A program made the translations under genes and the position numbers. Of a DNA stretch of 64,000 bases, positions 1 through 64,000 are shown one piece after another. The stretch is taken from positions 3,530,443-3,594,442 of the forward strand of contig NW_003314265.1 of the NCBI RefSeq assembly GCF_000143415.4, written 5' to 3'. This stretch comes from Selaginella moellendorffii. Lineage: Eukaryota > Plantae > Lycopodiophyta. The notes beneath the pieces were generated by a model. It worked only from the letters and a program-made list of their open reading frames with translations. It was not told the origin of the DNA and ran no database searches. Each line of letters opens with the position of its first letter. Positions within the stretch are counted from its first letter, which is position 1.

Positions 1-73
1 GGAGCTAAAGAGCTCCCTTCTCTCTCTCTCGTTATTTCTAGGTTTTTGTGGCGCCCGCGCGGAGCGATCGACC

Positions 74-1961
74 ATGTCGCGTCTCACGGATCTCGTCGAT
101 CTTGACATCTCGTGCAGCAAGAAGGTGATCGCGGAGTACATATGGTGCGTCGCTCGGACAATGCCAGCTCCCCGTGCTCTCGTTCGTGCTGAGATTCTTG
201 GATTTTGTTGGCAGGATCGGCGGATCGGGGATGGATCTCCGGAGCAAAGCCAGGGTGAGCGGCCGGCAGCCGGCATTGGTGGATCTTCTTGTTGTGTGAG
301 CTTGCTCACTGTGTTTCTTCTCCTCCAGACCTTGGATGTCCCAAAGGTGGAAGATCTAAAGCAGATCCCAAAGTGGAATTTCGATGGCTCCAGCACGGGC
401 CAGGCTCCTGGGGAGGACAGTGAAGTCATTCTCTAGTACGTTTTGCTCTTTTGCTCTCGAGGATAACTTCTAAAACTCTGCTTGTCTCCAGTCCCCAGGC
501 GAAATTCAATGATCCATTCCGGAGAGGCAACAACATCCTCGTGAGTTTTCTCTTTGCTCTTGTCTTTCTCCTTTGCTTTCGTCTGACATTATATCCACTG
601 GTTCCTTGGTCAGGTGATCTGCGATGCCTACACACCAACCGGCGAGCCAATCCCTTCGAACAAGAGGGCTGCTGCTGCGAAGATCTTCAGCCACCCGGAC
701 GTTGCAAAAGAGGAGACATGGTAAAGTTTTCTCTTCCAGCTGAAAGGCCTGTTGTGATTTCCACTTCGTTTCCATTTTGAAGGTACGGGATTGAGCAAGA
801 ATACACGCTCCTTCAGAAGGATGTGAAGTGGCCTTTGGGCTGGCCGATTAACGGATATCCAGGAGCTCAGGTGCGACCACAATCAATCCATTTCCTCCTC
901 CTTTGCCTCAACTGATATTTTGTTTCTTCAGGGACCATACTATTGTGGAACTGGTGCAGACAAAGCCTGGGGCAGAGACATTGTGAACGCTCACTACAAG
1001 GCTTGCCTATACGCAGGAGTCAAGATCAGCGGCATCAACGGGGAAGTCATGCCGGGTCAAGTAAGAGCTTCGGAAGAGCATTCGTTTTTTTCTCGTTCAA
1101 GCTCTTATCGCTCGTTTTGTTGTGTTGGCCAGTGGGAGTTTCAGGTTGGCCCCGTCGAGGGGATCTCGGCCGGCGATCAACTCTGGGCCGCACGATACAT
1201 CCTCGAGGTGAAACTTACAATCCTGTGGAGATCGTTAACAAACGCTGGCTTTGTTTTTTCAGAGGATCACCGAGATTGCAGGGGTGGTCCTCTCATTTGA
1301 CCCCAAGCCAATCGAAGGAGATTGGAATGGCGCGGGTGCCCACACGAACTACAGGTATGCATCGTTGTTTGTTATTCTTTGTCTCGACGCTTGACTTTCG
1401 ATGAACAGCACCAAGTCGATGCGCGAAGAGGGAGGCTACGAGGTCATAAAGAGTGCCATCGAGAAGCTTGGACTGAGGCACAAGGAGCACATCTCGGCCT
1501 ACGGCGAAGGCAACGAGAGAAGACTCACTGGCAGGCACGAGACAGCGACCATTCACTCCTTCTCCTGGGTACGAAAGTTCTCTTTTTTTTTTCGTTCCAT
1601 TCAAAGCTCAAACTTTTACTCCAGGGCGTTGCGAATCGTGGCGCGTCTGTCCGCGTTGGTCGCGATACTGAGAAAGATGGGAAAGGTACGTATCACGCAG
1701 TAGGCATTTGCTAGACTTTCCGCATTGTTTTTTTTTTTTTTTCCAGTCAATATTCCATCTGCACGATCCAGGCTGAGATTGTTGACTGTGTGCTCCTTTT
1801 TCCTGGCACAGGATATTTCGAGGATAGGCGCCCAGCTTCCAACATGGATCCATACATCGTTACCTCGATGATCGCCGAGACCACAATCTTATACAAGCCC
1901 GGTAAGTTCTCCTTTGATTTTCCCCGTGTTTTCGGAGCTCACTCCTCTCGCTGCAGAGTAA
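74..1961 (+). CDS. GLN1: Glutamine synthetase, cytosolic GS1-type (multi-exon)
   Basis: Spliced exons give [11 protein letters not shown]...IAEYIW|[62 protein letters not shown], [19 protein letters not shown], [15 protein letters not shown]. Introns are GT-AG and there is no transit peptide. The last exon (1957-1961) supplies the final codon and TAA. Confidence 0.95.
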
Positions 1962-2189
1962 GAGACACTTTCAGCAGCTGCAATAAATTCTTTTTGTTTT
2001 TACTTCTCCAATCTCGCAAGGCAAGCTCCCATGTTATCGATTTGATTCCAAGGAAATAATCCTGGCAACGATTCATCGCGTGGACAATGCAAGCGAGTGA
2101 CTCCATTCATTGGTTTGAGATGAGACTCTTCTTTTGTTCCTTAGATATATGATCAATATAAACTTACACAAAGAACCCTATTCGGTCAG

Positions 2190-5028
2190 ATGGTCTTTAA
2201 GCGGCTCCTCCCGATAGAAAAGCGAGTAGAGCAGGCATGGCACGAGTTCTTCGCAGATCCTTCTCTTTGGTGGGACAATCGCGCTAAAAACGTAAGAATG
2301 CTACGAACTTTTGTGATCTTCCTCTTCTTTTTCTTAGACCTCGTCTGTACAGTGGCCCAAGTTTCCAGACTTCAAGCATTCCACCACCGGCGAGTGCTTG
2401 TGGCTCAACGCCAGGGAGTGCCCGGAATGGGTCCACAGCAAGCTCGCCTCGCTGAAAACTCTGGCCGCGGGACAATCTGGACGAGCACAATACAAAAAGA
2501 GAGAGATCGAAACCAACCATGGAAGCCCTTCTCTCCAGCTCGCACAACCAGTAAGTACACTCCCATGCTCCTCGCAGAAACGCGATGCATCTGGAGTGAC
2601 AGCAGCCAGCGTACTCGCTGCCCTCAAATCCTGCCGAAGCTCCACGCATTTATCCACGGGGAAGCAGCTTCACCGGCAGGCGGACGAGTGTGGCCTCGTC
2701 TCCAATCCTTTCATGGCGTGTAGCCTGATCGCCATGTATGGGAGGTGTGGCAGCATGCCGCTCGCGCAGCAGCTCTTTGACGGGATGCCGCAGCACGACG
2801 TTTTCACCTGGAACTCGTTGATCCTGGGATACGTCACGGCCGGGGACAGTGACGTTGCGTTACAGCTCTTTGACGCCATGGACTGCGAGCCGGACTCGCG
2901 GAGCTTTGTCTTCGCGCTCAAGGCCTGTGCCGGCTCGGCTGCTCGGGAAGGAAAGGATCCAGTTCTCGGCCAGCTTGTGAAGAAGCGGTGCTTGGAGAGG
3001 GGCATGGCTTTGCATGCCGCAGCGGCGAAGCGTGGCTTTGTCTCCGACTTGTACGTAGCGAGCACGATGGTGGACATGTACGCAAAGTGTGGGAGCATGG
3101 CGCAAGCTCGCAACGTTTTTGACGAGATGAAAGAGCGCAACGCAGTCTCGTGGACGGCTCTCATGCTCGGCTATGTCGAGAATGGCGAAGATCTTCTGGC
3201 TTTGGAGCTGTTTGAGAGGATGAAGGAGGACGGGAACTGTGTTGTGGATGCCAAAGTTTTGGTGGCGGCACTCATGGCGTGTGCGAAGCTTGCCGCTACT
3301 GGAAGTTCGAAGGAGATACTGGACAAAGGTCGAGAGCTTCATGCTCGAGCTCGAAAGAGCGGCTTGATCAACAGTTTTGTGGAGAGCACGCTCGTCAGCA
3401 TGTACTCCAAGTGCGGCAGCATGACCGAAGCTCGGGCTGTTTTCGACCAGATGGTGAGCCCGGACACAGTGACTGTCAACTCGCTCATGCTCGGCTACGT
3501 TGACAACGAAGAGAGCGAGTCCGCTCTAGAGCTTGTTCGGAGTTGTGTGATACCAGACTCTCGGACGCTGGTTGCTGGACTGGCTGCCTGCGCTCGCTGC
3601 GCCAAGAAGAATCCCGCTGACAAGCCAAAGTTCTTGAAGCTAGGACAAGATTTCCACTCGCAGGCTCTCCAGGACCCGGAAAGACTGCTCGACATTTACG
3701 TGCAAACCACCCTGGTCGACATGTACTCGAGCTGCGGCAGCACCTCAGAGGCTCGAGCAGTGTTTGATGGCATCGATCTCGGATCGCGCACGGTAGCAAC
3801 CTGGAATGCGATGCTCCTAGGATACGCTGAGAACGGCGAGAGTGCGTTGGCTCTTGACCTCTATCGCCAGATGACGGGATCAAGCTGCCAAGCAAACTCC
3901 ATCACGCTGGTGGCCGCGCTCATGGCCTGCGGCAACTTAATGGCGCTCGACGCCGGACGGGCGATCATCCTGGAGGATCAAGGTGGCGCGAAGCTGCTCC
4001 AAAAAGGCGGCGGCCATGATCCGTTCCTGGCAGCCACCAGCGTGATAAACTTCTACGCCAAGTGTGGAGACATAGAGGAAGCAGAGAGGGCGTTTAATGA
4101 GATGCCAGTCAAAGACACGGCTGCACGGAATGCGCTCCTGTCGGCCTACTCCCAGCAGGGAGACAGCTCCCGGGCTTGTGATGTTTTCGACAAGATGGTG
4201 GACGAGAATGTCGGGGTGGATAAAGTCACTCTTGTCTGTGTGCTGCGAGCTTGCAGCCGGGGCGGATTGGTTGCCAGGGGCAAGGCCTACTTCGATGCAA
4301 TGGCCAAGGTGTACGGTATAACCCCCACGCTGGAGCATTATGGTTGCATGGTGGATCTTCTCGGCCGGGCCGGTTCGATTGGGGAGGCCGTGGACATGGT
4401 CCGTGCGATGCCGTACGAGCCCGATGTGGCGGTGTGGACGGCCGTGTTGAGCGCCTGCCGCAAGTGGGGAAGTGTGGAGTTTGGGAAGGTTGCGTTTGAG
4501 GCCCTGGTGGGGCTGGACCCGACGAACTCGATCCCGTATGTGTTGATGGCCCAGATCTATCGGACTGTGGGGATGGAGGACAAGCAGGAGCAAGTCGAGA
4601 GGATGAGAAAGTTGGCGGGGGCTTGGAAAAAGGCTGGGGAGAGCTTTTGGGTCGACGGTGCTGATAAGACACATAGTTTTGTGGTTGGGGATGTTGTTTC
4701 TCATCCTCGAAGTGAAGATATCGTGGTGAAATTGAAGAGCTTGCATGCAAGGATAAAGAGCAAGCATAAAAAGCTTACGAAGGTTGAGGAAGACGATGAC
4801 GATGCGGAAGCTCATAGTGAAAGATTGGCTGTTGTTTTTGCCTTGACCAGCACAAGCAAAACTGCTACCGTCAGAATCGTAAACAATATGAGAATGTGTG
4901 AGGGCTGCCACAGGGTCTGTAAGGCCTTTGCAAAATTGGAAGGGAGAAGGATAATTGTGAGAGACACAAGTGTTATTCATGTATTTGACGGTAGAAAAGA
5001 AGAATGCTCATGTGGTGATTCTTGGTAG
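2190..5028 (+). CDS. PLS-class PPR protein with E/DYW-type domain (ends DSW) and an N-terminal OSB-type PDF motif
   Basis: ORF 2398-5028 contains P-L-S repeats, HSERLA...CEGCH and CSCGDSW. Upstream exon 2190-2291 splices in frame (GTAAG at 2292, AG at 2352 or 2337) to give WHEFFADPSLWWDNRAKN-WPKFPDFKHSTTGECLWL. Confidence 0.85.
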
Positions 5029-5845
5029 TTCAATTAAACTATTACTTTTCAACTAGACAATATTGACTTTTGTTTGTTACTTTGTGCCTTTGTTATAAGT
5101 TATCTTCTTTTTACATTTTCCTGAATAGTGTTATATTTTCAGTACATATGCTAAACAACATATAAAAAATTGACTTGGGAAGACTGAAAATTATGACTGA
5201 GTTGAAAAAGCTCATCTTCTGTTTCCTTTTATCTCTTATGTCCACCATTACTCTGTGAGTTGTGGCTTCCTACAGCTTCCTCCTACAGTAGAACCTAACA
5301 GTCAATCGTAGTGGATATGAGCTCATGGGATTTGTCTAGATTTTCCAAGTCAAGCAGGCTGGAGTGAATCGTAGTATGGGACCAGCCAACTTGGATCAAG
5401 CGGTCACAGTTCAGCAGCGATCCTCGATGAGCTTCAAACATCTACGTGACACCAACCGGTCCTCCACCATACATTTTAATCTTTTAGGCACTACATCAAG
5501 ATGACACCATCATCTACGGCTTGAAAGCACTAATACGCTCGAAAGATTGAATGATTCGTAACGAGGATAAGTTTCTTCCAGTTTTGATGTTCCTTTGGAA
5601 GTGCAGCGCATGTTGTTTTCTAGATTCTCGTTGACTTGGTTTTCTTTGAACATCGGTCGGTCCAGTCCAACTGGTGAAGTCATGGTCCGAATCAAAAGAA
5701 GTTCCAAGGCCACATTCTATATTCCTGAGCGTTCATCTTTGATGATAGCTTGTGGATTTTCCTGGTGTTTTATCGACGACTGCACTCTGGATGAATGGAT
5801 TACTAGAACATGAAAGAATAAGTCGGTTTGAATAAAGTATCGGCC

Positions 5846-8002
5846 ATGTCTCTCGCGGATTTGCTGCTGGGTTTGTTTCTACTCGTCTTTCTCGCAACAT
5901 CTCGGTCACAGTGCCCCACGAATCCATCCGGGATCGTCAACGACACACAGGCTCTGCTCTCTCTCGGTGACAGGCTTGGGATCAAAGTGTGGAAGGAGAC
6001 CGCCAATCCAGGAGCATGGCGGGGTGTGGAGTGGAGCTCGGACAACCGAGTAGAGGCCCTCACCCTGTCCAGGTTTAATCTCTTGGGAGTTCTTCCTTCC
6101 ATCTGGGACGAGCTTCCGTCGCTGGCTCGCTTGGACCTCTCGCAAAACAACATCTTCTCGCTGGAGGTGGCTGGTTGCAAGAACACGCGGCTCAAGCTCC
6201 TCAACTTGAGCTCCAATTCTCTGCGAGAGGTCCCAGCAAACCTCTCCAGCCTCGAGAGCATGGAAAGCTTGGACCTCAGTGGGAACTTCTTGGGAGTGGC
6301 TAGAGTTCCAAAGCTTAGCTCCACGCTGCGATCGCTCAACCTGTCCATCAACAACTTGACTGGGAGCGTCTCCATCGGTGGTAACCTGGGACTGGAGGCA
6401 CTGGAGCTCTCGCATAACAGACTCAGCGGCTCCATTCCAGAGACTTTCGGGGAGATGACGAACTTGATGCGCCTGGACATATCGTATAACAAGTTTAGCG
6501 GAGATCTACCCGATATCTGGAGCAAGAACTTGGAGCTCAGGTACTTGGATATCTCCAGCAATTCGCTCCAGGGTGGTTTGCCACCGAGCTTGCGAAGGCT
6601 ACGCAAGCTCTCGGTTTTAAGCGCTGGAAACAACTTTCTCTCCGGGCCACTGGAGCTGGAAGATGGCGACTTTGCGAGCATCGAGACTTTGCACCTCTTG
6701 CGAAACTTGTTTAACGGGACGGTACCAGCGAGGGTGGGAAGCTTGACGAACTTGAGGCTGCTGGTTCTCACGAGGAATCGTTTCAGTGGCTCTATACCTC
6801 TGGAGCTTGGAAACTGCTCAAACATCAGAGAGATATGGCTCAACAGCAATGACTTGACTGGAACCATCCCAGGCGAGCTCTCGCAGCTCTCGCATCTCCA
6901 GCAGCTAGTTCTCAACGGCAACGACATCGGCGGGGAGCTCCCTTCCGGACTCTCCAACTGCACGGAGCTCATCGCTCTCTGGCTGGAGCAGAACAAGTTC
7001 TCTGGAAATCTCCCTGACACCTTCGGAAATTTGAGCCGCCTGCTCTTTCTGTCGCTTTCCAGCAACAATCTTATCGGTTCAATCCCAGCCTCCTACGGTA
7101 AGATGACCTCGCTGATCGGCCTCGACGTTGGATCGAACGACCTCTCTGGAGAAGTCCCGGCCATGCTCCAAAATGTCTCGACATTGCAGTTCCTCTTCCT
7201 CTCAAGCAACAGATTCAGCGGCTCCATCCCGGATTGGCTTCTCCGGCTCAGGAACTTACGAGCCATGGACTTCTCGCTTAACAGGTTCTCAGGCGAGATA
7301 CCGGCAAGCATCGGCCGACTGTTTGCCAACGTCCAGCTCTACAACATGAGCACCACCACCCCGCTGGTTCGCGCACAAAGCCTCATCTACGCTGGCTTCG
7401 CCTTCCCGACAACCATGGACTTCTCCTCCAACCAGCTGAGTGGAAGCATTCCCGCGGCCATCGGCGACCTCTACAATCTCCAGGTGCTGGACCTGAGCCA
7501 CAACCGGCTAACCGGTCCCATTCCCGAGCCCCTGGGAAACGCAAAGAACCTCTCCAGGGTGACGCTCGCGAGCAATCGTCTCAAAGGCTCCATACCATCG
7601 TCCGTGGCGGACCTCTCGTTTCTCACCGTCTTCGACGTCTCCAACAACAGCCTGGTGGGACGGATACCTGACAGCCCGCAACTCTCGTCCATGGACGCGG
7701 CTCTCTTCGCTGGAAACCAGCTCTGTGGCTTGCCACTGATCAACACCTGTTCGAGCACTGCTACGCCGCCGCATAGGCCCAGAAGAGACGAACAAGGTGG
7801 TAGGGAACATGATCAAGGAGGCGTGACAACACTTGTCAGCGTCGCCATCTTCGTGGCAGCCTTCTTCTACGCGTTCTTCTGGACTTTCCTGTGTACTTTG
7901 CGGCAACCCACAAAGCTGGTTCCCAGCTCTGTGGGTGCTGGCAATCGAATTTCTAGCTCGTCCACCATGTTGCTGCCGTCCTTTCTACCTTCCAGTTCGT
8001 GA
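5846..8002 (+). CDS. LRR receptor-like protein (signal peptide, many plant eLRRs, island domain, TM, short tail, no kinase)
   Basis: Intronless ORF with LxxLxLSxNxLxGxIP repeats, N-terminal hydrophobic signal, FAGNQLCG C-cap and TM segment VAIFVAAFFYAFFWTFLC. Confidence 0.92.
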   Translation: MSLADLLLGLFLLVFLATSRSQCPTNPSGIVNDTQALLSLGDRLGIKVWKETANPGAWRGVEWSSDNRVEALTLSRFNLLGVLPSIWDELPSLARLDLSQNNIFSLEVAGCKNTRLKLLNLSSNSLREVPANLSSLESMESLDLSGNFLGVARVPKLSSTLRSLNLSINNLTGSVSIGGNLGLEALELSHNRLSGSIPETFGEMTNLMRLDISYNKFSGDLPDIWSKNLELRYLDISSNSLQGGLPPSLRRLRKLSVLSAGNNFLSGPLELEDGDFASIETLHLLRNLFNGTVPARVGSLTNLRLLVLTRNRFSGSIPLELGNCSNIREIWLNSNDLTGTIPGELSQLSHLQQLVLNGNDIGGELPSGLSNCTELIALWLEQNKFSGNLPDTFGNLSRLLFLSLSSNNLIGSIPASYGKMTSLIGLDVGSNDLSGEVPAMLQNVSTLQFLFLSSNRFSGSIPDWLLRLRNLRAMDFSLNRFSGEIPASIGRLFANVQLYNMSTTTPLVRAQSLIYAGFAFPTTMDFSSNQLSGSIPAAIGDLYNLQVLDLSHNRLTGPIPEPLGNAKNLSRVTLASNRLKGSIPSSVADLSFLTVFDVSNNSLVGRIPDSPQLSSMDAALFAGNQLCGLPLINTCSSTATPPHRPRRDEQGGREHDQGGVTTLVSVAIFVAAFFYAFFWTFLCTLRQPTKLVPSSVGAGNRISSSSTMLLPSFLPSSS

Positions 8003-8038
8003 TCCATCACCATCGAGCGTGTGACCGCTTGATGAAGA

Positions 8039-10579
8039 TCAATCTGCTCGTAGATGAATCCTTAAACTCTTCCTATCCGCTTTCAAGGCCGCCTCCTGTA
8101 TAGTCTTGAGCTTATCATGATCCTCCCACAGCCCCGCGCTCCGGTAGATGCTCGCCATCAGAACGTACGCAGCCGAGTCTCTCTCGTCGATCTTCGTCAG
8201 TGCCTCGAACGCAATCCTCCCCACTTCCACGTTCTTCCACTTACGGGAGGCCCCGAGGACGCTCCTCCAAACCACAGCGTCCGCTCTCAAAGGCATGCTC
8301 TCGAGGACTTTCACGGCCTCTTCCAGTCGGTTTGCACGCCCGAAGAGATCCACCAAGCTGCTGTAGTGATGAATCCCGCAAACAATGCCAGAGTCCGGGT
8401 CCATTGCCTGGAAAAACTCCCTGCCTCGTTCAACCAGGCCGCCGTGGCTGCAAGCAGTGATGACCGAGACAAACGTGATCGCGTTTGCTCGCACGCCATC
8501 TTCTCGCATCTCGCGAAAGGCTTTGAACACGCGCGACGTGTCACCCTGTTGGCCGAATCCTGTGATCATTGCATTCCAGGCGACGATATCTCGGACTGCC
8601 AGAGATCCAAACAAGTGCTCGGCCGCACTCATAACTCCGCACTTCCCGTAGAAGTTTACCATGCACGTCCCCACAACTTGGTCGTTTTCCAGCCCACGCC
8701 TGTAAAGCTCAGCCTGGATTTTCCTTCCAGCTTCACTGGACCCAACGTTCCCACAGGCCGTAAGTCCCGCTACAAGAGTCCGAGAGTTTGGAGCACAGTC
8801 CATGCTCTCCAAGAGTTCCAGCCCGAGCTCGCTCTCACCGTTGTCTACATATCCCTGGATCAAGCTCGTCCAAACGACAACGTCCCGGCTAGGCATGCGT
8901 TTGAAAACTGCTCGAGCTTTCACCATATCTCCACACTTGGCATACATGTCCACCAAGCTGCTCCCGACAAATCTGTGCTCACAGCATCCAAACTTCGTGG
9001 CGAGAGAATGAATCTCCATCCCCTTTTCTAGGCTCTGGATTCGCAGTAGCTTTCCATCTTCTCGCGGAACAGGTTGTTCGGACGCTGAAAGATGGACGCA
9101 GGCCATGAGCGCAGCAATAAACGTTCTCTCGTCCGGATCGTTCTCCCGAGCCATGCCGAAGAACAGCTCCAAGGCCAGCTTGCTGTCTCCACTTCCAACA
9201 GATCCCTGGATCATTGCGTTCCACGAAACCACGTCTCGGCCAGCCATGCCATCGAAGACCTTGCGAGCTTCCTCTAGCTTCCCACACTTCGCGTACATAT
9301 CGATCAATGTGTTCCCCACGAACACGTCCTCACAGCACCTGTTGTTTGAGGCTTCACCCTGGATAGCCACCCCAGTTTCCAAGCTCTTTCTCTTCACGAG
9401 TTTCCCGTCGACATCCACCGCTTCTTCTCGCATTGCCGAGCTCGCACAGGCGGCAAGCGCAGCAACATACGTTCGAGAGTTTGGACAGCACCCGGATAGC
9501 TTCATATCTTCGAAGAACACGAGAGCCAGCTCGCTTTCCCCGTTGTCCACAAAGCCTTGCATCAAGCTCGTCCAGAGCACGACATCACGACGAGGCATGC
9601 TCTCGAAAACCATCCGCGCGTCGGCCATGCTCCCACACTTCGAGTACATGTCCACAAGGCTGCTCCCCACGAAAATATCTCCATAGCAGTGGCTTTCCAT
9701 AGCTCCAGCGTGAACAGCGAGCCCCTTCTCCAGGCTCCTCGTCTTCACCATCTTTCCATATTCTTGAGTGGCCTCCTCTTTCACTGCTAGATTCGCACAG
9801 GCCCTGGCCGCAGCAACGAAAGTCCGAGAGTTTGGCGAACAGTCCATCTTCCCAAAGAACTCGAGGGCGACCTCGCTTTCTCCATTCTCTACGTAGCCCA
9901 GTATCAAAGCGTTCCAGGAGACCACGTCTCGCCGTGGCATCTCATCGAAGACCGATCGAGCATCGAGCATGCTGCCGCACTTGGAGTACATATCGATCAG
10001 CGAGCTCGAGAGGAAAACGTCTTCGCTGCAAGACGGTCCCATCTGCTTGGCTTGAGAGTGGATGCCTCTGCCGGTCTCGAGACTAGCCTCCTTGACGAGC
10101 TTCCCATCGACCAAAACAGCGTCTTCCTTCGCCGCGAGGCTGCTACAAGCCTTGGACGCGGCCATGAAGCTCCTGGAGTTTGGCTTGCAGCCCGACCGCC
10201 TGGCTTGCATCCTCTCGAAGAGATCCAGAGCCACATCGCTCTCGCCATTGGAGACGTAGCCCAGCATCAAAACGTTCCAGGACATCACGTTTGGGTGAAG
10301 AATGCTGTCGAACACGCGGCGGGAATCCTCCATGCTGCCGCATTTCGCGTACATGTCCACCAGCGCATTGACGACATGGATCCCCAGCTGCCTGCTCTCC
10401 GCCGCCTGGGCGTGGATCGCCTTGCCCTTGCGCAGATCCCTTATGCTGCCACATACCTTCAGCGCCGACACCAGCGCGGCCGCCTGCTGATCGGGCGCCC
10501 GCGGCGGCGCTGCCGAAGCTGGTGCGGCGCATCGAATCGCTGCCGTCGCCAAGCCGCGGAACAAGCGAACTCTTCCCAT
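8039..10579 (-). CDS. PLS-class PPR protein with E domain, no DYW
   Basis: Intronless ORF with P-L-S triplets (LVDMYAKCG...A.xVF; VVSWNA.I.GY) and E-domain motifs (HYSSLVDLFGRA, VWRSVLGA, AYVLMASIY). MGRVRLFRGLAT resembles an organellar presequence. The start could be slightly further upstream. Confidence 0.9.
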   Translation of the reverse strand: MGRVRLFRGLATAAIRCAAPASAAPPRAPDQQAAALVSALKVCGSIRDLRKGKAIHAQAAESRQLGIHVVNALVDMYAKCGSMEDSRRVFDSILHPNVMSWNVLMLGYVSNGESDVALDLFERMQARRSGCKPNSRSFMAASKACSSLAAKEDAVLVDGKLVKEASLETGRGIHSQAKQMGPSCSEDVFLSSSLIDMYSKCGSMLDARSVFDEMPRRDVVSWNALILGYVENGESEVALEFFGKMDCSPNSRTFVAAARACANLAVKEEATQEYGKMVKTRSLEKGLAVHAGAMESHCYGDIFVGSSLVDMYSKCGSMADARMVFESMPRRDVVLWTSLMQGFVDNGESELALVFFEDMKLSGCCPNSRTYVAALAACASSAMREEAVDVDGKLVKRKSLETGVAIQGEASNNRCCEDVFVGNTLIDMYAKCGKLEEARKVFDGMAGRDVVSWNAMIQGSVGSGDSKLALELFFGMARENDPDERTFIAALMACVHLSASEQPVPREDGKLLRIQSLEKGMEIHSLATKFGCCEHRFVGSSLVDMYAKCGDMVKARAVFKRMPSRDVVVWTSLIQGYVDNGESELGLELLESMDCAPNSRTLVAGLTACGNVGSSEAGRKIQAELYRRGLENDQVVGTCMVNFYGKCGVMSAAEHLFGSLAVRDIVAWNAMITGFGQQGDTSRVFKAFREMREDGVRANAITFVSVITACSHGGLVERGREFFQAMDPDSGIVCGIHHYSSLVDLFGRANRLEEAVKVLESMPLRADAVVWRSVLGASRKWKNVEVGRIAFEALTKIDERDSAAYVLMASIYRSAGLWEDHDKLKTIQEAALKADRKSLRIHLRAD

Positions 10580-10683
10580 CCATCGCAAGAACCCTAGATA
10601 TTTGCTAACATCGAATGACCATGAAGAACAATATGGCCTCACTAAACACCAGCTAGTAAGTACAGGACTACTTTTATAAGAAG

Positions 10684-12795
10684 CTACTTGATTTTCTTCT
10701 GTGCCTCAAAGGACAGGCTTTCGATCCCTTTGAGGGTGGCCTCATAGCTCCGTATCGTGGATGAGTGGCGATTCGAGGATGGTCTCTTCATCTCCGAGGT
10801 CGTGGGAAGCTTGAGTTGTAGCTTGCTTGTTTGGAGTGGGTTTTGAACCCCTCCCGGCTTGTAAACTTGGGCCTTGCTAAATGGCGACGCCAAAAGCCTC
10901 TGCTTGGAAGATGTCGTGAGCGATTGCTTGGACAGCTCGCCGGTTGCATCAGCCTGGGAAACGATGTATTTAGAACAAAAATGACAATGACAATGGTAAT
11001 CACTTACGCTGTCTTTGGTGCACAAGTCGTGAATTCGCCTCTTTGGCGGCTCCGGAGAGGTTAAGTTCCGGGACTTTGCAGCGTCTTGTTGGCCGGCTCC
11101 GGCGGCTAGCTTTGTTAGTCAGCAAAATCCAGTTTTGTAGAAAAGGAAGATTTACCTGCTGGCTTCTCAGCTTTGTTCACCAAGGCAGTTGCCTGGAATG
11201 GAGGGATTTAAGTTTACGAAAAAAGGAGCAAGATGAAAGATCAACGCATGCTTACTGGTAAACTTACTGGAGATTGCTGCTGTGCAGTGGCGAGCTGCCT
11301 CTTCAAAATGGTCCAGTCGAACATACAATCGTATGGATATCCTAGTATCAAAGATTGCCTTGTAATCAGAATTCATGAGCACAGAGAGCTTAGATACCCT
11401 CTCGGATGAAGAGATCGTGAAAGAGGCGCTTCAGGTAATTGTAGTCTGGCTTTTCCTCGAAGCGAAGAGCCCGGCAATAGTGTAGAAACGTTATAAATTC
11501 CGTTGGACATGACTTGCACAAAACCTGCAAAACTATGGCTTTTTGTCATTCACGTGAACTCGTGCAGCAAATGACAAACCTCAATGGGAGTTGAAATCTT
11601 CTTTGAGCTGATCCTATCGTACTTCTGTTTCTTGTTTCCTGCTTTCAGGCCTTGCCAAGGAAGACTGTTATAGCACACAAATAAATGAATAAGCTCCAGA
11701 AACTGCGTAAGAGGCTATGATCACCTTCCCCTCAAGAAGTAGAGTAGAACGTAACCAAGAGACTCAAGGTCATCCCTCCGGCTTTGCTCTGAGGAGGAAC
11801 CCGAGTTACAAAGCTGTGCTGAGGAACTGAACGTACCAATGCCAATATGAGTGTTGATACTGGCATATCTTGCAGTCCCTGTCAAGCTTTTGTCCTCCCT
11901 ATATCGTCAGCACCATGTATCGATCAACAAACATCGAGCTAAATGAATGAAAACGGGAGAAAAACGTACTTGCTAACCTGTATGAGATGTGTTGGTGAGT
12001 GTTTGGATCCCGATACTTCTTGGCGAGCCCAAAATCGATGATGAAAACCTGCAAGCAGCGTGGGAAGTCACCAAAACTTGCTTAAAGCGAAGAACTCAAG
12101 GGCTCACCTGGTTTGCTCGCTTGCCTCGGCCCATTAAAAAGTTATCAGGCTTCACGTCACGGTGAAGAAAGCTTTTGGAATGGACGAACTCCAGCCTCGA
12201 GATCTACACAAAAGTAGAAAGCCTTAGCAAAGATGAAAACAAAAAAATGCGGCCTCGTTACCATTTGGTCCGCTAGCATTAGAACCGTCTTGAGCGAAAA
12301 CCTCCGGTTGCAGAAGTTGAAAAGATCTTCCAAGCTAGGGCCAAGAAAATCAAGGACCAGCACATTGTAGTCACCCTCAACCCCAAACCATCTCAAACTG
12401 GGAATGCCAGCTGACAGAAAAAAGATCCGACTCCTTTAAGGTGACTTTTAAAGAACGATGGCTTCTGATTATCACGTACTTCCTCCTTGGAGACTCTTGT
12501 AAATTTTGGATTCGTATTGAAGCTGTGGATTCCTTGTTTTTGCATTTTCCTGAAGAGCAAGAGAACTTACAATGAGCACTCCTCGCGGAGACCTTGAACA
12601 GCAAAAAGTTTACCAATTTGACACCCACTTCTTCATGAGTTTGTACATGCGTTCCTTGGAGAAGAAAAAAAAAAGAAAGAAAAAAGTTTCGAAGCTTCAT
12701 CCACGCAAGCTGAGCCACTTACCCAAATAAATCTCCCCAAACGAGCCACTGCCAAGCTTCCGACCAAGCTTGTACTTGTTTGCGACTAGTTCCAT
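10684..12795 (-). CDS. Casein kinase 1-like protein (multi-exon)
   Basis: [85 protein letters not shown], and the plant CKL C-terminus GIESLSFE. Confidence 0.93.
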
Positions 12796-13265
12796 TGCAA
12801 AAACAAGCTAAATCGCCGCCACAGCTTCTCCTCAAGCGCATCCATCGCCAGAGATGGCTCTCGTCCATCTTTTCTTGTAGCTCAGAGGAGGAACCGCCAT
12901 AACCATACCTCCTGGATCGATTCCCCTTGCTCCAAAACACCAGAAAATCTCTCCCGCCACCATCACATTCTGTGAAACCCTAGAAAATGGGCGAGTGCTG
13001 CCACAATGGAACCATGGTCATTCCTGGCTTGTGCCTCCCGAGAGGAGGACGACACCCCGCTGGCGGGAATGGGACCGTCGATATCCTGCATTGGGCGGCC
13101 ACGATGCGCCATGTTTGAAATCTTAGCAACTACCCGGGAAGCTCCCTAGGGCTTGCGTCATAGAAGGGTTTTTACAGCTCCAAGCATATTCCTTGAATTG
13201 CTGACACGTGTTTTCTTCGTTTTGCCGTACCCCCATTTTAGGGTTCCTGGGGCAAGGAGAGAGCG

Positions 13266-14150
13266 ATGGATTCGGCAGCAGTGCACAGGATTGCAGGGTT
13301 TCTGTCTCTCGGCCGCGGGAATGGGTCGCATCCAGCAGCAGTGGGGCGCCAATCGTCGCTAGGGCGCGGAAGATCGTGCCTCGCAGCTTGCCGCAACGCA
13401 CGGTTCGCGGATCAAAGCCATGTCGTGTTCTACGCGCGGCCAAGGAAGCAGCGGCGCTCGGCGACCTCCAGCCCGCGCGGCTTCGCCGGTAAGTTTGAGA
13501 TGGCAACAGTGGACGACGAGTCCGTCCAGGAGGTGATCCGGCAGCTCGAGGAGCTCCAGCTCAAGGCCAAGGCTAAGAAGAAAGAGCTCAAATGCAAGAA
13601 GGAAAAGGAGAAGAAGCAGTCAGCGATGGCGGCGGGGCCGGCGATGAAGAAGAGGAAGAAGGAATCGTCGTCTTCGAGCTCGGAGTCTTCGGATTCGTCA
13701 GGTGGCGAGTGCGGTAGCAGCCGATTTGACATGAGCTTGCTCCGGGAGGAGCTGCGAGCAGCAGCCTCTCCAAGATCCATAATCGATGCTGTGGCCAGCG
13801 AAGCCTCTCTGGAACAAGTGAATGGGGGGAAATGCGTTCTAGCGCCGCCGGTTTGTGCGAGAGTGGAGGTTTGCACGGGTGGGAAGTGTCGAAAGGCCGG
13901 CTCTCAGCAAGTTTTAGCCGCGTTCCAAGCAAAGATCTCTTCTTCTTCCTCGCCTTCACTGTCTTCGGCAACTTCGTGTAAGTGTATGGGGATGTGTGGA
14001 CAAGGTCCCAATGTCCGGATCCAAGGAGCTGGCGATGGAGCCCCTTTGGCTTTCAATCACGTCGGTGTGGAAGACGTCGATCCCTTGCTCCAGCAGGCTG
14101 GATTCCCAGCCGTGGTAGCAGTAACGAGGATGCAAAGCGCCCGCTACTAA
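13266..14150 (+). CDS. DGAT3: Soluble diacylglycerol acyltransferase 3-like protein ([2Fe-2S] thioredoxin-like domain)
   Basis: K-rich coiled segment, SSSSSESSDS tract and C-terminal VEVCTGGKCRKAGS...CKCMGMCGQGPNVRI, typical of plant DGAT3. Confidence 0.8.
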   Translation: MDSAAVHRIAGFLSLGRGNGSHPAAVGRQSSLGRGRSCLAACRNARFADQSHVVFYARPRKQRRSATSSPRGFAGKFEMATVDDESVQEVIRQLEELQLKAKAKKKELKCKKEKEKKQSAMAAGPAMKKRKKESSSSSSESSDSSGGECGSSRFDMSLLREELRAAASPRSIIDAVASEASLEQVNGGKCVLAPPVCARVEVCTGGKCRKAGSQQVLAAFQAKISSSSSPSLSSATSCKCMGMCGQGPNVRIQGAGDGAPLAFNHVGVEDVDPLLQQAGFPAVVAVTRMQSARY

Positions 14151-14285
14151 GGTATTTGTTACTATTAAAATTTGTCACAAACTTATCTGACAATATTTGT
14201 TTTCTACAAAGTGCTTATAATAACCAAAGTTTAGTAGTGACAATAACTTCAGTTTTAATCCAGTCAATTTAGTGTTAATATTTTG

Positions 14286-14446
14286 GAGAGGGCCGCGCGT
14301 ACGCGAGCCCTCAACTTCCACAAATTACGACGTCCACTCCTCCACTTTGGGAAGATGGTAGGCTGGCCAAGCCAAAGTGCAATGGGAAAGCCAAACCTAG
14401 GCCATTGGCCTTCATGATCACCAATAGACCCCGTCCAGGTAAGTAT
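14286..14446 (-). ncRNA. U1: U1 spliceosomal snRNA (canonical copy)
   Basis: Starts ATACTTACCTGG. Contains loop I GATCATGAAG (U1-70K site), loop II ATTGCAC (U1A site), Sm site AATTTGTG and a terminal GC hairpin. About 161 nt. Confidence 0.95.
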
Positions 14447-14469
14447 GGATCCTTTCCCCAGGCCCTAGC

Positions 14470-14516
14470 TTATATACTGTTTTAGTGGCCTCAATCTACG
14501 CCCCGGCATGTGGGAT
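14470..14516 (-). promoter_or_regulatory. Plant snRNA promoter (USE + TATA) of U1 copy 1
   Basis: ATCCCACATGC (consensus RTCCCACATCG) at -70 and TATATAA at -30. Confidence 0.88.
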
Positions 14517-14616
14517 AGGTTTAATTCCACGTGGCAGCCCAATCCAGAGCCCTAACTTGACAGTTGTGACCGTTTAGGGCTTGTTTTGACTTGGAATTTC
14601 ATGAGATCTTTCTCGC

Positions 14617-15520
14617 TCAGTCCATTGTTGTTTGCATTGTTCCCTCGTCGTTCTCTTGTTGCGCGACCGACGCGTTCGTCCTTGCTTGCGTTGTTCCTTC
14701 TTGGTTTTCTTGAGCGAGAGGAGTGCCTGCTGTTGGTTGCGTTGATTCCTCCTCTTTGTTTTCTTGCGCCACCGCGTCGCCCAGTTTCTCGGTCTCGGCC
14801 CGCCTCTTCTTCATGAGCTCCAGGAACTTTTCCTTCTCCTCTGGAGTGGAATACTCGAGCGAGCAGTCGCCCACTCCCCACTCGGCTTGGCGCTCGCAGT
14901 ACTTGTCTTCAATCTCTTGCTTGCGCCTGGAAAGGTTTTCCGAAGTTCGCAAAGACGTACGAACCAAGAAGAGGACTTACTTGGCAGCGTTGTCCTTCGA
15001 TCGCTTGAGCAGCTCCTTGATCAGCGGGGAATTCTTCATGTTTGAGTCGAATTCTTCATACTTCTTTCTCTGTTTCTCTGGCGATGGAAGGGAGAAAACA
15101 AGAGAAAGAGAAACAAGAATCAAGGGGGAGATAAGAGCAAAATGTAAGACCTGAATTCTCTTTGAGCGAATCTGGGACCGAAATTTGGGGGAGCTGGAAG
15201 TCCCAGCCGCGATATCCAGAGAGAATTCCAGCTTGTGCTGCAATTATTTCGCGATAAGCAAGCAAGATCCTAAGAGAATGCGAAGAATTGTAAGCAAACG
15301 CACCTAAATCCGGGCAAGAAGCGCTCACTGAGAGCACCGAGAGAGGAACCATGGCGAGCTTCGCCATCGCCATCGGCAAACCGGAGCGCCTTGCGGAGGC
15401 GGATTCAGCACTGCAGATCGTTGCCGCAGCGGCATTTCTCCTGGCGCTACCGGAAACCTGGATGGAGGGCCTGGAGAAATCGATTGTGACGAGCTTGGCG
15501 CCTCCAAGCAGGAGCGACAT
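14617..15520 (-). CDS. PsaN-domain-like chloroplast protein (At1g49975-like), 3 exons
   Basis: Transit-like N-terminus, then spliced KYEEFDSNMKNSPLIKELLKRSK...EIEDKYCERQAEWGVGDCS...EEKEKF. Confidence 0.75.
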
Positions 15521-15621
15521 GGCCGCTCGAGGAATGAAATAATATTCCTGGGGACATTAGGGTTTATAGGGTTTTAGGGTATTTGGTTCCTCTCCTTCGT
15601 CGATTCGCCTTGCGCCTAGCG

Positions 15622-16053
15622 ATGGAGGAGCACTCGATGTCTCCCGAGCTCCAAAACTTCCTCGAGGTGCGTATCGCGCAGCGCATTGCATTTTTTCGTG
15701 GCATCGATTGATAGGGTTTTGATAGTTTTTCATTTGGTCGAGAGCCTTGCTTTGCTGCGACTCAAAAGATTTCTTTTCTCTTAATCTTTTCTGCCTGTTC
15801 CATTGCTTGGCACACTGGTTTCTTTAGTCCTTGAGTTTTGATTCTATAAATTTTTTTTCTTCTTTCCCAGCAAGAGAAGCAGAAGGCGATGGTGAACGAG
15901 CTCGTCGGGAAGCTCACCGATGTGTGCTGGGAGAAATGCATCACTGGAACTCCATCCGGGAAGTTCAGTTCCAGCGAAACCAATTGTCTCACCAATTGCG
16001 CCCAGAGGTTCATGGAGGCAAGCGTTCTCATACTGCGCAAGATGCAGCGTTGA
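15622..16053 (+). CDS. TIM8: Mitochondrial small Tim chaperone TIM8 (2 exons: 15622-15666, 15871-16053)
   Basis: SPELQNFLE|QEKQKAMVNELVGKLTDVCWEKC...SSSETNCLTNCAQRF, with the twin CX3C motif. Confidence 0.92.
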
Positions 16054-16103
16054 TTCATCCATCATCCCATTCGTCCCGATCGATCATCTTCAAGAAGAAT
16101 GAA

Positions 16104-16128
16104 AGAGAGAGAGAGAGAGAGAGAGAGA
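16104..16128. repeat. (AG)n microsatellite
   Basis: About 12 AG units downstream of TIM8. Confidence 0.9.
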
Positions 16129-16786
16129 AAAAAAACACAAAAAATGAGAGGGGAAGCACCAAATCACGGGGAGAATTTTGTATCATTCTCTTCATCCGAG
16201 TCTTTGACATTTTGAGTTTGAAAGTTTGAGCTCCTTTGCTTGCGTTGGAGTTAACTGAGATCCATGGCTTGGTGTGCAAATCAAAGCAGTGGTCGCGGGT
16301 TCGACTCCTGGGTGACTCGTGTTATTGCCAAGATAGACATCCACGAGAGCGAGAGAGCTCATTACCTAGGTCTCACGGGACTATTGTTTTGCGTCCCATG
16401 GCAGGAGCATTGAGGAGGAGGAGGAAGGCGAGGAGGTGGCGCCCAGCATTCTAGGCGTCGATCTCAGATCTGCTGGATCCTCGTGTAAGTTCTCTCATTC
16501 GATCGATCGTCCAAATGCTGTGTCGTGACTAATTTCGAGCGAATCTCAAGATATTTCGATGACCAAAATCTCTTCCTGCTTTGCATTTTCTCTCTACCTT
16601 CCCCGAGTTAGATTCAGCGCTAGAGAATGCTTCACAAGTAACGAATCCATCTGGTTTTTGTTTCTAAATCCATGTATCTGTGTTGATCATCTTAAATTTT
16701 TTCCAGTAACGAATCTATCTCGCTTTTGTCAGGTAAATTAATCTTTGATGGATACAAAGTTCCAAGCCAAAGGCTGATACATAGCA

Positions 16787-18500
16787 ATGAGAGCACTGAC
16801 GAGCAGTGCCTTCTGCAACGTTCGCTCCGCCATTGTGATTGCGCTGCTCCTCGTCTCCGTCTTCGTCGTCCTCGATTCGTACACATGGAGACTTTTATCA
16901 GTTCCCTGGGCTTACTCTAAGTTCACTAGCTCGCTCACGGGCGTCAATGATACCAGGCACCACGCGAGGATTGTAAGCCCCGAGGAGGCAGAGGCGGCCA
17001 TTGCCGAGGCGACCAAGGAATGGCAGAGAACTTTAGCGAAAGAGCCATCACCACCTGACGTTGAAGCAGAGAACAAAGTTCTTCCCGAGACTAAAAACTC
17101 TCGACCAGCACCGGCTAGCTATTCTCCGGTTCGACGAGAAGCTCCAAAGGTATGCTTTTGCTTTTCGTTTTGAAGTTGAATTGTTAAGTGCTGTATTGTG
17201 ATTTGTAGAAACCAGATGCGGAGCTTACTAGTTTGCAAAAGCTTGAAGCCGGCATGAGCCATGCTCGAGCCGCAATAAGAAGCGCAGTGATCCACGGACT
17301 TCAAGAAAAGGACGATCTTTCGCCTGATGTATACCTCAACGCTACGATTTTCCAACAGTGAGAACAAAACAGAAAAAATGCAATTTTGTGCTCGGTTTCA
17401 AACTCTCGATTTTGCAGAAGCTATAGAGAAATGGAGAAACGTCTGAAGGTGTTTGCGTACCCGGAAGGAGAAGAACCCCTGGTGCACAACGGGCCGTGTA
17501 AGGAGATCTATGCAATCGAAGGGCGATTCATTCAAGAGCTTCAAGGGAAGAACAGCTACCTGACCTCCGATCCTGAGAAGGCGCACTTGTTTTTTCTCCC
17601 CTTCAGCGTGGCCATGATGGTGACTTATCTTTACACGCCCGGATCGCACGACATGGGACCACTGGGGCGTTTTACAAGGGACTACATCGACGTGATAAGC
17701 CACAGATACTCTGCCTGGAATCGAAGCAGGGGTGCCGATCATTTCATGGTTTCCTGCCACGACTGGGTAAGCTTTCATCGTCCAAAGATACGTGTTTCTT
17801 GTTCTTCTCACGGTCTCTTTCTCTTATCTTCTTTCAGGGACCTCATATCTCCAGAGCACATCCGGACTTGATGGCAAACTCGATCCGTGTGCTCTGCAAC
17901 GCAAACACGTCCGAAGGCTACGTGCCGAGCAAGGACGCAAGCCTTCCGGAAATCCACCTCGTCGGCGGCCAAGTTCCAAGCGTTCTTGGGGGGCCACCGC
18001 CGGAGGAGCGCAGGTACTTGGCATTTTTCGCTGGTGGCGACCACGGCCCCGTCAGGCCAGTTCTCTTCAAGTACTGGAAGGAGAAGGACGAGGACGTCCG
18101 GGTTTTTGAGAAGCTGCCATCTCGAGACGCATACCTCGACTACATGAGCCACAGCAAGTACTGCCTGTGTCCGGGGGGCTACGAGGTGAACAGCCCTCGC
18201 ATTGTCGAGGCCATTTACAACGACTGTGTTCCGGTGGTGATAGCGGACGACTTCGTTCTTCCGTTCAGCGATGTCTTGGACTGGGACGCCTTCTCCGTCA
18301 AGGTGCTGGAGAGGGACATACCGCGGCTCAAGACGATCCTCCAGGCGATTCCCACGGCCAGGTATCTTGAAATGCAGGCGAGAGTTTCCAAAGTCAGGAG
18401 GCATTTTCGCTTCAACCAGCCTCCTGAGAGGTACGATGTTTTCAACATGATACTTCATTCGGTGTGGCTGCGCAGGCTAAACATGATAATTCACGAGTGA
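16787..18500 (+). CDS. Exostosin-family GT47 glycosyltransferase (type II membrane protein), about 4 exons
   Basis: N-terminal TM, then SYREMEKRLKVFAY, IYAIEGRF, WNRSRGADHFMVSCHDWGP, LCNANTSEG, KYCLCPGGYEVNSPRIVEA, HSVWLRRLN. Confidence 0.93.
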
Positions 18501-20010
18501 AGGGTGTGAACAAAATTGTTTAGGGAGGGAGGTATGTGTGATGGGATTCTTTGTAGTCGTCTTGCTCTGTTTTTTGTTCTTGGTTTTGGGCTGTTTGTAC
18601 ACTAAAGGGTGTTTATAAGTTTAATCAGATGAGTTTACGCAAGGATGGTTGGTTCTCTCCGACACAGAAAATCTGAAAATCTGGTGGTCGTTCAATCGCT
18701 TTCATGGTCTCGCTTTTTACCGGCAAGGCTTGCGTAGATCTGTGTGAGCTTTTACTGTTGGATTTGGATATTTGGATTGCTGCTACAGACCTCCTCGAGC
18801 TAAGCCTTCGATAAGAAAATTCTGGAATCCAAGGCTCAAAGAACTTTGACAAGTTTTTAAGTGCTTCAAGGAATCCTTCATGATTGAAAACAAACACACC
18901 CCACGGAGCTAGAAAAGAATTTCTATCTTTCCAACGGACGAAAAAATCAAACCATGGTCCCGAAAGCTGTGATGCGTGATCTAACAAACAAAGCAAAGTA
19001 CTGGAATCTGGAAATGGGATATTCACCCATTCGAATCCAGTTGTACTTCACTAGTGCCAGCCAGAAGCTTGCACTTTACACACAAGCTTAAAACACTCTG
19101 TTACGCGGTGTGAGCTTCCCAGGAATCGAACCGCCGATCACTGGAATCCAAGAAAGTCCAAGGCGTATGACCCGGTATATTCAACCATTCAACCATTCAC
19201 GCGAGCATACACGCTGCTGCGCCGTCGTATGTGACCAACGAGAGAGATAGCGGTCCGCTACATTTAGCGCAACAGGACTAGAATTCTCGAGACTTTACCA
19301 AAGGAACTTTGGCAAGTATAGAGCTGTGGCATTTGTCCGAGGTCTCGCCAGAGGTAGCTACGCTAAGTTTGTCCAGGGCTTTTGAGCTCCCAGGCTAAAG
19401 CTTTCCACTCCCGGCACTGTCCCATGCGCTGGGGAATGGGAAGCTATAGCCATGGGCTTGCATGGCGAGGGGACTGGTTTGAAAGGGGTGGCTCATTCAT
19501 TCTGGGGCTCCACTTATAAGAGGAGAGATTCATTTGTAGCGTATTTGCTCGTTTTGGTTTCGCTCGTTTCGTCGTGGAGAGGAAAGGAATTCAATGCGCG
19601 CAACGATGCGGGAGGAGGACCGGGGCGGATAAACGATCTCTTCACTCGCTCTTCATTGATGGTTTGATCTTCCATCGCCGGCATCGCCATCGGCAGCAAT
19701 CGCGCGAGAGGGAAATCCCCCAAATATTTTGGAGCTGGTTTGTTCCCTCTTCCAATCTTTCTCGCCTCTGGCCGCTGGATTTCGCGGATTCGAGGAGTTA
19801 CTCCGTCTTGGATCGCTGCTAGGGCCGGGTTTTTCTTGATCTTGGGACAAAACAGCCCGCAATGCTTCGGCCGCTCCGCGCAGCTGGGGAAATCCGCCCC
19901 AAATCCGAGCAGCGATCGATCAATGCATGCGCGCGGTAGGGTCCGGGGCCGAATTTCACAGCAGCGGGGTCGATCCTAGACAGGAAATCACAGCTTCGCA
20001 GTGATCGGCC

Positions 20011-20961
20011 ATGGGCTGCTCGTCGTCCAAGAGCTTGGAAATGCAGGCGCGGAGGGATGGATGGAATCCACCGATTTCCCGGAGCTTTGTGCGCAGCCTG
20101 TCGATGCCCCTTCGTCAGCAGCAAAAGTCTCTTCCCCAGCCCCTCCGGTTCCACTCGGTCGCGCTCACGTCGAGCACATATGGCGCTCTCAAGATCCCCG
20201 ATGTTGACGAGGATGGAATTGGATACGCCAGCATCGAGAATGGGGAGAAGGAAGAAGAAGCAGCCATGGCAGCTCCCTTGGCAGCGGGCGCCAAGGATTT
20301 AGAGGGGAGGATCGAGGCTTCTCCGCCGGCTCCACTCCACCTCTCTAAACCGGCGGCGCTGCCCAGCGTCCCTGAGGCCGAGGTGATCGATCTCTGGGAG
20401 TTGATGAAGGACCTCACGGACGAGACCGAGAATGTCGAGGAGGACAGCTCCGCTGGCTCCCGGCACAAGAGCATGGTAAGCAAGCGCAGGGCGATGAGGA
20501 GCAGGGCGCTCAGCCGGTCAATCTCTTCGGTGGACTCGATGCGCGAGCTGGACGTGAAGATCAGGAGCGTGGCACTGGCGCTGCCGAATTTCGAGAAGAA
20601 GCTGCGGGCTTTGGACGCGCTCAACTCGATCAGCCGCGGGGTGGCCGACGAGGAGGAACAGGTCTTTTTCCGCTACAGGAAGAGCCGCGAGGATTTCCAG
20701 AGCAATTCGGTCAAGTCGAGCCCGGCCAGGGGGATCATCCACAGCCCGAAATCTATGAAGGGCTTGTTCTACGGGGCTACATTGGAGGAGCTGAGAGCAC
20801 AGAGCACTTCAATCGCCACAGTGGCATCAACCAGTTCGTCTTCCTCGTCTTCTTCGAGCTCATACGACGCCTCGTCCTCGTGTGGCGACTGGGAGGAATC
20901 GTCGTCCCTGTTCGACCCGGAGGTGCTCAAGACGTTCCAGCAGCCGGAGGAGGGGCAAGGC

Positions 20962-20993
<32 letters not shown>

Positions 20994-21633
20994 CTCGATC
21001 CAAAAGGTGGCGCCGCCGGTGGTCTCAAAGAAGATGATGTCGAGCAAAGTCTTGGCGATCGACCAGGTGGAGGAGAAGACGCTGCTCGACGGCCTGGCTG
21101 CCGTGTGCCCGCCTCGCGGGGAGAGGAGAGCCGTGTTGTACGTGACGAGCCTGCGGGGCATCAGGAAAACGTTCGAGGACTGCGGCAAGGTGCGCATGAT
21201 CCTCCAGGGGTTCGGGGTGGCCATCGACGAGCGGGACGTGTCCATGCACGCGGAGTTTCGGCAGGAGCTCAAGGAGCTGCTCGTGGAGGTGGCGGAGCGC
21301 AAGAACGCCGCCGCCAAGGGCTCCCCGGCGCCGCCAATGCCGGTTCCCAGGCTGTTTATCGGGGGCCGATACGTTGGAGGCGTGGAGGAGGTGAGCCAGA
21401 TGAACGAGGACGGGCTGATTGGGCGGCTGGTGGAGGGGCTCCCGCGGCAGAGCTCGGTGGCGACGTGCGAGGGGTGCGGCGGCGTGAGGTTCGTGCCGTG
21501 CCTCGAGTGTAGCGGCAGCTGCAAGGTGGTGGTGTTTGGCGGCGGCGTCGGCGACTTCTCGGGCTCGGGCGTGGTGGTCCGCTGCTCGTACTGCAACGAG
21601 AACGGGCTCATCCGCTGCCCGGTGTGCTTGTAG
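20011..21633 (+). CDS. Glutaredoxin-domain protein with C-terminal Zn-finger-like CxxC motifs (At5g39865-type)
   Basis: MGCSSSK acylation signal, VLYVTSLRGIRKTFEDC, ERDVSMH, PRLFIGGRYVGG, CxxCGGVRFVPCxxCSGS...CxxCNENGLIRC. Contains poly-Q and poly-S tracts. Confidence 0.92.
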
Positions 21634-22715
21634 TAAGCCCCCGGAGAGCGAGTGACGCGGTCACTTACGCGCTACACCACCACGCGGACAACGCACGACC
21701 GCTTCCAGGGTGATATAATATGGATCCAGGAAGAGATACACAGCTTGGTTGATCATCGGCGATCACGCTAAAACTCTCCTGGAGTCCACGAGAGGCTGGA
21801 TGGATGATCTTGAGCTTGGGGGGCGACGCGCATTTACTCGGTCGTTGGAGAAGGCCAGAGGAAAAGCTTGTGATGTTCGCGAGGCTTCACCAACTTGGAT
21901 TTGGAGGCCGCCAGCCAACAAGTCACAGGGGTTCTTACACGGAAGTTTGGTTTGGATGGGTCAGAGAAGAACAGAAGAAAGAGAAGCTGGAGAGAAGTCA
22001 ATGGGCTCTTTGGACGCACACACGGAGAAAAGCTTGCAAGGGGAGAAATCGGCAAAAAACCAAGTCCATCCAGTTGGTGTGTGGGAGAGAGATATTGGAG
22101 GACTTCTAGGGTGTGGAGAGAATGGAAGATTTGGAAGCGTCAATGGGGACCCCTGTTTGGACACTGATCAAAGAATGCAAGGTTTCAAATAATTGTTGAT
22201 TTTAACCTGTGACTTTGCAAGTGGGCCCTTTTTTTTTTGTCATGTTGGTCTTTGGAGCTAGGCTTTTGGTTGGTTTTGGCTTGTAGTCTGATCCATGCAG
22301 TGTGATGTAAGCCTTGGAATCATCCGAAAGTGTGTGCTTCCACTCGTCACGGGTTATTCCTGGCGGTACTGTTAGTTTCTTTTTTCTCTGTTTTTTTTTT
22401 TTTTTTTGGTCCTCTTTTTTTCTCTTTCAGCCGAGTTCATGCTTTGGTCATTGGGACTGTTGGAGCGAATTGTTGCCGACTCACACACACGTGAAATAGT
22501 TCCAGATCCTCCTTATTCTAGAAGAGGCGATCTATGAAAATACATGAACAAAAGCATGCAGTAGATAGATCAAACCTTTCTCTCTTTTCGATTTGCTTTA
22601 GTCCTTTTTCCCGCTTCTTCGTCTTCAGACTCATCTTCATCTTCAGACTCAGATTCATCCACAGGCTCGGGATTTAAATCGATTGGGTCTTCCTCTTTGT
22701 CCTCTACTCCATTGG

Positions 22716-23070
22716 CCACTTTCTGTCACAGCAGCTCTCCAACAGGAACTAGTGCGAATGTCCTGCATTCATCGGTCCCTACGGCAACCTGGCGGCAAGC
22801 TTCCTCCTGTACTAGTTCGCACATTACAAGCTCGTTTGCAGATCAAGAGTATACAGTGGTGAGAACGCTATTATAATCGCCATCCATGTGACAATTTAGG
22901 TGCGCTGATGCAACGAGAAGATAGGAGTCTGCTGTAGTCAGCCACTCCTGCGTCCACAAGCTTCAGAATAACAAATTTCAAAAAGAGGCCCTTGTGGTAA
23001 TAAAAAGGTTCACTGCTACTTTGCGGGGGACTAGCATTTTTGAGACGGTAGAGAGAACTTGGACGGGTCA
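22716..23070 (-). mobile_element. Highly degenerate Ty3/Gypsy reverse-transcriptase relic
   Basis: Minus frames read ...EPFYY...ILKLVDAGVADYS...SAPKLSHGWRL*, then YTLDLQTSL* and EEACRQVAVGT...FALVPVG. These are colinear with the RT motifs LLxxGxIxxS..KxxGxWR, xLDLxSGY and EDxxKTAF..MPFG. Confidence 0.45.
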
Positions 23071-23799
23071 GCATCTCGTCCTTCCCACTTCGGCACAGCA
23101 TCACCGACGCAAAGGCCTCGCCAAACACATACACATGTGAGTCTCCAAGCACCACGTTTCGCGCACACCAATCCTATAACCAAAACCAAACCAAACATTT
23201 ACAGCAACAGCAGTAATCCATCTGACAAGAACATACCCAGCAATCTGATGTTCCTACCAGAGCCCGCAGCTCTTCATTCATCCTGCAAAAGAACCACCGT
23301 TGTTTTGAAAAAGTACAATGCACATATTCTTACTTTGTGAATGCGAGCTCAGTACCGAACGTTGACAGCTCCAGAGAATGTGATCCATGAGTCGAGATCG
23401 GCGAAGTTCGAGATGTACAGAATAGAAATATCTGTTACGCTCGGATAAGCTACGTGGAAAATTAACACAACTCGGTCCTGCACTCCCCCTATCTCCGGCA
23501 AGCACACGACATACAGTCGCATCCGACTATCACTGCCTCCATTGCCTTGTATAGCCCTAAAACAAGGAGATGCGCGGCAGAATTACTTTTAGCCCCATTT
23601 TTTTGTGTTGCCACCAGCCAGTGAAGCTCAGCGCTATATGAAATAAGACGGAAACTTTATTTATGTCCTCGAAGGACGAAGGGTCCGCTGCTTTCCATTC
23701 GGCAGCTTTGACTCAATTCTTGCAAGCTTTGCATCTTCGTATTTGTAAGAAGATGATCTTACACGTCACGCATTCAAGGTGTCCATCACCATGTTCCCA

Positions 23800-24037
23800 A
23801 TATGTTGCTGCAATTTGTGACTGGACGGTGAAGGAAGCAAGCAAAGTCGACAAATGTTCCAGGACTTGCGTACTTCAGAAAATTATTGACGAGCTTCTTG
23901 AAGACGGTTGATCTGGAACGAATGCTAGTCGAGCAAAGACGGTACTCAATGACGTAGGAGAAGTGCATAAGATTTTCTCCGACCTTGCTGTTTTGGTGAG
24001 AGAGCAAGCCAAGGATTTATTGCCAAGACTTTCGTGA
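23800..24037 (+). pseudogene. Syntaxin (SYP2/Qa-SNARE)-like relic
   Basis: After the in-frame TGA at 23909-23911 the frame reads VLNDVGEVHKIFSDLAVLVREQA, resembling the SYP2 SNARE core IGEVNEIFKDLAVLVHEQG. No TM tail. Confidence 0.45.
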
Positions 24038-25072
24038 AATTAAAGCCCTTGTTGTTTTATTGCTGTATACGAGGAAAGCCAAACGTCTGGAACACCTCTT
24101 TGAGCTCTGACCTTTCCCTCTTCCTCTTTGGCGTATAAGCCTTATATGAACTAGAATTACGTATTTGGAGAGTAGCACAGGAGTACACAGGTCGAGCACG
24201 AACTTACGCCGGACAAGGTGTGGTTCTCTATTTCATCGGGGACCTGATGAACACGGACTTTAGGCGTCCAGTGCTGAGGTGAGCATATTGTTCTCTCCCC
24301 AATGTCGTTATGCTCTCGCCTTGCAGATTTCTGGATTTCCTCCACGGCACACAGAGTGGAGGGGCTTTTACTCAGCGTCATGGCCGAATGGTGGTTGCAG
24401 GGGCATCAGGAGCTCCGAGACCCTCCTCCGTCGGCTGCCACTTTGGCTAGTAGTTCGCAATCTGTACCCTTCGGCATTCCTGTCCACCATCTTGCCTCAA
24501 TTGCAAGTGTCTTGTGGGAATCTTGCAAGCCGCCACATTACTCTTGTACGGCCGAGGAGGAAGAGGACGGGTACTTCACAGCTAAGGAGGCCTTCATGCA
24601 CTCTGAGGACGAGCCCCCCAAGCAGCTTCCTATTCCGCCGTAGATTGTATCGGGCCTCCATGATGATAGAATGCTGGAAACCTCATGGACGCACCGTCCT
24701 AGAGCTGCTGGCTCCTGGAAGAGTGTCTGATGCCGCCCCCAGCCATGCAAAGCTTCCACAGCAACCGCATAGTCCGCTCGATATGTGTGCAATCTGGCAT
24801 CTAAAAGCGCATTCAGGTGAGCGGATTCGTGAGCGTATGCCTTGCAGTGCTATAGCAATCTACTAGTTGTAATTTATTTGAACTTACAGTTTAATTTTCT
24901 TCCCAAAATAGTTGCTATTCTTTAATAGCAATTATGGAGCCCGAAATAGAATCAATAGATCAGAGTGACCCTAAGCTCCAATAAGCTTTGGCAATGGCGT
25001 GCAAGTTTTTCCCGCGGTGATTCTCCACCTTCTCACTTGCGCAAGGAAGAAATTTGCATTGACGAATCTCTA

Positions 25073-25696
25073 CTACACGAGAAGCACCAGGATCATTGAC
25101 AGATTACTCTCGTAGCTTAATTTCGAGGGTGTGCCCTCGATGATCCAGCCACCTTCGTCCCATCCAACCAACGCAACACAAGACCCTCCTGAATGAGCAA
25201 TGAGCCCGAGATTGTTTTCCAGGAAACCTATGGTGGTTGCCACGCTGGGCTCTGGAACAAACACGAATCCTCGGATCTTCTCCACAACCGCACTGCTCGC
25301 GCAGGCCTTGGCAAGCTTTTCTTTATCCAGAACCAGCAAGCACCTGTCCTGGATCTTGGACATTCCCCGCCATTTAGCCTTCACCCTCGCCCACAAGCCC
25401 TCGAACTTTCCGGCCTTGGCGAGGAATCCATCCAGGCCCGCGAGCTGCCCGCTGGAATTCGAGATGCAGCTCAAGCAAGCGGCTTCGAGGCAGCAGGAGC
25501 TCCCCTGCTGCTCGCGGCCGCCAAATCGCGACGCGTCACAGCACTTGATTGACAAGGAATTACGAAGATCATCGCACTGCTGCAGTGGAATCCGCTTGGC
25601 CGTGCAGTAGGAGACGAATCGCGAGCAGCACCATGGATTAGCGAAGTGCTCCGGCCAATCTTCTTCACGCAGCCTCAATCCAAGTCCCCTCTTCAT
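25073..25696 (-). CDS. Hypothetical 207-aa intronless protein
   Basis: Uninterrupted ATG-started ORF with a telomere-like AGGGTTTAGGG motif just upstream (about 25709). No confident family. Confidence 0.5.
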   Translation of the reverse strand: MKRGLGLRLREEDWPEHFANPWCCSRFVSYCTAKRIPLQQCDDLRNSLSIKCCDASRFGGREQQGSSCCLEAACLSCISNSSGQLAGLDGFLAKAGKFEGLWARVKAKWRGMSKIQDRCLLVLDKEKLAKACASSAVVEKIRGFVFVPEPSVATTIGFLENNLGLIAHSGGSCVALVGWDEGGWIIEGTPSKLSYESNLSMILVLLV

Positions 25697-25762
25697 CCAT
25701 CATCAAAGAGGGTTTAGGGCTTACGTACAACAGACCAGGCCGTACGATTACTTCGGCCAAAC

Positions 25763-26888
25763 TTAGTGCAGTTTGTACGGTAGCTGGGGTTTGGGCCAGA
25801 CGAGATCCGCGTCGTACATTATCGTGGCTTGCCGTTTGTCAAACAGCTCTAGAACTTCTTTGAGCTTCGGCACGTCCTCACACAATATAACTATTCACCA
25901 GAAAAAACGCTTGAAGCAAACAAGAGATTTTTGGTTTTCACTACCCACTTCCATAGATGATTCCAGCGTCGTCGGGAAGAAGTTCTTCAGCTGCGGTTCT
26001 TATGGACTCGAGAGCCACCGTTTGTTGCTCCTGGTACAGCAGCAAAGTTCTTTCGAAATCTGGGACTGAGATAAAATATCAATCTTCTTACCCTGTCCAT
26101 TTCAGAGAGCTGTTTCCCCCATTTGAGCATGTTGATGTTAAACTCCGACATCTGAAAAACAAAGTACTAAATCGCCTCCAAAAAATAGGAAAGGAATGCA
26201 AAAATCTTACAGCGTTGACGAGCGTGTTTCGTGGATGAGCTTCGTAAGGTCCCAGATTGGCTGAGATGATGAAGCCGTTCATCCAGCCCATGAAAAGTCT
26301 ATAGGGAACCTGAGAGCAATCTCACTGTCAGCGTCCCAAAAAACACAAGTAAAAACGATAAGAACTGACGTCTTCGGTAAATGAAAACACTGAAACCGAG
26401 TCTATGTATCTGGTATCTGAATCCAGAACCTTCAAAATCTCAATCAAGACTGGAGTCTCCGCCTGAAAGGGCAATGTTCTATCAGTAAAAAGCCAACAAA
26501 CGAGCAAACCTCGACCAAATGTAGGCAGCATGTTGGATAAATGAGGAGAAAGCCCGAGACTCTTTCAATGTGTTCAGCAGCTTGTTCTAAAACCTCCTTG
26601 TGATATTCTACACGAAAGTAACAACAAAACGTGAGTAAGAAACAGAGATCGTTTGAATTTTATACCTGTGAGTCGCTCCTTGTCATTCTCCTTTGAAACA
26701 TTCCTCGCAGCGTACATCATCCTGCTTACAGTGGTTTTCTACAAAACAAGAAGAAAGAAAAGACGAGAGAGAGATTTTTGACTCTCGATTGCGAATGAGT
26801 ACTTGATTACCTTGGCTGTTATCGGGAGATCTTCCAGCAAAACCTCCAAGAGATTGGAACGAGTCATATGCATCACGTATTCGTCCAT
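25763..26888 (-). CDS. TEX47/MOT7/DYBLUF-like BLUF-fold flagellar protein (8 exons)
   Basis: GT-AG splicing gives VSRMMYAAR...RVSGFLLIYPTCCLHLVEAE...FTEDVPYRLFMGW...MLKWGKQL...ELLP...YDADLVWP. This matches the TEX47 pattern (GLLLIYPxCxLHxxE; RLFxxW; C-terminal VWP). Confidence 0.7.
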
Positions 26889-27525
26889 GGTGGTTCTTTC
26901 TTTTTTCCTCGCTCCCTTCCAATGTCAGCTGAAAAAGTGAGCAAATGAGCGCGAAAGAAAAAGTCATTTGTTAGTTAGGGCTTAGGCGCACTTTGAAATC
27001 TTCGCCTACGGAGTACTGCAAACGAGCCTGATCAAGCGTCGATCGATCGAGAAGGAAATTTCCTATCCCCTGGGAGGGCGGAAGTCCGATCCAGATTTCG
27101 AGGACGACTCATCGCGATGGCTGCGCGATGGGGGAGGAGGAGGAGGAGGAGGGAGCGGATGACGAGCAGCAAAACAGATGATTCTAAAGGCGCCATTCGC
27201 AATCTTTGTGCGCTTCGATCGATCTTACTGTTCTTGGGAAGAATGTTCTTAGTATATGCCGACATAGATTAATTTATCTATAAACATGTTTACCATTCTA
27301 AAGCAAGTTGCTAAAGTTGTTTCACCAAAACAATATAAAAAATTATGTAAGTCATGGGGAGTTTACAAGATCACGCTACTTCACGCAATTTTCCGGGAAA
27401 AAAGGTGGGAGAATCAAGCATGTTGTGCCAGATACGATTATCAAAGATCATCGTCAGTAGTATAAAAACTCAACCAATGCAAACTTAACATCCCATCTCC
27501 TCCTTCACAAATATATCAGTTTCTC

Positions 27526-28620
27526 ATGGCCTGTAAACTTCTCTTCCTTGCATTCCTAGCTTTAAGCCTAGGTGATTGTGCACTGGGAGCTCTCAGCTCC
27601 TCGTTCTACGCCACCTCATGCCCGAATCTCACCAACATCGTGCATGCCGCAGTGCAGCAGGTCGTTGCGTCCGAACCCAGAATGTGTGCTTCGCTAATCC
27701 GCCTCTTCTTCCACGATTGTCATGTGAACGTAAGCTCGAACATCGCATTTTCCTTCTTTTAAATGATATAAACTCTGGAATTCAATGGATCATATGCAGG
27801 GCTGCGATGCGTCGATTCTCTTGGCCGGAGCGAGCCTCGAGCAGAACGCGTTCCCGAACATAAACTCGGTGCGAGGATACGACGTTGTCAACAACATCAA
27901 GGCTCTCATCGAGGCCCAGTGCCCCGGGAAGGTGTCTTGCGCGGACGAGCTCGTCTTGATCGCCCAACAATGCGTCACCGCAGTGCGTATATCAACAATG
28001 ATATATCCCATGATCATTTACTAATTGATTTTCCATGCTACGTGCAGCTTGGAGGCCCATCCTGGAGCGTCCTCTTCGGACGAAGGGACAGCCTAAACGC
28101 GAGCCAGTCGGCAGCGAACACAAACCTCCCACCTCCCACCTTCAACGTCTCGGCGCTCATCGCAAACTTCAAGGCCCACGGCCTGTCGCTCCAGGACATG
28201 GTCGCCCTCTCTGGAGCCCACACCGTCGGGAAATCCCACTGCTCCAGCTTCAAGCCCCGCCTCTACGGCCCCTTCCAGGCCCCGGACGCCATGAATCCCA
28301 CCTTCAACACTTCGCTGCAGGGCCAGTGCCCCAACGTGAGCTCCAGCGACAACAATCTCGTGGATCTGGACCAGCTCACGCCGGTGGTGTTCGACAACAA
28401 GTATTTCGTGGATCTCTTGAACGGCACCGGGGTGCTCTTCTCGGACGAGACGCTCGCCATCGGTGGCAACTCCACTGCCGAGTCGCTGGTGTGGACTTAT
28501 GCATCCAACCAGACGCGCTTCTTCCTGGATTTCGTGACTGGGATGATCAACATGGGGAACGAGAGCCCGCTCCAAGCTCCGAATGGACAGATCCGGCTCA
28601 ATTGCTCCCGGGTCAATTGA
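27526..28620 (+). CDS. Class III secretory peroxidase (3 exons)
   Basis: Signal peptide, [55 protein letters not shown]. Confidence 0.95.
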
Positions 28621-29380
28621 TGGCGAATAGTCCCTCTAAGAAGCTGGCCTCTGGCTGAGGTCTCTTTCCAAAGCACTAGTGTGTTTTCTGGAATGAAATG
28701 GATTTGGTTTTTGTTTTTGTTTTAGCTAGCTGCAGCAAGAATCTTCAACGAAATGCCCGAGTGCAATTATTTCCGGCACTCAGGCAACCAACTTAAATAT
28801 GGATCAAAACCAAGCTTCTAAGAGTCATTGATCTGATATCTTTCGTAATGGGATCATATTTCCAAGGTCCACCTACTCAAAAGAATCCTCGTGCATGGAT
28901 GAAGCTTCTTGACAAGTTCCAGCACATGATCTGCAATATTACATGAGTGTGCTGCTGTTTGTGTTCTCGCTGTGCCTTGGACAGACACTGGCACGAACTT
29001 TTATAGTGCCGCGCGCCCAAATCCGGTTGGAAGCGAGGCACATATGTGTCCGCCTCTCCTTTTCACGACTTCCACGTTAACGTAAAAGCTTAAGCTTCGT
29101 TCTGAAGTCTAGCGTGCTTTGAAATGAGCAATGTTATTAAATCTATCGGTCTCATGCGCTGCCAGACTTGTAAACAGCGATGGTTGCTCAAAACACACAG
29201 AGCAGACACGTCCGGTATTTTTCCCGGATGATCTCTCTTTCTCGATTGAATCGACTCAATTCAAGTTCATAGCATGGTATAAGGTGCATGAATGAATGAA
29301 TGAATGTAACCAAAACTATGGAGGAAGTGATATCTATGATTAAAACGCTGCGAAAAATCAAATTGCCCCCTTTCGAAGTT

Positions 29381-29480
29381 AACCGCGAGCCAAGTCCACA
29401 TAGCCTCCCACCCGGCTTCTTCAACGTCTCCGTTTTCATAGCAAACTTCCGGAGTCCGCGCAAGGGGGTGCAAGGCCTCG
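29381..29480 (+). pseudogene. Short decayed peroxidase fragment
   Basis: LPPGFFNVSVFIANF is similar to [15 protein letters not shown] of the neighbouring peroxidase (28125-28170), and the DNA is similar too. Confidence 0.55.
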
Positions 29481-29595
29481 TAAATTGTCTTACTTTGCAT
29501 ATTCGCTGTCGACGGTGGAGATTGGCCGTGAAGTTCGCAACTACCAGAGTCGCTAGAACCAGTTGAAGTATAACAAGGAAAAAAAAAACGAAGAA

Positions 29596-30380
29596 TGGTG
29601 AGAGTGGCGGCCGCTATTTGGGGGTACCTCGAGGGACTGGCGTTGCACAGGCTTTTCGTGCTTGGATTCTGCCGGTGAGAGCGAGAGTTGAAACTGATGG
29701 TCGCGGCTTTGTTCGTTCTAAGACCTGGAATGCAGAAAAAGGAGATGCATTAGATCCGAGCAAAGCATGTCAGTGCTGGACGGACTCGGGCCTATCGATC
29801 TCATACTCGACGACCAGCGCTTTACCTGCTTGGAAGGCTTGTGGACATCAGGTCGCTCGGTCTCTCCCGCCTCGTTGCTTCTTCTTCGTGGTGATGGTTT
29901 GGAGGGTGCACAGGACTTGGAGTCCCCCGCTTCGGCGGAGGCATGCAAGCGGAGATTGCCGAGCTTCGCCAGGACAGACGGAGGCTGGTGAGGTTATTCG
30001 TTTCCTGCCTGAGACACAAAGACACAGGCGTAAGTAAGAGACGTGATTGCAGAGAAAAGAGCTAGAGAAGTACGCAAGGAGGTCGCAAGAAATGAACGAG
30101 CTGAGAGAGAGGCTCAACTTGCTCGACTTGAAGTACCAGTTGCTGCTTGACATGGTATGATGGAAAGAGCTTCCTAAGGAAGAAAAAAAGAAGTAATTCT
30201 TGCCTGCCTTGTTCCTCGCAGTGGACTAGTCGGACTGATGGACAGCAGTCGCCTCCTCCATCTGAATCGGAGCCACCTCCTCCAGCGCCACCACCTTCAA
30301 CCGTGCACAACGTTACAACAACGGTGACCGAACAAACAACCACTGTCCAACAATTACAAGCAAACCTCTCTTCGACTTGA
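29596..30380 (+). CDS. Chibby-family (Cby) basal-body protein, 5 exons
   Basis: Exons 29596-29674, 29736-29851, 29914-29987, 30053-30154 and 30222-30380 give LGPIDLILDDQRFTCLEGLW...AEIAELRQDRRRL...LRERLNLLDLKYQLLLDM. Compare Chibby PTMNLAGQSLKFENGQW...NNLLRLKVDILLDML. The first exon is less certain. Confidence 0.65.
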
Positions 30381-30509
30381 AAAGAGCTGGAAATCATCTG
30401 CTAGAAAAACAAAATGCAAATCAGAAAGAAGCTCACTGTGCTGTACAGTTGACTAAATGAAGAACAAAACAAAACAAAACAAAAAAAAAAAGCGCAAAGC
30501 GTTCGACCA

Positions 30510-31661
30510 TCAAACCACATAAAATGGTAGATCCTGGTCGAGACTCGCCAGTTTCTCAAGATCCTCAACAGAGAACTTGAAGTCAAACAATTTTATGTAC
30601 TCTAGCAGTTTCTCTGGATCGTAGCTTTGAATTACTGAGATTACACCATTCTCAAGTAACCACCGGAGCGCAATCTGTAATTTGGAGCACAAAGTTGAGC
30701 ATTCGACTGTAATGTATAGCCCACCTGATTCGGAGTCTTTCCATGGGTTTCGGCGATTTCTTTGATGACGGAATTGTTAACAACTGAGAGTGGAGGTTGC
30801 CCGCCTAAAGGACGCCATGAGCTCACACGAACGCCCACACCCTGACAGAACTCACGGAGCTGTTTCTGTTGCCACATAGGATGCAACTCAACCTGCATCG
30901 AGTGTTTTTTTTGCTTAGCCACTTCCAAAACTAGAGCGAAAGTTTCGGTACCTGGTTTACTGCGGGGACCACGCTAGCGCTCTCCAATATCTCTTTCACG
31001 TTTTTCGCTGAGAAGTTGCAAACACCCATCGCCTTTGTCAGGCCGCTTTGCACACAGTCTTCGAGAGCCTCCCATATCTCCTGCACGCTTGATGGAAGGG
31101 AAGCGCTCTCCCGCTGATTGGGAGGGTATGTGCAAGATTTCAGAAGCTTCGATGGGGACTGGACCAAGCAAAGATCCAGGTACTCAAGCTGTAGAGCGCT
31201 GCAAAGCCACCAGAATCACAGGCAGAAAGACGCTTTTTTTATGAGAAGGGATTACCTGAGGCTCTTTTCAACAGCAGGTCGAACTTCACCGGCATCAAGA
31301 AGGTGAAACTTAGATGTCACAAAAACCTCCTCGCGTTTCACCAGGCCATCCACAAATCCCTTCTTGAGGCCCTTCCCGACGGCTTCTTCCGTGCCATGAG
31401 CAGCTGCAGTGTCGAAATGTCGATAGCCCATCTGTGCACAAACGTCCAGCACCACTTCCGAGTGAGCTCGAGAGGAAAAACTACTAAAAGTGAGCTCTTT
31501 ACCTTCAGAGCCGAGACAACAGCATCCTGAATCTCGCTTGCAGAGCCAGGTGCCTCGCTGCCGAAGCCCAGAGCTGAAATGCAGGCGTCAGTGTTGAGAA
31601 TCACCACAGGAACTTTAAACAGTAAATGCTGTCGATGATTCGCCTCCGTCACTGTTTCCAT
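30510..31661 (-). CDS. Aldo-keto reductase family protein with degenerate catalytic tetrad
   Basis: ALGFG, GYRHFDTAAAHG, REEVFVTSK, LEYLDL, GVCNFS, PAVNQVELHP, HGKTPNQIALRW. Frame and splice sites are intact. Confidence 0.88.
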
Positions 31662-32261
31662 GAAGAAGGCGAAAACAAACCAAGCGAGTTGATAAGAGGA
31701 GATGAGATCACTCCTTCTTGAAGAGGATCCACCAAACCTAACACACTAGAAATTTATCCGGGTTGCTTCTGAAGAAAAACCGAAGTACGACAAGAAAATA
31801 TAAAAAATAAAAAAAAATAAAAAAAACTAGAAAACCAGCCAAAGAATCGAAGCCAACATCACCATCGACAGACTGGGCCGAGCATTTACTTACACCAGTA
31901 ACTCCCTCCAAAATTTAGTGCCACCAATTCTTGTTGAGCACCCTGAGCAAAGGAACAAGGATGAGAGCTTCTATCGACAGCGACACACGAGGAATGGACT
32001 CAAAAAATAAATGTGCTCGGCTAGCTTAAGAGGACTACGACTGACAGCTGCGAGCCATATGCGACCAAGCACACACTGCGATATATACGAGTCTAAAAAC
32101 TCAATTTGAAGAGGAGGCTCACCTTTTCTCTCAGTGCTACGAGCAACGTGCTCCTTTCCCTTTCGATTTGCGTGGCAATCTCTACTGCAGATGATTCCAT
32201 TCCAACACATACATTAGTGATCCCAAGAGTCCAGAAAAAAATCGAGGCCTGTATAATTTTT

Positions 32262-33500
32262 TCATTCCGCTTTTTGGAGTTCTTCCATTGTTATACCCGT
32301 GTCAATCACGTTTTCTCTGACAAACCTGTGCAATTATCACCTCATTAGTGCGGGGGCCATAACAAAGTCGAGGCTTACCTGGATAGCTTATCCTTGGACG
32401 ATTGCAGAATATAAATGGACATAACCAAGGTTAATAGAAAAGCTGCACGCCCAGTTCCCGGTCAGATAAGACGATATCGAGGACCACGCTGCTTACCAGA
32501 TCCAAACAATATGTAGAAACCTGTTGCAACGTCAATCTCTGACTTCTCTTCCCTGCAATGAAACGCACAAACGACACCTCAAAAGCTCTGTGACCACGTA
32601 AGCGTACCAATTATATCGAACTAGTACGTGTTTTGGCCACTGCGAAGGATCCCAAAACTCTTTGAACGTCCCTTCGTGCTCGGCGACATCTACAAACGAA
32701 TAAAACATGTCATGAAAGGCATCCAAGGGTACGCGATTTACTTACAATCCTCAGGCATCTCGACGACTTTGGCAGAAACGCCTTCCAAATCGCCACCTGT
32801 GTATCTCTGGCAGACAAACAGTAAGCACGCATCTTCTGCACAACTTAAACATCCCACCAGAGTCACGTCAATCATAGGCATTTTGCTGGACTGTCGGCCC
32901 ACGATAAACAGCCATGGGGTGGTAATCCTCTCGTGTCCAAATTGCAAAGATCTGTGCATCAAACTTTAGCTACAAAGGAGATAGAGAAGAGGCGTACATT
33001 TTGTAGGGGTCGGCGCCGCTGTAGCCAACAGGCTTTGGAATTGGGACAACAACCTGAGAGTTTTCATGGTCGTTAGATTCGAGGAATAAAAAGAGGAATT
33101 CAAGCAGGAAGAAACTGATTTTACGTGTTCTCCAAAGAAATGTTAATCTCACATCTACTAATTTACACCGAAGTGGTTTCTAGACGAAAAAAGAAAGCAC
33201 TCTGTCTAGGAGGAAGTAAACTTTTCTGAAAGAAAATCTAGTCTTTCTTTTCTGATCTAAGAATGCTCTACCTCTCTGTTGATCCCAAATCGAGGGCAAT
33301 GGCGCCCCAAGTAATCGTGCCAGGGCGTTCGCATCTAGCAAGCAAGAAATTTCCGTCAAAAGAGGGAAAGAGAATGTAGCTCTACTCACGTTGTGGTACT
33401 GTCCCCTGCGCGCCAGCGGCACGTATTCTCCTAAAAAATAGCCATCGCAAGCTCCGATCGCCGCGATGACGAGCAGCAGGAACAAGGCGGGCGATCCCAT
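32262..33500 (-). CDS. NPU: NO PRIMEXINE AND PLASMA MEMBRANE UNDULATION (At3g51610)-like membrane protein
   Basis: Signal peptide, GQYH, RTPWHDYLGRHCPRFGINREV, PKPVGYSGADPYK, PMIDVTLRYTGGDL, FWDPSQWPKHVLVRY, SEIDV..GFYILFGSG, YILQSSKDKL. Confidence 0.85.
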
Positions 33501-33748
33501 CGCCTCGATAAACCCTAAGAACTGGGAATATTTAGGGCATGGAAACGATTAGAGCCAGTGCTTTGATCGCCTCTTTGATCGAAGAATGGCGCAGCATATG
33601 GCGACTTCTAAAATCCTCAATGTGGACTGAAGCTCTCCAGGCGAAAAGGAAACGATCGAAAGCCTTGTTTCTCAAAAAACATTCGAAAGTTCTTTTTGTC
33701 TCCAACAGTTGTTAGGTTTTTTGACCAAAGGATCCTGGAATTAAACCT

Positions 33749-33795
33749 ATCCCACATGCCGGGGCGTGGATTGAGGCCACTAAAACGGTATATAA
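33749..33795 (+). promoter_or_regulatory. Plant snRNA promoter (USE + TATA) of U1 copy 2
   Basis: ATCCCACATGC at 33749 and TATATAA at 33789. About 85 bp upstream is nearly identical to the copy-1 promoter. Confidence 0.88.
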
Positions 33796-33818
33796 GCTAG
33801 GGCCTGGGGATAAGCTCC

Positions 33819-33970
33819 ATACTTACCTGGACGGGGTCTATTGGTGATCATGAAGGCCAATGGCCTAGGTTTGGATTTCCCATTGCACTATGGCTTGGCC
33901 AGCCTACCATCTTCCCAAATGGACGTCGTAATTTGTGGAAGTTGAGGGCTCGCGTACGCGCGCCCCTCTC
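33819..33970 (+). ncRNA. U1: U1 snRNA variant (9-nt deletion in stem-loop III)
   Basis: ATACTTACCTGG start, loops I and II and the Sm site are intact. Lacks GTGGAGGAG relative to copy 1. Confidence 0.88.
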
Positions 33971-34199
33971 CAAATCAAAGTTCCAAAATAGTAAATCTAT
34001 GACTGGGATCAAAGTATGATCCTTTGTTAGGTTTCATATAGGTCAGAGAGAGTTTTCGTTGCGATGGAAGATTGAGCGATGCGCAGGGGGCACGGGGAGG
34101 AAGAGAGCGTTCGAGTGATGCGAGAGGCACCGCGCTGCTCTCAAGGCGTGCGCGGGGCTGGCGTTCAAAGAAGAGTCTCAGGGCAGAGGCCAAACCGTG

Positions 34200-34570
34200 C
34201 GGGGATTGGCTACTTTACTTCTGTTCTCGTGTTACTTTTCTCGTCGCTCTCAAGGCTTGCTCTAGCTGCGAAAGACGAAAGTATGAAGATCAAGGCTCTG
34301 CCCAAGGCGCGAGAATCCACTCCGATGCTGCGAACCGGGACGTTTTCGTCTTGAATGCTCTGGTGGACATGTATGGCATGGTGGACGCTGGCCGACAGGA
34401 TGCCTTGGGATACGCACAGAATGGCGATGGCGAAGAAGCTCTACTGCTGTTTGCGGTCATGCAGGACGAGGGATGTCTTCCGGGTTCTCCAGCTTTCGTG
34501 ACTGCATGACAGGCTTGGCTGCCTCGCGGAGAGCGAAGAGTGGATGGATGAAGATGAAGGCTTTGGATGT
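34200..34570 (+). pseudogene. PLS-PPR pseudogene fragment
   Basis: VTFLVALKAC, DVFVLNALVDMY, GYAQNGDGEEALLLF..MQDEG, with internal deletions, frameshifts and a stop at 34507. Confidence 0.75.
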
Positions 34571-34941
34571 ATGTTCATTCTCAAGCTTTCTCCAGTGGCT
34601 GGGATTCTGATAGGCCTGGTGGAGTGACTTTGCAGCCACACTGGGATGGCTCACAAGGCGAGAGAAGTTTTGTGGACGATGAGGTGTGGTGTTGATCCAA
34701 GCATTGACCACTACTCGATCTCTATGGTTGAGACGAGTGGACTTGGCGATGGAAGAATGCCTTTCGATAACAACGATGTAACAATGACGGCATTTCTGTC
34801 CAGTCTGTAAACATTGATCCATGAAATATCTATTTTGTAAACATTGATCTATTATTGGCCGTTGGATCTCACTCATCCATCGGTTTATATTCATTATATG
34901 TATTCGTTAACACATTAGAATATTTAGGGTTCTTGCTAACA

Positions 34942-37900
34942 ATGTGGAAGCTCCATGTCGCCAGCGGTGGCGATTCTTCTTCCGCCACGCCACTCAGCAC
35001 TCTCAACGATCTCGTCGGCCGCCAGATCTGGTGCTACGACGAGGCCCTCGGCAGCGACGAGGATCGCGCGCGCGTCCAAGAGGCTCGGGATCACTTCGCC
35101 AAGAATCGCCATGTCCACAAGCACAGCTCCGATCTCCTCATGCGAATGCAGGTATGCTGGTGGAATTCCTGATTTTCGAATCTCCAATCTTTCTTCTCTT
35201 CTCGCATAGCTCTCCAAGGCTGCACAGCCGCTGCCCCAAATCCCTCCTCCAGTGAAGGTCCAAAGCGATGCGGAGATCAAGCAGAGCGATGTCGAGACCA
35301 CGATTCGTCGTGCCTTGCGGTTTTACTCCACGATTCAAGCCGAGGACGGTCACTGGCCTGGCGATTACGGAGGTCCCATGTTTCTCATGCCGGGATTGGT
35401 ATGAGCTTATCTTTGGGATTTCTTACATGCCAAACGATGGTGTATTATCAGATCATTGCTTTGTACGTCACTGGAGCGATCAACGTGGTTTTGTCACCGG
35501 AGCACCACCGAGAAATGTGTAGATACTTTTTCAATCACCAGGTGTGTAATCTTTCTTTCTAGCGATGTTCGTGAATTTTTTGTCTTTCTGGAAGAACGAA
35601 GATGGCGGCTGGGGATTGCACATTGAAGGGCACAGCACGATGTTTGGCACTGTACTTGTTTATGTTTCTCTACGGCTACTTGGCCAAGAACCAGACAAGC
35701 CGGCCATGAAGAGCGCCCTTTCATGGATTTTTGGTCATGGAGGGACTATCGCCATTCCGTCCTGGGGAAAGTTTTGGCTCGCGGTACGTGAAGGAAAATT
35801 CAAGTTGTTTCTTTGTTATTGACGATAACCTGTCTCTGTAAGGTTCTTGGAGTGTTCGATTGGTCGGGAGTTAATCCCCTACCGCCAGAAATGTATTTGC
35901 TGCCGTATGCGATTCCCCTTCATCCAGGTATCTCCTTAATTATTTGTTCTCTACGTATGCTCAAAGTTTTCTTTAGGACGTATGTGGTGTCATTGCCGGA
36001 TGGTTTATCTTCCTATGAGCTATATCTATGGTCGTCGTTTCACTGGAAAAATCACACCCAAGGTCGAAGCTCTGAGAAAGGAGCTCTTTAACGGACCCTT
36101 TGAAGACGTGGATTGGAATCGTGCGCGAAATAGTTGTGCAAAGGTAAAATTTTCTGCGCACCCGAGAAGGATGCATTTATTTTTATCAGCTTACAGAAAG
36201 CATTTCTTGATGACTGGTACGCAGGAAGATCTGTATTATCCTCATCCGCTCATACAAGATGTTCTTTGGGGAGTTTTGCATAAAGGTGTGGAGCCTCTTT
36301 TAATGCGTTGGCCAGGATCATTGCTGCGCAAAAAGGCGCTTGATACGGTTCTCGAGCATATCCACTACGAGGATGTCAATACGAGATATATATGCATTGG
36401 GCCTGTTAACAAGGTGGGAATCGTTTTGCTCCTCTATCTATTTAGTTTATTGTTCCACTCAGGTCATCAACATGCTTTGCTGTTGGGCGGAGGACCCAAA
36501 CTCCGAAGCTTTCAAACAGCACTTGCCCCGAATTCATGATTATCTCTGGGTTGCGGAAGATGGGCTGAAAATGCAGGTAAAAGGATTTTTAGATAATTTT
36601 TTTTTTCTATTTGTTACGTAACCAAGAAACATATAAGGGATACAATGGCAGTCAACTTTGGGATACAGCTTTTGCTGTACAAGCGATCATATCAACGGAT
36701 ATGCTTGAAGAATCCCGGGAGATGCTGAAGAAAGCTCATTCCTACATAGAAAAATCACAGGTTTGTAACAAGAATCACTATACGTTGGTTATCACGATCT
36801 TCCTCCCAAAGGTACGCGAAGACTGTCCCGGGGATTTGGACTATTTCCATCGACATATATCAAATGGAGCATGGCCATTTTCTAACAGAGATCACGGATG
36901 GCCTATATCGGATTGTACTGCTGAAGGCTTGAAGGTATTATCGACCATTGGGGTATCTACATTCTGATGGATCATTCTTTTGTAGAGTGTGTTGCTACTA
37001 TCCCGCATTTCATCGGACGTTGTTGGGAAGCCCTTATCTCCGGAACGGCTTTATGATTGCGTTAATATGCTCATTTCCTATCAGGTACAATACTTTTCCC
37101 CTTGGATAAGTTGGCCGATAACTCGTGAAATCAGAACGCTAATGGAGGAGTCGCAACATACGAATTGACACGTTCATATGCTTGGATCGAGGTGAGATGA
37201 AAGGATGGATTTTAAGTGATAACTTGTCGAAATTGCAGCTGTTCAACCCTTCAGAAACATTTGGGGACATAACAATCGATTACTCGTAAGAACTACAGCT
37301 ATCTAAGTACGCTCTCTAAGCGTGCGTTTGGTCTTTTTCTAGCTATGTGGAATGTACATCAGCTTGCGTTCAGGCGCTCTGTGCTTTCAGCAGGCTCTAC
37401 CCTGACCATCGGTCCAAGGAAATCGAGCTATTTGTGGCCAAAGGATGCCAATATATTGAAAGCATTCAAAGACCTGATGGCTCCTGGTAAGCTTGTGTTC
37501 TTTTTTCTATTCTCATACGTTTTTAAGGTACGGGTCATGGGGTGTTTGTTTCACGTACGGCATCTGGTTTGGAGTCCTGGGCTTGGTTGCCGCTGGCAAA
37601 AGCTATAAGCACTCTGCAGCAATCCGCAAGGCCTGCGATTTCCTTGTTTCTAAGCAGCTCCCATCAGGTGGCTGGGGTGAGAGCTACCTCTCCTCTCAAA
37701 ACAAGGTGTGGCTAATTTTCTCTTTCTCGTGATACATGTAAGCTTCCCTCCTTTGCAGGTTTATATGAACCTGGAAGGTGGTAAGCACCACCTCGTTAAC
37801 ACGGCCTGGGCGATGCTAGCGCTTATTGCAGGTGGACAGGCAAGTCTAGACAATTTAGTTTCAGAAATGTTTTGGTTTCAAAATGTTTCTCTCTTTATCT

Positions 37901-38166
37901 TGTTTAGGCTGAAAGAGATTCCACGCCTCTGCATAAAGCCGCTGCTCTTTTGGTAAACGGACAGCTTGAAGATGGCGATTTTCCACAGGAGGTACGTAAT
38001 GCTTACATATGGTTTTTCCGTCACCTTGTTTGCTTCTTTCTTGCAGGAAATAATTGGAGTGTTTAACGGCAACTGCATGATCAGCTACTCCGCCTACAGG
38101 TGTATCTTCCCAATCTGGGCACTCGGACAATACCGCAGCCGCGTGCTCAAGCGTCCAGCAAAGTGA
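34942..38166 (+). CDS. CAS1: 2,3-oxidosqualene cyclase, cycloartenol synthase-type (copy 1, multi-exon)
   Basis: [55 protein letters not shown] repeats, FPIWALG. The CAS-diagnostic His, Tyr, His and Ile are all present. One GC-AG intron at 37840. Confidence 0.93.
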
Positions 38167-38251
38167 TGGATTGATCTCGTCTTATTAGTTTCCGGCAACA
38201 CATAACATAAAGCACCATTCCATCGCTTCGCAAAAATTCTCCCGACGGAAA

Positions 38252-40241
38252 TCACAGCTCGTCTTTAGAAGGCTCGCCGGCGTCCGGTGTCGCCGAAGGA
38301 GCAGCCGAGGTTCTGTGCTTGTCAACGAAGCTGATCAAATCCTCCTTGCTTCGATCGCCCTCGTACTTGACGGCTTGCTTGGCGCCCGTGTAGAGGTAGA
38401 GCGTGGGGAAGCCCTGGACGTCAAACGTTTCGTCTTCAATGTCGTTGGCAGTGGCATCCTGCGTAGAGGAAAGAAAGAGACTGGTTACTTACGAAAGCAA
38501 CGCAACTGTGCAAGAAAACTCACCAGTTTCGCGATGACGACCTTGGGATCATCCTTGAAGTGTTCCGCGACTTCGTCCAGCGTGGGCGCCAGTTTCTTAC
38601 AGTGGCCACACCACGGCGCGTAGAATTCCAAAAGAACTGGAGGTACGAATAAATGTTAGTAGAGTGTAAACTATAACGTGGTTATGTTCTTGTGCATTAC
38701 CATCTTTCCCAGACTCGATAACGAGGTCGTTCAAAGTGTTCCTCACCACCACTTTGACTGGTTCATCGTTTTTCTCGGGAACGGGCTCGGACTTCACCCA
38801 CGGCTTGAGCTTTCCAGCCTGTGTCCAATGTCAAGTGTAAGAGAAAATGTGAGCGTCCGTGAGAGAACTTACCAAATAGTCGTCCACAAAACTGGATAGC
38901 TTTGATGATTCGATCGTCTCTACTGCGAACTTTTTCCCTTGTGCGTCTTGTACAACAATGGACGGCAGCTTTGCAGCTGCAAGACCAAAGTGCTGCACAA
39001 AAGGAAAGATTTAAGAATGTGAGGATACCAAATTAGAATTAGCAGACCTGAAGAGCATGGTCGTTTCCTGCGCTGTTGGCAGCAAGGAAAAGAAGGCCTT
39101 TTGGTTTGTTTGACTCTGCAACCTTCTTGTAAGCAGGTCGATATTCTTCGTCATGGCTCGACTCGACAAACAGAAACACCTATCCTCCCCAGAAAAAGGT
39201 AAACATCAATCCAAACATTGAGAAAACAAAACCTTTGGCGCCTCCTTGTTGAAAAACTTCATTAGAAACGGCTGCATTTCGGGGTCCTGATTCAGCTCGG
39301 TCACAAGAGGCAAGCTCGATTCCTCCACAAACTTTTTGAGCTCCTCGACATAGAAATTCTAAGAAGGTGGCGTTAAGCAAGATAGATGGCAACCAGTCAG
39401 AGCTTACCGTGAAGTCGTTAAAACGTTCGTCGAAAACCTTGAACAGCCTGACTGCCGGAGCTTTCAGTGGCTCGTCCTTCAGAGGCAGCACGGAAGCGTC
39501 CAGTGTGTGACGAAAGTCGTACTCAGATCTGAGCGCTTCCGCGAGAGCCGTGAAGTTTTGGAACTCTTCGCTATCATAAGACTTAAAAACTCCAATCTGG
39601 AAGAGAGTCAAGCAAAAAAGAATTTTGAGCTTCAAAACTTACAATAGCTATCTTGTTCTGTCCAACGAAATCTCCAGCCTCTTCAGTAGAAGTTAGCTCC
39701 ACTGTGGCTGGCCCGGCTTGTTTCTTCAAGTAGCTCACAATGCCATCTGCGTCGCGCGGCCCCTTGTACTCCTCCACGGTCCCCTTGCGAATGATCTTCA
39801 AGGTGGGGAAACCCCGGATCTCATAGTCCGACGCAATCTTCTTGTTCTTCTCCTCGTTCGCGTCTACTTTGGCCAAAACGATGTTGTGTTCTTTCAGTGC
39901 GGTCGCCGCCTTCTCGTACTGGAGTAAAAGAGCAAATCAATAGTTAGTTCTGCGCTGCGAAGAGGAGAATAATCTCACCTCGGGAGCTAGCTTCTTACAG
40001 TGCCCACACCTGTCAATCGAAATATCAGATTAGCCATCATCAGCGAGACGCCAGTGATCGATCGAACTTACCAGGGCGCGTAGAACTCGACGACGATGAA
40101 GTCGTGCTTCTTGATCTCGTCCGCGAAGTTGGAGTCGTCGAGCTCAAGAACATCGCTGCTCTCGCTCGACGCATCGATGACTCTGGCAGCAGTGACCGCC
40201 AGCAGCGCAAGCGCCAGGAATACCACTCCCTCTCGCGCCAT
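38252..40241 (-). CDS. PDI: Protein disulfide isomerase (PDIL1-type, ER)
   Basis: Signal peptide, two [15 protein letters not shown] sites, GFPTL, KSEPVPE and C-terminal KDEL. Confidence 0.95.
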
Positions 40242-40545
40242 GGAAATGATCCAATAACAAAGCCCTAGGCGAGAGCTTAAAACCCCACACAGAACAGGAA
40301 CTGTGTACGATGTGTACGAACGGCTAGATTGCCGCTTAGCCATGCAATGCGGGAATCGTAGCCGTCCATCTGGTCATGACATGGCAAAGAGCTTCCTTTG
40401 CGTACACGTGGCATTCATCGGTTGGGCACTTGACGTGCAAGGCAGCCACATTATTCACGTTTTTGCTGACGTGGACGTTTATTAGAATATGCTGAAGAGA
40501 TCCTGTTCTTGCCTGATTAGGGCAAAGAAGCATTTTCTCATTTTT

Positions 40546-41040
40546 ATGGCGGGGGCTGCGCTGATCCGGGGTGTGGAGGCGCAAGCTTCCGCCGCGCTGA
40601 TCTACAGCCTGGGGGTGGATTGCCACGGCGCCCAATCGCTCGTCCAGGACGCCGTGGCGTCGCCGCCGAGGAGGCTGTGCTCGCGGGTGAGGAAGCGTGC
40701 CAGGACGATTCGCGGCCGCGGCAGGCGCAGATCGTATTCTTCGGGCTCCGAGGAGGATTTCTCCGATGGCAACGGGGGAAATGGAAATGGGGCCGGCGAC
40801 AACGGCAGCGGCGGTGGCGGATCGTCCGATTGGTGGGGTGAGAGCTGGAGCGACGATGGATCGTGGTGGTGGTGGAGGGACGAGGGATCGAGGAGGGCGC
40901 TTCTCAGCTTTTTCCACCAGGTCGCGTGCTGGGTATGTTTGCTCCAATCCCTCCATTTTCTAGTTAAGAACGTCATCAGGCTTAGCCAGGGGGGTGACCC
41001 GTATGGCTCTGGAGAGACCACCTCGGTGCTCTCGCATTGA
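40546..41040 (+). CDS. Uncharacterised, probably plastid-targeted Gly-rich protein
   Basis: R/S-rich N-terminus, GNGGNG...GGGG linker and a hydrophobic C-terminal helix (FFHQVACWVCLLQSLHF). Divergent from PDI. Confidence 0.6.
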   Translation: MAGAALIRGVEAQASAALIYSLGVDCHGAQSLVQDAVASPPRRLCSRVRKRARTIRGRGRRRSYSSGSEEDFSDGNGGNGNGAGDNGSGGGGSSDWWGESWSDDGSWWWWRDEGSRRALLSFFHQVACWVCLLQSLHFLVKNVIRLSQGGDPYGSGETTSVLSH

Positions 41041-41289
41041 TTCCTCCTGCAAGGCTACTCGACAGCCATTTGTGTATATAATTCCACGTTCGCTGCATAG
41101 AATCACACAAGCAAGCTTTTCTTGTGAATTTTCATTCTATAGTCTTTGGTTTGTCTTGGTTTGCTTTTCTTTTATCTCGGGAACTCCAAAGAGAAAAAGG
41201 AAAGTTAGTGTCTCTTTCCTTGTACTTGAGAAGGGTGTTTAGATGATTGTGATCACGCTAATTTGTCCTGGAGAGGAAGAGCTTTCCAA

Positions 41290-42214
41290 TCATATGACCG
41301 AGCAGGGAGGATCCGAGTGGAGCGTGAAGCTGTACACATAGCCATCCGACTCGACCCTCAGCTCGGTGGCGAACATCTGGAAGTTGTTCCCGAAGAAAGA
41401 GTGGCCGAGGACAAAGTCGTGGCGGGAGAACTTCATCACGGCAAAGTCCATCCGGCCCATGTACCCGCCATCGATCTCGAACTCGAGCTTCGGAGCCACC
41501 AAGTTGCCGGTATAAGTACTGGTTCCCAGCGGTGTCTCGACGCTAAACTCCGTGCACTCCTCCGTTCGCAGGCCGAGGCGGGACACGGCGCTCTCGGACA
41601 CGAAGTTGTCGGAGCTGTTGCTGGCCACGAAGCTGACCGTGTGCCCGTTCACTCTCCCGCGCTGCCATTTCCCGAAGTCGTCGTCGCCGGAGTACACCAC
41701 AAAGTGGAGCTTCACGTCCTTCTTTGGAGCGCTCGGCGGCTGCTCCTCCTTCTTTGGAGGTAAGGCCACGAAACTCTGGTAGTAGCGAGCTGTCAGGGGT
41801 GGTGTTTCTTTCGGCTTTGCCTCGGCAGCGGCCTTTGCGGCCCTCTCCGCCTGGAGCGCCAGAGTTATGGCCTCCTGCAAGTTCCTGGGCTTCCTCAAGT
41901 TGACGAAGTTTGCCAGCGGCGGGTTGAGACCCGAGATGTACCGGTTGAGCTTGCGCGAGTCGAGAAAGTTATCGGTGTATTCTCCGACTGAGAGCTCCTT
42001 CTGTTTGATCGCAGTGGCAGCGTCATCGCCAGCGGCGCACGGCTTGAAGCAGCGAAGTATGAGATTCTTGAAATCCTCCCAGGTGGTGGTGGCGGCACCG
42101 TCCTGGTGGTGAAGAGCTCTCCACTTGGCGTGGGCGGGGCCTGTGAGATAGTTTGCCGCATAGAGAATCTTGTGGCTGTCCTCGTGGATGGCGACTGTGT
42201 TAAAGAAGCACTTG
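41290..42214 (-). mobile_element. Ty3/Gypsy-derived gag + aspartic-protease-like ORF (no RT/integrase)
   Basis: Stop-free frame: KILYAANYLTGPAHAKW...TWEDFK...IKQKELSVGEY...YISGL...PRNLQEAI (gag), then GRVNGHTVSFVASNSSDNFVS...HDFVLG (retropepsin fold with DSG lost). Confidence 0.8.
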
Positions 42215-42221
42215 CTTTAAA

Positions 42222-42932
42222 AACAGGATGAGAAAATAAATTACTTATTTCACAAGGGATAGACAAACTTGAAGCCAATGGAATAAAAATGCATAAACTG
42301 TTTTATGCCATTGGCTTCAAGTTCGTCAATCACTTATGAAACACTGTCCATGAAGTGTTTTATTACTAGGGTTTAAGAAAATAAATTACTTATTTCACAA
42401 GGGATAGACAAACTTGAAGCCAATGGACGAAACTACGTCCCACACCGCCATTCGATCGAACGCTGCCTTGGCCCCCACTCTCGGCATACGCGGTCGCAAG
42501 CGCTCGATGTTCTTGGCCGGCAATGCATCAAAGATCCTTCTAAACCCTAAACCCTAAACCCTAAAACCATTCGTCTACGTCCCCCTCGCCATTGAAGGCC
42601 GGGAGATGGAATGCTAGCCACATTCTCTCTTGGTGGTGGTGGCTCTTGGCTTTTTACCTGTCACATGCACCAATTTAATTTTAGTAAGTAAAAATTTTAA
42701 CATTAAACCTTGATTAGAGAAGTTTAGCAGCTGAAAATCTCAACCGTTGGATTGAGAAATATTTAGATTTTTTTATCAAACAAGTAAATTAAAATATTTT
42801 GAAAAGTCAATACTTAGGGTTTTAGAGGGTTTATATCATGCTACTAAAAATGCGTCCATGAAGTGTTTTATTCCATTGGCTTCAAATTTGTCTATCCCTT
42901 GTGAAATAAGTAATTTATTTTCTCATCCTGTT
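42222..42932. repeat. Cluster of direct and inverted copies of a 50-80 bp unit
   Basis: AGAAAATAAATTACTTATTTCACAAGGGATAGACAAACTTGAAGCCAATGGA at about 42231 and 42376, its reverse complement at 42854-42932, and diverged partial copies at 42299-42341 and 42346-42364. Confidence 0.9.
42541..42565. repeat. Interstitial plant telomeric repeat / telo-box array (CCCTAAA)x3
   Basis: TAAACCCTAAACCCTAAACCCTAAA. Confidence 0.8.
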
Positions 42933-43470
42933 GTAGAATTGATTGATGGCACATTTAATGAAGAAACTCTATTAACAAATCTCTACCCCAAATTACCGAA
43001 AAGCTGCAAAGATTGGTATGCCAACAATGGTTTGAGTTATGACAGACTGTGTTAAGCTTTGGATCATTATGCAAAAGCTATAAATTACAACAGTTCTAAT
43101 ACATATGAAAGCTTTAGTCAAGATAATGATAGTTCACCAGCAATATCTTGACAGTTCAGCAGTAGTATCTTGATAATTTAGAAGTTGTCAGCTGAGATTG
43201 CTGAGTTTTGGAAGAAAAGAATCTTCTCTCTCTCTATACATATATAAAACTTTTACAGTCCACTTCCACTAGTGCCAATCTGGGGCTTTGAGTAGTAGAT
43301 ATATAAATGAAGAACTTTAATTTGAATCCAAAGTTGTTGTATAATATGCTTGCCCAAGCAAACAAATTTGCAGTAGAGATGATACTATCAACGAAGACAT
43401 TCACTATTGGTAGCTTCTTACACATGATGGACACGTCAGGGGTGGGAGTCCATTCCCCAGAAGAACGATG
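42854..43470 (+). mobile_element. Decayed hAT-like transposase C-terminal fragment
   Basis: AT-rich frame with several stops, containing EIAEFWKKR...LY..IKLLQSTSTSA, similar to the hAT dimerisation domain (FWK...L...LL.iP.TSA). Confidence 0.5.
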
Positions 43471-43543
43471 AATCAGTGAAAGTGGTGATCGAGCCTGGGG
43501 AAGACGGTACATCTGTTTTTGATAAGCGCACGTTTTGTTTCAG

Positions 43544-43656
43544 GATGCCACTGCATATTGAAGAAGACATGTTTGACTTCCAGGGCTTCCCACGCTCTCC
43601 CTCGAGCGGCCACCACAACACTGGACGGCGGCGAGCCAGCTAAAAACGAGCTGTGA
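43544..43656 (+). pseudogene. Decayed duplicate of the last PDI exon
   Basis: cagGATGCCACTGCA...TTTGACTTCCAGGGCTTCCCACGCTC...GGCGAGCCAGCTAAAAACGAGCTGTGA is the inverted copy of PDI 38252-38458 ([17 protein letters not shown]->KNEL), with frameshifts and an internal deletion. Confidence 0.85.
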
Positions 43657-43688
43657 TTTCATAGGTAAAATTTTAGCAAAGCGATGCT

Positions 43689-46600
43689 TTATGTGTCATG
43701 GTTTATGTGTTGCTGGAAACTAATAGAAGACTCAATTGCTGGACGCTTGAGCACGCGGCTGCGGTATTGTCCGAGTGCCCAGATTGGGAAGATACACCTG
43801 TAGGCGGAGTAGTTGATCATGCAGTTGCCGTTAAACACTCCAATTATTTCCTGCAAGAAAGAAGAAAACAAGGTGACGGAAAAACCATATGTAAGCATTA
43901 CGTACCTCCTGTGGAAAATCGCCATCTTCAAGCTGTCCGTTTACCAAAAGAGCAGCGGCTTTATGCAGAGGCGTGGAATCTCTTTCAGCCTAAACAAGAT
44001 AAAGAGAGAAACATTTTGAAACCAAAACATTTCTGAAACTAAATTGTCTAGACTTGCCTGTCCACCTGCAATAAGCGCTAGCATCGCCCAAGCCGTGTTA
44101 ACGAGGTGGTGTTTACCACCTTCCAGGTTCGTGTAAACCTGCAAAAAAGAGAAGCTTACATGTATGACGAGAAAGAGAAAATTAGCCACACCTTGTTTTG
44201 AGAGGAGAGGTAGCTCTCACCCCAGCCACCTGATGGGAGCTGCTTGGAGAGAAGGAAATCGCAGGCCCTGCGGATCGCTGCAGAGTGCTTATTGCTTTTA
44301 CCAGAGGCAACCAAGCCCAAGACTCCAAACCAGATGCCGTACGTGAAACAAACACCCAATGACCCGTACCTTAAAAACGTATGAAAATAGAAAAAAGAAT
44401 ACAAGCTTACCAGGAGCCATCAGGTCTTTGAATGCTTTCAATATATTGGCATCCTTTGGCTACAAATAGCTCGATTTCCTTGGACCGATGGTCAGGGTAG
44501 AGCCTTCTGAAAGCACAGAGTGCCTGAACGCAAGCTGATGTACATTCCACATAGCTAGAAACAGAACGTTAAGAGAGCATACTTAGATAGATAGCTCTTA
44601 CGAGTAGTCAATTGTTATGTTCCCAAATATTTCTGAAGGGTTGAACAGCTGCAATTTCGACATGTTATCACTAAAAGCCAACACAGCATCCTTTCATCTC
44701 ACTTCGATCCAAGAGTATGATCGTGTCAGCTCGTATGATGCGACTCCTCCACTAGCGTTCTGCTTTCGCCAGTTAGCGGCGAACTCGTCCAAAGAGAAAA
44801 GTTTAGTACCTGCAATGAAAGGATCAGTTTGACGCAATCATAAAGCCGATCCGGAGATAAGGGCTTCCCAACAACGTCCGAGGAAATGCGTGATAGAAGC
44901 AACACACACTATAACAGAATGTTCCATCAGAAGGTAGATAGCTCAATAGTCGACAATACCTTCAAGCCTTCAGCAGTGCAATCCGGTACAGGCCATCCGT
45001 GATCTCTGTTGGAAAATGTCCATGCTCCATTTGAAATATGACGATGAAAATGCTTCAAATCCCCGGGACAGTCTTCGCGTACCTTTGGGAGGACGATCGT
45101 GATAACTAACGTATAGGGATTCTTGTTACAAACCTGTGATTTTTCTATGTAGGAATGAGCTTTCTTCAGCATCTCCCCGGATTCTTCAAGTATATCCGTT
45201 GCTATTATCGCTTGTACAGCAAAAGCTGTATCCCAAAGTTGACTGCCATTGTATCCCTTATATGTTTCTTGGTTACGTAACAAATAGAAAAAAAAAAAAT
45301 CTAAAAATCCTTTTACCTGCATTTTCAGCCCATCTTCAGCAACCCAGAGATAATCATGAATTCGGGACAAGTGCTGTTTGAAAGCTTCGGAGTTTGGGTC
45401 CTCCGCCCAACAGCAAAGCATGTTGATGACCTGAGTGGAACAATAAACTAAATAGACAGAGGAGCAAAACGATTCCCACCTTGTTAACAGACCCAATGCA
45501 TATATATCTCGTATTGACATCCTCGTAGTGGATATGCTCGAGAACCGTATCAAGCGCCTTTTTGCGCAGCAATGATCCTGGCCAATGCATTAAAAGAGGC
45601 TCCACACCTTTATGCAAAACTCCCCAAAGAACATCTTGTATGAGCGGATGAGGATAATACAGATCTTCCTGCATACCAGTCATCAAGAAATGCTTTCTGT
45701 AGTTGATAAAAATAAATGCACCCTTCTCGGGTGCGCAGAAAATTTTACCTTCGCACAACTATTTCGCGCACGATTCCAATCCACGTCTTCAAAGGGTCCG
45801 TTAAAGAGCTCCTTTCTCAGAGCTTCAACCTTGGGTGTGATTTTTCCAGTGAAACGACGACCGTAGAGATAGCTCATAGGAAGATAAACCATCCGGCAAT
45901 GACACCACATACGTCCTAAAGAAAACTTTGAGCATACGTAGAGAACAAATAATTAAGGAGATACCTGGATGAAGGGGAATCGCATACGGCAGCAAATACA
46001 TTTCTGGCGGTAGGGGATTAACTCCCGACCAATCGAACACTCCAAGAACCTTACAGAAACAGGTTATCGTCAATAACAAAGAAACAACTTGAATTTTCAT
46101 TCACGTACCGCGAGCCAAAACTTTCCCCAGGACGGAATGGCGATGGTCCCTCCATGACCAAAAATCCATGAAAGGGCGCTCTCCATGGCCGGCTTGTCTG
46201 GTTCTTGGCCAAGTAGCCGTAGAGAAACATAAACAAGTACAGTGCCAAACATCGTGCTGTGCCCTTCAATGTGCAATCCCCAGCCACCATCTTCGTTCTT
46301 CCAGAAAGACAAAAAATTCACGAACATCGCTAGAAAGAAAGATTACACACCTGGTGATTGAAAAAGTATCTACACATTTCTCGGTGGTGCTCCGGTGACA
46401 AAACCACGTTGATCGCTCCAGTGACGTACAAAGCAATGATCTGATAATACACCATCATTTGGCATGTAAGAAATCCCAAAGATAAGCCCATACCAATCCC
46501 GGCATGAGAAACATGGGACCTCCGTAATCACCAGGCCAGTGGCCGTCCTCGGCTTGAATCGTGGAGTAAAATCGCAAGGCACGACGAATCGTGGTCTCGA

Positions 46601-46931
46601 CATCGCTCTGCTTGATCTCCGCATCGCTTTGGACCTTCACTGGAGGAGGGATTTGGGGCAGCGGCTGTGCAGCCTTGGAGAGCTATGCGAGAAGAGAAGA
46701 AAGATTGGAGATTCGAAAATCAGGAATTCCGCCAGCATACCTGCATTCGCATGAGGAGATCGGAGCTGTGCTTCTGGACATGACGATTCTTGGCGAAGTG
46801 ATCCCGAGCCTCTTGGACGCGCGCGCGATCCTCGTCGCTGCCGAGGGCCTCGTCGTAGCACCAGATCTGGCGGCCGACGAGATCGTTGAGAGTGCTAAGG
46901 GGGGCCGCGGAAGAAGAATCGCCAGCGCTGG
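43689..46931 (-). CDS. 2,3-oxidosqualene cyclase copy 2 (inverted duplicate with altered active site; start codon lies in the gap)
   Basis: Same exon structure as copy 1. DCTAE and MWCHCR are retained, but it has [24 protein letters not shown] and SEIFGN. C-terminus is extended by about 14 aa. Confidence 0.9.
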
Positions 46932-47063
46932 NNNNNNNNNNNNNNNNNNNNNNNNNNNNNNNNNNNNNNNNNNNNNNNNNNNNNNNNNNNNNNNNNNNNN
47001 NNNNNNNNNNNNNNNNNNNNNNNNNNNNNNNNNNNNNNNNNNNNNNNNNNNNNNNNNNNNNNN
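46932..47063. other. Assembly gap (N run)
   Basis: Run of n characters that covers the first codons and proximal promoter of OSC copy 2. Confidence 1.
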
Positions 47064-47779
47064 GCAATGACTTTTGGACCACATGGCGTATTACTCAAAT
47101 ATTATAATGTATACATATAGGTAATATCGACGTAACTCATTTTTACCAGTGAGACTTGAGCTGTGGCTAAAATGCAATCCTAGATACCCATGGTACTTTT
47201 CCATTTTGCTTAATTGTTTATGGGCATGTGTGTTGGAGTCCCGAATTTCTCGTCAACTTGCGGTGGTTGGTTGGCATTGTTCTTTTGTAAATTCAAAACC
47301 AGGAATCTGTACTGTCTTGAACACTTCTATTCATCTTACTAACATACTTCAGGATTCTTCTCATCATGTCTTCAGGTTTAGCACTCTGCCTTTTTTGCAC
47401 TTATTTAGATAGTGTTACCCTAGTGTATATTCTTGTTTTATTTAAAGAATTTTGAGCTCTTCTCTTTTGGCGGCTACTTTTAGGCGGATGGATTGGATTT
47501 TGCAAGAATGTGGCTTAAATACTTCACTTTTGACTTTGCAAATTTATATTTGCTCTTTTTCATAACTTCTAAGAGCGACTAGAAATATAAGAACAAGTGA
47601 TATCACATGAGTGCTTCTTCGTAGGCACCATGCTATCAAACAACACATTCCATATATGTATGGCAATCAATTTTTCCTCTGGCTCTGCCCCATGCAACCT
47701 GGCAACCACGAACTACGAAATAGAAACCTTTAACGTTTTAAGGTTGCAGAATTTATTTTCCAAACAAGCTTAGAATTTT

Positions 47780-50700
47780 TTACATGGTACTAGTAGCGGC
47801 GATTCTCTTGGCGGCTCGCGAGACCCCATTCTTTTTCGCTTCCCTGCTCACGAAAAAGGTGAGAGCGTCGTTATGTACCTGGTAGATGTAGCAGTGCCAC
47901 GGTTGCTTGGCGTGCCACAACGCTTGCTCCAGGAACGCCGCCGCCTCCACAGCGTCAGTACGAGCACACCACACCACGTCCGCCGCCGGCTCCACGTATG
48001 CAGGCGAGGCCACGTATCCCAGGCTCTCGTACCCAGCCGGAGCTCTCGGCTTCCATATCGTCACTGGCTCGTATCCATCCTTCCAGTTCCTCCACACCTT
48101 TTGGAAAGTTTTCCCAACACGAGTGAGTTTAGAGTTTGGAAGAAAGTGAAGAGTTTTCATACCAGATCGAAGCCTGTTGGAAGAGCAAACATGCCATCGT
48201 TGTTGTTCTTGTAGGACACCGTCACCGTGGGTGGATTCGTGCCGTGGTATGCAATGTCTCCAATGGAGACATAGCTACGCAAAGAAAGACCAATAGTTAA
48301 AACTACACAACTTGATCCTTTTGAGTGCTAGCTCGCTTACCCGTCGGGAACAATCGGCCGCCATATAGTACATTGTACTCCACAGTCAGCTCCCTATACG
48401 ATGGAAGAATTCAGGGCCTTCCAATTAGAAGAAAAAAGTGTTTTACGTACCGCTGACGAAAACGTTGTACAGCAAACACCCGAGTCCTGCTCGCTCTTCC
48501 AGATCTGCTCGAAGAGTATGACTTCTTTGGTTGTTATTCGTCCATCGCTTACAGAGGAGTCACTAGCCTCCTCGTCGGTGTCTTTCCTCCTGTCCGACGC
48601 GAGCGCACGCTTCGATGCTCTCGGGGTTGGCATTGATCTTGTCTGCTGCCATTTTCTCATCTGATAAATATAATAAAAAGCTCAGAAATAAACTTACGAC
48701 CGCCTAGATCTTGTTTGAAATTACCTGTGACATAACCGTTTGTCTGTCAGGACCATACTTGTTCCACCTCGACCGGATGGAATCCAGGATTAGCTCCGTC
48801 GTACGCATGTCCGTACCCTCTGTTGAGCATTTGATAACTTGAGCGAAAGTTTTCGGATCGTTGCGAAGGTGTAGAACGACATAGCAGGTTGACTGCCCTC
48901 CTTTAGCTGTTTCTACAGATAGAAGTTCCATGTAAGGAATTTCCCATATAATTTTGCAAGGATTTGAGGGAGACACGTTGCGAATAGATTTGTACGAGCC
49001 TGGTTGCTGCAGCGACAGATAAACAACATTTCAGATTTTATGGCAGCAGTATTATGTGCGTACCGTGATCAAAATTATTCGACGATTTGTTATCAAAACC
49101 ACTCGGTTTTCTGGCACGTCAAAGTGATCCTCATAGAAATCGCTCAGAGAAAATTTTGCCGGGTCTTTAAACACGACATTTTGCCCGAAGTTGTGGTCTT
49201 CGGCAAGTTGCAGCATTGCCTGATTACACTTACAATTAGAACACCGAACAAAAGGAAAGAACGACAGACGAAAAACACAAAACTCACCTGTCCCAGAGCA
49301 GCTCTCTCGTCATACGGTAGGAGCACACCGTCACTACGTATTGCTCTCGGCAAACGTACTCTTGTCAAGTTCCGTTCATGCGTGAACACTTCAAAACATC
49401 TTGTATAGCTTATGTTCACTCCATCCACGGTAAGAGCAATAAAGTCCAGCACACCACTGAGAGGCTGGAATACAAAACCCGTGAAAGCCTTCCCAATTCC
49501 TTGGAAGAAACCGACGAAACCATTTTCTCGAGCGCTGTTGCAAGGCTTCTTTACCACACCTGATAATCCAAAAGCAAAACCGCGTGCCAGTGCCTCGCCA
49601 CCACGAAGTAAACCATCACCAACACCAGAGACATGCTTGAGCCGATCCTAGGGAAAAAATCCAAAAGTTAAAAGTGCACAAGAACGAACTAGAATGCAGC
49701 ATCCGTACCTGTTTCAAACGAACTTGTTGAAACTTCTCATCCCGCGAGAGGTCTGCGGCACTCTTACTTAAAGTTTCGAGTGTAGAACTCGCAACACCAA
49801 ACATATTGACACCTAGAAGAAGTTGAAGCGCTTGATGAACCAAGTCTTTGCGTATATGATTTAATACAGCCGTTGACACCTCGCTCTGTCTCATGTATCG
49901 GTTCTCCAATGTCACTCCAGAAAGATGGATCTATAAAACAATACGACCATCAGCCACAAGAAGGACAGAAAGACAAGAAAGGAAATACCGCCATCTTGCT
50001 CGTGTTTCCAGCTAATGATACCAAGGGGCTCCATATCCCGAGTACACCCCGAGGTCGCAAACCAGGCTCCGTTTGCAAAGTAACTCTTAGGTGAGCTTCT
50101 GAGATGTCGATTAAGCTGGGTCACAAAACAGTCTTAGAACAAATAAAAAAGTTGAGATATATACTTGGTTCTAATTTCCGGATCTGCTTCGACAGTTTGT
50201 GAATCCGAGGAAAGCGAATCCAGTTGAATGTTGTTGTACATTCCTATTGCTGTCCATATAACTGGTTCGTGTACGTTGATTCGCCAAGCTCTTTTCGTAA
50301 CCTATAAAAGGTAGAAAAGATGATCATTCAATGCATCAATACGAGCTCGAGTCTTACCCAAAAGCCAACATACGGGTACACCTTTGTACCTTCTTCCTTG
50401 TCATTTAGAAGAATGACGGAAGCTTTTAAAACGTTTTCGTCCGATGAAAGTCCTCTACTGTCCGGTGCAAAAATAACCGGCGAGGCCGACAATATATTCT
50501 GATCGTCTAGTTGGAGATATTTAAAACGTACTTTGAATCTGCAACCAAAGTGAGATGTGAAATAAACTCAACTCCTTATTACCTTGTAGTGTTCTCTTGG
50601 AAACTGTTGAGAATGGAGAACTTAAAGTTTTCCATGTAGAGGTAAAATATTTCCTGCGGCCTTTGGTCGATGATAGAGAAACCCAGTTTCCCAATATCCA

Positions 50701-53700
50701 GGACAATCTTAAGTTGATCCGTTGCCTCCTTCGGTTGAAGCAACTGCTCATCCTCTACTGCTTCAGATGGCTCTTGTTGCTTCTCATCACTATCTGTGAG
50801 TTTTATCAGCTTAAACCCGTGAAGCACCAATCCTCGAATATGGACATCTAGCGTGCTTGTTTCTTCAAGTTTGTCAAGGTCATATTTATGAATCTTATCC
50901 TCAGGAACTCCCTCCGGCAGCAACTCTAAAATGTGTTGTCCACTCGGATGTTTTAAAGCAAAAGATCTGGTGCAGTTTGGATAAAGAAGTTCCCAATCAT
51001 CACCAGAAGTTCCCAGCTGCCGAAACCGAAGCCTCTTTTGTCTCGTCCGATTTTCAATCCTGCCGATTCAGAAATATTCAACATCCTCGTAAAAGGCTGC
51101 AAAACGATACATACCGGTAAGGCCCTCGTAGTGATCCACGACGAAACACTAGCACAAACTTGGATCCTTCCTGATGACTACGAACCTCCACCCGTATAAA
51201 ATACTTCTTCTTATCATCGCCTTGCACGTAAAAATGAATAGTTTCTTCTTGCTCAATTTTTATAGGATAAGACCACTGCGAAGACTCTGTGCGCACCTGT
51301 TCATACCCACGATTTATCACAGGGTGAAAGGCCGAATGCAATTAATTACCTGAAGCGACAACGTCTCACTTATAGAAGAAACTGGGAAGGCCGTCCTCCA
51401 GTCATATGAGTTGAGCTTGCAAGGCTCTTCTTGAGACGCTTGCTTCATGAATAGCTCAGCACCAAATCTATTGGTGAACGTGATGAACGGCCTTATCGTG
51501 ACGACCTACGAAAGAGAAGGTTTATGACAGAAGACGAACCATTGCAAACATACCTTCGTGTGTGCAAATTTTATTGGACACAATGCTGTGGTTACCAAGA
51601 GCCTGAAATAACATTTCCCGTCGGTCGCGACTACTTCAACAGCGCCATCCTGTATCACAAAAACACGTATAACGGGAGCAGAAAGCAGCTAGCAAAAGGA
51701 CATACCGATTTGTCAAGGTCTGCCAGGGGTGAGACAGCGCCAAAAGTATCTGAAGCGAGAGAGGCGGCCATGCCACTGGACTTCGGAGTAAACGGAGAGA
51801 TCATTGTGAACGGGCTCCGCAGCTCACTGTATGGGATGTCATCCAAAACTTCTTCACTCGTAGAAGAGACTGTACTAGGCAGACAACCCGTGCTCGATCG
51901 ACTATCAATGTCCACAACTTTAAGCCGCAGCGGTGGGCATCTAGCACAGTCAATCCAGAATGGCACGGAGATTCGTAACACTTTTCCTGTCACCTCCTCT
52001 TCGTAGTCATATTCAATATGAACTTTGATCTTCCTGTAGAATTACGTTGTTGCAAAGATGATTTGATTTAAACTAGCTGTAACACTTGCCTTTTAGTAGA
52101 TAAGTTCTCCAGGATCATGTCCTTCGCGACATCCCAGAAAGGATGTGAAATCAAGACCAAGTCCTGCAGGAGGAGCAACGACAACGTTAACACAGTACTA
52201 TCCTGCCTCGTTAAACCTGACCTTTGTTGGATGCCAGGAGCCTTCTGGAACGAACGACAAATACACCGGTCTTCTCACATCAGCGTTGTAAATTTCCGCT
52301 ACCTCACCCGATAAGACCACTCCTTTATCTTGCATTCGGTAACCTCTGATACGCGAGGAGTCATGCACTGAGTACTCAGCTGATACTGGGAGATGGTTGA
52401 CAATCTTCAATGGAGCACTGAGCATCAGCTGACAGTCTCGTACAGGTCCAATATATGCATCCTTTCCAATGTCGGTGTAGTTGACGTCCAAGCAGAACCA
52501 CATACTTCTTGCAGCTGCTCCCGCACTGGCAGCTTCCAAGAGGCAGCTGGAAAGGAACTGATCCGTGAGCAAAGAGCGAACGTTGATATCTTGTGCAGGC
52601 AGTTTTTTCTGGCCTCGTGTCTGACATAAAACTGCCTGAGTCCAACCATATCCGTCAAACTGTGGCCTTAGTTGCAAAGAGTAATCCTGCCTCGCCTCTC
52701 GGAAACATGCTAAAGGCATCCCAATCACTTCGCCGGGTTTAATTGACCCCAATATGCATCGAGAGCTTTCCAAGCTCGAAGTCCGTTCTCTCGTACGTAA
52801 CCATCGTCGCCTTCGTACAAAATTGAGTTTGCCAACGTAGTTTCCTCCAGGAAAATCTGTCAGCGCTTGGAAACTGAAGCCATGGACCCATCCGTCCGGA
52901 TCCAACACTGAAGTATCTACAAACCAATCACTACTCCATTCCCAGCCCAAAGGAAGCTCGACTTGTGGAAACTCCTGAAGAAAATTCAAAGTCAGAAAAG
53001 TGGAAGAGCAAACAATAGATATCGATACTTAACTTGAGAAGATCCTGAAAGGTCCCTCTTGCTCCACCGTCCGGGATCCAACGGCAAAAGATGTCCCGGC
53101 CATGAACTTCCCCAACCAAGCATTGGTTGAAATCGCTCATTCTCAAATACTTCTTCAGATATTGTATCATTCTCCTGAGAATCTTGGTTGGCAGAATGCG
53201 GGAAGAGCGATACTTCCATGGTAACGGAGGTGTTGTTTTGAAGTCTAACCAGGGACCTTACTGTGAGATGCTTCACTCCACCAATAACTCCAAGTTCACT
53301 TGCAGCAGCTTCGCTTCCAATTTTCAGGTAGGAACTTCTCGAAGCAAGAGTCAGGCACAGTTTAGTCCAAGGACCGTCTGGAGAAGATCCGACTTGAATT
53401 GTTCCCGGATCAAGGCCAGTCCTTTCTACGTTTCGCAGATTACTATCCTGGAGGCTCCTTGCCATGGAGTGAAACTTATACGCAAATCGAATTTTCCCAA
53501 CAGGATTATGATGATTGACCTGAACAGTCATTGCAGACGAGAAAGAAAATGGCAAAAACGATATTTACCTGGTCCGCGGCTCCAGCAAAAAGATCGGTTT
53601 CCAGAGTGCCAGCGTAAAGTTTTAGCTCTCGCAGTGAAGCTATACAGCAATAACCCGCTGGTGCACCTTATATAATAAAAACGAAGGCAACGTAAGCTCC

Positions 53701-56700
53701 ACAGAACCAGGATTGTCTTACCTTTCGATAGATCCGTGACTAAAGCCTCCATACTATACGCTTGCTGCAAGGATTTGAATGAAAAATGCTTAGCATAAAC
53801 GTGATACTTGCAAAACTTACCACATTTTCAATTGCAAAACTGAACACCTCATTCCATAAGAGAGAAACTCTATCGCCATCAGGACCAGTCTTACCACTGG
53901 GATTCACACACCTCGTGCGAGCACTTTGATACTGAAACTGGTGCTGCTCAGCGGTCTTCAACTGCGGCAGCAGACGGACAGCGACCATGTATTGTCTACC
54001 ACCGAATCCATCGTCTTTCGGTACCTGTGATCGGACAGTGGAGCTAAAAAACATTTGTAAAAACAACAGCAACTATACCTCAGCGTCACATAGCGCCAAC
54101 GTCAAGACTGTCACGGACTTCCGTCTGACAGATTCGTTGGTGAATGGGTCCTGCAAACTCATGACACTCGGTGTTCTGAAAGTTTCAGATTCTCCCGATT
54201 CGATTGGCGTTATTTTTATACTGGAGTCTTCATCCAAATGTCGGCAATAGAACCTCTGGCCAAGGTCGTTATGACATACAATCTGAAGTTTTCTTTCCTG
54301 CACAGTTTGCTTCCTGGCTCCACCCCGTCCCTAGCAACAATCATGTGAGTCTGACCCTGCGTATACTACAAAATACCTTGGGTGCCGCGTCCATGCTAAC
54401 AAGCTTATTCCAGCTTGAGTATGCGTCTAGCAACATGTTGAGGTTTGCGGTCGAAACATTGATATTTAAGTCGCTTGTCGCTGCTACACTCACTTGCGAC
54501 TGACTGGAGCACAAAGATGTAGATTCCTTCGTATATCTGAATAAGAAAGACATTAGCCAAATCCCAAACAAATACAAACTTACTTACCTCACATAGCCTT
54601 CCGTCTGCTCAACCAGAGGCTCCCAAGCGTCACACCGTCCATTGTAAGAAGTAGCAACCATCGAAAAATGTGCAGTAGATTCCATTGCATCAGGTGTTCC
54701 GTGCACGCTACCGGTTAATCCGTTCAGTGAAACATTGACAAGAGGTGCTACCTGTAAAATACAAAACGTAAGATAAAAAAACAGGTGAAGCCTACCGTTA
54801 CCATTCCGCCAAAATCATCAAATATAGTCGCGGAGACTCGTCGAATTTCGCCATCACCGACTAAATTGTCAGTATTACTTTGATTTCCAATGTCCTTAAG
54901 CTTAAAAGCCAACTGCTTTGGAGGCGCTTCTTGAGTGATATTAGTAACAAAAGTCGCCGCCTTAGACTGTCAAGATACACATTAGAAGTAGAAGGCTTTT
55001 GCAACCATTTTTTACCTCGTGGTCCATAGTTTGCAAAGGCCAGATGCTTATGTCGTCGTTCAATCGCTTTACTTGTCTACCGTCCCACAAGCTGGGCGAA
55101 GAAAACTCCGTCTCAAGTACAAAGTCGTTGCGAACACAGCGAATTTTGTCACTAGCCTCAGCATCTAGAGTGTAGCCTCGAATTGCTAGACAGCCGAGAG
55201 CTGCATACCCGGGAGGGGCCACAGGAAACCAAAAGGTTACAGGCTTCAGTCCCTTCTTTTCGTGAATAACACCCATCTTCACAAACTTCAGCGGCTTTTG
55301 TAGTAAGACATTATCCTGAGTGTCTTGAAGGGTGAAAGCCACACTTGGTGGTTCATACCTACAAAAAAGAAAAAGAACTGTCAAACGCTTTTTAAAATAA
55401 AAAGGAGAGTCCCATACCCTTCAACTGCTATGTCGCCAAGGATTACGCATCTCGAAGGTGTTACTGGCCTCCAGATGGAAACACTCTTCTTTGACTTGGC
55501 ACCTTTATCCCACCATATGAGCTTGAAACGAGTAACAGTGGTAAGAAGTACACCGTTGTCTTCATCAGATGAACGAGCACTTTCGCCGCTTGTCTTTGTA
55601 GTGCCAAAACGATCTTCGGCTTTTTCAAGTTCGAAAGCAACGTGCCGGAGCTCGTAGATTCTAGAGCTATGAGGTTTCCTGAGCGCAGAAATGGGGAAGA
55701 AAGACGCGCTCGAATTATCAGCGCGCCAAAATGCCCACTCCTGCTCAGTAGTGCCGTTCACCTGGATGCAGTCCCTCATGTACCATTCCGTGACAAGCTG
55801 CTTGAGCACGCACAGTGTTGGACTTGCCGACGGAGGACTTCGTCCGATTGATGCTACGCAACCCAAAACAACGTAGCCTTCGGGTGCTATAGGCAGCCAC
55901 ACACAGCACTGCTCACTGTCATCTTCATTTGCGGACGAGGACCAGACGAGTCGAAAGTCTACCGGCTTCTTGAGATGCACAAGGTTCATATTCATCGCAA
56001 TCACGCCTTTGGAAGGCGGCTCATCCCTGTAAAGGAGTTGCATGAGCAAGGATTAAAATACACGAAAACAGAGTACTTACACAACAGTCAAGCAATCACC
56101 AAGAACAGTAAAGCCTGGAGGTGCGCGCGGTCGCCAGAACGTTATCTGGGAAGAGCCACTTCTTACTGCTTAAAAAACATCTAAGTCCAATGTTGATGGA
56201 ACTTAAAGATACTACCTTCATCGGCCCATATCCTGTCGAACTCAGTACATTCGACAGCAATCTTTTTCGAAGTAAGTAGTATTAGAGATTGTGCATCCTC
56301 TTGTAGTTTAAGGATAAGCTGAATCATACTGAAGGTCAAGTTGCAAACCACGTCCGACATTGTCGCGTGCAGATTTTGCTTCGTGGACACCTTTGAGTAC
56401 CGGCAATTGGTGTCTACAGGTTCCAAAACATAAATTCCCCTCCGACCTTGAATACAAAAGTTGTTGGCTTTTGCAGATACTTCGAGATCGTCTCCTTTCA
56501 TTACAAGCCTTGAAAAAAAATAAAAAGAAAAATAAAAATAAAAATATGAGAGACAGAAATAACAGGAATTCTCTACCTCGAAAAGATATCCATTTTCGCA
56601 AAGAGCAGCTGATCTTTAATATCTGAAGAACTGCCTCCAGACGTATGCATCACAAGTTCTGGGCCTATTGCCTACAAAAAATCATGAGAAGAGAATACGT

Positions 56701-59700
56701 GATGATTTAGACATACCTGTAAGTCGAAAGTGAGTTCAGCCTTTGTTGACGTGTTGTTTTTCTTGTTGGCACTTTCATCATCACCTTCTGGAGGTTGCTC
56801 GTCCTTCCATTCAAAAAAGACGCCATCATGTTTGGAAGCGGAGTACGAGCTGTTGCTACCCAGCAAGACGAAGCGATCCAGACAGCGGGCATTCTGTAAA
56901 GAGATGGTGTTAGAATAGTAGAAAATCAACAAGCCACGCGAGAGCTTACCTCAATAACCACGTTCCTAAACCGAAGTGACTTTCCATGGCCGACTACGAC
57001 AAGAGGCCCTTCAAAAGAATCGCCTACAGGATCTCCGCTAGCGTCTGTCAACCGGATACGACCGCCTCCTCCGTCATAAATATAAATCTCAATATTCTCG
57101 TCGTCTGCCACAAGAGCATGCTTCGGTGACAAGGTAACCTCGTCAGAATCTTGAAAGTACGGAGATTTGTGCAGGAACAGCCAGTTCTTCATGTCGAAAG
57201 GAAGCTCGTCATTGCCTCCGGTATTGCTCCCTAGTACGTCAGCAATGGAAGGAATAAAGAACTCCGCAACAGCCAGGAGAAAATCTAAAGCCAATAAAAC
57301 TCGAGGTCGTTGTATCCGCAAAGTGATCATTTGGGAAGCTGGATTTAGTTTGGCGTCCAAGACCAGCATCACAAGACGCGAACCTTCAATTTCGTCTCTG
57401 TTCAGTAGGTTTGAATCATCACTAGCCATTCCAACCATAAACTTTAGCTCCGGCTCTATGCCTTCACGATCATCAGAAACGTTCAGAAAATCAAGGCTGG
57501 CCATGATATATTGTTCCTCATTACTGGACATCTTATAAGCTGCCCAGACACCACTAACCTGTAATAGCTTTTGTTACATAAAACAGAAAAGATGTCGAAA
57601 GTACCTGTATGCTGGCTAGTGGCGTATATTGCGTTCTTCCAATGAATACAGCCAGCTCTATTATGGAGACGTCGACCGTCAGCTTGAGAGTTGTCCAGAC
57701 CTCCGAGGAATTGCTCGCAGATGTGCTACCTTCTTGCACATCTTTCGTTTCAGTATGTGGAGCCTCCTCCTTCTCCTCCTCTTTCTGCTCCTCTTTCTGC
57801 TCCTCTTTCTCCTCCTCTTTCTCCTCCGCTTTCTCCTTCCCTTTTCCTGGCTGGCATACAGGAGGTGACAGATTTGGTGCTTCAGATAGATTACTGGTAC
57901 AACAGTCTATCATAAGCTGGTACTCCTTGTCTGACATTGCTGCTTTCAGCAGTTGAACCTGAACTCACGGTTAAGGACTCATACAAAGAAAACAAACATA
58001 CCTCGACTGATGCATCAATCGCTGGGAGCTGTCGCCTGAGGTCGCGCAAGGTCCTTCTCACAGTCACAACCAGGCCACTAGAGTCTTTGATGATATTTTC
58101 TCCAAATTTTCCATTCATAGACACCACGAGATGGATGTTTTCAACCTGCAAATAGGAAAGTGATGACTTTTGAGCTTGTCAATAACTATCATACCTTTAG
58201 AGAAATAAGTTCCAAACGAATGCCTCCTATGTCTTCTTTTCCTCCTCCTAGCCACTGGAACGTATTTATTACATGGATATGAAGTACATCCAGCTCCAAA
58301 AAACTGAACGAGTACAACAGTTGAGCTGAGCAGAACATTCAAAAGAATTAAAAAATACCTATTGCTGTTGGTGTCTTTGGGAAAAATCACGATAGGTTTG
58401 TTCAGCGATAAGTCAAGCTTCATAGCTGGCGCTCCTTGAACCTCAGATTGCGTGAACGTTTTCTCAGCGTCACCAACTTTATCTTTCAGTTTTACTATAT
58501 ATCCAGGATCGGCAGGAACAAGGCCCAAAAAATAAGACGATATCTGCAGATTGTACAAGTATGACCTTGGATCAGAAAGAACAAATCTGAGCACCTACTT
58601 CTTGGATAAACCGATGAAGATATACAACACGAACTTCAGAAAGCTGTCCAGAAAGACTAAACTCGTAGCCCTCGTAATCGTCATCGTCTTCATTGAACGA
58701 AACGAATTCCAACTGCGAGAACTCCGAAATCAACAAACACATGTTGCTTAACCTACACGTACCTCAACAAATGATTTCCCTGCTGGATCACGCATGTCAA
58801 CCAACCAATAATAGGGATGTCCTCCTTTGAGACTGTCATCAGTAATTCGAAGGTTTCCAAGCGTAGCAACAATTGCATAAGATGCGGGAAAAATCTGCAG
58901 TTATTAAAGTGAGCCTTTGCATGCAACAAAACCGTTCGTACCTTCACAGTTACGTGAAGATGTTCTTGAGACAACGTAGCCAGCTGATGCCCGTCATCAC
59001 GATTCAAAACTAGTTGAGCACGATCCATATCCAGAATAAGCAAAAACACCACACGAACTTTTCCTGTGCCAAGTAAACCTTTCACCACCGAGTCCTTTCT
59101 ATCAAACATTGGAACAGATCCACTTTGATGAACGTCTGCTGGAGTTATAAGACTGACGACGTCTTTAGAATCGCCCGGCTCAGACTGTGGAGTGTCGGAT
59201 TTTGGTTCCACAGAAGTGGTTATAGCAGTAACAAAATCCATAAGGGCAACCAGCGTTGGTCGATTAAGATAAAATGCAAGAGTTGCTAATGATACTTTCA
59301 CCTGTAACATACATAAATAACCAAATTGTGAGCTGCTTAACACAGATGTGTACCTGCTTATCGATGTTGCTGTAAGATGTAGCTTCAGGGGCGCTGAGAA
59401 TCACTTGAGCTTTGATAAAACTTTTCAGCTCCTGATCACGTCCAAAAGTTAGTTGGTCCTCTAGAGGAGGAAGCAAATCAGGAGTTCTGACGAACTCGCT
59501 TCTTTTCTCGTGAAAGCTAGAATCCGCATCATAAAACTGTGAAGAAGAACGCCTTGAGAGAACACTTTTACCAGAACCGTCCTCTTGCGATGTCTTTTCG
59601 AAATCGAACTCATCGGAACTGTCAAAGAATCTCTCAGCTGGCGAATTTTCTCTGGCAATGCTCTCTTTCTGCGGATTGTTCAGTTCTGACTCCGATATGG

Positions 59701-62700
59701 TTGACCGAGCAAGATAACGGCATGACGGTGACGTTTGTCCATACCATCTGTCCTCGATTTCGAGAGAGAGTAAAGCCGCACCAACTGCCATATCGTTGTC
59801 CCTCATAAGAAACTCCACCTTTACATAACCATGTACTCTGTCAGTAAATGACGTACACTAGAAAGCGTAACATGCCACTTGCCTTGCTTCCGATAGCTCG
59901 CAGTTCGAGTAAAGATCCTTCTTCTCCCAATAGAACTTGTTCCCGATCACTATGCCCCTGAAAGTTACAAACTATGAGAATCAGCTAAAAACACGTAGTT
60001 TCTCACGTACCGTTTTGGTACTAGCAATACAGATCTTCAACTCATCCAACGTCCCAGTTAAAAACAGTTTTTCTTTTTCCCCAGCAGGTCCAACAGGAGA
60101 GACATTCTTATCTTTGGAATCTTTGCCTGCTGTTCCGCGAACCACAGCCTGCGAGCTCTGATGAACATTGTAGCAAACTGTCCTTTTAAGAAACAGTAAA
60201 AAGAAAAAAAGAAACGTACATTTAGCTTACGAATGATAGCCATAAAATGTGCCCGCCAGTTTTCTAGAGTATCCTCGTCCTTGAATCGTAATATCACAGC
60301 ACTTACAGACTCTACCACCTGCAAAGTGCTTCTCAGTTGTGATGAACTACTACGTAATCGTACCTACCTTTTTACTAAATTGTTCCGGATCGCATAATGC
60401 AAGCACGTGTGCAATACCTCCCACTGATTCAGGTGGAATCAGATATACTTGCTTGCCGAACAGGCTGAAAATTACAAACCGTAATTACAAACAAAATTAT
60501 AAAGAAAGTATCATTGTTAGCAAGCTTACCTCACGCAGTGCTCATATGATTCAGAGGACACAGATTCCAAAATATAGAAAGAAGGCGCCGCTATAACTCC
60601 GTAACGATGATTCCAAACGGCCTCCCTGTTTCCCATACCCTGGACACAGATAACACTGAAGGATCACTCATAGGTGTTAATAACAAGTACCTTCCAAGCA
60701 AGAACAGTAAGATCTCCTTCAAAATCGGCTGGCTCCCAGGGACGAACCGATACATCTGTAGAACCGCCTTGTAACAGTTCCACAACTTGCATAAGCCTAT
60801 GATATCTAGCAGGAGAAAAATGTACAGCCACAGAAGGCACTCGCACGGCCACTCGTGTAGATGGGTATGAAGGATGAGGAACACATATCTGAAAAGAGAA
60901 AAGGAAACTTTGAAGGTCTTTACGAGCACGAAGACTTTACCTGCTGCAGCAAGGCAAAAACGGCACATTTCTCAATTACGGGCAGAACTCCTGAATCTTT
61001 GGAAGAGTGAACCGCATCCCAATCGCAGTCGCCGTCAACCAAAAAGCCAGACACGTCGTTTAGCTGCATTTTGAAGCACATGTACATCTCACTCTCCTCC
61101 TGGGAAATTCGTTGCTCTTCACCCTGTGTGAAGATTTTTAGATTCAGATTCAATCATATAACAAGAGCAATACCCGTTCCGTCTTCATTTTGAAATGCCC
61201 CAAATCAAGCATGAGTTTAGTCCGCTGTGAGTTTTTTGGATAAAAATCTGTTGGAATGGTGACTTTGGGAGCAGCTATGTCCAAAAATAATGAGAACCTG
61301 CAACAAGTATATAACAGCTAGTTCAAATAAATTTGCCTCTACCTGGGACGATTTTTTAAAGCCTCATTGAATTGCTGTTGCGTTTTCCTTGTAACTTCGT
61401 CCAAAGTCATCTTCAAAAGTAGAGACAAGAGTAAGCAAAGCCGAAACCACTAAAGTCATTCTCTTACCTGAAATGCCGCAGCCGTCTGTATTGCAACTTC
61501 ACGGCTTACAGATGTCCTGCTACTGAAAAACGCAATGACCCTGTCGATGCTTGCTTTGTGGTACTGCAGAAAAAGATAGATAGTACGCAAATCTTACACT
61601 AATGCTGTGAGACTCACCGTAATATAGCAAGGAGAGGCTCCTGCAGACAGACTCCAGTCAAGATCCTCATTCACTGGAGCTAACGAAAATGTGGCACTCA
61701 GAGCATCAAGATGACTGGCACTCTAGAGAGGAAAACAGTAAGGAAGTATGACAGAAAAAGAGCGTAACTGTACCTCCGCAAGTAATCCTTCGGGACAACA
61801 GATTTTGTACGACTCGAGTTTGAGATCGAAGTCTTTGGCTTCGGAATAAAGCCTGATACTACTTTGTAGCCCTTCGCAAGACAGGGTTAGAAGCTCCTCT
61901 TCGTTTTCCGAAATGAGTTTCGACGCGTTGTAATGCATTTGAACTTGCAAAACCGTATGCAGCATATTTGGTGCGTCCTGACCCGGCATCAAGGTCGACG
62001 GCTTGCCTTCTTGATAGCCAATAGCTTGATTCAATTGCTGCCATTCGTCATCGGAGAGGCCTCTTGGTTCACCGCCCCCATCAGATTGGCCACCCCTGAG
62101 AAAAAACGTCGAACGATTGATCACGTCACCAGAAGAGTACGTCGACCTTACCATCCGAACGGCCACCATCTTTTTTTAGCTTGTTCTTTCTCATGCTCAG
62201 CATTCTCTCTTCTAGCTTGATCTGCCAGTGTATGCGCAATAGTTCTGAAAAATAATGGTAAGAGCAACAAAAGGAGAAATTAATAACTAAATAAAATCGT
62301 ATCCACCTCCATTGAACAATAACATCCTTGTTGAGACTTGATTCAAGCTGTCTGATCCCATCATCATCATTGATTGAAATACGATCGGGATTTGCCAGCA
62401 AACATTTTGCATAGCTAGACAGGTACTGTTTCCGCATACGTGCATGGTGTAAAAGCTGATCCCAGCTCAAATGGCCACTGCAAACCTCCCATCAGAGCTT
62501 GCCAAAACATAAAGATGTTAAAATACCTGGCCTTCCTGTTCTTTTCTATTGTAGCTTTAATGGCATATTGCCACCAAGCTGCTGGATCTTCTGCAACTGT
62601 AACTTTTGGGCGGTAATGTGCATGTTCTACACGCATGTTGAACGTCGAAATGTTGTCGAAAAGCGTCAATACATCCCGATATTGGGGCTGTTTAACAATG

Positions 62701-63948
62701 CTGGTTAGCTTGCATATTAAAAAAAAATGTTACCTCTGAAAGACAAAGTGTAACATTTTCAAGCACGACTGCTGCAGTTTGAGCAGGTTTGTCCGCACTT
62801 CTTTCGTCACGTGTGCCTAGTTTACTGTACCGTGCCATGCCATCCACGGGCTGTAAGAGAAACGCGTGGTGGACTTTCTCAGCATCCTCGCGAACACCAG
62901 GTTCAAATGCCTGATAGTAAACGTCAAGCATACGTCCAAAAACAAAAACTACAAACATGCCTTGCTCCAGCCTTCAGGCGAAAGATTTTCAAAGTCCAAG
63001 TCCCATGGTTTCGACTTGCAATCGAAATAAAATGCTAGCCTTTTCAGCTCACCGGACTGCTCAGCGGCCAACATTAACGAAATATGGACACAAGAAAATT
63101 CAAATCTCTACCTTGTTGATTTTATCTAACGCGCCCCCGGAGACAAATAGCTCTTTCCCATTGTCATCAACAGTAACAGCAGCAAGTTTTTCCAGAGTAA
63201 CTCCAATGGCAAATGGCTGCTCAGGATTGCTAAAGAAGAAACGAATCAGGAGAAAAGTTCGAGAAAAATCCAACGTACCTTTCAGTGTCCTCAAATCTGA
63301 TGTGAATGTTTGTAACAGAAAGCTTTATATTGGAAATTATAGTTCCAATCAACGATCCCAGCCAAGAGTTATTCTAGAGTGGAAAACAAAAAAGATTCAG
63401 TACAGTAAACCATTACCAAGCTACTCAAGGTACGCACCATCTCGGTCTGTTGCTGCTGCCCTTGGTCTTGCGTAGAAGTGACAAGAGCGGTTTCATGTTC
63501 CTACAGCGATGACGAGAAAATTAAGGTCCAGATTTAGAGAAAGAGAAAAGGCAAAACGCTTGCCTTGATATACTGATATCTGGCTTCTTCAACCGCATCG
63601 TCATCAGCACCTTCGACTTTGAATGAAGGCTCCGCCAGCACAAATATGCGATCAAGAGTCACAATAACAGGCTCTTGTCCCAGCCGGCTCCACGGAACTT
63701 TCAATTTTACGGATCCCAGAAATCCAGCTTTGACTTTAATGGGGAGCTTCAATTCCAGTAAAGCTTCCGGTTTGAGCTGCATATTCGTGAGCTCCACATT
63801 TCCTGAGAAATCTCAAAGTCAAAAGAGGAAACCAAAAAGAAAACGGAGTACCTTGCCATGCACTGATCTTCAAGGCCTCCTTGGAGACCCCTTTGACGTA
63901 CTTCCCCAAATACTTTTGGAGATAGAACGCAACGTAGTCCTCCAACAT
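47780..63948 (-). CDS. VPS13: VPS13 lipid-transfer protein, VPS13M-type (chorein N, PH, Vps62-like repeats, C2-like, DysF-like, VAB, C-terminal domains); many exons
   Basis: MLEDYVAFYLQKYLGKYV...LKPEAL.ELKLPIKVKAGFLGSVKLKVPWSRLG, WWQYA, FFAT-like RFFDSSDE and FYDADS, IWRP..P.GY..LG repeats, EEVFENERFQP..GWG..VRRRRW, GFFQGIGKAFTG..QPLSG. Confidence 0.95.
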
Positions 63949-64000
63949 GGTTGCAGCACCAAAGCGATTGCTCTCTAGCTAGCCCACATTACCTCCGATC

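Follow-up and report, generated by a model that had tools for sequence, protein, structure and literature searches.

The window, by which we mean the whole 64,000-nucleotide stretch of DNA analysed, carries two cycloartenol-synthase-like oxidosqualene cyclase (OSC) genes, inverted and tail to tail, as established by motif scans and blastn of both regions, and the second of these, copy 2, is a genuine, intact-looking, transcribed paralogue and neither a pseudogene nor an assembly artefact. From its residues, copy 2 is a plausible candidate, within a known OSC family, for an enzyme with a partial lanosterol-synthase signature. In the reading that we favour, and to which we give about an even chance, copy 2 would be a transcribed cycloartenol synthase (CAS)-type paralogue that arose by an old inverted duplication, retains a block spared by gene conversion, and would be expected to produce a mixture of cycloartenol with lanosterol and/or parkeol.

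Copy 1 (34942–38166, forward strand) was modelled from open frames, GT/GC-AG sites and frame continuity as a gene of 18 exons encoding 762 aa, with an N-terminus of Met-Trp-Lys-Leu and introns of about 50 nt, as elsewhere in the window; intron 16 is its sole GC-AG intron. Its motifs on the forward strand are IGPVNK (36396–36413), GAWPFS (36866–36883), DCTAE (36911–36925), ATYE (37153–37164), SETFGD (37251–37268), GSWGVCF (37532–37552) and CMISY (38074–38088). A signature table gave the full set of cycloartenol synthase residues, Y413, H480, I484, T534 and Y535, where the numbering of both copies equals that of Arabidopsis CAS1 (AtCAS1) plus 3, and the diagnostic Y410, H477 and I481 of AtCAS1 are thus all three present. 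A spliced contig of copy 1 type, 1423 nt long, was found in run X18. Canonical, of CAS type and expressed, copy 1 has derived residues too, and these, together with the bloom of such genes in Selaginella described below, weaken its description as the "housekeeping parent" of copy 2.

The surroundings place the locus in a Selaginella moellendorffii assembly that contains both haplotypes. A PPR gene at 2398–5025 is 98% identical to an S. moellendorffii protein, and GL377663.1, which encodes that protein, is colinear with positions 13–15202 of the window at 96.7–97.7% identity; the window thus represents the second haplotype of this locus, and the allelic OSC pair would be expected on GL377663.1 near 468–480 kb, some 20 kb past the part compared. 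Pfam scans of the neighbouring genes returned PPR, LRR, glutaredoxin, peroxidase, GT47, PDI, a retroelement fragment and a Vps62/VPS13-like gene, and no P450, UGT or acyltransferase that would indicate a biosynthetic cluster. The intact PDI gene (38255–40343, reverse strand) is convergent with copy 1 and encodes a protein ending in KDEL.

Over 3.3 kb, with introns counted, the two copies are 94.5% identical (blastn). The visible part of copy 2 occupies 43689–46931 on the reverse strand, with exon 1 truncated by an assembly gap at 46931. Its exon coordinates are those of the copy 1 model carried across by alignment (46931 down to 43731, before extension to the new stop): exons 1–6 at 46931–46741, 46682–46494, 46440–46351, 46297–46109, 46049–45965 and 45915–45749; exons 7–12 at 45668–45480, 45430–45317, 45256–45134, 45082–44960, 44908–44810 and 44759–44703; and exons 13–18 at 44648–44602, 44554–44411, 44369–44192, 44138–44058, 43989–43906 and 43850–43689, all on the reverse strand. 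The spliced models differ by 37 residue replacements among 755 comparable residues and by no exon indel, the donors and acceptors of all 17 introns are intact in copy 2, and its reading frame is open over residues 8–762. At the 3′ end the parental stop has been lost (*763E) through an 11-nt indel at the stop, which adds 14 codons and leads to a new stop at 43689–43691. At the 5′ end the gap of 132 N (46932–47063) conceals the first 19 nt of the coding sequence as well as the 5′ boundary of the duplication, and the start codon is in the gap or just past it. OSC proteins start Met-Trp, and an ATG TGG at the upstream edge of the gap (47079–47084, reverse strand) is a possible start, to be taken as a lead only. 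The sequence upstream of the gap had no significant similarity to the region upstream of copy 1 by blastn-short or Smith-Waterman alignment (score 23 versus 17.9 ± 2.5 for shuffles).

Motif scans of copy 2 located, on the reverse strand, IGSVNK (45480–45497), GAWTFS (45011–45028), DCTAE (44969–44983), ASYE (44730–44741), SEIFGN (44619–44636), GSLGVCF (44345–44365) and CMINY (43809–43823), while MWCHCR and GYNGSQ are the same in both copies. The DCTAE motif aligns to D455 of human LSS, so the catalytic Asp of OSCs is present. Exon-level pieces of copy 2 matched TIGR03463 (E 1e-14 to 1e-24), PF13249 and PF13243, with scores that fall below the full-length cut-offs solely because the pieces were searched apart. 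The observation in the earlier note, made from the sequence alone, is confirmed: all eight of the motif changes that it listed are present, its catalytic DCTAE, MWCHCR and GYNGSQ are indeed unchanged, and the frameshift that it had not seen is absent from the spliced model as well.

Public sequencing runs were used to examine whether copy 2 exists outside the assembly. Of the 31-mers sampled from copy 2, at most 44% occurred in any one run; copy 2 shares 41% of its 31-mers with copy 1. We compared the contigs of four runs, one of DNA (X1) and three of cDNA type (X4, X6 and X18), with positions 43300–46931. The DNA run yielded a 555-nt contig across the most divergent part of the gene (44532–45086) with 7 differences from copy 2, to which copy 1 shows 65 over the same stretch. 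Its depth was 518 against 498 in unique flanking sequence, and stretches identical between the two arms reached about twice that depth, a pattern that is consistent with a true duplication and that we count as weak evidence. In X4, X6 and X18, spliced contigs had joints matching 13 of the 17 predicted introns, the GC-AG intron included, and these runs are therefore cDNA. All three also contained copy-2-type contigs over exons 10–12, a region in which copy 1 transcripts are too dissimilar to align. These contigs came in two allelic forms. One is the window sequence itself, exemplified by X6 record 17 (179 nt, 0 differences), in which intron 11 is retained; the other carries the variants of X1 and has intron 11 spliced out. 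Transcription of copy 2, with at least partial splicing, is therefore seen in three studies; the RNA evidence, which consists of contigs, gives no expression levels and is compatible with intron retention.

The differences between the copies are unevenly distributed. A two-breakpoint scan delimited a high-divergence block at 44565–45058 on the reverse strand (36836–37324 in copy 1), spanning exons 10–13 and introns 10–13, in which 12.9% of sites are substituted versus 2.4% in the remaining gene (chi2 114.8; 0 of 300 permutations as high). Within the block exons are 11.0% and introns 12.2% diverged, and outside it the values are 2.3% and 2.5%. Since introns have diverged as much as exons, the block represents old divergence spared by gene conversion and not a focused burst of protein change. 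Beside copy 2 lies a decayed remnant of the 3′ part of a PDI gene (43334–43725, forward strand), in four pieces of 68–86% identity with half of its length deleted. This 3′ part was duplicated along with the OSC, and the remnant is a neutral control of the same age; its raw divergence is about 21%, and the dS of the block, 0.27, is comparable. We propose that an old inverted duplication took in the OSC and part of the adjoining PDI gene, that gene conversion would later have homogenised both ends of the OSC arms to 2.4% while leaving the central 0.5-kb block unconverted, and that this block would have kept roughly the original divergence (dS about 0.27, similar to that of the remnant). Beyond the block, contigs of X1 have copy 1 letters at many copy 2 positions, and in exon 15 their patterns are mixed, which suggests that conversion tracts differ from haplotype to haplotype.

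Comparison of the coding sequences indicated that copy 2 is under purifying selection yet is evolving faster than copy 1. The dN/dS ratio was 0.26 over the whole coding sequence (Fisher p 6e-9), and that of the block alone was 0.30 (p 7e-4); both lie well under 1 and give no signal of positive selection. The 95% range of the block value is about 0.16–0.57, and its upper bound leaves some room for a neutral copy 2 beside a tightly constrained copy 1, a combination not fully excluded. The missing exon indels count against neutrality, as exons show 0 in 2270 nt and introns 4 events in 943 nt (P about 0.008, also when a single lineage is counted), although outside the block conversion from copy 1 could also hold the frame open. 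At CAS-conserved sites copy 2 has 14 derived replacements to 3 for copy 1 (p 0.013), when these are polarised against the consensus of 111 CAS-like fragments from word searches of proteins 0.55–1.75 times as long as the query, a distant reference with no close outgroup. Conservation counts here and below rest on such fragments, whose best identity to copy 2 open reading frames is 56–77% and none of which is from Selaginella. Two loci tried as a close outgroup (L001 and L002) proved unsuitable, being OSC genes from other plants, in which introns are longer and exon DNA is 75–80% identical.

Several replacements fall in the active site. Codons V484 and P485, corresponding to AtCAS1 I481V and S482P, lie at 44984–44989 (reverse strand), immediately before the catalytic Asp motif DCTAE, and PDB alignments set V484 against human LSS V453, two residues ahead of D455. 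Of 64 CAS-like fragments, 52 have Ile at position 484; at position 485 Ser is found in 60 and Pro in none. T474 (AtCAS1 P471T; 45017–45019, reverse strand) adjoins the Phe equivalent to human LSS F444; this position is Pro in 57 of 64 CAS-like fragments, and Thr is typical of amyrin/lupeol-type OSCs. S534 (AtCAS1 T531S; 44736–44738, reverse strand) adjoins Y535, which corresponds to AtCAS1 Y532 and human Y503. Further replacements, N520K, T552I and D555N, fall like S485P on strongly conserved sites. Copy 2 retains Y413, A472, H480 and Y535 (Y410, A469, H477 and Y532 of AtCAS1). Its cycloartenol signature of Y410, H477 and I481 is therefore broken by the change of I481 to Val alone, and it has both members of the lanosterol pocket pair V481 and S531, as V484 and S534. 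At the lanosterol second-shell positions, LAS-type fragments show Asn or Gln (477) and in most cases Gly (469), whereas copy 2 keeps His and Ala there (H480 and A472).

These residues have been studied by mutation. Plant cycloartenol and lanosterol producers are separated by two pocket residues, I481V and T531S; in AtCAS1, I481V by itself led to significant lanosterol and left residual cycloartenol, T531S by itself was without effect, and H477N brought about a full switch to lanosterol (bioRxiv 10.64898/2026.05.26.727834). With H477, the stronger determinant, unchanged in copy 2, a mixed product is to be expected at most, plain cycloartenol may be what the enzyme makes, and S482P and W613L (the latter discussed below) could inactivate it. 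In the favoured reading, copy 2 would go on protonating 2,3-oxidosqualene and cyclising it to the protosteryl cation, the final deprotonation would be less tightly controlled owing to the smaller side chain at 481, and cycloartenol would emerge together with lanosterol and/or parkeol, with no new scaffold. Hart et al. in 1999 reportedly obtained parkeol, too, from the I481V mutant. The I481V-type change that the earlier note had pointed out is thus borne out by alignment, and an equivalent of T531S was found in addition. Its description of a re-tooled active site is weakened by the position of the changes in a conversion-spared block with equally diverged introns and a dN/dS of 0.30. Its proposal of a lanosterol/parkeol-type paralogue draws support from V481, S531 and the faster evolution of this copy, and is opposed by the unchanged H477, Y410 and A469.

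The replacement of Trp613 requires separate treatment. Codon L613 (TTG; 44357–44359, reverse strand) stands where copy 1 and other OSCs have Trp and is aligned to human LSS W581, so that the window copy 2 has Leu in place of the conserved cation-stabilising residue. Of 52 fragments, 49 have Trp at position 613; of the remaining three, at least P0165 is explained by misaligned read-through of an intron. In contigs of all four runs position 44358 is C (TGG, Trp), and the A of the window occurs in none. Since contigs drop minority variants, and the L613 allele would account for a single gene copy in four if the plant is heterozygous, its absence from them is no proof; W613L is at best private to the window haplotype. 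Even the conservative change W612F abolished the products of Ilex IaAS1 and shifted the product ratio of IaAS2 (PMC6678101). If real, W613L probably weakens or abolishes the activity of this allele rather than tuning it, and it looks more like damage or error than tuning. The idea that the Trp change tunes the product is hence not sustained, with W613L in no contig of the four runs and IaAS1 left without products by W612F.

Four other accounts of copy 2 were weighed against the favoured reading. An assembly artefact, with a haplotype or a collapsed repeat put in the wrong place beside the gap, is highly improbable: the inverted copy does stop exactly at the run of N, and the assembly does hold both haplotypes (96.7–97.7% identity between the window and GL377663.1), but divergence of the arms in the block, at 12.9%, greatly exceeds the 2–3% between haplotypes, an independent DNA run has the copy 2 block at unique-flank depth, the decayed PDI remnant flanks copy 2 as a true duplication predicts, and both allelic forms of copy 2 occur in RNA runs. 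A redundant or sub-functionalised cycloartenol synthase, making the copy 1 product and kept for dosage or expression pattern with near-neutral pocket changes, is possible, if unlikely. Such an enzyme would be in line with the retention of Y410, H477, Y532, DCTAE and MWCHCR, with the constraint seen in dN/dS values of 0.26–0.30, with an upstream region unlike that of copy 1, through which regulation could differ, and with the ineffectiveness of T531S alone in AtCAS1. It sits less well with the significant lanosterol that I481V alone gave in AtCAS1, with the 14 versus 3 derived changes at conserved positions, and with a Pro beside the catalytic Asp that was found in 0 of 64 fragments.

We consider it unlikely that copy 2, or at least its window allele, has recently been disabled or is decaying, and owes its intact look mainly to gene conversion from copy 1. 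Leu at a site where 49 of 52 fragments have Trp, and where W612F abolished IaAS1 products, would fit such decay, as would the changes S485P, N520K, T552I and D555N at strongly conserved sites, the lost stop codon, the start hidden by the gap, and the one window-type contig that keeps intron 11. However, the unconverted block has a dN/dS of 0.30 and neither indel nor stop, whereas half of the equally old PDI segment has been deleted; moreover, the splice sites are all intact, copy-2-type spliced RNA occurs in three studies, and L613 was seen in none of the runs. A neofunctionalised triterpene synthase that builds a clearly distinct scaffold, either partly cyclised, as the earlier note had suggested, or made from dioxidosqualene, is improbable. 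T474 and V484 are indeed shared with amyrin/lupeol-type enzymes, OSC and SHC mutants that lack a cation-stabilising aromatic residue can terminate early, and lycopods recruited CAS-like OSCs for onocerin, all of which count in its favour. Yet L613 is unconfirmed, with Trp in the contigs of four runs, Y413 and Y535 are of the protosteryl type and not the F/W of dammarenyl-type enzymes, and there are neither P450, UGT or acyltransferase neighbours nor a positive-selection signal. A stronger version of the favoured reading, which we hold as tentative and rather doubtful, is that the Trp613 allele would make lanosterol and/or parkeol with or instead of cycloartenol, would have arisen from a CAS independently of eudicot LAS, and that selection for this function would bar conversion from the active-site exons.

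The closest laboratory counterpart of copy 2 is the I481V mutant of Arabidopsis CAS1, which resembles it in family, length, motifs and the combination of V481 with retained Y410 and H477; copy 2 differs from that mutant in having 36 further replacements relative to its sister copy, among them P471T, S482P, T531S and, in this allele, W613L. In the structures of human LSS (PDB 1W6K) and of plant OSC 8J5Z, exon 10 aligns to the Asp455 region and exon 15 to the 579–588 segment with W581, and both proteins have Trp where the window copy 2 has Leu. Plant lanosterol synthases (eudicot group F, such as AtLSS) have Val481 and Ser531 in common with copy 2. Group F is called eudicot-specific in PMC12858397, and any lanosterol activity in copy 2 would therefore be of independent origin. 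The same survey describes a "bloom" of group A (CAS-like) OSCs in Selaginella species, with a mean copy number of at least 4 in spikemosses (Nat Chem Biol 2025, PMC12858397). Copies 1 and 2, as CAS-like OSCs of an early-diverging land plant, belong to the same class as that bloom, for which the survey text consulted gives counts alone, with no function, active site or conversion structure of the Selaginella genes. Doubled haplotypes in the S. moellendorffii assembly may inflate the group A counts.

Pentacyclic triterpenes occur in some Selaginella species, and S. moellendorffii has no OSC genes of seed-plant type (PMC3650682). Selaginella species make sterols and some unusual triterpenes yet have CAS-like OSC genes only, and a specialised cyclase there must accordingly derive from a CAS; in the literature searched we found no functional study of a Selaginella OSC. 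The pair of genes constitutes a natural experiment, in which one arm is canonical and the other carries lanosterol-linked residues, with the remainder kept near-identical by gene conversion. It bears on how few natural substitutions shift the product outcome of an OSC, and on whether active-site exons can be shielded from conversion by selection; were copy 2 dead or a maker of cycloartenol only, it would be an ordinary tandem duplicate. Four features had gone unremarked in the earlier note: the lost stop, the block pattern, T534S as a discriminator between CAS and LAS, and the Trp read at 44357–44359.

The inverted, tail-to-tail duplication that gave rise to the second cycloartenol-synthase-type oxidosqualene cyclase gene (copy 2; 46931-43689, minus strand) also took in the 3' part of the protein disulfide isomerase (PDI) gene convergent with copy 1 (43334-43725, plus strand, versus 38183-38958). 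The PDI remnant next to copy 2 has decayed into four pieces of 68-86% identity, with half of its length gone, and the cyclase gene beside it is intact. At the 3' end of copy 2 (43689-43740, minus strand), an 11-nt indel falls exactly on the parental stop codon, which results in a C-terminal extension of 14 residues. Since a contig from the public DNA run X1 jumps 48 nt at this point, from 43691 to 43740, the 3' end of copy 2 is either polymorphic or unlike between the two arms.

Intron 16 is of the GC-AG type with the donor GCAAGT in both copy 1 (37840-37907, plus strand) and copy 2 (43990-44057, minus strand), and its use was confirmed by spliced contigs from three runs. A contig from the cDNA-type run X6 matched copy 2 of the window with 0 differences at 44703-44881 (minus strand) and read through intron 11, while this intron was spliced out in a contig of the other copy 2 allele. 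This read-through may reflect intron retention specific to one allele, unspliced pre-mRNA or carried-over DNA.

The 5' end of copy 2 runs into a gap of 132 N (46932-47063). Immediately upstream of this gap is an ATG TGG (47079-47084, minus strand) preceded by ACATTATAATATTT; the ATG TGG of copy 1 has ACATTAGAATATTT at a distance of 16 nt on its 5' side. Local alignment of the region beyond the gap with the upstream region of copy 1 revealed no significant similarity. The ATG TGG next to the gap may be the start codon of copy 2, and if so, the gap would be far shorter in reality than drawn.

Window positions 13-15202 are colinear with S. moellendorffii scaffold GL377663.1 (GenBank; 499810-522605) at 96.7-97.7% identity, broken by a small inverted piece near 5327-5499. 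By sequence comparison, the window and this second scaffold are allelic haplotypes, and the allelic cyclase pair should lie near 468-480 kb of GL377663.1. A 249-nt stretch near 33736-33975 matches positions 21875-22123, counted within the 499810-522605 segment of that scaffold, at 91.6% identity in inverted orientation, and is therefore a dispersed repeat. Degenerate PPR-like open frames (34042-34506, plus strand) lie immediately upstream of copy 1. In the 5-kb spacer separating the two cyclase arms, an open frame (41293-41898, minus strand) contains an aspartyl protease domain of retroviral type (RVP_2, E 1e-4); this frame is a retroelement fragment.
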